DNA of 54,283 nt from Candidatus Woesearchaeota archaeon (GCA_016211165.1 JACQSU010000016.1:1-54283), one strand, 5' to 3'. Numbered from the stretch's first letter, positions 1-54,283 are shown. A program made the numbers and translations. Notes: a model not told the origin generated them from the letters alone.

Positions 1-1973
1 CGCACTGCTGGCGCTGCCACAACCCAGTCATCTTCCGCACAACCGTGCAATGGTTCTTTCGCATCGAAGACCTCAAGCCCAAGATGATAGAATACAACGA
101 AAAAATCGTCTGGGCAGGAGACGCAGGCAAGAGCGCCTTTGACTCGTGGCTGCGAAACCTACGCGACAATTCCATCACCAAACAGCGCTTCTGGGGAACT
201 CCGCTACCTGTCTGGAAATGCCAACACTGCAATGCATACGACGTGATCGGCAGCAGAGCAGAACTTGAAACAAAAGCCAATGTGAAACTCTCCGACCTGC
301 ACAAACCATGGATTGATGAAGTCACGATACCTTGCGCATGCGGCGGGCAACGAACACGCATCCCTGACATCATGGATGTCTGGCTTGACGCAGGCACAAA
401 TAGCTGGACCTGCCTTGACTTTCCCCAACGAGATGACTTATTCAACAAGATGTTTCCCGCCGACTTCATCTGCGAGGGCAAGGATCAGATCAGAGGATGG
501 TTCTATGTGATGATGATCTGCGGCGTGCTCGGCTTTGGAAAACCATCTTTTAAGAGAGTGTACATGCATGGCTATGTGAATGATGCACTTGGACGCAAGA
601 TGTCCAAATCACTAGGAAACTACATCGTCCCTGAAGAAGTCATCGGATCGTTTGGCGCAGACACATTCCGCTACTACTTCATCGGGTCCGCACCACCGGG
701 CGTAGACTGCTCATACAATCAAGAAGATGTGAAACCCAAATTTAGAAGCCTTGGCGTGCTGTGGAACCTGCATAAATACCTCATCGAACTTGCGGTGACA
801 CATGGATATTGCGCAACAGACCTGGAGGCTCTGAAGCTGGATCCGAAGAAGCTCGGAGTCGAGGAGCGCTACATTCTGTCCAAATGCCACTCAAGCATAC
901 AACACCTCACGGAATTGTATGACACATACCTACTCAATCAGACACCAGGCGTCGTCGAGGAATTATTCCTTGAACTCTCCCGAACATACATCCAACTTGT
1001 ACGGGAAAAACTCGCCACTGGCGAAGACGATGAAAAGAAAGAATCCGCGGCTGTGATCTACCACGTGCTGCGCAATGTGCTTGCGATGTTCGCGCCAACA
1101 GCACCATTCATCACCGAAGCAATGTACCAGGACCTCAAGAAAGTCTTTTCATTGAATGAAGAGAGCATACACTTGCAATCGTGGCCCACAGCAGAAAAGA
1201 GATTCATCGACGCCGAACTTGAAGGCACGATGTCCATCGCAGGATCAGTGATGACATCGATCCTTGCGGCACGCGAGAAAGCATTACTCACAGTCCGATG
1301 GCCGATTCGCGAAGTTACCGTCGTCACGCGCAATGATGATGTCACTGCAGCGATCGAAGGACTCTCCGAACTCATCAAGACGCAAACCAATATCAAAGAG
1401 CTGTTTGTGAGATCTTCGATGGAGGGTGTAGTCACGTCCTGCAGAATCGACCCGGGCAAACTCGGCGGCGACTTTGGACCACTCACACCCAAAATCCTGC
1501 TCGCCTTTGGAAATGAGGACCCCAAGAAGGTGCTCGCAGGAATCGAAGCAGATGCACAGTACACACTTAAGATTGACTCACAACAGGTGAAGCTCACAAC
1601 AAAACACATCATCACCGACCGCACGGTGCCACCCAACCTTGTTGAAGTGGAAGTCAAAGGAGGATTCATCTATCTTGACAAGACCAGAACGCCGGAGCTG
1701 AATGCCGAAGGGTACAGCAGAGAACTCATGCGCCGGATTCAAGCATTCCGCAAGACACAAGGCCTTGAAAAACGCGACCGCGTGAAACTGCATGTGAAAG
1801 TGTCAGCATCACTTCTAACATTATTTGGACAGTATGAGGACGCCATCGCAGAGAAATGCGGAGCGTCTGACATCACACTGGCGAGCACGGACCCAACCAC
1901 CACATACGCGTGGCAGGCTACAGAGAACATCAAAGACGAAACATTTGGCGTATGGATGGAGAAACGCATATAA
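1..1973 (+). CDS. ileS: Isoleucyl-tRNA synthetase, C-terminal ~655 aa (5' end outside window)
   Basis: Frame is open from the window edge (HCWRCHNPVIFRTTVQWFF, typical IleRS motif). KMSKS signature present as KMSKSLGN, followed by a long anticodon-binding/C-terminal region. The listed start at 45 is an internal GTG. Confidence 0.92.
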   Translation, partial: HCWRCHNPVIFRTTVQWFFRIEDLKPKMIEYNEKIVWAGDAGKSAFDSWLRNLRDNSITKQRFWGTPLPVWKCQHCNAYDVIGSRAELETKANVKLSDLHKPWIDEVTIPCACGGQRTRIPDIMDVWLDAGTNSWTCLDFPQRDDLFNKMFPADFICEGKDQIRGWFYVMMICGVLGFGKPSFKRVYMHGYVNDALGRKMSKSLGNYIVPEEVIGSFGADTFRYYFIGSAPPGVDCSYNQEDVKPKFRSLGVLWNLHKYLIELAVTHGYCATDLEALKLDPKKLGVEERYILSKCHSSIQHLTELYDTYLLNQTPGVVEELFLELSRTYIQLVREKLATGEDDEKKESAAVIYHVLRNVLAMFAPTAPFITEAMYQDLKKVFSLNEESIHLQSWPTAEKRFIDAELEGTMSIAGSVMTSILAAREKALLTVRWPIREVTVVTRNDDVTAAIEGLSELIKTQTNIKELFVRSSMEGVVTSCRIDPGKLGGDFGPLTPKILLAFGNEDPKKVLAGIEADAQYTLKIDSQQVKLTTKHIITDRTVPPNLVEVEVKGGFIYLDKTRTPELNAEGYSRELMRRIQAFRKTQGLEKRDRVKLHVKVSASLLTLFGQYEDAIAEKCGASDITLASTDPTTTYAWQATENIKDETFGVWMEKRI

Positions 1974-2060
1974 ACCGCCCAATTGGTTCTAGGCAGAAAC
2001 ATTGAATAACCTCGCTGCCACTCGGTTTTCGATGTTTCCAACTCCGCCAATGAGGACAAG

Positions 2061-2567
2061 ATGAATCTCCTTGAACAACATGACATCCTGGTAATCGCCG
2101 CACTCACGATTGTTGCCATTACCGCGACCACGCTCATTGATGGAGGCATCACCGGCCGAGTGGTAGATATATCCCAACGCGACTCAATGATCTCATTTCT
2201 TAAAACCATGGCCACACTTGAGAACCAACATGTAGATGAAATGCCGGAGATTTTCAGAGCAATCTTTGGCAACCAACATATCAATGGCACAATCCTGATG
2301 AATTCCTATGAACTGATCTATGTCGGCGCAATGATCGAAGAAGGAAAAGTCATATCCATCACCCCGGGCGACCGCTTCGGCACAATCCCAAACCCAACCA
2401 TGAATGTCTTCACCACCGAAACGGTGATCCGAGACATTGCCAATAGCAAGGACCCTGCACTGCAGGCACTCAAAGCACTGCGCGATCAGAAAATCAAGTA
2501 CACTGCACTCTCGACCTCTGCGCAACTACAGATGGTGGCAGCGGACATCGCAAGCCAGGTCATCTAA
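2061..2567 (+). CDS. Hypothetical membrane-anchored protein
   Basis: ATG start and an N-terminal hydrophobic helix (ILVIAALTIVAITATTL). Codon usage matches neighbours and the ORF ends 3 nt before the next ORF. No recognisable family motif. Confidence 0.5.
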   Translation: MNLLEQHDILVIAALTIVAITATTLIDGGITGRVVDISQRDSMISFLKTMATLENQHVDEMPEIFRAIFGNQHINGTILMNSYELIYVGAMIEEGKVISITPGDRFGTIPNPTMNVFTTETVIRDIANSKDPALQALKALRDQKIKYTALSTSAQLQMVAADIASQVI

Positions 2568-2570
2568 ATC

Positions 2571-3009
2571 ATGCCACGAATCGCCACAGCCGCACCACTC
2601 GCACACATCACCCTACGACGCTACGAAAAACCATTCCAAATGGAGCGTCAGGAACTCGTACGCAAACTGTGCTTATCATTAGGACTCTTGCAACCAGGAG
2701 ACAGCAGAGACATCATCGTGGACATTTTTAGCGTGCTCCTTGATGCAAAGGAACCAATCAGCGTCGAAGAAATCACCACCCGAATCACACCACCTTCCCA
2801 AACTCGGCATCGCACCATCAAACATCCGCAGGCAACTCAAGCGCCTCAATGACTTGTTTCTTATCGAGAGAGTAGGTACAAAGTACCGCCTCACTGAAGG
2901 CATGACCCTCCTTGACATCTTTACAGAAAAGATCGAAAAGTACTACCTTGCATCCATTGTGGAGCGAGTAAAAGAATACTTACAAGCGGCGCAATCAGGC
3001 CGCTCATAA
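2571..3009 (+). pseudogene. Winged-helix DNA-binding protein interrupted by an apparent +1 frameshift (ORFs 2571-2852 and 2740-3009)
   Basis: The first ORF carries the N-terminal part (..KEPISVEEITTRIT). The +1 frame continues with a typical recognition helix and wing (LPKLGIAPSNIRRQLKRLNDLFLIERVGTKYRLTEG). The junction lies near 2785-2800. Confidence 0.5.
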
Positions 3010-3022
3010 TAGTACATATAGG

Positions 3023-3475
3023 TTAGAGATTGATGATTCTCTTCTTCACATCATGATAAAACTTAATCAGGGCATACGAGATTGAACCCCAGGGAAACTC
3101 GCCGCCAAGTGCCTTCTGGTAGATCTCATCAACACTGAACTCTTGCATACCAAGGATCACGTGCTCGCCATCAGGATTCGGCAAAGGGTCGTGCGTAAGG
3201 TCCTTTGCTAGAACGATCGATGTACTCTCGCAGAATGTACCTTTGCGATTGATCGACATAAAGGGAATGATCGTACCACGCATCTTAAGCTCCTCGCGCA
3301 GTTCCTTATTTGCTGCCGCCTCAAGGGAGTCGCCTTCCTCATGCACACCGCCAACAAGCTTCCACGACTCCGTCGGATGCTCGTGGACGCGCAATTCCTT
3401 AATCAAGATGATCTTGCCATTGATATCCTCTTCAGTCACTGTGATAAAATTCCCCTTGTATACTACATGCTCCAT
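3023..3475 (-). CDS. Nudix hydrolase (ADP-ribose pyrophosphatase-like)
   Basis: Nudix box GGVHEEGDSLEAAANKELREELKM. ATG at 3475 (MEHVVYKG) lies ~18 nt downstream of a TATA element. The 3487 start in the ORF track is a GTG. Confidence 0.85.
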   Translation of the reverse strand: MEHVVYKGNFITVTEEDINGKIILIKELRVHEHPTESWKLVGGVHEEGDSLEAAANKELREELKMRGTIIPFMSINRKGTFCESTSIVLAKDLTHDPLPNPDGEHVILGMQEFSVDEIYQKALGGEFPWGSISYALIKFYHDVKKRIINL

Positions 3476-3490
3476 GACAGCAGGCACGCA

Positions 3491-3506
3491 GGATAGTATA
3501 AAAAAG
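3491..3506 (-). promoter_or_regulatory. TATA box of the Nudix gene (leaderless-type spacing)
   Basis: The minus strand reads CTTTTTTATACTATCC, ending ~18 nt upstream of ATG 3475. Confidence 0.45.
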
Positions 3507-3513
3507 ATGCGAG

Positions 3514-3544
3514 AAAAAGAGGGGCAAGCCCCTCTTTAAACCCC
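3514..3544 (+). repeat. Family-A palindromic repeat (AAAAGAGGGG-N-CCCCTCTTT-AAACCCC)
   Basis: aaaaagaggggcaagcccctctttaaacccc, located in the divergent intergenic region between the Nudix and cupredoxin genes. Confidence 0.8.
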
Positions 3545-3610
3545 GTTCCGCCGTGCTCCTCAACGACCATCGAAGGATTTAAGTAAACAACAGTTCAGCC
3601 CAAGATCATT

Positions 3611-4999
3611 ATGACACAGCCTATGAAAAATCTCCTTGTTTTATTTAGTTTCCTCTTTCTTGTCGCATGCGGAACACAACCAACCACCATCCACATCAAA
3701 GACCAACCACCCTGGTACTTCCCAGCAGTGCTTGAAGTTGAAGAGGGAACTACTGTCACCTTTGATGACTCCATGGCTGCAGTCGTCCACCCCATCCTCG
3801 CCCTTAGCGGTCCTGCGAACCTTAGTAGCGGCCACTTCAAGGAAACCTGGAGTTACACGTTCACAGAACCGGGGATCTATCATTACTACTGTCCAGTCCA
3901 TCCCTACATGCAAGGCCTCATCGGCGTTGGCATGAGCGTGCCAAAAGACATGATCCCATACTGGGCACAATCATGGCCGCCGCACACTGCGCAACAGCCA
4001 ACACCCGGGCCAACACCAACAACTCCAGGCATCGGAGAAGTGTGGCTGGACGCGCAATTTTATCCAAAGAACACAAGCGACAAACCAGGCGCTGTCATTG
4101 TAATCGATGCGGAAACCTGGAAGGTCAAGAAGATCATCGATGACCCACGACTCAACAACCCGCACAACCTCTGGCTTAGCTCTGATGGCAACAACATCCT
4201 GCAGACAAACTGGTTTGACTCATACCTCTCTGTCATTGACAGATATAGCGGACTCATCACCAAACACATCTATATCGGAGAAAGCCCAGCACATGTCATG
4301 ACATCCCATGACAAGATCTACGTGACACTCCAAGGCGCTGATGGTATCGCTGTCCTTGACGGCACCACATTCGAACCCGTGACCACGATCCGCACCACCC
4401 ACGGAGCGCACGAACACCACAACCAAGCATCGGACCCTGGAACCGGACCCCACGGCAACTGGATAAACGCTAATATGACACGAATGGCAGTCGCACACAC
4501 CGAAGGAGCAAGCATCAGCGTATGGGACCTTACCACACACACAAAAATTTTTGAACAGCCAAGCGACCCTCTTCCCCTCTTTGCAGGGATCTCCCCAGAT
4601 GGCACACGCGCATGGACTGCATCGCTACTAAGCGGCGCATTTGTAGCATATGATATCGATACGGGCGATCTTCTCAAAGAATTCGTGGTCGGCAAAGCGC
4701 CTATTCAGGCAGTTCCGAGCCCGGACGGAACGCTCATTACCACAGCACTCACTGGCGATGCAGGAGTTGTCATCATCAATGCCACGACCTTTGAACCGAT
4801 CATAACACTCAAAACAGGAGCAGGAGCCCACGGCGTTATCTACGGACCAAAACAAGGAGGGGGCTGGTACGCGTACATTAGCCACAAATTCGTCCCGTGG
4901 ATCAGCGTTATTGACATCAACACACTCACCGTCGCAGGACATATTCCACTCCCCAAAGAAGCGCTCGGAGGCCAAGGCATCCTCGCAGTCTACAATTGA
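3611..4999 (+). CDS. Lipobox-bearing blue-copper (cupredoxin) domain fused to a YVTN-type beta-propeller
   Basis: Signal peptide with LVAC lipobox. Amicyanin-like type-1 Cu site YHYYCPVHPYMQGLIGV with upstream His (AAVVHP). A P/T-rich linker is followed by repeated propeller blades (YVTLQGADGIAVLD.., VIINATTFEP..). Confidence 0.8.
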   Translation: MTQPMKNLLVLFSFLFLVACGTQPTTIHIKDQPPWYFPAVLEVEEGTTVTFDDSMAAVVHPILALSGPANLSSGHFKETWSYTFTEPGIYHYYCPVHPYMQGLIGVGMSVPKDMIPYWAQSWPPHTAQQPTPGPTPTTPGIGEVWLDAQFYPKNTSDKPGAVIVIDAETWKVKKIIDDPRLNNPHNLWLSSDGNNILQTNWFDSYLSVIDRYSGLITKHIYIGESPAHVMTSHDKIYVTLQGADGIAVLDGTTFEPVTTIRTTHGAHEHHNQASDPGTGPHGNWINANMTRMAVAHTEGASISVWDLTTHTKIFEQPSDPLPLFAGISPDGTRAWTASLLSGAFVAYDIDTGDLLKEFVVGKAPIQAVPSPDGTLITTALTGDAGVVIINATTFEPIITLKTGAGAHGVIYGPKQGGGWYAYISHKFVPWISVIDINTLTVAGHIPLPKEALGGQGILAVYN

Positions 5000-5046
5000 C
5001 AAACCTTTAATATCCTGCGGAATGAAAGGTTTTTGGAGGAAATATC

Positions 5047-6018
5047 ATGAGTTTCACACGATACGCGTTGATCATCCTCATTATTAGTATCGCAGCCTAC
5101 GCACATGAAGAGGAGAAGGGCAACCTCCACATCAGAGGATTTGACATCGCACTTCAAGAAGACCAACTCCTTGCAGGAACCAACACGCCCCTCACTGTCA
5201 CTATTCATGAACAAGAAGGGCCAGCACAGGGACTTTTGGTCCAAGGGCAAATCCTTGATCGCGTCAAAGGAAAAGAAATCTACTACGCAGCTGTAACTGA
5301 AGCAGAACCTGGCACATACACATTCACGTGGGAACCCTCATTTGCAGGAACATACTACCTCCAATACATCTTTCGATCACATGACACCATCATCCAGCCA
5401 ACATTCGAGATCACTGTAACAGACCCACGAGAAGCATACTGGCTGTGGGGCTCCGTCGCTCTTGGAATCATCGCACTGCTCTTAGGATTCTACGCTTCAC
5501 GTGAAAAGAAGAGATTCAACTACAAGACCATGGGAATCGCGACACTAATCGCAATAGCCCTTGCCGGCTTGGGATACAGCGTCTCAACATTCTACGCAGC
5601 AGGCGGAGAAGCGGGCTTTGTCGTCTGCGGAGCAGAAGGATGCGAATTGGCAGTTCACTGGCATAGCAACGTCGAGATAACGGTTTGCAGTGAAGGTTTC
5701 GATTTGCCGCTTGAAGCAGGGAACCTTGACAAAGTTCATACACACAAAGAGAAAGGAAGACTCCACTTTCACTCACTCATCAAGACCGATACTGAAGGTG
5801 TGAAGTTGCTTGAACCAGAGAAGCTTCGCGTCGGACAACTCTTTGATCACATTGGAATGAGATTTACATCAACATGTATCGGCACATACTGCAATGGGGA
5901 CGCGTGCCCTGATGGCACTGTCGGAAACCTACGAATGACACTCAACGGAGCACCACACCCGGATCTCTCATCGTATTCATACAAAGATGGGGACAAGATG
6001 AATGTTGTGTTTGGGTAA
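5047..6018 (+). CDS. Membrane protein with N-terminal Ig-like ectodomain and C-terminal His/Cys-rich domain
   Basis: GGAGG 7 nt upstream of the ATG. Signal peptide, two central TM helices, and a C-terminal HWH..HTHKEKGRLHFH plus Cys-rich segment. Family not recognised. Confidence 0.65.
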   Translation: MSFTRYALIILIISIAAYAHEEEKGNLHIRGFDIALQEDQLLAGTNTPLTVTIHEQEGPAQGLLVQGQILDRVKGKEIYYAAVTEAEPGTYTFTWEPSFAGTYYLQYIFRSHDTIIQPTFEITVTDPREAYWLWGSVALGIIALLLGFYASREKKRFNYKTMGIATLIAIALAGLGYSVSTFYAAGGEAGFVVCGAEGCELAVHWHSNVEITVCSEGFDLPLEAGNLDKVHTHKEKGRLHFHSLIKTDTEGVKLLEPEKLRVGQLFDHIGMRFTSTCIGTYCNGDACPDGTVGNLRMTLNGAPHPDLSSYSYKDGDKMNVVFG

Positions 6019-6047
6019 AAGAGGGGCAGAGCCCCTCTTTTAAAAAC
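6017..6047 (+). repeat. Family-A palindromic repeat at gene 3' end
   Basis: aaaagaggggcagagcccctcttttaaaaac overlaps the stop codon of 5047-6018. Confidence 0.8.
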
Positions 6048-6101
6048 TACCAGCAAAGGGAAGTGCTCAATCTTTAAAAACGCTCGACGAATCGATCTCT
6101 G

Positions 6102-7085
6102 ATGATCTCACTGGGCATCGAATCCACAGCGCACACATTCGGCATCGGCATCGTCGATGATTCCAAAAAGATTCTTGCGAATGTAAAGCGCATGTATACC
6201 ACTGAGGAAGGAGGATTGATTCCAGCGAAACTTGCCGAGCATCACGTAACTGTATGTGGTGATGTATTGCATGAGGCACTAACCGAGGCTTGCATCACGA
6301 TAAAAGACGTTGGTATCGTGGCGTTTTCACAATCCCCCGGCATTGGCAATAGCCTACGGATTGGCATGCAAGCGGCGCGAACACTTGCGTTGACTCACAA
6401 CAAGCCGCTTGTGGGCGTTAATCACTGCATTGCACACCTCGAGATGGGACGGGCACTTACTTCTGCAAAAGATCCTGTACTCTTGTATGCCTCTGGCGCC
6501 AATACACAGATCATCGCCTATGACACTGGCAAGTACCGCATCTTTGGCGAGACACTCGATTTGGGAGTCGGCAACTTTCTTGATGCCTTTGCACGCGATC
6601 TTGGATTAGGATTCCCCGGAGGTCCACATGTTGAGAAACTCGCACTGGCTTCCTCGAATTTGATTGAGTTGCCATACGTTGTCAAAGGAATGGACATTAG
6701 CTTGAGTGGCATTTTTACGAATCTTCGAGGGAAAATCAAGACGGGAAAGTTTGCTCCTGCGGATTTGTGCTACAGCGCCCAAGAAACCGTCTTTGCAATG
6801 CTGTGCGAGGTCACGGAACGAGCGCTTGCCCACACAGGTAAGACCGAAGTTGTGTTTGGCGGCGGGGTAGGGTGCAATATAAGGTTGCAAGAGATGGTGA
6901 GCAGGATGTGCGCTGAGCGAGGAGCGGTTGCCTACTGCCCACCAAATCAGTTTCTCGTTGACAATGGCGCGATGATTGCCTGGCTTGGGTTGATTGAGTA
7001 CAACGCAGGCGTCATGGAGAATCCGGATACTGTGCAAATCAAACCGTACTTGCGTACGGATCAGGTTGATGTGGTGTGGAGATAG
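6102..7085 (+). CDS. kae1: tRNA N6-adenosine threonylcarbamoyltransferase Kae1 (stand-alone, no Bud32 fusion)
   Basis: N-terminus MISLGIESTAHTFGIGIV, ASKHA-fold motifs (GVNHCIAHLE, SGANTQ, GGGVGCN). Confidence 0.92.
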   Translation: MISLGIESTAHTFGIGIVDDSKKILANVKRMYTTEEGGLIPAKLAEHHVTVCGDVLHEALTEACITIKDVGIVAFSQSPGIGNSLRIGMQAARTLALTHNKPLVGVNHCIAHLEMGRALTSAKDPVLLYASGANTQIIAYDTGKYRIFGETLDLGVGNFLDAFARDLGLGFPGGPHVEKLALASSNLIELPYVVKGMDISLSGIFTNLRGKIKTGKFAPADLCYSAQETVFAMLCEVTERALAHTGKTEVVFGGGVGCNIRLQEMVSRMCAERGAVAYCPPNQFLVDNGAMIAWLGLIEYNAGVMENPDTVQIKPYLRTDQVDVVWR

Positions 7086-7100
7086 GCCAAACCGAATGCC

Positions 7101-7709
7101 TCACGCAAACTTCTTAGGCACCGTACATACGACCTGACCGCCCTGGCAGTTTGGAGGAGTGAGGAAGACACCACGCACACCCTTGCATGCGCGATCAAAA
7201 TCAGGAAGTGCTAGTTTCTCTGGAAGACATTGGAGCTTTGAGAACGCGTCATTGTACTTGAGGAACTTGATATCACAACAGACCTGGGAGCCAACAGGCG
7301 GGCGAACGCCTATATCCCCCAGACGACTCACACCTAGCACATCACCGACTCGCTTGACACCGGAAACATAATTGATCGTTCGCGCCTTCTGACCTGCTTT
7401 CTCATAGGCGTATAAGACCCCACTCGCCGTCCCCTTAATCTGAAAGCGAGCAGGCTTGAGCACTGGCTTTGGCGCCTCGATGGTCTTTTTCAGATACGGC
7501 GAAACTGTCTTGTATTGGAACGGCTGCGTTCTCACGGAAAGACTGCGCAAATCAAGACCCACAGGCCCACGAGCTGTGAATTTGGGCTGGAAGCCAAGGG
7601 ACTGATTGCCACCAAGCCGCTCTGCTGTGACCTTGCTTGAAATCTCCACAAGAGCAGACACCGATCCAACAAGGAGCAATGACAGCAGGATGCCAAGCAC
7701 GATTTTCAT
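7101..7709 (-). CDS. Secreted protein with C-terminal six-Cys domain (paralogue of 8200-8874)
   Basis: Signal peptide MKIVLGILLSLLLVGSVSA. C-terminal pattern SQVCC..C..ACKG..PNC..VVCTVP is shared with 8200-8874. Confidence 0.6.
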   Translation of the reverse strand: MKIVLGILLSLLLVGSVSALVEISSKVTAERLGGNQSLGFQPKFTARGPVGLDLRSLSVRTQPFQYKTVSPYLKKTIEAPKPVLKPARFQIKGTASGVLYAYEKAGQKARTINYVSGVKRVGDVLGVSRLGDIGVRPPVGSQVCCDIKFLKYNDAFSKLQCLPEKLALPDFDRACKGVRGVFLTPPNCQGGQVVCTVPKKFA

Positions 7710-7987
7710 ATTTGAAACCTCGAAGAGAATTTACCAGGCCTGCCACTTATACCGTTCTTGAGGGCATCAAATCGGTATGCCGAAGGAATCGGACGAGTAT
7801 ATATGTTAGGCTTTGGCGCTTGTGGCGCGTGAGTCGTAGGCGTGAGCTTTGAAACTACAGACACCTTATTCGCACCAATATTCCCACGAGTCCCTGCAAA
7901 GCCCTTGAGCTGACCCTTCATCTCTACAAGCGCGAAGACACTTGCACAAGCCACTACCGCCGTGAGGATGAAAAGCAGGATTCTCAT
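7706..7987 (-). CDS. Small secreted protein
   Basis: ATG start, signal peptide with VVAC, and an ATGA 4-nt overlap with the downstream gene. P/K-rich like the N-terminal half of 7101-7709. Confidence 0.45.
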   Translation of the reverse strand: MRILLFILTAVVACASVFALVEMKGQLKGFAGTRGNIGANKVSVVSKLTPTTHAPQAPKPNIYTRPIPSAYRFDALKNGISGRPGKFSSRFQI

Positions 7988-8024
7988 AGAAAAACGCAGA
8001 TTCCGTGTCTTTTAAACATTGTGA

Positions 8025-8071
8025 AGAGAACTTTGAAAAATTCGGCTTCGCCTCATTTTTTCAAAGTTCTC
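8025..8071. repeat. Perfect 16-bp inverted repeat hairpin (loop related to family-B loops)
   Basis: agagaactttgaaaaa-ttcggcttcgcctca-tttttcaaagttctct. It lies downstream of 8200-8874 and is a possible terminator. Confidence 0.7.
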
Positions 8072-8199
8072 TGGGATGTCATTCAAATTCCTCGCGAAAG
8101 CCATGGGACCGACATTAAGTGTTTTTCAAAAGAAGAAAAGAGAAAAAAAATCTAAAGAACTTTTAAGACCCGAGCAAAAGCAAGAGTCATTAAAAGTTA

Positions 8200-8874
8200 T
8201 TATGGAAGCATCGACGGCGCCGTGCACACAACATCATTGGTCGTCATGCAGGGAGCATATCGGTACCCTGGGTGCGAGCCGCACGCCGCCTTCACAAGGC
8301 GGTTTGCTTCAACTTCACCAGCGGTCTTCTTGAGTTTCATCAAGTCACACCCTCCCAAGTGCCACGCCTCAACATTCCAGATGTTGAGAATGCGTCTGTT
8401 ACAGCAGAGTTGTGAACTCTCCTCTTTCACTTCGGTAAGCCTCACTTGCCGCAAGCCAATCCTACGCTGACTAAGAAGTGTGGGTGTCACTCCCTTCTGC
8501 TCAACATGTTGGATGACTCCCAGACGAGGAGCCACGCGGACCGCTGAAGGCGGGAAGCCGAATGAGATTCCTGGAGAACCCCGAATCGTCCGCGGACCTA
8601 CACTAAAGCGGTCGCCATAAAGGTCAACATCACCGTACGAGACATACTCATAGTCCCTTAAGTCCCGCGGAAGGAATCGCTCTTGGTATCGCAACGCATA
8701 TGAAACGCTGCCTTGCGGAACAGCATATTTACCTGCGCTACTGCGAAGACCATCATACACTGTCGTGACTTCTCCAGGCTGGAGAAGATCCTCAACATCA
8801 GCAAAGGCACCCAAGGACATCATGACACTGAATGCCACAGTCAACAGGACCATCGCGATTGGTTTCTCTCTCAT
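8200..8874 (-). CDS. Secreted protein with C-terminal six-Cys domain
   Basis: ATG 8874 (MREKPIAMVLL..) is preceded by GAGGTG; the 8889 start in the track is a GTG. C-terminal pattern SQLCC..C..AACG..PC..VVCTAP. Confidence 0.6.
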   Translation of the reverse strand: MREKPIAMVLLTVAFSVMMSLGAFADVEDLLQPGEVTTVYDGLRSSAGKYAVPQGSVSYALRYQERFLPRDLRDYEYVSYGDVDLYGDRFSVGPRTIRGSPGISFGFPPSAVRVAPRLGVIQHVEQKGVTPTLLSQRRIGLRQVRLTEVKEESSQLCCNRRILNIWNVEAWHLGGCDLMKLKKTAGEVEANRLVKAACGSHPGYRYAPCMTTNDVVCTAPSMLP

Positions 8875-9034
8875 TGTATCCCACCTCACTTGCGTGTTGG
8901 TTTAGTATAAGTTGGAGTATTTCACGTACTCCCCCCTTACCCAAGCGTTCACTATGGTTGTATATAAACCTTATGGTGCCCTAGGGTTGACCGGGCAGAA
9001 TGTTCTTATAGCCCCTCGTCGGGAGATTCGCTTG

Positions 9035-10141
9035 ATGGGACGACCTATACAATACAGACGAACACCCCCACCGACGAGATGTGCCCTATGCCAGACACAG
9101 GGCAAGGAGTTGTACCGGTGCTTGTGCGGGGGCAGCGTCGAAGTGATGCATCCTGCATTTCCCAGGCTATCGTGGAGAACAATTCGAGCAAGGCCATTTC
9201 ATCATTGGCGATATCACGACTTCTATATACACATACCCCGACCAATCAGCTTGGGCGAAGGCGGTACGAGCCTGATTCACTCTATTCAAGATCGCGGCCT
9301 GCACTTTAAGATCGAAGGCGACAACCCCACAGGCAGTTTCAAGGATCGAGGCAGCACAATCGAAGTATCCAGCGCGCAAGCGCTTGGCGCTCGGAAGGTT
9401 GTCCTCGCATCCACAGGAAACATGGGAGCCTCCGTCGCCGCATACGCTGCGCGAGGAGGACTGGAATGCACTGTGTATATCCCGCACAACACTACCGAAG
9501 AAAAACTTGGCGAGATGCGAGCGTTTGGCACCAAGCTCGTCAAGGTCAGAGGAGATTACACAAAAGCAGCGGCTACAGCACGAAAGGTCGCAAGAGACAG
9601 AGGTGGATTTCTGTGCGGCGACTATTCGCTGCGACGCGAAGGTGAGAAAAGCATCGCATTTGAACTTGTTGATAGCCTTGGATCGGTTGATAATGTCGTG
9701 GTCCCCATGGGCAATGGAACACTCATCTCATCACTGTGGCAGGGATTTTGCGACCTCGCAAGCGTCGGATTACTTCGCCAGATGCCGCGACTCATCGGCG
9801 TGCAGGCGCAGGGATGCAAGCCGATCGCAGACGCCTTTGTCGGCCGGCACTCGATTAGGACAGTCATGCCGCGCACGATCGCAAGCGCCATCGCCTGCGG
9901 CGACCCGCTTGACGGGGAATTGGCGCTGCGGGCCTTGAGCGCGTCACGAGGAAGAGCGGTCGTCGTGTCTGACAAGGAGATGGTCGTTGCCCGACGAGCG
10001 ATGGCGCGCCACGAAGGCATCGACAGTGAACCAAGCGGAGCAGCGCCGTATGCTGCGTTTGGGAAACTCAAACTACCCAAGGACCAGGTCACGGTCTGTG
10101 TTGTAACCGGGCACGGGCTTAAGGATTTAAAAAACGTTTAA
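9035..10141 (+). CDS. thrC: Threonine synthase
   Basis: PLP-lysine motif GDNPTGSFKDRG, N-terminal Cys cluster (CALC..CLCGG), GNGT loop. ATG 9035 chosen; the longer 8912 (TTG) start would cover TATA-like sequence. Confidence 0.88.
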   Translation: MGRPIQYRRTPPPTRCALCQTQGKELYRCLCGGSVEVMHPAFPRLSWRTIRARPFHHWRYHDFYIHIPRPISLGEGGTSLIHSIQDRGLHFKIEGDNPTGSFKDRGSTIEVSSAQALGARKVVLASTGNMGASVAAYAARGGLECTVYIPHNTTEEKLGEMRAFGTKLVKVRGDYTKAAATARKVARDRGGFLCGDYSLRREGEKSIAFELVDSLGSVDNVVVPMGNGTLISSLWQGFCDLASVGLLRQMPRLIGVQAQGCKPIADAFVGRHSIRTVMPRTIASAIACGDPLDGELALRALSASRGRAVVVSDKEMVVARRAMARHEGIDSEPSGAAPYAAFGKLKLPKDQVTVCVVTGHGLKDLKNV

Positions 10142-10165
10142 TAGGCAAACAACGCCGGAAAGCAT

Positions 10166-11476
10166 ATGCCCTGGAACGCCAACCAAAAGACACTTCTAAA
10201 CAACTCGGCACTCTGGGCTGCCTATGACGGCTTGACTAGCACGTTTATTAGCGCATTCGCTCTTGCGCTTGGCGCATCCAATCTGTGGATCGGCATCCTT
10301 GGCGCAATTCCCTTTGTCGCGACGGCACTCTCCCAGATCCCCGGAGCGTACAGCGTGCAGTTCGTTGCACGAAAAACAATCTACCTTGTGATGACTGGCA
10401 GCAGCCGACTCTTCTGGATTCTTATTCTGCTTGCCCCATTTCTGTTTCCACATAAGGCTCTTGTCTTCATCGCCTTAGCCTACTTCATCGCCAAATTACT
10501 TGAGACATTCGCCGACCCCTCATGGACAACGATGCTCGCAGACATCGTACCGCAACACATCAGAGGACGATACGTAGCAGACCGCAATATCCTTATGGGA
10601 ATCACCGGAGCAGCGGCATACGTCGCAGGAGGACTCCTCCTTGACTGGTTTGAAAAGGAATCAATCGCTGGATTCGCTGTCATCTTTGGCGTAGGAAGCA
10701 TCGTCGGCCTTGCCACCACCCTCGCGATGCGCAACGTCAAGGAGCCCCATATCCACACGCACGAACATTACACAGTAGGCGAGTTCTTCACCATGGACCC
10801 ACTCTTCCGAAGATTCTGCACCTTCGTCTTCGCATTCCACTTTAGCTGGATGATCGTCTCACCATTCTTCACTGTCTACATGCTCAAGAACCTGGGCATC
10901 AGCTACACATACTTCGTGGCCATGATGGCCATCTCAACACTTGCCAAGATAATAAGCCACAGAAAGTTCGGAATTATCGCAGATCGGTTCGGCGATAAAG
11001 CTCTGATGATCATTGTGACAAGTGCCGTGGCGCTCGTTCCCGTGATGTTTTACTTTGTGACCCCGGATACGCTATGGTTCCTTGCCCCTGTCCACATCTT
11101 CTCCGGCATCGCATGGGCAGGATTCGACATCGCCATGCTCAACTTGATGATTGACTTTAGCGATGGGAAAAAAGCGCCTGTGCGCATTGCAGAAGCACAA
11201 ATGGTATCAGCACTAGCGATCATCATCGCGCCGATCATCGGCGGATTCCTCGCTGATCACATTATATGGGTTGTCAGCGGCATTCCCTTCCTGTTCTTGC
11301 TGGGCAGCATGCTACGCATTGTTTCGCTTATGTTTCTCGTTCGATTGCCTGAACCACGCGTCACTGGGGCCCCCTCCGACATCTTTCACGACATCATTGG
11401 ATTTAGACCCGTGGAAGGAATCATCGCCGGCACGCGAAATGTCGGACGCAGACTCAAAGCTTTTATGCCACGATGA
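10166..11476 (+). CDS. MFS transporter
   Basis: About 12 hydrophobic helices and an MFS loop motif (ADIVPQHIRGRYVA). N-terminal region is paralogous to 14274-15776. Confidence 0.85.
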   Translation: MPWNANQKTLLNNSALWAAYDGLTSTFISAFALALGASNLWIGILGAIPFVATALSQIPGAYSVQFVARKTIYLVMTGSSRLFWILILLAPFLFPHKALVFIALAYFIAKLLETFADPSWTTMLADIVPQHIRGRYVADRNILMGITGAAAYVAGGLLLDWFEKESIAGFAVIFGVGSIVGLATTLAMRNVKEPHIHTHEHYTVGEFFTMDPLFRRFCTFVFAFHFSWMIVSPFFTVYMLKNLGISYTYFVAMMAISTLAKIISHRKFGIIADRFGDKALMIIVTSAVALVPVMFYFVTPDTLWFLAPVHIFSGIAWAGFDIAMLNLMIDFSDGKKAPVRIAEAQMVSALAIIIAPIIGGFLADHIIWVVSGIPFLFLLGSMLRIVSLMFLVRLPEPRVTGAPSDIFHDIIGFRPVEGIIAGTRNVGRRLKAFMPR

Positions 11477-11488
11477 ATATTTCTTGAC

Positions 11489-12673
11489 ATGGTCTACGAG
11501 CCTGCTGAAGACACGGAACTGATGGCTGGCTGTGTTCGGAGCGTTGTACGTGGCAGGGTCCTTGATATGGGTTCTGGCAATGGCGAGCAGACAGCAGCCG
11601 CGCTCTCGAATGCCGCCACCACATCAGTTGTCGCCGCGGACATCGACCCTGACGCAATCGCGCATCTGCGCACGCGATTTCGCGACGAGAAGCGCGTGAG
11701 GGTCATCCACAGTGACCTTCTCTACAACGTGAAGAGGCGCTTTGACACGATCATCTTCAACCCGCCATATCTTCCACAAGACAAGGGGATCACTGACATC
11801 CAGATCTATGGCGGCAAGCATGGGTATGAGAGGATCATACACTTTTTGGATCAGGCAGGCAATCATCTTGCGCCCGAGGGGCAGATACTCCTCCTGTGGA
11901 GCTCGCTTTCTAAGCCACGTGTGATACTGGATCACCTTGAGAAGCGCCTGTATACCTATGAAAAGATCGCGGAAACTCATATATCATTTGAGGATCTCTT
12001 TGTGTATCGAATCACCAAGAATAAGGTGCGTGAACGCATCGAGAAGCAGGGGATTCGGAGTCTCATGCCATTTGATCGCGGCAAACGCGGATGGATACTG
12101 ACTGGAATGAAAGGCAAGACAAAAATAGCAATTAAAGTCGCAAATCCAACAAGTGAAGCTTCCGGACGATTGCTTCTCGAAGCACAATGGATGAAACGAT
12201 TGAATCGACACGGGATCGGGCCGAGATTTATCGCATCGGACCCCGATTTTGTGATCTATGCATTTGTCGATGGAACCTTCGTGCTTGACTATCTTTCCGA
12301 GGCAAGCAGGAAAGAAACGCTCGTTGTCGTAGAACAACTCCTTGACCAATGTCGCATGCTTGATACAGTTGGCGTGAGTAAGGAAGAGATGCATCATCCT
12401 GTGAAGCACGTGCTTGTGTCTGATGCTCGCGGCGTGCGCGTGACGCTCATCGACTTTGAACGAACACACCCGGACCCACACCCCAAGAACGTGACGCAAG
12501 TATGCCAATTTGTCAATGGGATGCTTCGAGCGCATCTCTTGAAAGTAGGACTGGAGATTGATTCGGCAACACTGCTTAATCTTGCAAAACAGTATCGTCA
12601 CAGATTCGATGAAACATCGTTTCGCGCCATCAAGGATTACATCCTAAAAAGAGGGGCAAAACCCCTCTCTTAA
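11489..12673 (+). CDS. Mtq2/HemK-related methyltransferase fused to an atypical protein-kinase-like domain
   Basis: N-terminal VYEPAEDTELM, SAM motif LDMGSGNG and NPPY. The C-terminal ~190 aa has a kinase-like G-loop/Lys (KTKIAIKV) and LIDFERT, but HHPVKHVLV replaces the HxDLxxxN loop. Confidence 0.8.
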   Translation: MVYEPAEDTELMAGCVRSVVRGRVLDMGSGNGEQTAAALSNAATTSVVAADIDPDAIAHLRTRFRDEKRVRVIHSDLLYNVKRRFDTIIFNPPYLPQDKGITDIQIYGGKHGYERIIHFLDQAGNHLAPEGQILLLWSSLSKPRVILDHLEKRLYTYEKIAETHISFEDLFVYRITKNKVRERIEKQGIRSLMPFDRGKRGWILTGMKGKTKIAIKVANPTSEASGRLLLEAQWMKRLNRHGIGPRFIASDPDFVIYAFVDGTFVLDYLSEASRKETLVVVEQLLDQCRMLDTVGVSKEEMHHPVKHVLVSDARGVRVTLIDFERTHPDPHPKNVTQVCQFVNGMLRAHLLKVGLEIDSATLLNLAKQYRHRFDETSFRAIKDYILKRGAKPLS

Positions 12674-12680
12674 ACTCCCC
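12646..12680 (+). repeat. Family-A palindromic repeat overlapping gene 3' end
   Basis: aaaaagaggggcaaaacccctctcttaaactcccc; it encodes the last residues (KRGAKPLS*) of 11489-12673. Confidence 0.8.
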
Positions 12681-13051
12681 ATGATCACACCATTCCAACA
12701 ACGCGTGTACGACCTCAGGTGTAAGGGGCAAGAGGTGAAAAAGAGTGGGTGATGGCAAGTAGTGGATTCTTGCCACCACCCCCTACAAGAGGTGATATTT
12801 GATCTACTTGAATTTGTGGAGACGATGTCAGCATAGCCACCCCCGGCTATACGTCATCGCAGTCGTTCCACCCCATGGTTTTTCTGGAGTTCCAGATATT
12901 TAATGGTTTCGTTGGGCGGTTTAGTGTTCGTCCCGTGAGACATGGATCAGATTAAACGATGTTCTTTGCCGTGTGAGGAATGTGTTCTCAGCGTCCTTGT
13001 GATATCTCTTCATGCAAATGATCAAACTTATCAGTTTGAGCAATCAACGCT

Positions 13052-13086
13052 GGGGAGTTTAAAAGAGGGATGAAACCCCGCTTTTT
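13052..13086 (-). repeat. Family-A palindromic repeat (reverse orientation) at tfb 3' end
   Basis: ggggagtttaaaagagggatgaaaccccgcttttt is the reverse complement of the family consensus and abuts the tfb stop codon. Confidence 0.75.
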
Positions 13087-14008
13087 ACTTCTTTTTCTTC
13101 TTGACTTTCTTGATCTCTTTTTCAAGCTCAAGCTCTTCAAGAAGCTCTTTGTAACGGTTTCGGATGGTGACCTCGGTGACACCCGCAATCTCCGCCACTT
13201 CTCGCTGCGTCTTCTTTTCGCCGTGCATCAAGGCAGAGACGTAGAGCGATGCCGCGGCAATGCCTGTCGGACCGCGACCACTGGTGAGCTCTGCTTTTTG
13301 CGCACGTTCAAGAATTTCAACGGCACTGGACTGCGTCTCAGGAGACAATTTGAGTGATGAGGCAAAACGCGCGATGTAATCCGCTGGATTTGATGGCAGG
13401 ATCGTCAGACCGAGCTCTCGCGTGACAAAACGGTACGTGCGGCCAATCTCCTTTTTCTCAATCGAAGAGGCTTCACCAAGCTCATCAAGCGTACGAGGCA
13501 CCTCGTGACGTCGGCACGCAGCATAGAGCGCGCCGGCGACAACGGACTCCATCGAACGACCACGCACCAGACCTCGCTGGACAGCAAGCGTGTAGATGCG
13601 CGCAGCTTCTTCCTCGACTGATTTTGGCAATTTGAGATAGGATGAAACACGCTTGAGTTCGCCAAGAGCAAGCTTTAGATTGCGCTCAATCGCCGTTGAA
13701 ATTCGGTACTGCCATTTTCTTAAGCGAAAGAATTTGGACTTGTCACGCTCACCAAGCCGATACAAGTCAGCCTTTTGACCAACTTCCGTCCCCAAACCCT
13801 GGTCGAACTGGGTGTATGTCATCGGAGCACCGGTTCGACGCTTCGCCTCTGCTTCATCGCCATCGAATTCACGCCATTCACGCTCAAACTCGACCATCTT
13901 CTCCTCGATGACCAAGCCGCAATCACGGCAGATGACTTCGCCTTTCTCACGATTTAGAAATAGATTCATGCCTCCGCACTCGGAGCATTTCTTGACCATA
14001 TGAGCCAT
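13085..14008 (-). CDS. tfb: Transcription initiation factor TFB (TFIIB homologue)
   Basis: N-terminal Zn ribbon (CSECGG..CRDCG), two cyclin-fold repeats, HTH (QREVAEIAGVTEVTIRNRYKEL), K-rich tail. Confidence 0.95.
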   Translation of the reverse strand: MAHMVKKCSECGGMNLFLNREKGEVICRDCGLVIEEKMVEFEREWREFDGDEAEAKRRTGAPMTYTQFDQGLGTEVGQKADLYRLGERDKSKFFRLRKWQYRISTAIERNLKLALGELKRVSSYLKLPKSVEEEAARIYTLAVQRGLVRGRSMESVVAGALYAACRRHEVPRTLDELGEASSIEKKEIGRTYRFVTRELGLTILPSNPADYIARFASSLKLSPETQSSAVEILERAQKAELTSGRGPTGIAAASLYVSALMHGEKKTQREVAEIAGVTEVTIRNRYKELLEELELEKEIKKVKKKKK

Positions 14009-14273
14009 GCGATCCCCTCACATATTCCCCATAACGGTACGCCGTCAGGAGCGTATCATCTACCTACCACCCCATAATCTTAAATAACGGGCAGGGTCTT
14101 CCTATATAAATATTTCGACATTCTTCGACGGCTTTTTCACCACATAACAGTTGTGAAAATTACAAAAAGCGGAAGATATTTAAGATAGTCAGTATACAAA
14201 ATACCATACTAAGAGCGACAAATCGCGTGCCAATCGTTATGGTTGGTGGCAGACACGGATACATTGGGGACAT

Positions 14274-15776
14274 ATGGCATCAACACTACGAAAATCCATC
14301 GACTTGGGATCCAACCTTCGCGCCTCAACCCTTGAGGGGATCTTTGGCGCAGCGATGAGCGGCCTTACAACCTCATTTGTGGCGCCGCTTGCGATCGCGA
14401 TGGGAGCAGGGGCAAGTTCGATTGCCCTCCTAGCTTCCCTTCCAGGCCTTGTCGGCTCATGGGCACAGATAGGCGCCACACATATCCTCGATTTCATCCC
14501 TGACCGCAGACGAGTTATCATCACAAGTTCTCTTGCCCAGGCACTTGTCTGGATGCCACTTGCCATCCTCCCGTTTATGACATCACGCATCCCGCTCCTG
14601 ATCGCATTTGTATGCCTGCACGCGATGCTTGCCAATCTGTACCAACCACTCTTCACAAGCCTCATTGGAGACATCGTCCCGCAAGACAAGAGAGGATACT
14701 TCTTTGCCAGACGCAACAAATATATTACCCTTGTCACATTCCTTGCAATGCTCACTGCTGGAACAATACTAACCGACCTTGAAGGATTCATCGGATTCGC
14801 TATCATCTTTGGCAGCGCAGCCATCGCGCAACTCATCTCGACGTACTTCAAAGCAAGACTTGATAATCCGCCCCAAACCCAGACCACAGGGGCCGCGTTT
14901 GGCATCATCGACTTTCTCACCAAGGGACGCAGCACGGACTTTGGCAGATTTGTGCTATTCGTCTCACTACTCAAATTCTCGGTCAACATCGCAGCGCCAT
15001 TCCTTGCGATCTACATGCTCACAACACTTGGACTTGACTACCTCACGTTCACAATCATCCTAAGTTCGTCCGTGATCTTCAAGTACCTCACAATGGACAT
15101 CTGGGGAAGCATCATCGACCGCGCAGGCAACCGACGAGTGATGCTGGCCACAAGCACATTCGTACCCGCCATAGCACTCGGGTGGACCATCCTCATCAAC
15201 CCGTGGCAACTCTTTATCATCGAGGCCTTAAGCGGCATCGCATGGGCAGGTCTTGACCTTGCCATTAACACCTACATCTTTGATTGCGTAAGCCCAAAGA
15301 ATCGCATCCGATGCAGCGCTTACTACAACGCAATCGTCGGAAAAGCAACGTTCTTAGGCGCCTCGCTAGGGGGAATCATCATCGCATACCTACCCGACCT
15401 TGGGCTTGGCATACCCATCGCATTTCTTGCAAGCGCCATCGCAAGCGCAGGATCGCTTACACTCCTCCGCGGCATTCGCGAGATGCGCCTCGTCTCTATC
15501 AAAGAAGGAACCTCCTTTTTCTTTGATGACGACATCCTCATCTCACCAAAGCGATCCCCACCCCTTGAGATCATCCCAACCCGACGACCAAAACACCACG
15601 AAGGCCCACTCTTAACCCATCCAACCATTATCACACGCAGAATCATACAACCAAGCCCTTACGGAACAGAATATGAACAACAATTTGTGACACGACTAAT
15701 GCGGGGAGTTAAGGATAACAACAATGCCTCAAAAGTAGACGCCCTTTTTACGCGTTTGCACAAGGGAAGAATGTAG
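14274..15776 (+). CDS. MFS transporter with ~90-aa hydrophilic C-terminal extension
   Basis: Multiple TM helices and motif GDIVPQDKRGYFFA, equivalent to that of 10166-11476. Confidence 0.85.
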   Translation: MASTLRKSIDLGSNLRASTLEGIFGAAMSGLTTSFVAPLAIAMGAGASSIALLASLPGLVGSWAQIGATHILDFIPDRRRVIITSSLAQALVWMPLAILPFMTSRIPLLIAFVCLHAMLANLYQPLFTSLIGDIVPQDKRGYFFARRNKYITLVTFLAMLTAGTILTDLEGFIGFAIIFGSAAIAQLISTYFKARLDNPPQTQTTGAAFGIIDFLTKGRSTDFGRFVLFVSLLKFSVNIAAPFLAIYMLTTLGLDYLTFTIILSSSVIFKYLTMDIWGSIIDRAGNRRVMLATSTFVPAIALGWTILINPWQLFIIEALSGIAWAGLDLAINTYIFDCVSPKNRIRCSAYYNAIVGKATFLGASLGGIIIAYLPDLGLGIPIAFLASAIASAGSLTLLRGIREMRLVSIKEGTSFFFDDDILISPKRSPPLEIIPTRRPKHHEGPLLTHPTIITRRIIQPSPYGTEYEQQFVTRLMRGVKDNNNASKVDALFTRLHKGRM

Positions 15777-15823
15777 AACTATGATTCATAACTGCTATAA
15801 TAACACAACAATGGGTGATCCCT

Positions 15824-17017
15824 ATGACACTACGCCTCTTACGAAATGAAGACCTTGCGGAACCTGGCAATGCATCAACATTCCTGCGATTCGTAAACCT
15901 GAACCGACGCAAGAACCTAGAAGATGTCGTCCAACGATTCGCCAACAAAGGCGAACCCCTGCCCCCAGCAGGCGCTGAAGTACACAACAGACCCGTCGCT
16001 GGCATCTACATCGAAACACCCAATCTCGACTCATTCATCACAGACCTCCAGAGGAAATCCTATGTCGCCAATAGGATCACCCTTGTGAGGCCGACATGGG
16101 GCGAAGAACTCCTAGAACAAGACCCCCACTGGACAACACGCCCTGACGGCGCAGTCATACTTGAACGCACATCACCACCCAATGCTCCACGAGCAACATC
16201 CTATGTGATCTTTAAAGCTGTAATGGATGCTGTGCTCGCTGGATTCTACACAGAATCAATCAAACGACACGAACCAGACTGCGCACGTGCGAACCAACTC
16301 ATCACAGAGCACGTCACTGCCAATTACCCGTGGACCAAAACCTCAACCCCCATTGACCTGCGCGACTACAACCCCTGCGATAGGAACTACTTTGACTCGT
16401 TCGGCCCACATGGCATCGACACCCTTCGCCATGTCTACCACCACATCGTCTCCTCGGCCACAGACGAGCGCATCGAAGTCTTTGATGACATCCTGCCCTA
16501 CATCAGCCCGGACAATATGTCCTACATGGGGCCGGATCACCGAGATACCAGAATCATGGGAGCCCGCACCCGCATGTTCCTCGCCCTTGCCAAACGATTC
16601 CCACAAATCACGATCATCGCTGCAAAAGAAACCGTTCACGGACCTCAAAAGGAAGCCACAACAGGCACAAGCAAAGTGATGGGCGCGCGATATAATTCTG
16701 CTTCGCAACAACTTACCGTGTGCGAATCATACCACGTGCTTGCAAGGGACATGACCTACCTTACGCGAAACCTCCCTGCAGGGCTTGCCGCGCGTTTTAA
16801 TCCAAAGCGTCACGTCGTGGCTGAATTCCGCGACCATCGACGAGAGAAAACCTGTGTGGCTGCTGTTGTCGCACTCTACCAGGGAGACCCTATCCAGAAG
16901 GGACCATTGCCCCTTGTATCTGCCGCATTTATGGAAGGACATCCGACAAGCAAACGCATCGAGTACAGCGCCGACTTTAGAAACCACCCTGCCGTCGCAA
17001 CAAGCGGTTGGATCTAA
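15824..17017 (+). CDS. Hypothetical cytoplasmic protein (397 aa)
   Basis: Long ORF with genome-typical codon usage. ATG 15824 lies ~20 nt after TATAATAA (15796-15803), a leaderless-type spacing. The 15815 start is a GTG. No recognised motif. Confidence 0.6.
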   Translation: MTLRLLRNEDLAEPGNASTFLRFVNLNRRKNLEDVVQRFANKGEPLPPAGAEVHNRPVAGIYIETPNLDSFITDLQRKSYVANRITLVRPTWGEELLEQDPHWTTRPDGAVILERTSPPNAPRATSYVIFKAVMDAVLAGFYTESIKRHEPDCARANQLITEHVTANYPWTKTSTPIDLRDYNPCDRNYFDSFGPHGIDTLRHVYHHIVSSATDERIEVFDDILPYISPDNMSYMGPDHRDTRIMGARTRMFLALAKRFPQITIIAAKETVHGPQKEATTGTSKVMGARYNSASQQLTVCESYHVLARDMTYLTRNLPAGLAARFNPKRHVVAEFRDHRREKTCVAAVVALYQGDPIQKGPLPLVSAAFMEGHPTSKRIEYSADFRNHPAVATSGWI

Positions 17018-17064
17018 AAATCGTTTATTGTTCTTCGCTTCGCTCAGAACATAAACGATTTTTT
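17016..17064. repeat. Family-B hairpin repeat (AAAATCGTTTAT..loop..ATAAACGATTTT)
   Basis: aaaaatcgtttattgttc-ttcgcttcgctca-gaacataaacgatttttt overlaps the stop codon of 15824-17017. Confidence 0.8.
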
Positions 17065-17066
17065 GA

Positions 17067-17102
17067 TATATAGCCAGTTCATTATATAATTGAACTTTTG
17101 TT
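17067..17102 (+). mobile_element. Family-C MITE-like element, 5' half only
   Basis: tatagccagttcattatataattgaacttttgtt is nearly identical to the reverse complement of 36191-36224. No second terminal arm was found. Confidence 0.55.
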
Positions 17103-17170
17103 TCGACTTTGCGCACACACGTACCCGAGGTACGTGTTGTATTCCCCTTTGCAGGTGAAACCCCCTTTTT

Positions 17171-17335
17171 TCACATCGCCCTGGCTTCAAACGTCTTGGT
17201 GTAGGGGTTGTACTTCGCTTTGAGCACGGCGGAGAATCCTTTTTTGTAAAACCCAGCCTTGATATGGGAAAATCCCTTGCCGCCCACAAAGAGATTGTTG
17301 TCGCTAAACACTGAAATGTTTTTGAGGGATTGCAT
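17171..17335 (-). CDS. Small hypothetical protein (54 aa)
   Basis: ATG 17335 is preceded by GGAGGTG at 5 nt. The longer 17524 version crosses the neighbouring promoter and the start of the next gene. Confidence 0.45.
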   Translation of the reverse strand: MQSLKNISVFSDNNLFVGGKGFSHIKAGFYKKGFSAVLKAKYNPYTKTFEARAM

Positions 17336-17416
17336 CGGACACCTCCAAAAAATCCTCGCTGCGCGCGGATTTTCTTGCGTATATCCCCATAGGCAAAACG
17401 TATTTTTAAGTGCTAA

Positions 17417-17443
17417 CTTTACAAAAATGTAAAGTTTATATGG
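17417..17443 (+). promoter_or_regulatory. 7-bp-arm palindrome abutting a TATA box, upstream of 17465 (candidate operator + leaderless promoter)
   Basis: ctttaca-aaaa-tgtaaag is directly followed by TTTATAT (17435-17441). ATG 17465 lies ~23 nt downstream. Confidence 0.5.
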
Positions 17444-17464
17444 AGGAGTGCCTATGGATCGGGC

Positions 17465-18628
17465 ATGAGGACCGCATATACTAGCATCAGCCCTGTATCC
17501 ACGACCTACTCCACCATCCATCACATCTGCCGACTACGGAACCTTGGGGTGGATAGGGCCATTGTGAATGTCTGGGACACGTTCGTGTATGAACATCCAG
17601 CATTTGTCGCGCGCATGGACCCAACACGCAATCGACGCGAACAGCTTGAGATAGGCGTGCGAATTATCGAGGGGGTGCTACGATCACTTGACATCGACTA
17701 TCGCATCACCTACCTAAGCGAGAGCTGGCCGCGGATGTTTCGCAAAGCACGACCGACACGTGCATTCTCGCGCGTGCTTAGCTCAATCACGTTCCGTGAC
17801 ATCAAGGAAAAAGCAAGTTTTCGATACCCATACTTTGATGAATTCACACTTTCCAAAATGAACTACATCATCGCCGACTACCTCATCGCAACGTATCTAC
17901 ATGAAGTACACCCCGAACTTGCAACAGCGCCTGCTGCTGTTTATCTTACAGGCGAGCGCTTCCGCGTCTTTGGAAAGACGATATCCTCGATTATATCAAA
18001 GATCGATCCGGGAATTGGGCTACCGGATATCTCCTATGTCAAAGATTTCCCATTTATCACAGACCCCGTGACAGATGTTATGCCATCAATTGAAATGTCC
18101 CTACAGCAGATCACAACGATTGTTGCATCCCACAATGCGTCCACTAAAATGGATGCTTCATCACTTCTGGAGCTCTTCGTAGTCCTGGGCGACATCATCA
18201 CTGAAGGCAACTATCTGTTTGAAGGAAAGAAGATGAAATCCCAGGCAGTGCTTGCGCATGCGTCCAAGAACCCATCAAAGATAGCGGCTATTATCGCAGA
18301 AAATCTTGTTGCATACCATGAAACAATTCGATCACTTGCCAAACCACGAGACCTTGCCACTACCAAAAGCCTCCTTGTTGCTGATGCAAAGAGTTTTGAT
18401 CACGCTGTGCGACCACTCAATGAACTTAAGCTATCCATCCTCTCGCTGTGCGACGGTCGACGCACGAGCTTTGAGATTGCCAAAGAACTTGACGTGCCAT
18501 TGCCTACCGTCTCTGTCTACTTTGGACGACTACGACAGATGGGAATGATCTCAACTGATCGGAGGCCACACCGACTAATCAAGAACATCGTTGTTGATTT
18601 AGAAGGAATGGGACAAGAACGTCAGTGA
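17465..18628 (+). CDS. Degenerate class-I (TyrRS/TrpRS-like) aaRS-fold protein fused to a C-terminal ArsR-type wHTH
   Basis: C-terminal LKLSILSLCDGRRTSFEIAKELDVPLPTVSVYFGRLRQMGMIS is a clear wHTH. The N-terminal ~230 aa aligns by eye with the TyrRS motif order (TIHH for HIGH, YLSES, NYIIADYL, TGERFRV, IEMSLQQ for KMSKS). Confidence 0.7.
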   Translation: MRTAYTSISPVSTTYSTIHHICRLRNLGVDRAIVNVWDTFVYEHPAFVARMDPTRNRREQLEIGVRIIEGVLRSLDIDYRITYLSESWPRMFRKARPTRAFSRVLSSITFRDIKEKASFRYPYFDEFTLSKMNYIIADYLIATYLHEVHPELATAPAAVYLTGERFRVFGKTISSIISKIDPGIGLPDISYVKDFPFITDPVTDVMPSIEMSLQQITTIVASHNASTKMDASSLLELFVVLGDIITEGNYLFEGKKMKSQAVLAHASKNPSKIAAIIAENLVAYHETIRSLAKPRDLATTKSLLVADAKSFDHAVRPLNELKLSILSLCDGRRTSFEIAKELDVPLPTVSVYFGRLRQMGMISTDRRPHRLIKNIVVDLEGMGQERQ

Positions 18629-19087
18629 GAAGTTTGCAGTTGACAGTTCCCAGGATGCCAGGGACTTATAGTCAATACGCACTGCATCTCCAACACCAAA
18701 CCCATACTCTTTAGCCAATCCTGCATTGATCTCAAACACATACATTGCAGGAGGGGAGGGATATGCTGGACACGGATCCTTGATGCAGGGCTGGACATTC
18801 TGATGGATGTAAACGATGCGTCTTGATTCATTGATAAAGATCATGTCCAATGGGATCTTGGTGTTCTTCATCCAGAATGAACGAGGGGCATCGTCAGGAA
18901 AGATGAAGAGCATTCCTTTGTTGATGCCGAGTTGTTCGCGGAACATCAAACCCTGCGACCACTCATCGGGAGCATCTGCTATCTCCGCGCCGAATACATG
19001 GGGGCCTATTATCACAGAATCTGAGTTCGTTGCGCATGACAAAAGCAAACCGCAGACGAGCAAGACCAGACCAATACCGGATTTCAT
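18599..19087 (-). CDS. DUF192-family secreted lipoprotein
   Basis: Signal peptide with LLSC lipobox. DUF192 motifs GLMFRE..GMLFIF..FWMKNTKIPLDMIF. The 3' end overlaps the convergent gene by 30 nt. Confidence 0.8.
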   Translation of the reverse strand: MKSGIGLVLLVCGLLLSCATNSDSVIIGPHVFGAEIADAPDEWSQGLMFREQLGINKGMLFIFPDDAPRSFWMKNTKIPLDMIFINESRRIVYIHQNVQPCIKDPCPAYPSPPAMYVFEINAGLAKEYGFGVGDAVRIDYKSLASWELSTANFSLTFLSHSF

Positions 19088-19174
19088 ACAGAGGTGCGAC
19101 GATGAATCCTATATTAAATCGTTGGACTGGCAGGTGTAATCGACTCCCGTATCCTGTGGATTCCCGTCATTGGA

Positions 19175-19252
19175 CTTATAGGCAGTTGACGAATTATAAT
19201 GGAGGAAGTAGTTCACTATCTAAATTTCCACTATTTCGTGAACCAGCTATAA
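19175..19252 (+). mobile_element. Family-C MITE-like element (78 bp)
   Basis: Starts cttataggcagttgacgaattata (24/24 identical to the start of 48630-48738) and ends gtgaaccagctataa (terminal inverted arm). It lies in a divergent intergenic region. Confidence 0.65.
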
Positions 19253-19298
19253 CCTGCAAACGACACATTATTATACTAACTCTCGTCGATAGGACGCT

Positions 19299-19724
19299 AT
19301 GTTCCTAGAGTCTACAGGCGACCGGATCGCAGAGATCCAAAAGGTCAATGACTTGGCGATGACATTATACAAAATGCACCTTGCTGCATCAATGGATGAC
19401 GCTGTGAAAATGGCTGAAGATACACTCTTTGGCGCATCAAAACGAGAAGCCATCTCGGCACAGCATATCGATGAGAGGCCTATCGGAGCAATGATGACGC
19501 CGGAGCGACCTGGAGACGCGGAGGTTCCATCGCCGCAAGCGACACCTGAACAGCTTCAAGAGATCGACGCAAGCGCGCTTGATGAAGACGTCATCGAGAT
19601 CCCTCAAGGCGATGACGTGATCCTCATCGGCGGATCACCAATCACCGAAGCAGTGATCAAACCGCAAGAACCAAAGCGCGACGTACAGACCAGATTGGTG
19701 ATACCGGATGCCCAATCCAACTAA
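19299..19724 (+). CDS. Hypothetical acidic protein
   Basis: ATG start, acidic/P-rich low-complexity C-terminal half, overlaps the next ORF by 17 nt. No motif recognised. Confidence 0.5.
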   Translation: MFLESTGDRIAEIQKVNDLAMTLYKMHLAASMDDAVKMAEDTLFGASKREAISAQHIDERPIGAMMTPERPGDAEVPSPQATPEQLQEIDASALDEDVIEIPQGDDVILIGGSPITEAVIKPQEPKRDVQTRLVIPDAQSN

Positions 19725-19971
19725 TCGGACAAAACAAAGAGACGCACACGAGAAAGCGCTCCGCAAAAGCATCGCCTCGGACTTGAAACTCCTCAAAAAA
19801 GAACACGCACGCATCAAAGCAGCGACTAATGCAATGGAAGAAGATATCAAAAAGACTGCAAAGAATGTAGAAGGCGCATCTATTCGATCGGCGCAACTCA
19901 CATCAATGCTGCGAGACTTGCGCACCATACGCTCCAAAGCACGCAAACTGCTCAAGAACGGGTTTGGGTAG
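19708..19971 (+). CDS. Hypothetical basic coiled-coil protein (87 aa)
   Basis: ATG start and heptad-like K/R/E-rich sequence, coupled to the upstream ORF. Confidence 0.45.
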   Translation: MPNPTNRTKQRDAHEKALRKSIASDLKLLKKEHARIKAATNAMEEDIKKTAKNVEGASIRSAQLTSMLRDLRTIRSKARKLLKNGFG

Positions 19972-20067
19972 ATATCGCTAACTGCGCAGCTTGTGTCCCA
20001 TAAACGACACGCAGTTAGCGAGATAGACAACTGAGTCTAATCGGCTATAAACCGCGCAGTTGTCTAT
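19972..20067. repeat. Two adjacent hairpins after 19708-19971
   Basis: atatcgctaactgcg/cgcagttagcgagat (19972-19986 / 20010-20024) and atagacaactg/cagttgtctat (20023-20033 / 20057-20067). Both loops contain ATAAAC. Confidence 0.65.
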
Positions 20068-20173
20068 ACATCTTTTTACGACAAGAAACTTTCGTGCCAT
20101 TATACCACTAAAGAATCCATCGTTGCTGCAGCGCAACACCTAATTTTTTAAATCTCTGCCCACTCTTAAACAT

Positions 20174-21406
20174 ATGCTCAAACACACATTATGTGAGAAA
20201 CTGACCTATCCTGATTTTTCCCTTTCTGAGGTTTTCGAGGCCTGGGGGAATGGAGGTGAATTCGGGCCTGCAATACATCATTTTTTGGATTGGTATGATG
20301 GTTCTTTACAAGCAGCGATCAACACGTTTAAAGAAGAGATTGGCCGGCGTACCGATAAGAAGATCGGTATGGAGATTAATAGATACTGGAGTTCTCTGCT
20401 TGAATCTCTTGAACAATTGGGCTTCCGGATTAAGACGGAAGGAGCGGTTGTAAACCAGTCCGGTCAGGTTACTACAACACAATTGGGGGAATTGATCCCG
20501 TTGTTTGAAAACCATTTTAGGGATTTCGCTACAGTGTTAGGTCCTTTTTTTCACAGGTACGGAAAGACGCTTTCTGAGAACGTTCTTGATCAACGCATCG
20601 ATGAGAAACGTGATCTACTGCGAAGATACCCATATTTTTATGACCGCGAGAAAGCAAGTGAGAGCCACATAATCGGAGGCAGTACTCATGATCGCGGAGC
20701 ACGGTTTGGGATCCCTTATGAAGTGTATAATGTGACCACCAATGAAAATCCCGCAGCCGGGATACGTCGTATCGCAGCAATGGGAAAAAACCTAACTTTG
20801 ATGCGCGCTATAAAGTACATCCACGATCCCGAAGTACCTAGGGTTCTTGGTGTTTTTGAAATCGTGGAAAGAGTATTTGGTTCACAGGATCAGGTGCATT
20901 ATATAAGGCGACAACAGGAAATGCTGGATGCTATCAAAAAGTCTGCCGATTTATTAGATCACAGATCGGACCGTGAGCAGATTCTCCCCAATATTTACAT
21001 GTCGCCTATGGATGTAGAAAAAGGATACCATACTAGACTAGCTGATGTTTCACAACTCATGTCAGAAGTCCTCAATACACATGTGGAACCGACCGCAGAA
21101 TCCATCGGCCAGTGGCGCCTTCCCACCTTGGAAGTATTAGAAGAGAAATGTCGAAATGGGTGTGACTATAGGCTAGATACTTTACAAAGGAAGTTGAAAT
21201 TCCAACAGGATTTTGGTTTTAGGGAATATGCAAGAGACCGAATGAAGGAGATAATTTGTCGAGCTGCAGGATCTGTGCGACTTAAGGTTCCAGAAGTTTT
21301 TTGTCTTGAGCATGTTTTCTTTCATGTAGGCTGCTTTTCAACAGGTGACAAGTTCGGCCTTGAATATACGATTGACGCAGAACCTGGTATCTCATTTCAC
21401 GTGTAG
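20174..21406 (+). CDS. Hypothetical protein (410 aa) in a low-G+C segment
   Basis: Uninterrupted ORF with ATG start. Composition and codon choice (tta, ata, aga, ttt) differ from flanking genes. No recognised motif. Confidence 0.65.
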   Translation: MLKHTLCEKLTYPDFSLSEVFEAWGNGGEFGPAIHHFLDWYDGSLQAAINTFKEEIGRRTDKKIGMEINRYWSSLLESLEQLGFRIKTEGAVVNQSGQVTTTQLGELIPLFENHFRDFATVLGPFFHRYGKTLSENVLDQRIDEKRDLLRRYPYFYDREKASESHIIGGSTHDRGARFGIPYEVYNVTTNENPAAGIRRIAAMGKNLTLMRAIKYIHDPEVPRVLGVFEIVERVFGSQDQVHYIRRQQEMLDAIKKSADLLDHRSDREQILPNIYMSPMDVEKGYHTRLADVSQLMSEVLNTHVEPTAESIGQWRLPTLEVLEEKCRNGCDYRLDTLQRKLKFQQDFGFREYARDRMKEIICRAAGSVRLKVPEVFCLEHVFFHVGCFSTGDKFGLEYTIDAEPGISFHV

Positions 21407-21466
21407 TGTCGTAGTATAGGTATCTTCCGACGCAATGCTTAAATAGCGATTTTAGCCGAAAACAGC

Positions 21467-22630
21467 ATGAACATCGATGCCTTCGCATTCGCGACCCTTG
21501 TTCTGATCCTATCGGTGTTCGTCTACCGCCACCGCAAAGACATCGAAGTCGTCCCTGTTATCAAACCAGTGATGAGTTTCTACATGTACCGCACGACCAT
21601 TGGCTTGGATCTTATGGATAGCATCGCCAATCGGTGGGGATGGATGCTTGTGCGACTCGAGTCCGCGATTGTAGGGGTTGGATTCGCAGGAATGGCATTT
21701 GTCTCATTTGAGATGGTGCGCAATCTTGTCGTATCACTCACCAATCCATCGGCAATCTCTGGAGCAGCCCTTGTGCTGCCCATTCAAGCAAAAGGCGTCT
21801 TTTACGTGCCCTTCTTTTACTGGATCATCGCCATCCTCGTCGTCGTGTGCATCCACGAATTCTGCCACGGGCTTTGGAGTCGAGTAGCAGGAATACGCGT
21901 GCTTGCGAGCGGATTCGCGTTCCTCTCCATTCTCTTGCCTGTCATACCAGCAGCATTTGTCGAACCAAACGAGAAGAAACTCGCAAAGCAATCAGCAAAA
22001 GCGCAGTTATCAGTGTTTGCCGCAGGACCAGTCTCTAATCTCGTCTTTGGACTGCTGTTGATGGTGCTGTCGCTATCCATAACACGACTTGTCATTGATC
22101 CAATGCACAGTCTTGAAGGAGTGACCATCCAGGGATTCCACGCCGACCAGAATTATGCCATCCATACAAGCGGCATGAGTGTCGGCGAGAGGATTGTCGG
22201 CATTGATTCCACGGACATTCGAAAGACTGCAGATTTGAGTGCGGCTTTGGAAGGAAAGAAACCAGGAGATGGAGTTATTGTGAGGACAAACAGGGCACAT
22301 TACCCACTGACATTAGGTACAAATCCCGCGGATGCTACCAAGCCATACCTTGGCGTTCTTATCAAACAATACAAAGAGCTCACGGATCCGAACCTTGGCA
22401 AAGAGATCCTTGTATGGCTTGACGGACTCCTATTCTGGGTCTTTGTATTATCGCTCGGCGTAGGATTTTTCAACCTGCTACCGCTTGGTATCGTCGATGG
22501 CGGCAGAATGTTTCACACGCTTGCTGCGATGTATATGCCAAGAGAACGAGCGGCGAAAGTCTACCATGCTGTCAGCGCGTGCTTTATGATCGTGATTGTG
22601 GGAAGTCTGGTGATTAACTTCATCCGGTAA
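21467..22630 (+). CDS. Site-2 protease (peptidase M50) with PDZ domain
   Basis: HEFCHGLWS (HExxH) in a TM helix, NLLPLGIVDGGRMF second motif, central PDZ-like segment. Confidence 0.9.
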   Translation: MNIDAFAFATLVLILSVFVYRHRKDIEVVPVIKPVMSFYMYRTTIGLDLMDSIANRWGWMLVRLESAIVGVGFAGMAFVSFEMVRNLVVSLTNPSAISGAALVLPIQAKGVFYVPFFYWIIAILVVVCIHEFCHGLWSRVAGIRVLASGFAFLSILLPVIPAAFVEPNEKKLAKQSAKAQLSVFAAGPVSNLVFGLLLMVLSLSITRLVIDPMHSLEGVTIQGFHADQNYAIHTSGMSVGERIVGIDSTDIRKTADLSAALEGKKPGDGVIVRTNRAHYPLTLGTNPADATKPYLGVLIKQYKELTDPNLGKEILVWLDGLLFWVFVLSLGVGFFNLLPLGIVDGGRMFHTLAAMYMPRERAAKVYHAVSACFMIVIVGSLVINFIR

Positions 22631-22692
22631 AAGGGGGCAAGCCCCCTTTTAAACCCCCTGTGCATATGGAGCAAGCCCCCTTTTAAACCCCC
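22629..22692 (+). repeat. Family-A palindromic repeat, one full plus one partial copy
   Basis: aaaagggggcaagcccccttttaaaccccc followed by ggagcaagcccccttttaaaccccc, between the convergent 3' ends of the S2P and subtilase genes. Confidence 0.8.
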
Positions 22693-22698
22693 TAAATC

Positions 22699-24063
22699 CT
22701 ACTGTATGACCGGAATTCCATAACCGCTTTGTACGTCATAACCTGACTCTGCGCCGCCGCCATTTGCGATGATGACGTCGTGGGCGATGGATCGGAGGTA
22801 TAATCTGGTTGATGCTGCGTTGCCTTTCCCATCAAGCGTACCATCAGCAATATCCCACACCGCCGCGGCAACGCCGGCGACTGTTGGGGTCGAGAAGCTT
22901 GTGCCAGAAAGAGCAGAATAGCATCCATCATTGTGCGTTGATTCAACTGCCACCCCGCCAGCGGAAAGCTCGACTTCGCGCGCAGAGATCAGGCCATCAT
23001 TGTCATCGTCAATGCCACGGGAACTAAATACTGCGCCGATCGCATCGATGTCATTCGCTGCAACTGCAATGACTCCTGGATTCGCGGCTGGATAATTGAT
23101 CGTGTCAAGCGCTGGACCGGAATTGCCTGCAGCTGCGATAAAGAGAATGTCTGGATGCCTTGTTATTGCATCACGAATAAGTGAGGAATCACTTGCACCG
23201 CCAAGACTCATGCTGACAATATTTGCCCCGCTGCGCGCCGCGTAGTCAATACCCTCTGCTATATCGTCGGCATAGCATATACCACTTGCGCCGCAGACCC
23301 TGATGATCTGCAGTTTAGCAGAAGGAGCTACGCCGATAAGACCCTTGCCATCAGGACCGCCTTCAGCAGCGATGATGCCTGCAGTGTGCGTCCCGTGACC
23401 CACGGATGATTGGTCGCTGCAGGATCCCTTCCTCGCGCCTCGCGTTGTCGTATCTGCGCACAGCGCAATATTCTCTAAAAGATCCGGATGATCTTTGCGC
23501 GCGCCGGTGTCAAGCACGGCAACAACGACCCCATCACCATTACTCATCGAAGCGCCATTCACTTGGAGCGTATTGTAAGCCTTCTGATTCGTAGGCGCAC
23601 ATGAACGAACAAATGGTGTCGTACCACAATCTTGCGGACAAGAGTTGGGCTCGTTTCCCTGGCACGTCATATCGCCACACACCGCCCTGCCCTGCGGACC
23701 CCAGTCATTGCGGAGCTGAATCTCATACTGGGCCACCTCGACTACATCGGCCTTGGACAGGAGCGCGGGTATGTCCTTGCGTTTGACATCTGCACTAAAC
23801 TTCTTGCCAAACTCATGCCGGACATCCAATGAGACCTCTGCCTTAAGCTCTTGTGCCAATGATGCTGACTTAGGAATGATAAGGACGCGAACAACATGAT
23901 CAGAGAGATCCTTGTGTGGCTTCTCCTCATAGATGACCGCGCCTGTGGGTGAAAAAGAGCGGCCATAGGGATGAACACCATCAAGGTAGTACAGCAGGAA
24001 ACCAATAGAGGTAAACGCTACGCACAGGAGAATGATACTATACTTCGTGGGATTGTCCAGCAT
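22699..24063 (-). CDS. Subtilisin-like serine protease (peptidase S8), membrane-anchored or secreted
   Basis: Catalytic triad motifs VAVLDTGA (Asp), HGTHTAGIIAA (His), SGTSFSTPTVAG (Ser). N-terminal TM/signal anchor and propeptide-like region. Confidence 0.92.
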   Translation of the reverse strand: MLDNPTKYSIILLCVAFTSIGFLLYYLDGVHPYGRSFSPTGAVIYEEKPHKDLSDHVVRVLIIPKSASLAQELKAEVSLDVRHEFGKKFSADVKRKDIPALLSKADVVEVAQYEIQLRNDWGPQGRAVCGDMTCQGNEPNSCPQDCGTTPFVRSCAPTNQKAYNTLQVNGASMSNGDGVVVAVLDTGARKDHPDLLENIALCADTTTRGARKGSCSDQSSVGHGTHTAGIIAAEGGPDGKGLIGVAPSAKLQIIRVCGASGICYADDIAEGIDYAARSGANIVSMSLGGASDSSLIRDAITRHPDILFIAAAGNSGPALDTINYPAANPGVIAVAANDIDAIGAVFSSRGIDDDNDGLISAREVELSAGGVAVESTHNDGCYSALSGTSFSTPTVAGVAAAVWDIADGTLDGKGNAASTRLYLRSIAHDVIIANGGGAESGYDVQSGYGIPVIQ

Positions 24064-24337
24064 AGCGGATCACGTATATAATAGGAGACTGCTTAATATA
24101 TAAATATTCCTATCTGTGTAGAGAAGCGTATACTGTCGACGTCTGTAACAGAGGCAAAAGCCGATTTTTAGCTTCATAACATTTAAGACGCGGGCCAATG
24201 ACTCCGAGCAGATGGTGCCCATACGTTCACAACAGCCCTCCAGTTGCCGACGATCGATGGTCGGCTTTGGCGAAGCTTTAAATACACTTTGTGACTACTC
24301 CGTAGTTAACATAAATCAATTGGGGGTCGACTAAACC

Positions 24338-25831
24338 ATGAAAAAGACAATGCTAGCAGTCTTGGTCAGCGTAGTCGCGCTCCTGCTTGTGTCCAACGCA
24401 TTCGCCCTTTCCGCGACAGCAGTCACGGTTGGGTCGGACCGCCAAAGTGCAAGCAACCCCAAAGCGCGCCTCACAACGGACCAAAACGTATTCGTGACAA
24501 CGACTGTCACACTCACCAATGACGGCAATGAAACACTGAACAGTTTGCGCTTGAATTCCGTGACGCCAAAGCTTGGCCTTAGCACCACGGACCTTAGCGT
24601 GAATGCAACATTCACAACGACAACGCTCGCGCCAAACGCCACGACAAGCGTCACGGTCAATATCCGCGTCCCTGAAAAACTTGACGCAGTTGACTCAACC
24701 AAATTCGCTGAAAAGGCATTCAATGTCGCGGACTTGCAATTCGCAGGAACCGGCGCCACAAGCGGCGCAAGCGCAACTGCGAACTCAGCAGTCAATATGC
24801 AGCGCCGAAACTACTTTGAAATCAAGGACATCGACATCTGTGTCAATGACCGATGCAAGTCGCTCTCAGACCGGGGCCGCATTGATGGCATCCGACCAGG
24901 AGACACCATCGACTTGCGCGTCACGATCAAGAACCGCTACTCGACCATCGAGCGCGAGGACCTTGACATCAATGACGGCGTCCTTGAATTTGAGATCGAC
25001 GATCGAGACTTTAGCGAGAACGACAATGTTGACCTAAGCGATATCTCATCTGATGAAGAGATTGAAGAGAGCTTCGCTTTCAGCGTCGATGACGACGTGC
25101 GCGATGGAACATTCAAGCTCGAGATCAAGACCTTTGGCCGCGATGAGAACAACGCCCTTATGGGTGAATTCAACACCATCGACCTGCGAGTCGAGCGCCA
25201 ATCACACGACCTCACGCTCCGACGCCTCGCAACCACTCCAACAGTGCTTGAATGCGGTGTCAACCGTGTGATGCGCATCACAACCACAGTCACGAATCTT
25301 GGAAAACGCGACGAAAACCGAGCAGCGATCGAAGTCCTAAGCGACGAGCTTAAGATCAAGGACCGCCTCACAGGTGTTCGCCTAAGCCAAGACGACTCAC
25401 GAACTGACACCTTCACGGTCAAAGTAGCAGACAATGTCAAACCAGGAACCTACCGCGTCAGCGCAAGAACGTTCTTTGATGACACTGCACAATCCGATGA
25501 GGGAACAGTCGACGTGACAGTCCCTGATTGTACAGGAAGCACAACGAGCACGACCGCGGATAGTGGCAGCGGAAGCACCCAACTATCAGCAGACGAGATT
25601 CGACAAGCACAACTTGAGGCACAGCTCGCAGAACTGCAGGCGCAACTCGCTGCCAAGCAGACCGAGCCTGTGGCGCCACGCACAACGACACGAACCACAA
25701 CACCAGCATCAAGCTTGAGTTCATTCACATCAAGCGGCTCGTATGTCGCACTGCTTGCGCTTGTCGTGCTCATCGTTGTTGTGCTCATCGTCGTGCTGAT
25801 TGTGAAATCTTCACGACCACGCGTCGAGTAA
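24338..25831 (+). CDS. Cell-surface (S-layer-like) protein with C-terminal TM anchor
   Basis: Signal peptide, Ig/CARDB-like T/N-rich domains, acidic repeats, coiled QLEAQLAELQAQLAAKQ, T/S-rich stalk. C-terminal helix LLALVVLIVVVLIVVLIV followed by a basic tail. Confidence 0.8.
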   Translation: MKKTMLAVLVSVVALLLVSNAFALSATAVTVGSDRQSASNPKARLTTDQNVFVTTTVTLTNDGNETLNSLRLNSVTPKLGLSTTDLSVNATFTTTTLAPNATTSVTVNIRVPEKLDAVDSTKFAEKAFNVADLQFAGTGATSGASATANSAVNMQRRNYFEIKDIDICVNDRCKSLSDRGRIDGIRPGDTIDLRVTIKNRYSTIEREDLDINDGVLEFEIDDRDFSENDNVDLSDISSDEEIEESFAFSVDDDVRDGTFKLEIKTFGRDENNALMGEFNTIDLRVERQSHDLTLRRLATTPTVLECGVNRVMRITTTVTNLGKRDENRAAIEVLSDELKIKDRLTGVRLSQDDSRTDTFTVKVADNVKPGTYRVSARTFFDDTAQSDEGTVDVTVPDCTGSTTSTTADSGSGSTQLSADEIRQAQLEAQLAELQAQLAAKQTEPVAPRTTTRTTTPASSLSSFTSSGSYVALLALVVLIVVVLIVVLIVKSSRPRVE

Positions 25832-26018
25832 ACACATCTTCTTTTTTCTTTTCATTAGTTTTTCTTCTCATTTGATCGGAGGATTTTCTGTTTTGTCGTT
25901 GATTTTTTGAAAGTATTCTGCTCAAATCAGAAGACTTCCGCACGAATTGTATGACCTTACGGAATTCTTTGCACAACGCACGTTAAGTAGGATCACCACT
26001 CATTTCTTGGTGATTCAC

Positions 26019-27230
26019 ATGAAACTGATACAATTGGTTATGGTGGCGTGTTTAGTGTTGGGATCAATGCACTACGCTTCTGCACAAGTCCGCATCGAAG
26101 CGACGCTTTATGACCCTGTCGTTACTGAAACAGGCGGGGAATTTGCGCTGTTGCGGAATTATGGCAATAATTCTGTTGACATCTCAGGCTGGACCCTCGC
26201 CACGGCATCCACAGATCGTGACGTTGTCTTTGCACAAGGGACAATCATCAGGGGCGGATTACGGATGCTCATCGCAGACATTGGATGGAACACGTCCCGG
26301 GACAATATGTCGTGGCCGCTTGCGGATCTTGAAGACACGATTACACTTGGGAACCAGAACTCTGGCATAGCGCTGATGAATGGCTCTACAATCATCGATG
26401 CTGTAGGTTGGGGAACTCCAGCAGATGCAAGATTCTACATAGGGACACCGAGCCCGCATGTCAATGCATCAGGACAGATTTTACTACGTGTGGCAAACAC
26501 AGGAAACAATTCTGCGGACTTTATTGTGGGCGACCCATTCGCACAGACCGGGCCACCAGCGGATAGACTGCCCATCGAAGTCACAGTTGTCGCGCCAACA
26601 CTTGTCATCTTCGACGTCCTCATCAATGGCATACACAATGCAAGCATCATCCCCACGCCAGGGCAGATCAGTCGCGTGCCGGTACTTGCGAATCTTTCTG
26701 CGGGAACGACCAATGCAAGCATCAGTTTTCTTGGCCTACACTATATAATGCAACAGAATGGAAGCCTGTGGTACACGCGCATTGACCTACCCTACTCTGC
26801 AGGCCCAGGAACCTACGATGTCACGGTTCACACTTCAAGTGTGAGCTCAAGCATTGCGCAGGCATTTCCCCTCTCCGTCGAACCAGTCTTGGCATACGCG
26901 CTCGAGAATGCCAGTATTTCATTTGGCAGTGTCGCAGCTGGTGGTGGAGTCTCGCCTGCATTGCGACCAACACTCCGGAATATCGGCAATCTGCCCATCG
27001 ACATGGTCATATCGTCCACCTCGCTCAATTCGCCATCAGGAAACATCCCAGCAAGCAAGGTGATGATCCGAGATGGAGGGAACTTAATCACGCTGGATAC
27101 ATCACAAGCGCTCGCGATCGGACTCGGACCAACACAACGGTATTTGCTTGACATCCTTCTTGAGATTCCAGCGGCAACTGCAGCAGACACATATCGCGGC
27201 TCGCTGCTTGTGCGAGGGGTTCGGTCATGA
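26019..27230 (+). CDS. Secreted protein with N-terminal lamin-tail (LTD) domain and Ig-like domains
   Basis: ATG 26019 gives signal peptide MKLIQLVMVACLVLGSMHYASA. LTD motif GGEFALLRNYGNNSVDISGWTL. The 25947 start is a TTG extension. Confidence 0.75.
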   Translation: MKLIQLVMVACLVLGSMHYASAQVRIEATLYDPVVTETGGEFALLRNYGNNSVDISGWTLATASTDRDVVFAQGTIIRGGLRMLIADIGWNTSRDNMSWPLADLEDTITLGNQNSGIALMNGSTIIDAVGWGTPADARFYIGTPSPHVNASGQILLRVANTGNNSADFIVGDPFAQTGPPADRLPIEVTVVAPTLVIFDVLINGIHNASIIPTPGQISRVPVLANLSAGTTNASISFLGLHYIMQQNGSLWYTRIDLPYSAGPGTYDVTVHTSSVSSSIAQAFPLSVEPVLAYALENASISFGSVAAGGGVSPALRPTLRNIGNLPIDMVISSTSLNSPSGNIPASKVMIRDGGNLITLDTSQALAIGLGPTQRYLLDILLEIPAATAADTYRGSLLVRGVRS

Positions 27231-27625
27231 AGCAGTGGATTTTTTTCTTTTTGATTGTAACACCGCTTGTTGAAGCTGCAAGCTTTGCTGTGTCACCGGA
27301 TGTAATCACTCTTAACGACGGTATGGGAGTTGTCACATTACTTAACCCTGGCAAAGAAGTACTCCACTATGAGATTGTAGGAGTACGCGATTTTGAGCGA
27401 GGATACTTGTTTGCGAACGATCGCGAAGAAGTCATTGTCAAACCCCTCGGAGATACCTTGATTATACGATTTGATGATGGCACAGGATTTGGCGTGACTG
27501 AAATTGAAGTGGGAGTGATTTGGGAGCAGAAATGGATACCACAAATGTTGACGCTTCTGGGGCTTACGCTTCTTGCAGTGATATTAGCAGCCAAAGTTAT
27601 AAGGTCAACTGCGCGAAGTGCATAG
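27227..27625 (+). CDS. Small secreted protein with C-terminal TM anchor
   Basis: ATGA overlap with the upstream gene. Signal peptide, beta-rich domain, and C-terminal helix MLTLLGLTLLAVILAA. Confidence 0.6.
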   Translation: MKQWIFFFLIVTPLVEAASFAVSPDVITLNDGMGVVTLLNPGKEVLHYEIVGVRDFERGYLFANDREEVIVKPLGDTLIIRFDDGTGFGVTEIEVGVIWEQKWIPQMLTLLGLTLLAVILAAKVIRSTARSA

Positions 27626-27630
27626 TCCTT

Positions 27631-28005
27631 ATGCATGAAAGCTTTGTGGATGACTACGAATACGAAGACGGTATTGAACTCCCACACTCCCTCTGCTACA
27701 TCTGCCCAATATGTAAGAACGTCTTCTTTATAGAAGAACAAGCCAAAGACGCGAAGCGCCGCACGCAAGACATCAAAAAGAAAGACTCCAAAGCCAGAAT
27801 CGTGCCAATGCAGGATAAGGGATTCCTAGTTCAGGTGTTACGCATGATGCCTATTTCTGAACTTTGTCGCGCAGCTTTTTTTAATCCAGCAGGTCTTGCA
27901 CTGATCGATGAGCTCGTGCTTTTGACCAAAACAAGGATCATCCACAAGCTTATACAATTTCAACAGGGGCATAGAACGTGGAGTAATGCCAGCATTTGTA
28001 TATAA
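27631..28005 (+). CDS. Possible Zn-ribbon/basic small protein (uncertain; conflicts with 27838-28227)
   Basis: ATG lies 6 nt after the upstream stop. CYICPIC plus a K-rich segment with good codon usage. A longer form from 27520/27532 would add CAKC but overlaps the upstream gene by ~100 nt. Confidence 0.35.
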   Translation: MHESFVDDYEYEDGIELPHSLCYICPICKNVFFIEEQAKDAKRRTQDIKKKDSKARIVPMQDKGFLVQVLRMMPISELCRAAFFNPAGLALIDELVLLTKTRIIHKLIQFQQGHRTWSNASICI

Positions 28006-28227
28006 ATCTAGCGACGGAATCCGCGATGGCATGAACTTTGAAACACTCACCCTGGTGACTCTTGCCTTGTCCCGCATCGCCTTTGCCTGCGCACGCTCCT
28101 GCATCTTGAGTCGCAAAACCACACTTGCCCTACTTTGGCCTTGCACCTTCCACACAGGAGCGCGCGATGCCCTGACCGTAAGCACGCGACGCGCTTGTGA
28201 GACGACGATCTTGCGCAGCTTAGCCAT
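27838..28227 (-). CDS. Possible very basic 129-aa protein downstream of the cyclase (uncertain)
   Basis: ATG lies 1 nt after the cyclase stop codon. G-rich third codon positions are atypical for this genome. It overlaps the convergent + ORF by 168 nt. Confidence 0.3.
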   Translation of the reverse strand: MAKLRKIVVSQARRVLTVRASRAPVWKVQGQSRASVVLRLKMQERAQAKAMRDKARVTRVSVSKFMPSRIPSLDLYTNAGITPRSMPLLKLYKLVDDPCFGQKHELIDQCKTCWIKKSCATKFRNRHHA

Positions 28228-28228
28228 A

Positions 28229-29245
28229 CTATACCCCATACACGGTCTGCGGACCGGCAATACCCTTAAGCAATGTCTCACGACCCTGCGGGTGAAGACC
28301 ATGCATTGCGAGCAGTTCATCAACGGCTGGATTGCTGCGCACTTTTGATGAGAGCACGATCTCACGCTTGCTCGCTGTGCTCTGCACACGCGCAGCAGTG
28401 TTCACCGTGGTGCCAAAATAGTCAAGAATACGATTGAGCGTGACCACAATACTGGGCCCCTCATGGATACCTATCTTCAAGTGCGAATCACCCGAGACAT
28501 CTGCTCGCGCATTAAACGCGTCAAACTCTTCCCGGACTTTGAGCGCGCACGCCACAGCATCTTGCGGCCTTGGGAAGACCGCCATCACAGCATCGCCAAT
28601 GGTCTTCACGATCGTACCGTTATGGCGTTTGATCAAATCAAAGAGAAGATCAAAATGATCACGCACGAGACGGAAGGCATCAAGGTCACCTCGCCTGGTA
28701 AAGGTTGCTGTTGACTCGTAGATGTCAGTAAACATCAAGGTGACGCTCCCAATAGCCAAACCCTTGCCTGGCAAGAGCACATTGCCGCCAAAGAGCTGAC
28801 GGAATTCCGTAGTGTTAATGACATCGCTTGCTGGGACTGACTTCGTAAGATCGCGGATGAGGCGTTTGCCGCCAACACTTGGATGGAGCGTGAAATAGAC
28901 CACGAGATTTGAATCAAGCACATTGTAATAGGTCTTTTGACAATCCATGCAGGTCCCTTTGGTGCCGATGTCTCGAAGGTGCTCGGACGCTTGATGCGGC
29001 GCCTTGCAGGACGGACACACGGACTCAAATCGAAACTCGACAGCACCCACGGAAGCTGCATTTAGCAGGAGACCGATGGCGTCTTGTCTTCCGAGGCTAA
29101 GATGAGCCGCGAGGCCATCAACGTCGATGAGTGTTGGACTCCATAGAAGATATGATCGTAACGTAAGGGCAAGCTCGGGATGGACCTTGGTCGCCAAAGC
29201 ATCAAATTGCGGCACATGCCCTGTGAGTTGCGTCCAAAGCCCCAT
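28229..29245 (-). CDS. Class III adenylate/guanylate cyclase with N-terminal Cys-cluster domain
   Basis: Cyclase motifs VTLMFTDIYEST, VKTIGDAVMAVF, IGIHEGP, DYFGTTVNTAARV. N-terminal domain has CPSC..CMDC. Start set at M39, because the longer N-terminus is a translation of two tandem family-A repeats. Confidence 0.85.
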   Translation of the reverse strand: MGLWTQLTGHVPQFDALATKVHPELALTLRSYLLWSPTLIDVDGLAAHLSLGRQDAIGLLLNAASVGAVEFRFESVCPSCKAPHQASEHLRDIGTKGTCMDCQKTYYNVLDSNLVVYFTLHPSVGGKRLIRDLTKSVPASDVINTTEFRQLFGGNVLLPGKGLAIGSVTLMFTDIYESTATFTRRGDLDAFRLVRDHFDLLFDLIKRHNGTIVKTIGDAVMAVFPRPQDAVACALKVREEFDAFNARADVSGDSHLKIGIHEGPSIVVTLNRILDYFGTTVNTAARVQSTASKREIVLSSKVRSNPAVDELLAMHGLHPQGRETLLKGIAGPQTVYGV

Positions 29246-29284
29246 ACACCTGGTAGCCGACGAGCATTTATAAAGGTACTCCGG

Positions 29285-29344
29285 AAAAAGGGGAGACCCC
29301 CTTTTGAACCCCCCTAAAAAGGGGAGACCCCCTTTTGAACCCCC
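29285..29344 (+). repeat. Two tandem family-A repeats
   Basis: aaaaaggggagacccccttttgaaccccc occurs twice head-to-tail, in the divergent region between the cyclase and the ATP-cone gene. Confidence 0.85.
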
Positions 29345-29366
29345 TAAAAATATAGTCATACATATC

Positions 29367-29419
29367 GGAAAAATCGTTTATGTTCCGAGGCGCAGCCGAG
29401 GAACAATAAACGATTTTCC
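29367..29419. repeat. Family-B hairpin repeat
   Basis: ggaaaaatcgtttatgttcc-gaggcgcagccga-ggaacaataaacgattttcc, ending 38 nt upstream of ATG 29457. Confidence 0.8.
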
Positions 29420-29456
29420 TCGGAACACTTATTAACGAGGTTATGAGGAAAGCTAT

Positions 29457-30290
29457 ATGCCAACATATGTCGTCAAAGCCAATGGCGAGCGGGAAGCATA
29501 CGATCCTGCGAAGCTCACACGCACACTGATGAGAGCCGGGGCAAGCGAAGAACATGCCAAAACCATTGTTACTAACGTTAGGGTGTATGATGGGATGCCC
29601 ACAAAGGATCTTCTGCGCAAAGTCCTTACAATGCTGCGCAGCACGCCAGCGATCGCTTCGCGGTATGATCTGAAAGGCGCTCTGATGCGCCTTGGCCCCA
29701 CTGGATTCACCTTCGAGAAGATGGTCGCACGGTTGCTTGAAGAATATGGCTATATTACAAAAACAAATCTGATGCTCCGCGGCACATGCGTAACGCACGA
29801 GACCGATGTCATCGCTTCAAAGAACGGCAAGACCGCGTTTGTCGAATGCAAATACCACAACGAGTCCGGCATTTACACTGGACTGCACGTCTCGATGTAC
29901 ACGTGGGCACGATTTGTGGATTTGTCTGAAGGAGCGAAGGCAGGACTCTGCGAGCCGATTGATGCCGGATGGCTTGTGACTAACACGAAGTTTTCCTCTG
30001 ACGCAGCTACGTTTGGCACATGCAGGGGATTACGGTTGATTGGATGGAACTTTCCAAAAGACCACGGCATCGCACATATGATCGAATCACGAAACCTTTG
30101 GCCAGTCACTGTGTTCCGACTCGATACGTACACGCTGGAACAATTGGCTGCTGCGAGACTGTTGCTTGTGAAGGATATTTGTGGCATGAACCCGGAGAAA
30201 TTGTCCAAGAAAATCAAGATCCCACGCCCCAAAGCAGATGAGTTGGTGCGACAGGCTAGGGAATTGTGTGGGCAGGCTTTCCACAATTGA
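29457..30290 (+). CDS. ATP-cone domain protein fused to a PD-(D/E)xK (Mrr-like) nuclease-fold domain
   Basis: N-terminal ATP-cone (VVKANGEREAYDPAKLTRTLMRAG). Central FEKMVARLLEEYGY..ETDVIASKNGKTAFVECKY fits the restriction-endonuclease-like D..E-x-K core. Confidence 0.75.
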   Translation: MPTYVVKANGEREAYDPAKLTRTLMRAGASEEHAKTIVTNVRVYDGMPTKDLLRKVLTMLRSTPAIASRYDLKGALMRLGPTGFTFEKMVARLLEEYGYITKTNLMLRGTCVTHETDVIASKNGKTAFVECKYHNESGIYTGLHVSMYTWARFVDLSEGAKAGLCEPIDAGWLVTNTKFSSDAATFGTCRGLRLIGWNFPKDHGIAHMIESRNLWPVTVFRLDTYTLEQLAAARLLLVKDICGMNPEKLSKKIKIPRPKADELVRQARELCGQAFHN

Positions 30291-30318
30291 TATATAGGAT
30301 GTGTTGTTCTCATATTGC

Positions 30319-31131
30319 ATGAGATACACACTATGTGCCATTGCCGTGCTTCTTATCATCGCATCCTGCACAAAAGCACCGTCGTGCCCAGCGCCCAATG
30401 TAACGTTATCCGGAGAGTGCTGTCTTGATGCGAACGCGGATGGCTTTTGCGACAAGTACCAAGAACCTGCACGTGATGATACATCTGGCATTACCCCTGT
30501 TACTGTGTCTCCTATGCCAACGCCTGCTTCACCTACGATCGAGAAACCTGTGCCACAGGTCTCGGATGCACACAAGAAATGGGCTGAACGCCTCGGGCAA
30601 AAAGTAAAGAGCTACCAGTTTGTCACCCGCATCGCAGACCAATATCACGGCACAGTCTATGTCCTTGGCCCGCGCGTACGTGTTGATTTAGACAATGCCA
30701 TCACCGTCAATACAGAAGAAGGAACGGAAAACAAGATCAACCGAATCTATGCCAATACCGACGAAGGAACAGCGCTAGGTGTATGCGGCGCGGGATTCAT
30801 CCTCTGCAAATCACGCAAAGGAGAAGCGTACACGATTCCATATAAGAGGTATGCGCCGCAGCTACCTACAGACATTTTTGATAAGGTCAAGAACTTGCCT
30901 CTTGAACTTGAGCAGCCAAATGCTGAAATCATCCAGGACCGACAGACGACATTACTACGCTATGTTGATAACAATGTAAAACACAATGTCTTTGTTGACC
31001 AGCACTATGGCATGCCACTTGTATACCGAAAAGAGTCTGCAGAAGGCGGACCTGCAACATTAACAGAATGGAAATCAATGGCATTCAATACAGTTGTTGA
31101 GAAAGACTTCGATATGCCAATACTTGCGTGA
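30319..31131 (+). CDS. Hypothetical lipoprotein
   Basis: ATG 30319 gives MRYTLCAIAVLLIIASC (lipobox IASC), then a Cys-rich stretch, a P/T linker and a globular domain. The 30301 start is a GTG. Confidence 0.7.
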   Translation: MRYTLCAIAVLLIIASCTKAPSCPAPNVTLSGECCLDANADGFCDKYQEPARDDTSGITPVTVSPMPTPASPTIEKPVPQVSDAHKKWAERLGQKVKSYQFVTRIADQYHGTVYVLGPRVRVDLDNAITVNTEEGTENKINRIYANTDEGTALGVCGAGFILCKSRKGEAYTIPYKRYAPQLPTDIFDKVKNLPLELEQPNAEIIQDRQTTLLRYVDNNVKHNVFVDQHYGMPLVYRKESAEGGPATLTEWKSMAFNTVVEKDFDMPILA

Positions 31132-31160
31132 AACAGGGGGGGAGAACCCCTCTTTTCAAA
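31131..31160 (+). repeat. Degenerate family-A repeat at gene 3' end
   Basis: aaacagggggggagaacccctcttttcaaa directly follows the stop of 30319-31131. Confidence 0.5.
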
Positions 31161-31171
31161 AGAAAAAAAGT

Positions 31172-31381
31172 TCACTTGTAGCTAGTGCTTCGCTTGATCT
31201 CGATAGGCAGCACGCCTGCATCAAGCTCGCGCTTTGCAATCTCGATTGGGTTATACCTGATTTTCTCAAGATCCTCTTTGGAGAACTTCAGAAGCATCGG
31301 CGCACCCATAGCGAGCTGCAGCGCACGCGACCCGAGGATTCGCGCCTTCTCATACTTGCTGTACTTTTGCATGGCTTTCAT
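31172..31381 (-). CDS. rpoK: DNA-directed RNA polymerase subunit K (Rpo6)
   Basis: SKYEKARILGSRALQLAMGAP..NPIEIAKRELDAGVLPIEIKR matches the Rpo6/omega core. ATGA overlap with rrp42. Confidence 0.85.
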   Translation of the reverse strand: MKAMQKYSKYEKARILGSRALQLAMGAPMLLKFSKEDLEKIRYNPIEIAKRELDAGVLPIEIKRSTSYK

Positions 31382-32151
31382 CCAAGAGCCTTTCGCAGCT
31401 CTTTTGCTTTCTCTATTGCAAGACCAACCATCGAATCGACTTCTTCAACAGACAATGGACAATCACCACCCTTTTGCAAGGAAGCGACGCTGCCATCGGC
31501 GATTGTCGTGACCGTGAGACGCGCATCAGCAGCGTTCTCTTCTTGCGGCAAGGGATCGACAAGAAGATAGTCGCCTATCTTCCAGACTGTCACTGCGATT
31601 GGCTGGCACTCGAGCGGCAATTTCTTGTCCGTCTTCTCGCCATAATCGATCGCGTTTTTCTCAAGGTCGTATGCTGGGTACCGCGCGTCCTTGAGCGCCG
31701 CAAGAGCCCCAAGCGCGGCGGCATCGATGAGATTGCCCGCCGCATTAAGCGTACAGACATCAATGGCGACACTCCAGACCTTCTCGCCCTCCTTGATGCA
31801 CAGCTTATGCACATCGATTGCGTGACTCTCCCGAATGCCACGATCCACGATACGAGCAAGTTCGATACCGGTCTCGGTAGGGGGCCCTGGCTCAAAGTCT
31901 GGCGATGACATCGGTGTGAGCTCTGCATTGACCATCAGGTTACCGCAATCCGCAGTATCCAGGAATGGTTTTTCAACTGCGAGTTTGACACCGACAATGA
32001 TCTTGGTGTCGCCGACATTCACGATCGCGGATCCTTCCGCTGAATTCGAGACGCCATATTCCACGTTGATCAAACGATACTGATCTAGCTTTCGTCCATC
32101 AAAGCGGATGCCCTTTTGCAGATACTTGAGCATATGATTTTTTTGTTCCAT
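31378..32151 (-). CDS. rrp42: Exosome complex component Rrp42 (RNase PH-like, non-catalytic)
   Basis: RNase PH fold (IRFDGRKLDQYR..GSAIVNVGDTKIIVGVK). ATG 32151 lies 1 nt after the rrp41 stop. The longer 32268 form overlaps rrp41. Confidence 0.9.
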   Translation of the reverse strand: MEQKNHMLKYLQKGIRFDGRKLDQYRLINVEYGVSNSAEGSAIVNVGDTKIIVGVKLAVEKPFLDTADCGNLMVNAELTPMSSPDFEPGPPTETGIELARIVDRGIRESHAIDVHKLCIKEGEKVWSVAIDVCTLNAAGNLIDAAALGALAALKDARYPAYDLEKNAIDYGEKTDKKLPLECQPIAVTVWKIGDYLLVDPLPQEENAADARLTVTTIADGSVASLQKGGDCPLSVEEVDSMVGLAIEKAKELRKALG

Positions 32152-32152
32152 T

Positions 32153-32866
32153 TCAATCCACCTTATACTTGCCCTTGAGCGCCTGCTTTTGAACCTCATA
32201 GATCTTCTGACAGGTCTTCTTGCCAAGCTCAAGGGCTTTTTTGAGTTCTTCGCGCTCGGAAATGCCATCCATCTGGAGCAATGTCACTTTGCCTGAATTG
32301 GGAAGCATCGCAACGGGAATGTCCGCCACTTGACCATCATAAGCCTCTTCAGCGTAGTTGAGATCCACAATGATATTGCCATTGATGTTCCCGACAGCAA
32401 CCGCGGCAACGAGATCCTTCATCGGAAGCCCTGCGTCGGCAAGCGCCATCGAGGCGGCGCAGATCCCTGCGCAACGCGACCCAGCATCGGTTTGCGGGAA
32501 CTCGATGAAGACATCAACACCTGCATTGGGGAAATCGTCAAGATTGAGCACTGGCAACAATGCATTTTGCGTGACCATCGAGATTTCCTTTGATCGCCTC
32601 GATCCCCCAGGCCTGATGCGCTCACCATGGCCGGAAAATGGCATCATATTATAGAAACATCGCAGGATTCCCTTCCTTGGATTCTGCAAGAACTTGGGGA
32701 AGAGATTACGCGGTCCGTAAACTGCCGCGATTGCCTGTGTGTCGCCGATCTGGAACATCGCAGATCCTTGGGCGTTCTTGATAACGCCGACTTTCGCCGT
32801 AATGGGACGCGTCTCGTCAAAGGCGCGACCATCAGGTCTCTTAAATATTGCATTTGATTTTGTCAT
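32153..32866 (-). CDS. rrp41: Exosome complex exonuclease Rrp41 (RNase PH)
   Basis: RPDGRAFDETRPI..GSAMFQIGDTQAIAAVYGPR..GGSRRSKEI..TDAGSRCAGI. Confidence 0.93.
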   Translation of the reverse strand: MTKSNAIFKRPDGRAFDETRPITAKVGVIKNAQGSAMFQIGDTQAIAAVYGPRNLFPKFLQNPRKGILRCFYNMMPFSGHGERIRPGGSRRSKEISMVTQNALLPVLNLDDFPNAGVDVFIEFPQTDAGSRCAGICAASMALADAGLPMKDLVAAVAVGNINGNIIVDLNYAEEAYDGQVADIPVAMLPNSGKVTLLQMDGISEREELKKALELGKKTCQKIYEVQKQALKGKYKVD

Positions 32867-32877
32867 TTGAACTCACA

Positions 32878-33606
32878 TTATTGCATCGGCTCTTGCGGCC
32901 TGGATCTGTTTACGTGCTTCGCGTTTTGCTCAAGCCATCGTTGCATCTTCTCCGTGAGACCCGAGATGTGGCTCTCGGCGCAGATGCGCTCGATCGCCTG
33001 CACAGTAATGACTTCGTTTTCTGGCTCACCAGATAGCCACACAACGCCATTCTGACCGACGAGGATATTGCACCCTGTGTGATCCTTAATCATCGAGACC
33101 ATCGAGCCATTCTTGCCTATCACGCGCGGAACCCTGTGTGGATCAACGACAAGCGTGCGACCGGGACCAAGTTTTCGCAAGCCCGGACCCTTCATCGAGA
33201 CGTCAACGAGATTCTGACTCGTGACATTGGTCACTTTCGTCATAATCACGTCACCAATGTCGAAGTACTTAGTGAGATCAGCCTTCTTTGGGATGAATTC
33301 GCTGGTCGCTTCGGCAAGCGTGAGCACAGCAGAATATGGCGAGAATGTATCAACACGCCACCCACTCATTAAAACGTCAATCACCAAACCGATGATCACG
33401 TCACCCATTCTTGGAAGATACGCTCCCGAGAGCGGCACGAGCTTGATCACCTTTCCATCCATCTGAACCAAGCCGAGGCGCGACGCTCGGATCGAATCCC
33501 CGTCCCGATACGTCCCCCATGACGGGAGAAATCCCATCCCTACCGCGAGACTCTCGCCAGGGACCACAATGTCTTTTTCTTTCACATTCAATGCATCTGT
33601 TGTCAT
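32878..33606 (-). CDS. rrp4: Exosome RNA-binding subunit Rrp4 (S1 + KH)
   Basis: N-terminal domain VVPGESLA, S1 domain (GDVIIGLVIDVLMSGWRVDT), KH motif (RVIGKNGSMVSMI). ATG 33606 is preceded by AGGTG; 33615 is a GTG. Confidence 0.9.
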   Translation of the reverse strand: MTTDALNVKEKDIVVPGESLAVGMGFLPSWGTYRDGDSIRASRLGLVQMDGKVIKLVPLSGAYLPRMGDVIIGLVIDVLMSGWRVDTFSPYSAVLTLAEATSEFIPKKADLTKYFDIGDVIMTKVTNVTSQNLVDVSMKGPGLRKLGPGRTLVVDPHRVPRVIGKNGSMVSMIKDHTGCNILVGQNGVVWLSGEPENEVITVQAIERICAESHISGLTEKMQRWLEQNAKHVNRSRPQEPMQ

Positions 33607-33633
33607 ATGTGACACCTGTTTTGATTGTTATCC

Positions 33634-34365
33634 TCACTTCTTTTTCGCTTCGCGAAGCACCTTTTCAATGCGACTCCGATCCATCTTCCTGAACGCCTTC
33701 TCCTTGATCTCGATGTACGCGGCGTCGATGCGCTCGACATTGAACTTCTTATCAAGAATCCTGACAAGCGCGTTCACGCAGATGCGAAGCCCTTCCTCGA
33801 GGGTGACATCATCGGTATATTCCTGATCAAGGATCTCGGAGATTTCTGCCTCGCCCTCACCGATCACAGTCGCTTTGTATTGAAAGAATATCCCTGTAGG
33901 ATCAGTCTCAAAGAGCTTGGCTCCAGTGTTGTCGATGCCTGCGATGATCGTCGACACGCCAAAGGGACGCAGACCAGCGCTCTGTGTGCAGATCTGCTTT
34001 AATGACGCGATGTCAGTCACAATTGAGAGCACATCGATCGGAGTGTCATACGTCACACGATGCTGGGCCGCCTTGAGCTGCGCGCGCTCGATTAAGACCC
34101 TTGCATCAGAGATGATGCCTGACGCTGTCGCGCCGATGTGATCATCGATTTTCCAGGTCTTCTCAATCGACTCTGGAACCACGAGCTTATCGACAATGCG
34201 CTTGTCTGTGACAAAGAGGACGCCATCCTTGCAGACCATCCCGATGGCTGTGCTGCCTTGACGGACTGTCTTCTTTGCATACTCAACCTGTAGCAGTCTG
34301 CCATCAGGCGAGAACATCGTGATCGCTCGATCATACCCCATCAATTGGTGGGGCATTGGCTGCAT
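33634..34365 (-). CDS. psmA: Proteasome subunit alpha
   Basis: GYDRAITMFSPDGRLLQVEYA signature. ATG 34365 is preceded by GGAGG at 8 nt; longer starts overlap the Pop5 gene. Confidence 0.93.
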   Translation of the reverse strand: MQPMPHQLMGYDRAITMFSPDGRLLQVEYAKKTVRQGSTAIGMVCKDGVLFVTDKRIVDKLVVPESIEKTWKIDDHIGATASGIISDARVLIERAQLKAAQHRVTYDTPIDVLSIVTDIASLKQICTQSAGLRPFGVSTIIAGIDNTGAKLFETDPTGIFFQYKATVIGEGEAEISEILDQEYTDDVTLEEGLRICVNALVRILDKKFNVERIDAAYIEIKEKAFRKMDRSRIEKVLREAKKK

Positions 34366-34369
34366 ATTA

Positions 34370-34750
34370 TCATCCTCCATTTGATATTCCTCCAACAAGA
34401 AGGGCTCTGCCCCTCTTGTTTTGAGCTTTAGCAATCATGCCGGACGTGCCGGTCGTGCGAATGACGACCTCACCGCCATCGATGCGGCGTGTGAGGGTAA
34501 GCGCTGCGATCGCGTCATTGACGCGTTTGCGATTGACACGAAGGATGCCTTGTTGATGGTCTTGATCCCAACGCTCCGGAACCACGATGGCACCTGCTTG
34601 CGAGGCCCCGAGCTCGCCTTTGTACTGGATCATTGAGAGCACAATCTGCTTTTGAACCTTTGATAACGAAGGGATTCTGGACTTGCTTATAATTTCAAAA
34701 CCCACGTACCTCTTCTTCTCACGTGCGCTTGGCTTTTGCTTTATTGCCAT
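34370..34750 (-). CDS. rnp2: RNase P protein component 2 (Pop5/Rpp14)
   Basis: KRYVGFEI..GILRVNRKRVNDAIAALTL pattern, positioned directly upstream of psmA-rrp4-rrp41-rrp42 as in the conserved archaeal exosome superoperon. ATG 34750; 34756 is a TTG. Confidence 0.8.
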   Translation of the reverse strand: MAIKQKPSAREKKRYVGFEIISKSRIPSLSKVQKQIVLSMIQYKGELGASQAGAIVVPERWDQDHQQGILRVNRKRVNDAIAALTLTRRIDGGEVVIRTTGTSGMIAKAQNKRGRALLVGGISNGG

Positions 34751-34920
34751 TCTCAAACTCGCCTTTCTCTCTTGTCCTCGGGGATAGCTGGGACGGGTTT
34801 ATAAATGTTAGCAAATGCGGTGGGGTGTTGCATAATCAGGAGGAATAATCGAGTGCTGTCCACCGTGCTCCTCGTCAAGCCCTCGCTGCTACGCGCAAGG
34901 TCCGCAGTACTCTTGGCACA

Positions 34921-34975
34921 AAAAAAAATCGTTTATGTCCCGAGCCGAAGGCGAGGGACAATAAACGATTTTTCC
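34921..34975. repeat. Family-B hairpin repeat
   Basis: aaaaatcgtttatgtccc-gagccgaaggcga-gggacaataaacgattttt, ending ~38 nt upstream of ATG 35013. Confidence 0.8.
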
Positions 34976-35012
34976 CGGAAGGATTAAATAACTCCCGACG
35001 GCGAAAGACGAC

Positions 35013-36128
35013 ATGAGAGGAGAATATGCGCTCTTGGGCGTTGTGTTCCTGGTTTGCACTGCAGGCGCCTTTGCTGAAGAATACGAAGGGACACTTGACT
35101 CAAACAATCCGATGGTGATGTTTGTCATTCCTGTGCAGAATGCACAAGTTGCGAGCATTACTCCGGTGATTGTTCCGCGCAGCATCGCAGGAGAGTATCA
35201 TCTCCGTCTTGAAAAAGAGCCTGGCGTTGTTGTGCGCGAATGGAACGGATCCGTGACGAACTTGCGCCATCGGACCGATTCAGAGAAACTCACAATGGAA
35301 TACAGTCCTGTGGGGCTTGAAGGATCGTTTCGCCTGATTGTGACTTCCTCGGATGCGGCTACTGTACGCGTCGCTGTGGATCGCACCGACGCGTTTGATG
35401 CGAATACATCCGGGGACGCCGACGTTGATCCTGCAATCTTGACCCGTATTGGTCTTGGCAACTACTCGGGACACATCGCAGCGGCAATCGAGCGCCGGGT
35501 CGATGGTGCGCCATTTGATGATGTGTCAGCCTACGTTGACCACGTAGACTGGTACGAATTGACCGCGGCACCAGAAGACAAGAAACTCTTTGTGCAATTG
35601 GGACCACAAACCCGAGGCATCTACGCCATACGAGTCATTGATCCGGAAGGCATACACATCTACAACCAATCAAGCATCTACCCATTTGAGATCATCCAAT
35701 TCACACTTGAATCAAATGGAACACCCTCATTCTTTGTTGAGATTGGAGCGCCGAATGCAAGCGGCGGGGGGCACTATGTCATGTCGATCTCTGAACACGA
35801 CCGCAATGAACCGCTTGAAGTGATTGCACGAGCCCGCGCAGTTCTGATCTCACCGCTTAGCACGATTCCCCAAGAAGAAGGCGCCTGGCAACGATTCTGG
35901 CACGTCATGATTATTGCAATCCTTGGCATGATGGGAGTTGCGATGGCATCTGCATACCACTTTGGCAAACGCGTACCACAGATGCGCACGGTGAAAACCA
36001 CTTCGGAGTACATCAAGCAGTCGCTTGACGCAGGATATAGTTCAGAACAGATCGAGGCATCGCTGCGCGCGTATGGATATCCTGATGCGCTTATTCGGCA
36101 AGGATTTGAGAAACAAAGAGGGGTGTAG
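35013..36128 (+). CDS. Secreted protein with C-terminal TM anchor and short cytoplasmic tail
   Basis: Signal peptide (LLGVVFLVCTAGAFA), beta-rich ectodomain, TM helix VMIIAILGMMGVAMASAY. No recognised family. Confidence 0.7.
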   Translation: MRGEYALLGVVFLVCTAGAFAEEYEGTLDSNNPMVMFVIPVQNAQVASITPVIVPRSIAGEYHLRLEKEPGVVVREWNGSVTNLRHRTDSEKLTMEYSPVGLEGSFRLIVTSSDAATVRVAVDRTDAFDANTSGDADVDPAILTRIGLGNYSGHIAAAIERRVDGAPFDDVSAYVDHVDWYELTAAPEDKKLFVQLGPQTRGIYAIRVIDPEGIHIYNQSSIYPFEIIQFTLESNGTPSFFVEIGAPNASGGGHYVMSISEHDRNEPLEVIARARAVLISPLSTIPQEEGAWQRFWHVMIIAILGMMGVAMASAYHFGKRVPQMRTVKTTSEYIKQSLDAGYSSEQIEASLRAYGYPDALIRQGFEKQRGV

Positions 36129-36148
36129 CCCCTCTTTGAAACACCCCC
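36115..36148 (+). repeat. Family-A palindromic repeat overlapping gene 3' end
   Basis: aaagaggggtgtagcccctctttgaaacaccccc encodes the last residues (KQRGV*) of 35013-36128. Confidence 0.8.
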
Positions 36149-36172
36149 TTACAAACGACCTGAAGAAATCGT

Positions 36173-36224
36173 TTATAGCTGGTTCATTAACAAAAGTTCC
36201 ATTATATAATGAACTGGCTATAAG
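36173..36224 (-). mobile_element. Family-C MITE-like element (52 bp), preceded by a family-B half-site (gaaatcgtttat)
   Basis: ttatagctggttcatta-acaaaagttccattatata-atgaactggctataag. The 15-bp arms pair fully if two G-U pairs are allowed. It lies between convergent gene ends. Confidence 0.7.
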
Positions 36225-36254
36225 TCCCGACCCAAGGGAGGGACATTAAGCACC

Positions 36255-36608
36255 TTATTTCTCCACTTTGTATTCAACATCGATCGCATCAGGATGACGC
36301 TTTTTTGGCCGCTTGACCATCGAGAGGAGTTTGCCCAAGATGTTGCCGCCGATGATTCCTGTGAGAGCTCCCGTGATTGTTGTTAGGCGAATGATAATCA
36401 CCAATGCAGTCTGGACAAAAACATAGGTGATAAGGATCTTGACAAAGAGACTGATAGCAGAGCCTGCCCCAATATAAGAAGCAAGCAAACCGCCTAGTTG
36501 CCAACCTAAGTACACACATAGGACCATGCCAACAATAGATCCTGCGATAATTCCAAGCAGGAGACCAACACCTGGAGCACCCCTCGCTTGTGGTTTGTGA
36601 TACTGCAT
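36255..36608 (-). CDS. Small integral membrane protein (117 aa)
   Basis: Three or four G/A/I-rich hydrophobic helices and a basic C-terminal tail. The start lies 1 nt after the upstream stop codon. Confidence 0.6.
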   Translation of the reverse strand: MQYHKPQARGAPGVGLLLGIIAGSIVGMVLCVYLGWQLGGLLASYIGAGSAISLFVKILITYVFVQTALVIIIRLTTITGALTGIIGGNILGKLLSMVKRPKKRHPDAIDVEYKVEK

Positions 36609-36609
36609 C

Positions 36610-37260
36610 TTAGTCCAACCCCAACGATTTTAGTTTTCGATGAAGCGTCTCATAACGCAACCCGATCTTCTTTGCAATCTCTGCAGTCCTTCCCTTATAG
36701 ATGAGAAGCACCTGTTCAAAATACCTTCGTTCGAATTCTTGCTCTGCTACTGCAAGTGGAATATGAATATCTGGCAATTCTCTCACAATATCTTTTGAGA
36801 GTGAGGTTGAGTCGTTGTAAAACTTCGAGAGACGATCCGCATTGATGACTTGCTTGTAATTATCCAATGTCCTTGTGATGATCTCATTGACGGCTGTCTG
36901 TTTGATATACGCGGGACGCAAGAGCACTTTGCGGAACTGCTCAAGATCAATTCTGTGATGCGCAATAAGACGATGAATGGACCTGCGATCAAGACCGCTA
37001 TTCTCTGCGGCGGCAGACACATTACCAAAATGAGATCGCAACACTTTCATCACATATTGTCGCTTAAACTCATCCTTTGCTTTTTTGAACAGTAAATTTG
37101 GATCGATAACAAAATCAATAAGTGGCGAGCGTTTGATCTGATCGGTGATGTCTTTTTCTATCTCTTTAACCGTGATACCAAGATATTTGTGCATCGCTGT
37201 GTCTAAGAGCGGCTTGATCTTGTCTTGGACTACGATGTCGAGGGAGTGGTTTAGGGTCAT
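36610..37260 (-). CDS. DNA-binding protein with two tandem Fis-type (HTH_8) helix-turn-helix modules
   Basis: EFKRQYVMKVLRSHFGNVSAAAENSGLDRRSIHRLI and EFERRYFEQVLLIYKGRTAEIAKKIGLRYETLHRKLKSLGL both match the NtrC/Fis C-terminal HTH pattern. Confidence 0.7.
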   Translation of the reverse strand: MTLNHSLDIVVQDKIKPLLDTAMHKYLGITVKEIEKDITDQIKRSPLIDFVIDPNLLFKKAKDEFKRQYVMKVLRSHFGNVSAAAENSGLDRRSIHRLIAHHRIDLEQFRKVLLRPAYIKQTAVNEIITRTLDNYKQVINADRLSKFYNDSTSLSKDIVRELPDIHIPLAVAEQEFERRYFEQVLLIYKGRTAEIAKKIGLRYETLHRKLKSLGLD

Positions 37261-37326
37261 TGGTCGTAGCTCGACGGCAATACCGTCAGCTATGACTTTT
37301 ATGTCTCAGTTAGTTAAAAAGGTTGT

Positions 37327-37360
37327 GAAAAAGAGTGGAGAGACTCCTCTTTTGAACTCC
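37327..37360 (+). repeat. Family-A palindromic repeat (degenerate), followed by a second weaker copy to ~37387
   Basis: gaaaaagagtggagagactcctcttttgaactcc, then aaagcggggttccacccctccgcc. Confidence 0.65.
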
Positions 37361-37387
37361 TAGAAAGCGGGGTTCCACCCCTCCGCC

Positions 37388-37435
37388 AAAAACGTTCAAG
37401 ATCCAGAGCAAAGCGAGGGATCATTAAACGTTTTT
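37388..37435. repeat. Family-B-like hairpin overlapping the 3' end of 37396-38232
   Basis: aaaaacgttcaagatcc-agagcaaagcgag-ggatcattaaacgttttt. The loop resembles the other family-B loops. It encodes the last ~13 residues of the membrane protein. Confidence 0.6.
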
Positions 37436-38232
37436 ACGGATTCAATCATCAACACCCGACCATAGGCATACGCAGGCAGAACAAGGAGGATCAGACCATA
37501 GGTGAGCCAGAGAGAGATACCAAGCGCAAGGGACGTCAACACGTTCGCAAGCACGATAATCACAAGATTGGCGGCATACGCCACCAGGGACGCTCGCCAA
37601 TGACTGACCAGCACCGAGATATAATCACGCCACCTATGCAATGACGGGATCGACGCGTATCCAAGAACGGTCAAATAAAAGACGACAATGACACCGATAA
37701 GACTCACATAGCCCAACAGATCAGAGGACGGCACCATAAAGCCATTGTTTAACACGGCTCCAATATTGCCAACGACCGCAAACATCACCAACAAGGAGAC
37801 ACACGCAAGGAATGTGATGAGCACGAACCTCCTAGAGAATCTCGCAATCGAGATCTTGGATTTGGCCATCCTATGCGCCACGCACCACGCAACGCCCTGT
37901 AAGAGCACCCACGCGGCAAGTACTGACACAAACATCACACCCAATGCTGCCATCAACTCGCCATACGCCTCCATAAAGCGCGTCTGAACTGAACCAGGCT
38001 GCAAATCATTCAATACCAGACTCCCAGAGATATCCTGTATCTCTTTTATTGGAGCAGCAACTGCCTGAAATGTAAGAAGCAAGACGTACGAGACAATGAG
38101 AAGGAACGCAAGATCAAAGATGACCGAGACTCCCAGCAGTTTCCAGGACGAGGAGACATGCTTCCACGAAGATGAGAACATGTTCTGAAATTGCTTTGGT
38201 TGTATTGATTGCTCTTTGTGTTGTGTTTTCAT
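37396..38232 (-). CDS. Polytopic membrane protein (about six TM helices), third gene of the giant-protein operon
   Basis: ATG 38232 lies 9 nt after the giant gene's TAG, and a GTG at 38241 abuts it. Six long hydrophobic helices. No recognised family. Confidence 0.75.
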   Translation of the reverse strand: MKTQHKEQSIQPKQFQNMFSSSWKHVSSSWKLLGVSVIFDLAFLLIVSYVLLLTFQAVAAPIKEIQDISGSLVLNDLQPGSVQTRFMEAYGELMAALGVMFVSVLAAWVLLQGVAWCVAHRMAKSKISIARFSRRFVLITFLACVSLLVMFAVVGNIGAVLNNGFMVPSSDLLGYVSLIGVIVVFYLTVLGYASIPSLHRWRDYISVLVSHWRASLVAYAANLVIIVLANVLTSLALGISLWLTYGLILLVLPAYAYGRVLMIESVKTFNDPSLCSGS

Positions 38233-38241
38233 TGTGTTCAC

Positions 38242-41200
38242 CTATTCTGGAGGGTCTCCTTCTATCGAAAGAATGATTGCCTTGCGTCCACCCTGATCAA
38301 TGAGCCGGTCAAACGCTTGAGATTCGGTGCCTTGATTCCCAGCGTACAAATCAACGTGACAGCCACCTTCTCGTGATGCTCGACGCATCGCAGCGCCCGT
38401 ATCCTCAACACGATACCATCCCGTCAGAGGATGCGGGGCTCCACCAACAGAATCAAATCGGACATAGATCCACTGGCCACGTTTAAGAATACATCCAGAA
38501 ACTCCGGTCACTAGATTTGCAGCAGCTGTTCTAAATCTCGTTGGCATGTAGCCTCCTGGCAACAGGACTCGACTCGTCGCAAGCGGCGTACTCTCCGACT
38601 CGGTCAGAGCGATGGTCTCGTAGGTATACATCTTCCCATTGCATACTCCATGTCCTTCGCAGACCACTGCCTCATAGAACCCTTTGTCTCTCACGGCGCA
38701 CGCCGCGATGCCTGATAATCGGTGGCGTTGCGTCGACCACGCCTTGCTCTTATCACAGGTAGCTTGATGATACTCGGTGATCCTTGCGTCGGGTGAGATG
38801 GTCTGGAATGTGCCTGGCGTGGGAGCAGGACGACTAAAGAATTCGGCACTGGCAGGCTCAACTTCCGGACCCACAACATCGCGTGGGTTTGAGATGCCGC
38901 GTTCTGAAACCCCGGCATCCTCACCTGCCTCGGTTTCGATCCTTCTTGCCTCTGCCTCCTCTGGACTCACGCACTCATTCTTTGCGTCCTGCATGACAAG
39001 ACAGATCTCATCGGTGTTACAAAAGATTTTCTCACCGCACAGACAACCATCACGCGTCGTGATCTCATTTGGAAGACAGTGCCCTTTGGTGCCGAGTTCA
39101 ACCTCGGTATGGCATTTGCCATCCACACATACAATACCCTGCGTATTGCGCAGGGGACCGCCGCAGTTTCGGGGATCCTTTCGATCAGATGCTCTAAGGA
39201 CTTCCTCGCGTTTGGGGAAACAATAGCACCCAGACACTGCACTGCGCAGATTCTGATTCTCCCTGCACTCGCCAGCGACCTTGCCTTCCTCGCCTCGATA
39301 ATCCTTTGCACACACCACCTGGAAGTCGATTCGCTCACGTTGCGTCTTACCTTGGACCAAGGCGACTGTTGGACTTGGATCAAAATTATTGCCCTTGCCA
39401 GACTCAATATCATGAATCTGGAATGTCGCAAACCACGTCTCAGGAGTTCTGGACGGATTATTCGGATCGCATAGGGATGTCAGGACGCCAAGATTCTCTG
39501 TCGGACCAACCTGGATGTCAACCTGGGGATTGGGATCAGCAAAGAGGCTTTCGGAGAGCTGGATGCTAAGACCAAGGCTATTGACAATCTGCCTACCTTC
39601 AACCCGGCACACATTCCCTGTTGCACGCGGATCGCCCTGCAGTGACGGACGAAGGACGATGCAAGACCTGGCCTTGGCATCAACACGCAAGATAAACTCC
39701 TCACTGGTCGTCGTCTCCTTACGTTGCGGATCAAGCGTCACGGTCACAAACGAGGCGAGCCGTTCGGGAATCACCTGGTAATTGACCTGTTTCTCCTTTG
39801 CACCCTGACTAAACATCTGCTGATTAAGCACAGTCGGCACTTCAACGACATACCGCTTCTCTCCATTGGTTGAAAGAAGCGCGGATGTATCCGGGGACAC
39901 GACACGCGACAGATCAAGGCCAGAGCCAGCGCCTTGAGGTTCCAAAAGCTCGCCCATATTGCTAAATATTATACCACGATTGCGATTCTCGATCTTGAAA
40001 AGCAGATACTTGCTATGTTCACACACGCCAGTTGAGCAGGCCGCTGTCTCTGGCACACGCTGGATGATGGGCACGGAGAATCGAACGCGATCACCAAGAC
40101 GGAATGTCCCTGCAAATGGATCAGCATACTCCGGCGTCGGCACGCCAGAGAATCGGGCAAAGTACTCGCTAAAGAAATCCACTCCGCAACGAAAGGAATT
40201 TGCCAGGATATCAAAGGCGCAGAAGGCAGGAGGTTCGCCGCCAATCTGCTCAATTGCACACTCCTTTTTGCCCTGCTGGATCTTCCCATCCTTATCACGA
40301 TAACTATACTCAATCTCTGCTTGATCATAACGGTACGGCGATTGGATGTTCTGGAAAATCTCACCCTTCTCTGATAGGCTCTCAAATTGGCGCAATTGAC
40401 CAGATGAAACCACTTGCTTTTTCTCGCCAAGCTTGTCACAGTCACACGTTGAATCCTTATAGCCATTCCTTGGATCGCAGAATGGACCTTGCGAACACTT
40501 GAGATTGACGGTGTATGTCACATCGGATCCTGCGAAGATATCTGCGCCAATGTGATAATTGAATGTTGTAAGCCCTTGATTTGCAGAATCAAATGTGAGG
40601 AAGCGACGCTCGCAGGGCAAGAGGTACGGTTGGGAGTCAACAGGAATGTTTGCGATCTCAGTTGTTGCAAGGGCGTCGACGTTGAGGTCCCACGTACCTG
40701 TAAACGCAAAGAGGCAGATACTATTGACAAGCTTTTGCTCGGTAAATGCTGCCTTGTATGCAGGAGAGTTTCCATAACGACCTTGCAAGGATTGCTGGAC
40801 ACTCGTACCTGCTCGTGTGAGCGATGCGCCCACATTGCCAATGCCGCCGAATATTGAGCTGTCGGGTCGGCCTGCAGCGAAGTCGTAGCGCTTGATGTAA
40901 CACTTGAGGAACAAGTGGATGGCATCGCATACGTACCGCGAGAGCACTGCATTACACACGCCAGGAGCGCCATTGCCAGTAGCAAGAATCTTTGCAAAAC
41001 AATTCTTCACCGCAGTAAGCTGGCCCTTCCAGAGTTTGAGATGTGTGGTAATTCCTGGAAGGCATGCGCATTTGACACTTGTTGCAAGATCCTCTGCAGG
41101 ATTCACAATAAAGTCACGATCGCCAACACCAATTCGGTTCTTGATCTCATCATACACCTGCTTTGCCGTCGATGGGTTGCAGTTGAGGATGTTTGGCACA

Positions 41201-44200
41201 TACCTTTTTGTGACCGGGTCTTCCTGTGCGCTGCACAGCTCCCCAAGCCACTCCCGCGCACGATAGACAGGAGGCGCACCAGGAGTCTCGGACTTAAAGA
41301 AACGCTCAAGACCCATCTGCCCATCAGGGATGAATGCCATGTCTTGGATCACTTGTGTCTCAGCTTCGATGCGCGCACGCTCGGTCGGATCGGTCGGAAG
41401 CAGTTCTGGCAGGTCTGCAAGACGGGCACGTTCGATCAGATATCCCCTGCGAATTGTCAACTCCTGATCAGGACCTGGCGGCAGGACACGGATATAGACT
41501 TGACGATTCTTGATAACCGGCGAGAGCTTTCCTTCTGATGGATCAGCGCCGCCGGTGAGTACTTGATTATCCATCCGCGAATCAAATTCACGCTTCTCTT
41601 CAACATTGCGCGACACGCGAATAGACTCGCCAATAGTCACACCCAACTCTTCTTCACGCGACTGGATCTTCTTGTTACGCTCATCAAAGAGCTCATCAAG
41701 CGACTTGCGCTGCTCGGTGCTCAAATCGCCATACATAAAGGGGGTTGTAATAAGATCGCCTTTGAATGCGCCACCTTGTGAGCAGAAACCCGCGTTCTGA
41801 TTACGCACACTTGGCTTTGGAGAACATCCCGGAACTGTACGAATCAGTTCAGAGTCCTGCGTCTGACGTGCAGCAAGGCACAGGGACTGTCGAAGCTCGT
41901 AGTTCTCTTCAGTGATTGAGCAGACGCTCTCCCATTCCTTGTTGTACTCGTATGCGCAACAATTCGGATTGTGCGGGTGCAAACTTGCGCAATTCACTTT
42001 GTCAGTCTGCGAGAAGCCTGCGGAATCTTTTATTGCAGCTTGAGGAAACCCAGCATCCTGTTCTGGCTTGTCTGCTTTGTGCTCCTTAAACTGCTCATAC
42101 AGATCGCCAAGCGAGAGTTTACCAGACGTTTCACTTTTCTTGAACTCTGAGAACACGATATTCTTTGATGCACAATCAGACCCAATAGGAATGGGCTCGC
42201 GCAAGCTTTCTACCCTGCGCTCCTTGATTGGACGAGCCTGGGCATCCCGGATGTATCGCTGGAGGCTCGGGGCACTTGGACAGAAGACGCGATCACAGAA
42301 CCATTTGAGCTGACGAAAGAGATCCTGACGCTCCGTGATCTTTTTTTGACACGCCACGCACTGATCATGACTCACTTGGAACTGGTCACCTGTATACACC
42401 GCATCGCACATACCTGATTGCGCGATCGCTGGATCAAAACCGCCACCACCAGCAGCACCAAGAACACCTGCACCTTCACAACTTGCCTGCTCTGCAACCT
42501 CTTGGAAGAAGGTGACATAAAAACCTAGAAGGCAGGTGTAGAACACGACATTAAAGACAGTCTGCACTGGCTTGAGAATGGCATCAATTGCATCAACAAG
42601 CTTTCCAAAGAGCTCCACACTCCCCTTAAGAAATGCATTTGGCAAGACATCAGGATTGATTCTGCGATCAATGCCGATCTCTGCCGTGATACATTGCTTA
42701 AAGATACCACGCTCGATGCGCACTTCGCTTTCGATTCCAGTCACTGCCTGTTGGCGGTCTGTCGTTGGAAGGACCTTGTCGTACTGGATTTCCAGAAGAA
42801 GCGGAACTTTGTAGCACCCAAATCCAGGAACAAGGCACTCCCCCTTGCGATGATTTGAGATATTCTGCTCCTGCGGGAATGCCGGTGGATTGATTCGCAG
42901 TTCAAGATACGCCTTGTTAAGTTTCTTCTGATCAAGACGAATGCTTGGCGTAACATCCGAGTCGAACTTTTTCTCTTCTTCTCTTGAGAGCGCTCGACGA
43001 TGTACACTTACGCGAACACCTTCTGCTTGGCCTTGATCTTGGTATTTGAGGTCAAGGTTGAGCCCCACAACACCAAAACCATCCAAGATCAGTTTTGGAA
43101 TGAGCGTATCTGGACTGGGTTTACCCACACTCACTTGCCAGCCACTGCCAAAGCCGCAGATTGCGTATGTCACAGGAACTGGCCCGACTTCGACAGTGAG
43201 ACCCACTTGATCAACTGCTTGGATCTTGATATTATTCTCAGAGCCAATGCCTGTTGTTCCTGCACCACCTGTTGTCAGAGCGTCTGTTTCCGAGATATCA
43301 AATGTGAGATTGCGTAAAAGACGTATGTCTGCTTCAAATGAACCATCTTCACTTGTGGTGACAAAAGTCTGCGGCTTATTCATATCATTGACAAAGATCA
43401 GCACATTGGCTTTCTCACTGATCTTGCCACGCACTTTCACATCCTGCGTATAGCTTGGCGAGATGCCATCAAGATTATGCTCCAAAATAACCGGAGGCGT
43501 GCGATCACTAAGGATACTACGCTCGATTGTCGCCTTGTTTCCTGCCTTATCTGTGACAAGGATCGTAAAGGAGTTCTGTCCTTCCTGCAAGGCAATGGGC
43601 TGGACAAATGATGCATCAGTTTCTATACGAAAGAGCGCAGTCTTACATGAAAATTGTGGCTTTTGGACTGCGGGAGACAACGCAATAGGACTTGGACTTG
43701 AAGGCGTCGCGATGTCCACACTATCACTTTGCGGGCCAGGATTGCACGCGCGATCAATCGCCTGGACCCGGTACTTGTAGGTCTTGTCTGGTTCGAGATT
43801 GTTGTCAATAAATGTTGACGCTTGACTCACACCGATGAGCGCATCATCACGAAAGATGCCGTACTCGAGAAGGTCTTGTTCTTCACCTGCCGTCCATAAG
43901 AGTGTAGCAGAGGCTGGAGTTATTGACGTGATCGCAAGACCCTTGACACGCTCCGGAGGAATCGCATCACCAGAAATCTTGCCAAAGATCTCGATGATCG
44001 CGGGCTCACTGACGCGGCCTGCAAGAGTCACTTGTCCTGTTGTGCTAATCGCGGATGTGTTCGCAAGATCAAGAATCGGAGGTTGAGAATCGACAAGGAT
44101 AATAGTCTCTGCTGTGACAATATTGTGGCCCTTGTCCTCAGCTTCTATCCGAATCGTGTTCCTCGGACGCGGCAGGATTACGCCACGAAATGTCACGGTG

Positions 44201-44730
44201 CCGGACGGATTAGACGATGGTTGAGCTATTCTGTTAAGCGAGTTCTCCACAAAGACACGAACCTGCGCACGGGGCTCTGTGGTCACGATGATATCCGCAC
44301 TCTGGGTTCGCGTGTATGTCGGAGCAGAGAGATTAATTGTTGGAGGAATCGTGTCCGGTCCTGCTGTGAAGCGCTCACCAGACTTTGTCACACAGGACCC
44401 TTGCGCATCGCATGCCATTGCTTCAAAGGAGTAATTCTTGCCAGCCTCGGTCACCAGATCAAGACGATGGCTCTTTGCGAATTGGTCTTGGGTGATATGT
44501 TGCGAGAGTTCGACTTCTCCATAACGGATCGTCGCATTGGCTGGAGTGTCTGTTAGGATGTCAATACCTGTGCTGGTTTCCTTAAACTCGGCGATCGTGA
44601 GATTGTCAATGCGCAAGGCATACGCGATGTCAATAGGGAGGAGAACGATCAACATCATAAGGACTATGGAGACCGCCTGCTGCGTTGTTCCCTGAAAAAA
44701 CGAGGCGTAGCCGAGTTTTTTTTGCATCAT
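38242..44730 (-). CDS. Giant (2,162 aa) cysteine-rich surface protein: N-terminal anchor, Ig-like/FN3 array, unassigned Cys-rich core, C-terminal MltA/3D-like domain
   Basis: Single uninterrupted ORF. Hydrophobic N-terminus (AVSIVLMMLIVLLPIDIAYA). FN3 at aa ~257-343 (LLWTAG..YGIFRD..YKYRVQAIDRACN). Many CxxC/CxC pairs. C-terminal GWYRVEDTGAA..CHVDLYAGN..GRKAIILSI. Confidence 0.9.
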   Translation of the reverse strand: MMQKKLGYASFFQGTTQQAVSIVLMMLIVLLPIDIAYALRIDNLTIAEFKETSTGIDILTDTPANATIRYGEVELSQHITQDQFAKSHRLDLVTEAGKNYSFEAMACDAQGSCVTKSGERFTAGPDTIPPTINLSAPTYTRTQSADIIVTTEPRAQVRVFVENSLNRIAQPSSNPSGTVTFRGVILPRPRNTIRIEAEDKGHNIVTAETIILVDSQPPILDLANTSAISTTGQVTLAGRVSEPAIIEIFGKISGDAIPPERVKGLAITSITPASATLLWTAGEEQDLLEYGIFRDDALIGVSQASTFIDNNLEPDKTYKYRVQAIDRACNPGPQSDSVDIATPSSPSPIALSPAVQKPQFSCKTALFRIETDASFVQPIALQEGQNSFTILVTDKAGNKATIERSILSDRTPPVILEHNLDGISPSYTQDVKVRGKISEKANVLIFVNDMNKPQTFVTTSEDGSFEADIRLLRNLTFDISETDALTTGGAGTTGIGSENNIKIQAVDQVGLTVEVGPVPVTYAICGFGSGWQVSVGKPSPDTLIPKLILDGFGVVGLNLDLKYQDQGQAEGVRVSVHRRALSREEEKKFDSDVTPSIRLDQKKLNKAYLELRINPPAFPQEQNISNHRKGECLVPGFGCYKVPLLLEIQYDKVLPTTDRQQAVTGIESEVRIERGIFKQCITAEIGIDRRINPDVLPNAFLKGSVELFGKLVDAIDAILKPVQTVFNVVFYTCLLGFYVTFFQEVAEQASCEGAGVLGAAGGGGFDPAIAQSGMCDAVYTGDQFQVSHDQCVACQKKITERQDLFRQLKWFCDRVFCPSAPSLQRYIRDAQARPIKERRVESLREPIPIGSDCASKNIVFSEFKKSETSGKLSLGDLYEQFKEHKADKPEQDAGFPQAAIKDSAGFSQTDKVNCASLHPHNPNCCAYEYNKEWESVCSITEENYELRQSLCLAARQTQDSELIRTVPGCSPKPSVRNQNAGFCSQGGAFKGDLITTPFMYGDLSTEQRKSLDELFDERNKKIQSREEELGVTIGESIRVSRNVEEKREFDSRMDNQVLTGGADPSEGKLSPVIKNRQVYIRVLPPGPDQELTIRRGYLIERARLADLPELLPTDPTERARIEAETQVIQDMAFIPDGQMGLERFFKSETPGAPPVYRAREWLGELCSAQEDPVTKRYVPNILNCNPSTAKQVYDEIKNRIGVGDRDFIVNPAEDLATSVKCACLPGITTHLKLWKGQLTAVKNCFAKILATGNGAPGVCNAVLSRYVCDAIHLFLKCYIKRYDFAAGRPDSSIFGGIGNVGASLTRAGTSVQQSLQGRYGNSPAYKAAFTEQKLVNSICLFAFTGTWDLNVDALATTEIANIPVDSQPYLLPCERRFLTFDSANQGLTTFNYHIGADIFAGSDVTYTVNLKCSQGPFCDPRNGYKDSTCDCDKLGEKKQVVSSGQLRQFESLSEKGEIFQNIQSPYRYDQAEIEYSYRDKDGKIQQGKKECAIEQIGGEPPAFCAFDILANSFRCGVDFFSEYFARFSGVPTPEYADPFAGTFRLGDRVRFSVPIIQRVPETAACSTGVCEHSKYLLFKIENRNRGIIFSNMGELLEPQGAGSGLDLSRVVSPDTSALLSTNGEKRYVVEVPTVLNQQMFSQGAKEKQVNYQVIPERLASFVTVTLDPQRKETTTSEEFILRVDAKARSCIVLRPSLQGDPRATGNVCRVEGRQIVNSLGLSIQLSESLFADPNPQVDIQVGPTENLGVLTSLCDPNNPSRTPETWFATFQIHDIESGKGNNFDPSPTVALVQGKTQRERIDFQVVCAKDYRGEEGKVAGECRENQNLRSAVSGCYCFPKREEVLRASDRKDPRNCGGPLRNTQGIVCVDGKCHTEVELGTKGHCLPNEITTRDGCLCGEKIFCNTDEICLVMQDAKNECVSPEEAEARRIETEAGEDAGVSERGISNPRDVVGPEVEPASAEFFSRPAPTPGTFQTISPDARITEYHQATCDKSKAWSTQRHRLSGIAACAVRDKGFYEAVVCEGHGVCNGKMYTYETIALTESESTPLATSRVLLPGGYMPTRFRTAAANLVTGVSGCILKRGQWIYVRFDSVGGAPHPLTGWYRVEDTGAAMRRASREGGCHVDLYAGNQGTESQAFDRLIDQGGRKAIILSIEGDPPE

Positions 44731-46751
44731 CCCAACTCCGGGCGCACGGCCTCTTTATACTGTTCGCTTTGCAAGAAACGCATCATCCTGACACGATCAT
44801 CAGATGTGAGGGGAATCGGACGATATTCAATGACATTGAACATGATTGATTGCGCTCTTGCGATCTCGTCCGCGCTGATGGTGAGATTGCGCGTGTGGTA
44901 GCCGCCGATGATGACTTCACCCCGAGTGAGCACGATGTCGACGTCATAGTTGGCAGTATTGTCGATGAGCTGAATGAAACTGTCGTTTGATGGCAATGCG
45001 AGCTTCTCATCCAAGCCTCCACTCGCACGCACATTGATGATGGCCACCTCATCACCCAGGGATTCCGGCATGTCGCGGAATTCGCCTCCGACATCGGCAA
45101 AGTAGATCCGTTTCTGGACGCTTGCCCGCAAGGTCTTGAGATGCTGGAGATCAAGGACGGTGATATCATCATGGATACGCGTCTCATTTGGCAGATAGTC
45201 GCCGTGAGTGGCAAGGATCGTTGGATTATCACAGGAGGAAGGGATTCTTGTGGTGAGAGCATAGCGACCATCGATTGCTTGCGTGTGACCCAAAAGACAT
45301 CGACGACCAGCGCAACGGTAGGTCATGTTAATATCCGCAAGCTCGCTTGGGAATCCATCTGCGTCAATACCCACTGCACGGAATTCGTGGAAGGAATCAC
45401 CTAGCGTGGTGCAGAACTCCTCACGTGTAGGAACCTCTTGGAATGTTCGAACCATCACATCACGGGTTGGTTTGTTGCTTGCGATCTGCACAGGGAACGC
45501 AAATGAGAAGATATAACCTCTGCCGCCAAAGGCAGTCGGATCAAGAAGCGAGACTTTGATTGGATAGGCTATGTCGTATGCGAAATGATACGCATTCATG
45601 CACAGGAATGGAATGAAACGTGCAGGACCATCGACATTCTGTGAGCGGAGGATGCCACCAGAGCTCGGATTTGCTCGGAGATACATCCCAAACAAAGGAT
45701 GGTACTGGAATGCCACGCGGACATCGCCGGGCGCTTGACCAACATCAATTTGCGAATGGAAATATTCATACGCATCAGCAGGAGGATCCCTTGGGAAGCT
45801 CCTGCTTTTCCCAATATCCTCAAGACCATCATTGAGTTCTTGCTCAAGAGCTTCATTTGCAATTCGCAGACGCTCGTACGCTCCTTGCGGAGCGCTAAAT
45901 GGCGTGAATTTGGTGTTTGCCACGCGAATGTTTTGCAAGTTGTGGGTCAGCGTTGACTCAATCTGTGATCTGATTTCATCTTGAGTCCACTCTTTTTGCT
46001 CGCAGTCAAATTCGAGGTTTGTAAACGGGATTTCTGGGTTTGCACTTAAGAGGTCAAGGGTGAGATTCTCAAAAAACTCTCTATCGTTCTCAAAGCGCAT
46101 CAATCGGCCACCAAGATCATGCAGTTGCTTAAGACGCACTTGGTGGGCAACTTGGAATGAGTCAATCATAACGGTGCGCCCTTCTGCAATGCTGATCTCA
46201 AGAGGATACAGCGTTTCGATGATCACATCGTCGGAGGCAATGATGGCACGCGTCGAAAGATTCGCAAGCGGGCGGACCTTGATATTTGGAAGATCTGTGA
46301 AATTATGGATGCAGTCTGGAAGATCATTTTTTACATATGTTGCTAGGGAGCGCTCCATACCTGACAAGGTTGGGATGCGACTCTCGCCATTATGATGCCA
46401 ATACGGAATCTTGCGAATACCCTCCTGGTCTAAGAGGAGACTTGCTGTTATATCCGTGTCAATCCACGCAGGAATCTCAACCCAACCGCCAGTCGAGCCC
46501 ATCTCTTCAATCGCTCTTTGGGATGATTGACGCATACACTCCTCGATAAATCTCGCCACAGGCTCTGCTTCCGGAGGATAGATGATGCCCGGACGGATCT
46601 GACTCCACGATGAGAGATAACTCTGGATAAAGAAGATCGCAACAAGCACGATCAAACCCAAAATCACAAAACCAGTCAACTGACCTCTTGAAAAAGAGGG
46701 GTACATCCCTCTTTTGAACTCCCCCTGAAGATTTCCAAATAAAGCACCCAT
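44727..46751 (-). CDS. Membrane-anchored 674-aa protein, first gene of the giant-protein operon
   Basis: ATG 46751 is preceded by GAGGGGG at 4 nt, with a TATA ~38 nt upstream. N-terminal leader ..SFSRGQLTGFVILGLIVLVAIFF. The stop overlaps the giant gene start (ATGATGA). Alternative start M16 (46706). Confidence 0.85.
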   Translation of the reverse strand: MGALFGNLQGEFKRGMYPSFSRGQLTGFVILGLIVLVAIFFIQSYLSSWSQIRPGIIYPPEAEPVARFIEECMRQSSQRAIEEMGSTGGWVEIPAWIDTDITASLLLDQEGIRKIPYWHHNGESRIPTLSGMERSLATYVKNDLPDCIHNFTDLPNIKVRPLANLSTRAIIASDDVIIETLYPLEISIAEGRTVMIDSFQVAHQVRLKQLHDLGGRLMRFENDREFFENLTLDLLSANPEIPFTNLEFDCEQKEWTQDEIRSQIESTLTHNLQNIRVANTKFTPFSAPQGAYERLRIANEALEQELNDGLEDIGKSRSFPRDPPADAYEYFHSQIDVGQAPGDVRVAFQYHPLFGMYLRANPSSGGILRSQNVDGPARFIPFLCMNAYHFAYDIAYPIKVSLLDPTAFGGRGYIFSFAFPVQIASNKPTRDVMVRTFQEVPTREEFCTTLGDSFHEFRAVGIDADGFPSELADINMTYRCAGRRCLLGHTQAIDGRYALTTRIPSSCDNPTILATHGDYLPNETRIHDDITVLDLQHLKTLRASVQKRIYFADVGGEFRDMPESLGDEVAIINVRASGGLDEKLALPSNDSFIQLIDNTANYDVDIVLTRGEVIIGGYHTRNLTISADEIARAQSIMFNVIEYRPIPLTSDDRVRMMRFLQSEQYKEAVRPELG
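46691..46725 (+). repeat. Family-A palindromic repeat inside the 5' end of 44727-46751
   Basis: aaaaagaggggtacatccctcttttgaactccccc. The alternative ATG 46706 sits in the hairpin loop. Confidence 0.75.
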
Positions 46752-46788
46752 ACTACCCCCTCAAACGTAAGGCAAACAACCCGAAAAA

Positions 46789-46801
46789 GCGTATATAAAG
46801 G
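46789..46801 (-). promoter_or_regulatory. Candidate TATA box of the giant-protein operon
   Basis: The minus strand reads CCTTTATATACGC, ~38 nt upstream of ATG 46751. Confidence 0.4.
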
Positions 46802-46862
46802 TTTCGAGGGGAATGGACGTGAACGGCATCAATGCCCTGGCCTACCAGTTATAACGCCGGAA

Positions 46863-46977
46863 CTTATAGCAAGTTGGGTTAGAAGTTAGGAAAGGAACTT
46901 TTGCGTTCGACTGGCACGAAGTGCATCTCGACTCAACTTGGACGCAAAAGTTCATATAATTCGTCAACTGTCTATAG
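46863..46977 (-). mobile_element. Family-C MITE-like element, long form (115 bp)
   Basis: Reverse complement of 48630-48738 with few differences. Terminal arms cttatagcaagttg / caactgtctatag. Internal 11-bp inverted repeat aacttttgcgt / acgcaaaagtt. Confidence 0.8.
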
Positions 46978-47003
46978 TTCAGCAGTGAAGAGTCAATCAA
47001 ATC

Positions 47004-47603
47004 CTATCTCGCAGAATCTGACTGTCGTTCAACGTCGTTCTTCTTTGAGATTGCCATTGAGTTTGGAGAAAGGTTATACGCATTCACAATTTCATCAGCA
47101 AGCGCGTCGACAAGGGATTTCTTGGTGTTAAAGCACTTCGCATAGCTTCCTTGGACAAAGTAGCGCAGGCAGATGTCGATGCGTCGTTGTGGTGAGCATT
47201 CGACTGCTTTTGGGTAGCGTGCTCCGCCGTATTCGATGGTGAGGATTTCTTCTCGTGGTGCGCCGTGCTCGACTGCTTTGACAAAGACTTCGATGGGGTT
47301 TTTCTTGGTTCGTCCTTCAACAAGTTTCAAGGCTTCGAACACGGTGTTATAGACATGAGTTGCCTTGCCGGTGATGTGGCCTGATGATCGCCAGTGTTTT
47401 TTTGATCTGTGGCCTGGCACCATCAGTTTGTTCATGAGGCGCTCGACGATGAATGTCTTTGATTTGTGGAATTTGTTTCCTGCGTATCGCGCTCCGGTTT
47501 TGGGAACAAAGCGTGCTTGGGTAGTGATATAATTGACAAGTCCGGGGTCTTCCACAGTGATGCCTGTTGTGCTCCATGTGTTGAATGCGAGGACTTCGGT
47601 CAT
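47004..47603 (-). CDS. rps7: 30S ribosomal protein uS7
   Basis: Full-length match to the archaeal S7 pattern (..RFVPKTGARYAGNKFHKSK..IVERLMNKLM..NPIEVFVKAVEHGAPREE..). Confidence 0.95.
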   Translation of the reverse strand: MTEVLAFNTWSTTGITVEDPGLVNYITTQARFVPKTGARYAGNKFHKSKTFIVERLMNKLMVPGHRSKKHWRSSGHITGKATHVYNTVFEALKLVEGRTKKNPIEVFVKAVEHGAPREEILTIEYGGARYPKAVECSPQRRIDICLRYFVQGSYAKCFNTKKSLVDALADEIVNAYNLSPNSMAISKKNDVERQSDSAR

Positions 47604-47608
47604 TGTGC

Positions 47609-48046
47609 TTACCTGCGTGCTTTTTCGATCTTTCCCTTAAGGAGCGCGTCGAGGGATTGGTCATTGACTTTGACAAGCTTCCATCGGACTCCGGGGATGT
47701 CTCCCATTGCGCGTCCCATTTTTCCGCCGATGCACTCGACAAGTACTTCGTCGTGTTCATCAACAAGTTTTGATGCGCCGTCCCCCGGGCAGAATGCCGT
47801 GATTTGGCGGCCGTTCTTGATAAGTTGGACCCTGATGCATTTTCGCATGGCTGAATTTGGTTGTTTGGCTTCGAGCTGGATCTTTTCTAAGACGATGCCG
47901 CGCGCTTGGGATGACCCTTCAAGCGGGTCGACGCGTTGTCTGATCTTGAGTGCTTGCTTAATGAATCTGCGGTGCATCCAGCGCGATCGCTTGCGTCGTT
48001 TCTGGAGCGATTTGGCTGCGTTAAGACCGGTGGTTTTGCTACCCAT
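47609..48046 (-). CDS. rps12: 30S ribosomal protein uS12
   Basis: ..[47 protein letters not shown].. ATG 48046 lies 24 nt downstream of a TATA box. The 48139 start is an extension through the promoter. Confidence 0.95.
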
Positions 48047-48066
48047 TGTGTCGAGGTAGATATGAC

Positions 48067-48084
48067 CCCTTTTTAAATATAGCG
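48067..48084 (-). promoter_or_regulatory. TATA box / promoter of rps12-rps7 (leaderless-type spacing)
   Basis: The minus strand reads CTATATTTAAAA (48071-48082); ATG 48046 follows after 24 nt. Confidence 0.55.
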
Positions 48085-48777
48085 ATGGAAAAAGTCGGCC
48101 CTGTCGGCCTCTCGGTCGCAACATTCGTGGTTTGCGCAAGGGGGATCATGTTGTGCGTACTGTGCGAAGGCCTTGTCCATCGTGTCCGAATTGTTCTCGT
48201 GGGAATAATGACATGTGTTCGACAGGGAAGTTTACTGAGATCGGCATTGGCGGAGTGCATGGCATCCCAGGAGGGCATTGGTGAGTGGTGCTGGTCCGAT
48301 TGGGATCTTGCAGGCAATGTTTCTTGTTGAGAAGGGATTGGAGGTGTATGTGGCGGCAAGAGGACTCCCACCCAATCGCAAGTCAAAGATTGTTAGTACC
48401 ATTGGCGCGCAGTATGTGAGTGTCGCTACTACTCCTCTGAAAGAGATCCCAAATGGATTCGGCTTGATGGATCTTATCATCGAGGCATCTGATGTTTGGG
48501 ACAGTGAATGCGAATCGCGTTGATTATGAGAATGGCGTGGCGAGTCTTGGGCGTTTTATGGAGTGCTGGCCACAAGAAGTGCAGGCGCTTTTCACACGGC
48601 GTTTGTCCATTGATGACTTTGAGACGGCACTTATAGGCAGTTGACGAATTATATGAACTTTTGCGTCCAAGTTGAGTCGAGATGCACTTCGTGACAGCCC
48701 GACGCAAAAGTTCCAACATTGACTCAACTTGCTATAAGCCTTCTCCTAATGACATCAAGACGGTGATCGAGTTCTGA
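48085..48777 (+). pseudogene. Decayed Zn-dependent (MDR-family, glucose/threonine dehydrogenase-like) dehydrogenase gene with frameshifts, deletions and a MITE insertion
   Basis: Fragments lie in three frames: [39 protein letters not shown], then VSGAGPIGILQAMFLVEKGLEVYV..LIIEAS, then ..FTRRLSIDDFETA[MITE]PSPNDIKTVIEF*. The N-terminal ~60 aa are missing. Confidence 0.65.
48630..48738 (+). mobile_element. Family-C MITE-like element, long form (109 bp), inserted in the dehydrogenase pseudogene
   Basis: Inverted copy of 46863-46977. Deleting exactly 48630-48738 joins codon gca (48627-48629) to cct (48739-48741) in frame through to the TGA at 48775-48777. Confidence 0.85.
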
Positions 48778-48952
48778 CTCAAAACGCGTATGGATCAAAA
48801 GTCGTTGGTTGCTCCAGCATCGCCGGTGTGCAAGGCGTGAGAGACTCTGGTTGTGATGCGGCTGCGTGCCTTGCGATCTTTTGGTATGGGACTGAGATCG
48901 CAAAGAAAGCATTCAGCGACGCAACGTGCGATCTTATCACACTGGCTAGGCG

Positions 48953-49906
48953 TCACGTATTCACCCCTCTGATCTTTAGCATCCCCAATTTCTCCTGTGC
49001 GCTGCGCGCCCCCTTCTCTGCAAGCACGTTTCGTAACTCTTGTGCAATCCGTGTAAAGATCGCTGGTCCTTCTTGCATGTATGCAGTTCCTACCTGCACG
49101 CCAGTAGCTCCTGCAAGCACATAATCATACACATCCCGTCCTGTGTACACCCCGCCAACACCGAGGATGGGAATTCTATTCCCAAGAAGCTGATAAAAGG
49201 CGTGCACTTGGCCAAGGGCAATGGGCTTGATATATGCCCCACCTAGTCCTCCACGGCCGTTATTTGGATGAATCACGGTTTCATCCGTTAATGGGTCAAC
49301 GTGCACAGTATGTCCGATGCTATTGATAAGCGACAAATACGCAAGCTCGTGTTTCATCAGCATGTCTGCGGCTTCTTTAAGAAAGACTGGATCGCAGTAC
49401 GCAGGCAATTTCACGCCGATGGGTGCTTGCGTCTTAGTATTGATCGTCTTTAAAATTCGATCGCTTGCTTCCATGTCATATGCTATTTGGGGTTTGCCAG
49501 GGATGTTGGGGCATGACAAGTTGACTTCGATAAGATCTGCGACAGTGCCAATTTCTGCAGCCATGTTGTAGTAGTCTTCTTCTTTGAGCCCTGCGACGCT
49601 TGCGATAAAGACGCAGTCGGGGAATTCTTTTTTGAGTTTGGAAATCACTTCCATATACCGACCAACGCCAAGGTTCTCAAGTCCATTGCTATTAACAGAT
49701 CCATATTCCAAATCCGCATATTTCGGGTGGGGGTTTCCATCGCGGGGCTCGATTGTCATGGACTTTGTTACCACAGCCCCTGAGGATGACTGGCAAAGCG
49801 CTCGCAGATGATCCTCCATCGTGCATAGGGGTCCTGACGCGTTCATGATAAGAGAGGGTAGTTTCTTTCCTCCGATGGCGCAGCTTATATCGATTGCATG
49901 TGTCAT
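48953..49906 (-). CDS. pyrD: Dihydroorotate dehydrogenase, class 1 (Cys active site)
   Basis: NASGP.., IEVNLSCPNIPGKP (catalytic Cys), GGLGGAYIKPIAL, GVGGVYTGRDV. Confidence 0.9.
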   Translation of the reverse strand: MTHAIDISCAIGGKKLPSLIMNASGPLCTMEDHLRALCQSSSGAVVTKSMTIEPRDGNPHPKYADLEYGSVNSNGLENLGVGRYMEVISKLKKEFPDCVFIASVAGLKEEDYYNMAAEIGTVADLIEVNLSCPNIPGKPQIAYDMEASDRILKTINTKTQAPIGVKLPAYCDPVFLKEAADMLMKHELAYLSLINSIGHTVHVDPLTDETVIHPNNGRGGLGGAYIKPIALGQVHAFYQLLGNRIPILGVGGVYTGRDVYDYVLAGATGVQVGTAYMQEGPAIFTRIAQELRNVLAEKGARSAQEKLGMLKIRGVNT

Positions 49907-49925
49907 TTCTTCCTCCCAATGTCGT

Positions 49926-49977
49926 TTATAGTTGGTTCACTCACTAAAGTTCAATTATATAATGAACTGACTCTAAG
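49926..49977 (-). mobile_element. Family-C MITE-like element (52 bp) between pyrC and pyrD, preceded by a family-B half-site (gtcgtttat)
   Basis: ttatagttggttcactcactaaagttcaattatataatgaactgactctaag has the same architecture and orientation as 36173-36224. It overlaps the pyrC stop codon. Confidence 0.7.
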
Positions 49978-51040
49978 TTCGCCGGAGGCGAACATTAAGC
50001 GATATTCCCTGGTATGGATTGAGTGGGTACTCATTCCACAAGTCCGTTGATGGCACTGCTGCTCGTTGGTGGAATGGCAGTCGGAATATGTCAGCGATGT
50101 TTTGGTATGTGACGCGATGCACAAGAGCAGGTGATGCGCCAATCGAGCGCAACATGGAGACAAACACAGGATAGTATGGTAGTCCAGGAATGCCGGAGAT
50201 GTGGGGTGGATTCATTTTTTCATAAAGAGCGTGGGGCGCGTGGTCGGTCTCGATCCAGTCGATCTTACCCTCAAGCAGGGCTCGGAGCATCTCGGCTCGC
50301 ATCGGCTCGGGTCGTAGAGGGGGGTTCATTTTGTATAATATACCTTGTGCTCCAGCTAAGCTTGCATCCGACAAGACGCAGTGATGTGGTGTTACTCCCA
50401 TCGCAACCTTGATGCGTTTCTTTGCTTCGTTTGCTATGCGCACTGCCTCGGGCGTCGAGATATGCCCGATGTGCAGTGTTCCTTTGAATCCGATTTCCTC
50501 AACGAGGTTGATCTGGTCCTTGACTGATTCAACTTCCGCGTGCGGTGGTCGCGCATGAGCATGCGAGAGAGGCACAGCCGGATCCCACACATCCGAGAAG
50601 TACTCTTCTTTCTCGCAGTGCGTCATCAACACGCCATTGTATCCTGCATCCAGCAATGTTTGATATACGATCTTCTGCGAAGCCAAGTCTACCACGCTGC
50701 AATCTCCAACGCTTTTGCCGCAGAATAACTTAAGTCCTGCCACAAAGACATCCGAGTCCTTAGTAGGTCTATGATCAGCCCAGACATTGACTGCTTCGCG
50801 GATCTGGTCGGGATTAGCAGTCAAGAGAAGATGCATCCCGTATCGGACCGGTGACTTGCATTGCCGTGCAATCCCTAATCTCTCCTCGGTCAAACGCCTA
50901 TCTGTCACAGGCTTTGTCAGGTTGGGGATGTCAAAGATCGCGCTAAATCCAGCGCGTTCAGCGACAGAAAGCGCGTGTGATATTGTCTCCTTATACGATT
51001 GGTCCTTGTCCCTGCAGTGCACATGGGGGTCGATATACAT
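49973..51040 (-). CDS. pyrC: Dihydroorotase (amidohydrolase superfamily)
   Basis: Metal ligands in canonical order: DPHVHCRD, GLKLFCGKS (Lys), MTHCE, HIGHIST, ETDHAPH. ATG 51040; 51043 is a TTG. Confidence 0.82.
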   Translation of the reverse strand: MYIDPHVHCRDKDQSYKETISHALSVAERAGFSAIFDIPNLTKPVTDRRLTEERLGIARQCKSPVRYGMHLLLTANPDQIREAVNVWADHRPTKDSDVFVAGLKLFCGKSVGDCSVVDLASQKIVYQTLLDAGYNGVLMTHCEKEEYFSDVWDPAVPLSHAHARPPHAEVESVKDQINLVEEIGFKGTLHIGHISTPEAVRIANEAKKRIKVAMGVTPHHCVLSDASLAGAQGILYKMNPPLRPEPMRAEMLRALLEGKIDWIETDHAPHALYEKMNPPHISGIPGLPYYPVFVSMLRSIGASPALVHRVTYQNIADIFRLPFHQRAAVPSTDLWNEYPLNPYQGISLNVRLRRT

Positions 51041-51102
51041 CAAAAAGGTGGGTGTTCCACCATTCCTCTTATGTGTTGTGCTGTCACTGCAAGGGGGGAA
51101 AG

Positions 51103-51135
51103 GAAAAATCGTTTATTGTTATAAGTTGACTATAT
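51103..51135. repeat. Family-B half-site fused to a degenerate family-C end
   Basis: gaaaaatcgtttattgttataagttgactatat. Confidence 0.45.
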
Positions 51136-51140
51136 TTTTA

Positions 51141-51204
51141 GGGGGTTAAAAAGGGGGCGTAGTCTCCTTTTCAGGGAGTTTCAAAGAGGGGTTCACCCCT
51201 CTTT
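51141..51204 (-). repeat. Two family-A repeats (reverse orientation) at and over the nusA 3' end
   Basis: gggggttaaaaagggggcgtagtctcctttt and agggagtttcaaagaggggttcacccctcttt. The second encodes the last NusA residues (EPKEG*). Confidence 0.75.
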
Positions 51205-51648
51205 GGGCTCTACGACTTGTACAACATCAATTGGGAAATAGCGTTTCAAAATCCCTTCATAAAACCGTAGCATAATGGCCCCGCGTCCAATGATTTGCCC
51301 ACGAGAGGGATTATCAAGCGGCGTCACAAACAGCTTGCGCTCTTTCTGCTCAATATTGGCAACCTTGGCTGGGTAAAACAGGTTTTGGGCGAATGCGCCG
51401 ATCTCGTCGTTCCATTCGGTGATCTTGACTCGTCTGTTGAGCAATTGCTCTAACTTGTGAACATGTGCGCCGCGTGGTCCAATTGCCTTGCCAATCTCGC
51501 CAGGTTCCACAATAAAGACAGTTAATTCAAACTCTTGGATGGCGTCACGTACCTTTCCTGTGATGCAGTCTCGTACTGCGGATCGTGTCATTTGCTCAAA
51601 TAGTTGCATGCAGTAAATCGTTGCCTGATCCAGAACGAAATTCGCCAT
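51193..51648 (-). CDS. nusA: Archaeal NusA-like termination factor (two KH domains)
   Basis: KH motifs GKAIGPRGAHVHKL and GQIIGRGAIMLRF. Canonical position after rpl30e. Confidence 0.9.
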   Translation of the reverse strand: MANFVLDQATIYCMQLFEQMTRSAVRDCITGKVRDAIQEFELTVFIVEPGEIGKAIGPRGAHVHKLEQLLNRRVKITEWNDEIGAFAQNLFYPAKVANIEQKERKLFVTPLDNPSRGQIIGRGAIMLRFYEGILKRYFPIDVVQVVEPKEG

Positions 51649-51923
51649 TAGTCAAGGACTCCGATCGCTGCTACAGGGAATGGGCGTTTGCACATTGTGC
51701 CCAACTCGTCGACTGCCTGTGTCAACTCAATGATTTCGATCGGCGTGACGAGATTGTAGTGCGATAGGTCGTCCTTGAGGGTTCGAGGAGCGTTGGAGGC
51801 AAGGTAGATTTTCTTGATTTTTCCGACCCGCAGCAGCTTCAATGTTCGTTCCGAGCCAAGAATCAGCTTCTTCTGCTCATGGAGTTTCTTGATGTCCCAT
51901 GCGTGGTCGATTGTCTTTGTCAT
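51648..51923 (-). CDS. rpl30e: 50S ribosomal protein eL30
   Basis: ..KLILGSERTLKLLRVGKIKKIYLASNAP.. L7Ae/L30e fold. 1-nt overlap (TAATG) with nusA. Confidence 0.9.
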   Translation of the reverse strand: MTKTIDHAWDIKKLHEQKKLILGSERTLKLLRVGKIKKIYLASNAPRTLKDDLSHYNLVTPIEIIELTQAVDELGTMCKRPFPVAAIGVLD

Positions 51924-51955
51924 GCGTTGAGGAGCCCCGAGTCGCTTTTAAAGCT

Positions 51956-53071
51956 TTACTTCTTCATGCGTAGTTGTGTTAATCCCGTTCCGACGGGGAT
52001 GGGCTGGTTCAACATGACGTTTTCAACGACGCTGTGCAAAGGATCCGTATCGCCGCGTAGTGATGCCTCGATGACGTGTTTGATGGGGGTCTCAAATGAT
52101 GCCCTGGCAAGGACCGAGCTCTTCTCGGACACGACTCCGTATCGTGTGATTCCTTTGACTGCGCCATTGATGGTCATCGTGTCTGCGACAAGCATCACGT
52201 GGCGAGCGTCGACGTTCAATCCTTGTGATTCGATGACCTTGAAGACTTCATTGATGATGGATTGTCGTGCGGCTTCGATTCCGAGTACTACTCCGATCTC
52301 TTGGACGTCATTGGTTGTGGTCCGCGAAGCATCGACAAAGTCGAGCTCGAAGACTTTTTCAAGGTTTGATCCTGCCGTGATGATGATGTACTCGTCTTTT
52401 CGTTTCACAGGCAGGACTTGTCTGATGCCCTTGATTCCTTTGAGGTAGACGTCGCGGATTCTCTCTTTTAGCTTGTAGATCTCATTGACATTGCGTTCTT
52501 CCTTGTCTTTGAGTTTCACTGATACGACATTGCCTTCGGTCTTGATGGTGAGTCCTTTGATGCGTTTGCCGATCTCTGCGGATATTTTCGCAGAGTTGAG
52601 TCCGATCTCTTGCATTTTTTCGTTTGAGAGTTCAACCTCAATGCGGCTCTCAAGAATGTTGAGTGTAAATGAAACGACAAGATCTCCAACAGTGGTCTCT
52701 TTGATGGCCATCGCGAGTTTCTTGATGTCAGGGTTGGTGTTGTGGGGCGCTTTGAGGTAGATCTCCATCATTGGTGTTGCGATTTCTTTTCGCCCGTCGA
52801 GGATTTCGATGATGCGTGGGAGTCCCATCGTGACGTTCATCTCGGCGACTCCTGCGAAGTGGAATGTGTCAAGGGTCATCTGCGTGCCTGGTTCTCCGAT
52901 TGACTCTGCGGCGATCAAGCCCACGCTTTCGCCTGCTTCGACTTGCGCGAATTCGTATTCTTCAAGGACTTCCTTTGCCGCCTTCCCCATCTTGCTCTCG
53001 GGCGCAAGTGCTTTGATCTCTTCGATGAGTTTTGGTGGGAGTTTGTCTTCGTATTCTTTGAGTGTTGCCAT
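51956..53071 (-). CDS. rpoA2: DNA-directed RNA polymerase subunit A''
   Basis: ..[29 protein letters not shown].. (trigger loop) and C-terminal ..PVGTGL..; it directly follows A'. Confidence 0.93.
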
Positions 53072-54283
53072 TTAGATGCTCTCCACGATCTTTTTGACAT
53101 TGATCTTGCCGTTCTCTGATTTGGCGACGTCGATCCCGTCTTCTCCGTAGCGGAATTGGATGATCTTGCCGCCTGCTTCCCTAACAGTGCCGTCATGCTC
53201 GACCCGCAGGTCTTGCAATGCGTTTGCTAATCGTCGGTATAGGTATCCGCTTTTGGGTGTTCGTAGCGCAGTGTCCATCAGCGAGTCTCGTCCGGTGATG
53301 TTGCCCATGAAGAACTCTTTTGGGTTGAGGCCGTGTTTGAATCCTGCGCGGATAAAGCCGCGAGCTTCAGGGGACCGGTCATTCTTGCGGAAGCACGAGA
53401 GCGTCCTGTCGCTATATCCCTGGTCGATGCGTTTGCCGCGCAGGGCTTGCTGTCCGACATTGGCTGCAATTTGGGCAAGGTTAAGCGGGTTTCCTTTGGC
53501 GCCCGATGCCGCCATGATGTGTGTTCCGACGTCTTTGCGTGCGTGTTGGGCGACGATGTCTCCGGCTTTGTTACGTGCTTTGTTAAGGAGCTCAAGGATA
53601 CGTAGTTCGACGGTCTCTGCAGTACTGCGTCCAGGGAATGCTTCGAGTTCTCCGCTTTCGTATTCGCGGATGACATTCTCGACGGCGCGTTCTGCTGTGG
53701 AGAGTGTGTCTGCGATCATTGTTGTGGCGTCTTGGGGTAGGTCCGCGTCTGCGATGCCTGTGCTGAAGCCGTAATAGGTGGTGTATGCTGCGCCAAGGCG
53801 TGAGAATTTTTGCAGAAGATCAATGGCCCTATCAGCGCCGTACTGCTTATGCAACGCTCGCAAGAGCAGTCCTTTTCCCCCACCAAGGGATGCGTTGTCC
53901 ATCACGCCTTTTTCGATGTTTCCTGCCTTGATGATGATTTCTTTGCGGTCCAGGCTCTTGCCTACGAAGGTAAGGTCTTCGGGTAGGAGGACACTAAAGA
54001 TTTCCTTGCCGCTGACCACGTTCTTGTCCGGCAAGCGTGAGAAGTCCGCAACTCCGCTTTGGGTGAGCAGATCGATCGCTTCGTTTCGTGGGAGTGAGGT
54101 TCCGTCCTGGGTCAGAAGGTAGCTTCCCGTGATTGAGTCCAGGAGGCATCCGACGACGGCGAGTCCGTATCCTGGTGAGATAAGTTGTGTTTGGACTTCC
54201 ATGAGGACTTCTGCTTCTGCGCGCGCTTCCTCTGTCTGGGGGATGTGCAGGTTCATCTCGTCTCCGTCGAAGTCGGCGTTGTA
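53072..54283 (-). CDS. rpoA1: DNA-directed RNA polymerase subunit A', C-terminal ~400 aa (5' end outside window)
   Basis: The frame is open to the window edge, which reads YNADFDGDEMN (catalytic Mg motif), followed by LHIPQTEEARAEA, bridge helix ..GREGLMDTALRT-like (GRDSLMDTALRTPKSGY). Confidence 0.95.
   Translation of the reverse strand, partial: YNADFDGDEMNLHIPQTEEARAEAEVLMEVQTQLISPGYGLAVVGCLLDSITGSYLLTQDGTSLPRNEAIDLLTQSGVADFSRLPDKNVVSGKEIFSVLLPEDLTFVGKSLDRKEIIIKAGNIEKGVMDNASLGGGKGLLLRALHKQYGADRAIDLLQKFSRLGAAYTTYYGFSTGIADADLPQDATTMIADTLSTAERAVENVIREYESGELEAFPGRSTAETVELRILELLNKARNKAGDIVAQHARKDVGTHIMAASGAKGNPLNLAQIAANVGQQALRGKRIDQGYSDRTLSCFRKNDRSPEARGFIRAGFKHGLNPKEFFMGNITGRDSLMDTALRTPKSGYLYRRLANALQDLRVEHDGTVREAGGKIIQFRYGEDGIDVAKSENGKINVKKIVESI

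Follow-up and report, generated by a model that had tools for sequence, protein, structure and literature searches.

What would a woesearchaeal cell do with a 2,162-amino-acid, cysteine-rich protein that is encoded between a smaller partner and a membrane protein, and whose C-terminus recalls a wall-lytic enzyme? The three genes lie in the window, the whole 54,283-nucleotide stretch of Woesearchaeota chromosome analysed here, with the S12/S7 genes to one side and the proteasome/exosome genes to the other. All are on the minus strand, as are all features described below. They are close-packed, running from a 674-aa partner (44727–46751) through the giant (38242–44730) to a ~280-aa protein with six transmembrane (TM) helices (37396–38241), and the original prediction had the lengths and coordinates of these ORFs right. 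At the first junction, the TGA of the partner (44729–44727) shares four nucleotides, ATGA, with the ATG of the giant (44730–44728); the local string is GATGATGC, not the ATGATGA that had been read there. At the second, the giant's TAG (38244–38242) is followed directly by GTG 38241, from which the six-TM protein would have 281 aa, with an alternative start nine nucleotides on (ATG 38232, 278 aa); the predicted spacing of 0–9 nt holds for either start.

Both signals that had been proposed upstream of the partner were located by reading the sequence. A TATA-box-like element, TTTATATA (46792–46799), preceded by a BRE-like CGAAAC, lies 41–48 nt 5′ of the partner ATG (46751), and a Shine-Dalgarno-like GAGGGGG (46756–46762) lies 4 nt before that ATG; TTTATATA is thus a putative promoter of the cassette. 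Contrary to what had been claimed, Shine-Dalgarno-like motifs also precede the other two genes: GGAG (44736–44739), at the 3′ end of the partner's reading frame, precedes the ATG of the giant by 5 nt, and AGGTGA (38238–38243), which overlaps the giant's TAG, stands 5 nt before ATG 38232. The ATGA overlap, the 0–9-nt gap, the kept gene order and a single putative promoter together mark a translationally coupled operon, in which the three genes would be transcribed from one promoter with their translation coupled.

Giant ORFs in metagenome-assembled genomes are a known assembly risk, and an artefact or chimeric ORF had been raised as a concern for this one. The giant is 100% identical to the NCBI entry 'fibronectin type III domain-containing protein [Candidatus Woesearchaeota archaeon]' (P0001, 2161 aa). 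Because a homologue in an independent assembly (L001) is collinear with it over aa 20–2160, at 54% identity, the ORF is not an assembly chimera. Dozens of relatives, 1,300–3,000 aa in length, have the same architecture and the same neighbours, and we found no specific evidence for an artefact, to which we give a negligible probability.

The cassette recurs in ~50 non-redundant DPANN loci. In all of those that have upstream sequence, the partner is directly upstream of the giant, and most have a homologue of the six-TM protein downstream on the same strand, so that the expected co-occurrence of the three genes is near-invariant. The commonest partner/giant junction is a 4-nt overlap (22 of 50 loci), while 6 of 50 have an 8-nt overlap. 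Among GTDB species, the giant family has 55 loci, nearly all in Woesearchaeota or Nanoarchaeota. In many relatives, a paralogous module upstream brings the cassette to seven genes. A ~1,050-aa protein encoded upstream in relatives was considered as a paralogue of the giant's core and set aside, as all that hhalign found in common were Ig repeats and a single weak motif of 60 residues.

Scans of the three proteins against Pfam, NCBIfam and PHROG gave only weak Ig/FN3 matches and no family for the giant core, the partner or the six-TM protein, in agreement with the earlier reading that the partner and the six-TM protein have no recognisable motifs. The related claim that core and partner are unassignable needs qualification: they belong to no family in these collections, but they are not orphans. 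A profile of the core matched 676 cluster representatives, 425 of them at E<=1e-30, and by this search the core is a large uncharacterised DPANN family.

The giant (237 kDa, pI 5.3) begins with a predicted signal peptide or signal anchor at aa ~1–40 (44611–44730; h-region AVSIVLMMLIVLLPIDIAYA). The hydrophobic segment spans aa 14–42 with a hydropathy of 2.42, and a signal-like counterpart is found in 39 of 44 family members, consistent with the N-terminal anchor or signal that had been proposed. There follows an Ig-like array (aa ~41–690) containing an FN3-like module at aa 253–345 (43696–43974). This module had been called one clear FN3; FN3-like and Ig-like matches are present, but they are weak. 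Against Pfam fn3, aa 262–330 score 17.9 bits (E=0.0035), below the cut-off of 25 bits, while aa 253–345 match the CbhB FN3 region of NF041611 (NCBIfam) at E=9e-8. PHROG tail proteins match the same module, aa 368–408 show a weak Big_13/Glucodextran_B match, and an AlphaFold2 (AF2) model predicts beta-sandwiches at aa 500–690. Matches to the giant outside DPANN are limited to this Ig/FN3 region.

The conserved family core, defined by family alignments and profile search, covers aa 500–1600 (39931–43233), of which ~1,050 aa are alignable. It aligns end to end with all family members at 25–65% identity and has ~30 invariant cysteines and the motifs CDRxFCPSAP, RYG, AFTG, RRF, CDC and RYD. The dozens of cysteines noted earlier are there: the giant has 64, 56 of them from C733 onward. 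A sequence-profile search of the PDB and a Pfam scan gave no match to the core. As the AF2 model, built from a 10-sequence alignment, was poor (pLDDT 58.8) and Foldseek returned only generic beta-sandwiches for it, we assign no fold.

Where would such a protein reside? Within the core lies a hydrophobic helix at aa 722–745 (42496–42567) that includes the invariant C733. The original prediction was correct that the stretch exists (Kyte-Doolittle (KD) hydropathy 1.70 at aa 724–742), but it is not a conserved anchor, since the family median for its hydropathy is 1.48, with no more than 20 of 44 members at 1.6 or above. The helix has exactly one cysteine in every member. Counted from the helix through the downstream region, cysteines are even in number in 44/44 giants; they are even in 41/44 N-terminal regions and, for the C-terminal tails, in 46/49 and 19/19. 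The partner has eight conserved cysteines and an even count in 44/45 homologues. Therefore, the cysteines of giant and partner are probably all disulfide-paired and both proteins extracellular, the location that had been proposed. The parity, together with weak hydrophobicity in most members, excludes the internal stretch as a TM anchor with the cysteine-rich part in the cytoplasm, and the helix is probably buried and disulfide-linked.

The partner is predicted to have an N-terminal TM anchor (aa ~22–49); its homologues begin to align near M16, and the NCBI product is 642 aa. Its AF2 model (pLDDT 80) predicts an alpha/beta ectodomain followed by C-terminal tandem Ig-like sandwiches. Foldseek searches of the PDB and BFVD gave matches confined to the Ig-like half, to beta-sandwiches such as pilins and SlaB (E=2.9e-4 for SlaB), and none for the N-terminal alpha/beta domain, in which E221, E228, H389 and D393 are invariant. 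A PDB sequence-profile search with the partner found nothing credible. The six-TM protein (pI 9.4) has about six TM helices and no conserved cysteine, which rules it out as a DsbB/VKOR disulfide oxidoreductase serving the cysteine-rich giant.

The fold match of the partner to SlaB and pilins raises the possibility that giant and partner are structural, building the archaeon's own S-layer-like envelope, with hydrolases as occasional add-ons. The cassette is near-universal in sampled Woesearchaeota and flanked by housekeeping superoperons, and the core is conserved whatever the tail, as might be expected of an envelope component. However, the giant has 7 N-X-S/T sequons where 10.9 would be expected, whereas proposed DPANN S-layer proteins are sequon-rich, and ~30 invariant cysteines are atypical of S-layer proteins. 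As to homology with known S-layer proteins, the giant's matches in the PDB, by sequence or by fold, went no further than generic Ig sandwiches. The tails bear on this further.

The tail of the giant begins with a part that is conserved within a subfamily (aa 1601–1920; 38971–39930), being common to L001, L011 and L012 in BLAST comparisons among tails. Near its end is a putative murein-lytic module of the 3D/MltA type (aa ~2068–2137; 38320–38529), the resemblance being sub-threshold. The giant's own C-terminus has no Pfam match even at E<=10 and no PDB-sequence match. Its closest homologue, that of L001, matches Pfam 3D (PF06725) at E=0.002, with 18.7 bits against a gathering cut-off of 23.8. 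In a comparison with E. coli MltA, hhalign picked the 3D region, 282–340, at a low probability of 6%; in that alignment, D2110 and D2127 pair with D297 and the catalytic D308, and the motifs EDTG ... HVDLY-x-G pair with LDVGG ... HFDIY-x-G, the latter including the catalytic residue (roles of D261, D297 and D308 from PMC4499186). N2072, just outside the aligned block, is the by-eye counterpart of D261, with Asn in place of the first signature Asp. Thus, the MltA/3D resemblance first suggested for this terminus has the match in L001 and two aligned aspartates in its favour, but it is sub-threshold.

The tails of relatives are more explicit. The next-closest relative, L012, has a Glucosaminidase domain above the Pfam cut-off at the same terminal position as the 3D-like module. 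Also above their cut-offs are Peptidase_M15_4 in the tail of L043, SLT with VanY in P0096, Amidase_2 in P0132, Peptidase_M74 in P0171 and SLT in the tail of a second family member. On one scaffold there are therefore murein hydrolases of at least six families that pass their cut-offs, in addition to the 3D-like end, and a single GDSL-lipase match was found beside them. These relatives, which bear bona fide peptidoglycan hydrolases at the same end, strongly support the proposal that a large conserved carrier has a lytic module at its C-terminus; judged by domain matches, the C-terminal tails are polymorphic, with different murein hydrolases in different relatives. A tblastn search of phage records with the giant's C-terminal domain gave no match. 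Recognisable hydrolases occur in a minority of tails (2–4 of 49 GTDB tails, 4 of 19 long-tailed representatives), and the conserved core may therefore have another primary role. Most family members lack a recognisable hydrolase, as an S-layer-like role would allow, but six or more murein hydrolase families and a 3D-like end would be an odd decoration for the self-envelope of murein-free organisms, and on balance we regard an S-layer-like role as unlikely, though the strongest of the competing explanations.

Variable tails on a conserved body, with several enzyme families and many BLAST singletons among 49, are also what a polymorphic toxin-immunity system would display: a conserved delivery protein, a variable C-terminal toxin and a downstream membrane immunity factor. 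Of this alternative, which the original prediction had entertained, the variable module and the conserved body stand, but the rest does not. Loci whose tails are unrelated have six-TM proteins of a single homologous family; because this family stays the same when the tail differs, and does not co-vary with it, the six-TM protein is not an immunity gene. Scans of Pfam, NCBIfam and PHROGs found neither Rhs, PT-HINT or pre-toxin domains nor any known delivery or toxin domain, the window has no orphan tail cassettes downstream of the giant, and a murein-free archaeon needs no immunity to murein hydrolases. We consider a toxin-immunity system very improbable.

If the tails cut murein, they could also do so away from any cell, and the giant could be a released enzyme that degrades loose debris of bacterial walls as a source of nutrients. 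The predicted signal peptide has a possible cleavage site between AYA and L, there is no conserved second anchor, relatives have hydrolase modules, and DPANN archaea have been inferred to scavenge cell components (PMC9723730). Against this, its gene is invariably linked, often with overlapping frames, to those of an anchored partner and a polytopic membrane protein, which points to a surface-held assembly, and a free enzyme would hardly need a non-catalytic scaffold of 1,600 aa. A free scavenging enzyme seems to us a poor fit, less probable than an S-layer-like role and somewhat more so than a toxin.

Collectively, we favour, with moderate confidence, a model in which the cassette encodes a conserved surface system of Woesearchaeota and Nanoarchaeota (DPANN), where a scaffold held at the cell surface brings a murein hydrolase to bear on bacterial walls. 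The giant would be exported by its N-terminal signal and fold outside the cell with ~32 disulfides; the partner, with its N-terminal anchor and Ig-like stalk, and the six-TM protein would keep it at the surface. The conserved scaffold would consist of the giant's N-terminal Ig/FN3 array and ~1,050-aa cysteine-rich core, and the tail would be an exchangeable working end, here a 3D/MltA-like module that is predicted to cleave bacterial peptidoglycan in its glycan strands. Cutting at the contact between archaeon and bacterium could serve attachment, local breaching of the wall or scavenging of muropeptides. We infer that the three proteins form a complex, that the tail of this giant is catalytic and that its target is bacterial.

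As the relatives' tails carry wall-cutting enzymes, they suggest that such archaea attack or attach to bacteria. No host of a Woesearchaeon was named in the papers examined; a conserved, chromosomally fixed cassette with wall hydrolases on an extracellular scaffold offers a testable handle on whether these archaea associate with bacteria or with other archaea. More tentatively, and with rather less confidence than in the surface-held scaffold itself, the cassette may encode a contact apparatus: a disulfide-stapled scaffold, an anchored partner, a membrane base and swappable murein hydrolases, comprising seven genes in many relatives. Its lytic transglycosylases, glucosaminidase, amidase and endo- or carboxypeptidases would open bacterial walls. 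Were that so, many Woesearchaeota would be parasites or predators of bacteria rather than partners of methanogens, and the tail type would be a genetic marker for host prediction. The ~1,050-aa core also merits attention for itself, being widespread (676 clusters), uncharacterised and with no structural relative found.

In predatory and episymbiotic ultrasmall bacteria, such as Omnitrophota and CPR, the degradation of cell walls is linked to surface proteins of very large size. These bacteria belong to a different domain of life, and we saw no sequence relationship, the non-DPANN matches of the giant being to its Ig/FN3 region only. Rhs, CdiA and MafB systems likewise combine a large conserved N-terminal body with exchangeable C-terminal enzymatic modules; unlike theirs, the tails of the giant family were found to hold no nuclease, deaminase or other known toxin domains. 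In the Sulfolobales, the gene for the large outer protein SlaA adjoins that for SlaB, a membrane-anchored Ig-sandwich protein, much as giant adjoins partner here, but the partner's anchor is N-terminal rather than C-terminal, the gene order is reversed, and the giant is cysteine-rich rather than sequon-rich and has no sequence homology to them. With the MltA/3D lytic transglycosylases (PF06725; E. coli MltA, B. subtilis YuiC) the giant's tail aligns, at low probability, in its motif pattern; unlike in those enzymes, the module ends a 2,000-aa archaeal protein, has extra cysteines and is predicted from sequence.

Closest to the giant are large extracellular lytic-transglycosylase proteins specific to Woese- and Pacearchaeota, proposed to bind or degrade bacterial walls (PMC8204110); Vigneron et al. 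2022 (PMC9723730) are a further source on such proteins in this group, and a paper entitled 'Archaea produce peptidoglycan hydrolases that kill bacteria' (PMC12352652) describes such hydrolases as a prominent feature of Nanoarchaeota. The giant core family is probably fam00969 of Castelle 2021, judged by lineage, size and SLT domain: both are restricted to the Woesearchaeota group, reach ~3,000 aa and are predicted to be extracellular, and SLT occurs in the giant's relatives, although the giant of this locus ends in a 3D-like module instead. Literature searches for a named system returned only general remarks on 'large lytic transglycosylases', and in the papers examined we found no mention of the cysteine-rich core, the partner and six-TM genes, the disulfide parity or the swapping among at least six hydrolase families and the 3D-like end. 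Large lytic-transglycosylase proteins had thus already been flagged by Castelle et al. 2021; what is new here is the cassette, its disulfide signature and the swapping of modules at its working end.

The cassette consists of three minus-strand open reading frames, whose positions on re-reading match the original prediction exactly: a partner of 674 aa (44727-46751), a giant of 2,162 aa (38242-44730) and a transmembrane (TM) protein of 281 aa (37396-38241). Concern that the giant might be an assembly artefact was addressed by comparison with the independently assembled locus L001, which encodes a 2,149-aa protein collinear with giant residues 20-2160 at 54% identity. As dozens more relatives share the same architecture at 1,300-3,000 aa, a chimeric reading frame is effectively excluded, an artefact can be dismissed for practical purposes, and the giant appears to be a real gene. 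The partner TGA and the giant ATG overlap as ATGA (44730-44727); the sequence there is GATGATGC, not the shared stop/start string ATGATGA described earlier. The giant's TAG (38244-38242) is followed directly by GTG, with an alternative ATG start nine bases on at 38232. A perfect archaeal-type promoter-like element, TTTATATA, lies at 46799-46792 on the minus strand, and GAGGGGG lies on the same strand 4 nt 5' of the partner ATG at 46751. A ribosome-binding site had been claimed for the first gene only, but the other two genes also carry Shine-Dalgarno-like motifs: GGAG 5 nt 5' of the giant ATG, and AGGTGA, which overlaps the giant stop, 5 nt 5' of ATG 38232.

If the three genes form a unit, then they should co-occur elsewhere. 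Using profile HMMs for the three proteins, we surveyed homologue look-ups together with one genome per GTDB species (55 loci) and found that the cassette recurs. Wherever a locus includes sequence upstream of the giant, the partner gene is the immediate neighbour there, in the same orientation, and the six-TM protein was found downstream of the giant in most. Of 50 non-redundant partner/giant junctions, 22 have the window's 4-nt overlap, the most frequent arrangement; an 8-nt overlap occurs in six, and 35 fall between -20 and +17 nt. The three genes belong together. The great majority of cassette-bearing records are titled Woesearchaeota or Nanoarchaeota; one names Aenigmatarchaeota and another Nanobdellota. 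Many GTDB-representative MAGs with the cassette (binchicken co-assemblies; records L010 to L062) are titled 'uncultured Methanosarcinales archaeon'; such titling is apparently mistaken or provisional: L010 is the contig of L001, whose partner protein (P0018) is named Nanoarchaeota. Three short cassette contigs labelled bacterial look mis-binned, and one relative's protein, P0027, has a garbled internal stretch resembling a frameshift.

Many relatives carry a second, paralogous four-gene module directly upstream of the cassette, making a seven-gene cluster (loci L003, L005, L007, L013, L014, L017, L039, L040, L042 and L058-L060). It encodes a partner paralogue of ~700 aa, an Ig-rich protein of ~1,000-1,150 aa, a protein of ~450-730 aa and a distant relative of the TM protein of ~250-290 aa, none of which matches a Pfam family. 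No such module adjoins the cassette in the window, L001 or L004, and the window's 54 kb yielded no further detectable copy of cassette or module genes.

The cassette is located in the core chromosome, with rpoA1/A2, NusA, S12 and S7 upstream (47004-54256) and proteasome alpha and the exosome genes Rrp4, Rrp41 and Rrp42 downstream (31378-34434). In many archaea, EF-2 and EF-1alpha come after S7; the cassette may sit within, or break up, this standard order of housekeeping genes. Between NusA and S12 lies an inserted dihydroorotate dehydrogenase gene (48953-49906). Past the rpS7 stop at 47004, the spacer before the partner holds a perfect 12-bp inverted repeat, GAACTTTTGCGT ... ACGCAAAAGTTC, around a smaller hairpin (46895-46953, minus strand). 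Folded as RNA, this element reaches -23.1 kcal/mol, with a z of -3.68 relative to shuffled sequences. It matches no Rfam family; it might terminate or process the transcript behind S7, or be a small structured RNA. On the other side, a T-rich spacer of 135 nt lies 3' of the TM gene, followed by a separate gene (36610-37260, minus strand) whose 216-aa product bears two HTH_8 stretches of the bacterial Fis/NtrC type (E=9e-12), a kind of regulator unusual in an archaeon. Relatives' genes at this position show no homology to it. Elsewhere in the window, a 376-aa protein (28229-29359, minus strand) combines an adenylate/guanylate cyclase catalytic domain (E=1e-20) with DUF5939; class III cyclases are uncommon among archaea.

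The giant's cysteine-rich core (aa 500-1600) had no match in Pfam, NCBIfam, PHROGs or PDB sequence profiles. A core profile built from our alignment and searched against 1.84 billion cluster representatives matched 676 proteins at E<=1e-3, of which 425 reached E<=1e-30; the matches almost always covered the full ~1,050 positions. A word-indexed search had returned only about a dozen relatives. The core thus defines a widespread, unnamed family.

Cysteine counts give our strongest new line of evidence on where these proteins reside. In all 44 aligned full-length giants, the internal hydrophobic helix has exactly one Cys and the count after it is odd, so that helix and downstream region together are even (44/44). 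Counts are also even in the N-terminal region (41/44), in the C-terminal tails (46/49 and 19/19 in two sets) and in partner ectodomains (44/45, with exactly eight Cys in 43/45). This is the pattern expected if every Cys were disulfide-paired, which would imply oxidative folding outside the cell, with ~32 disulfides in the window's giant, and pairing of C733 within the hydrophobic stretch. The median hydropathy of that stretch across the family is 1.48, reaching at least 1.6 in only 20/44 members. With C733 paired and hydrophobicity weak in most members, it is better explained as a buried helix than as a conserved membrane anchor, and a poor AF2 model of the core places it within a 60-residue helix. 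Together with a signal-like N-terminal segment in 39/44 giants, cysteine parity and the weak internal helix argue that the entire giant is extracellular, as originally predicted.

The partner's AF2 model (pLDDT 80) predicts an N-terminal TM helix, an alpha/beta domain and C-terminal tandem beta-sandwiches. In Foldseek, only the sandwiches found matches, resembling, at low TM-scores, streptococcal and lactobacillar pilins and the Sulfolobus S-layer stalk SlaB; we read the partner model as an anchored stalk. The alpha/beta domain, which drew no Foldseek match, has invariant acidic and His residues: a nearly invariant C-x-N-A-Y-H-F-T-Y-D-x-x-Y-P at residues 384-397 and invariant E221, E228, D326, E329 and D404, which could form an active or metal site. 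The six-TM protein, basic at pI 9.4, shows weak conservation; as it lacks any conserved Cys, DsbB/VKOR was ruled out as its identity. Under a polymorphic toxin-immunity arrangement, one of the earlier suggestions, the downstream membrane protein would be an immunity protein matched to the giant's tail. Because homologues of it stand beside unrelated tails, with no co-variation between the two, this reading is disfavoured.

Beyond the core, tails diverge, spanning about 150 to 1,400 aa with many BLAST singletons. The window's tail can be aligned with the L001 tail over its whole length, and with those of L011 and L012 over the first ~320 residues only; among 178 collected proteins, its last ~190 residues are common to L001 only. 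An MltA/3D-type lytic module had been proposed here. The window's own sequence gave no match in a Pfam scan of the C-terminal end, and the L001 end gave a sub-threshold match to 3D (E=0.002; 18.7 vs 23.8 bits). A profile of the two tails aligned with the 3D region of E. coli MltA (residues 282-340) at 6% probability, pairing EDTG with LDVGG and HVDLY-AG with HFDIY-QG. At that probability, D2110 and D2127 of the giant correspond to D297 and the catalytic D308 (mature MltA numbering; PMC4499186), and N2072 appears to stand for the third signature Asp, D261. Taken alone, this is a lead, short of family membership. A lytic tail is nevertheless a credible inference, because relatives' tails carry murein hydrolases. 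L012, the next-closest relative, has an above-cut-off Glucosaminidase in the same terminal position, the L043 tail has Peptidase_M15_4, and 19 long-tailed representatives include SLT (two), Amidase_2, Peptidase_M74, VanY and GDSL lipase (one each). Positions C-terminal to the core were confirmed for SLT (1985-2031) and VanY (2260-2381) in P0096, Amidase_2 (2237-2364) in P0132 and M74 (2253-2443) in P0171. Single tails can be composite: P0096 has two different murein hydrolase modules, and P0153 combines SLT-like and GDSL-lipase-like segments. Two repeated modules, neither matching Pfam, occur in other tails: a Cys-rich one starting CGNG-x2-D-x-GE-x-CD (P0039, P0041, P0043, P0045, P0047 and P0089) and one of ~150 aa ending NW(V/I)GLC(V/T)(K/R)P (P0038, P0040 and P0042).

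One scaffold thus bears at least six murein hydrolase families, or seven kinds with the 3D-like end. As the organisms themselves have no murein, these tails suggest a target in bacterial cell walls. Most family members have no recognisable hydrolase, and the core is conserved with or without one, as might be expected of a self-envelope, S-layer-like complex; against this, the giant is not sequon-rich and is unusually Cys-rich. Alternatively, the giant could be a released scavenging enzyme. We lean towards a surface-retained device, judging the following mechanism, as a whole, somewhat probable. From the observed operon anatomy and conservation, a single promoter would drive three translationally coupled genes. 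The giant, with its extracellular signature, would be exported via Sec and cross-linked by disulfides, and the partner and membrane protein would retain it at the surface, in a putative three-protein complex. Its Ig/FN3 array and core would give reach and binding. Finally, given the polymorphic hydrolase tails that we observe, its C-terminal 3D-like module would cut glycan strands of the contacted bacterium; here, we infer both the activity of the window's tail and the bacterial target. The original observation stands with small corrections, and its interpretation in part. Although its own lytic module is sub-threshold, the cassette offers a tangible starting point for asking which organisms serve Woesearchaeota as hosts or prey.

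Published work already contains the general idea, and the giant is of a known, uncharacterised kind. It probably belongs to fam00969, the family of large lytic-transglycosylase proteins for which Castelle et al., 2021 proposed attachment to bacterial walls (PMC8204110). Vigneron et al., 2022 describe a 'large lytic murein transglycosylase' in Woesearchaeota (PMC9723730), and a 2025 study, by whose title archaeal peptidoglycan hydrolases kill bacteria, finds such enzymes prominent in Nanoarchaeota (PMC12352652). To these, our analysis adds a delimited conserved core, the invariant partner/giant/TM cassette with its paralogous extension, the disulfide-parity evidence on topology, and the exchange of tails, which draw on at least six murein hydrolase families and a 3D-like end.
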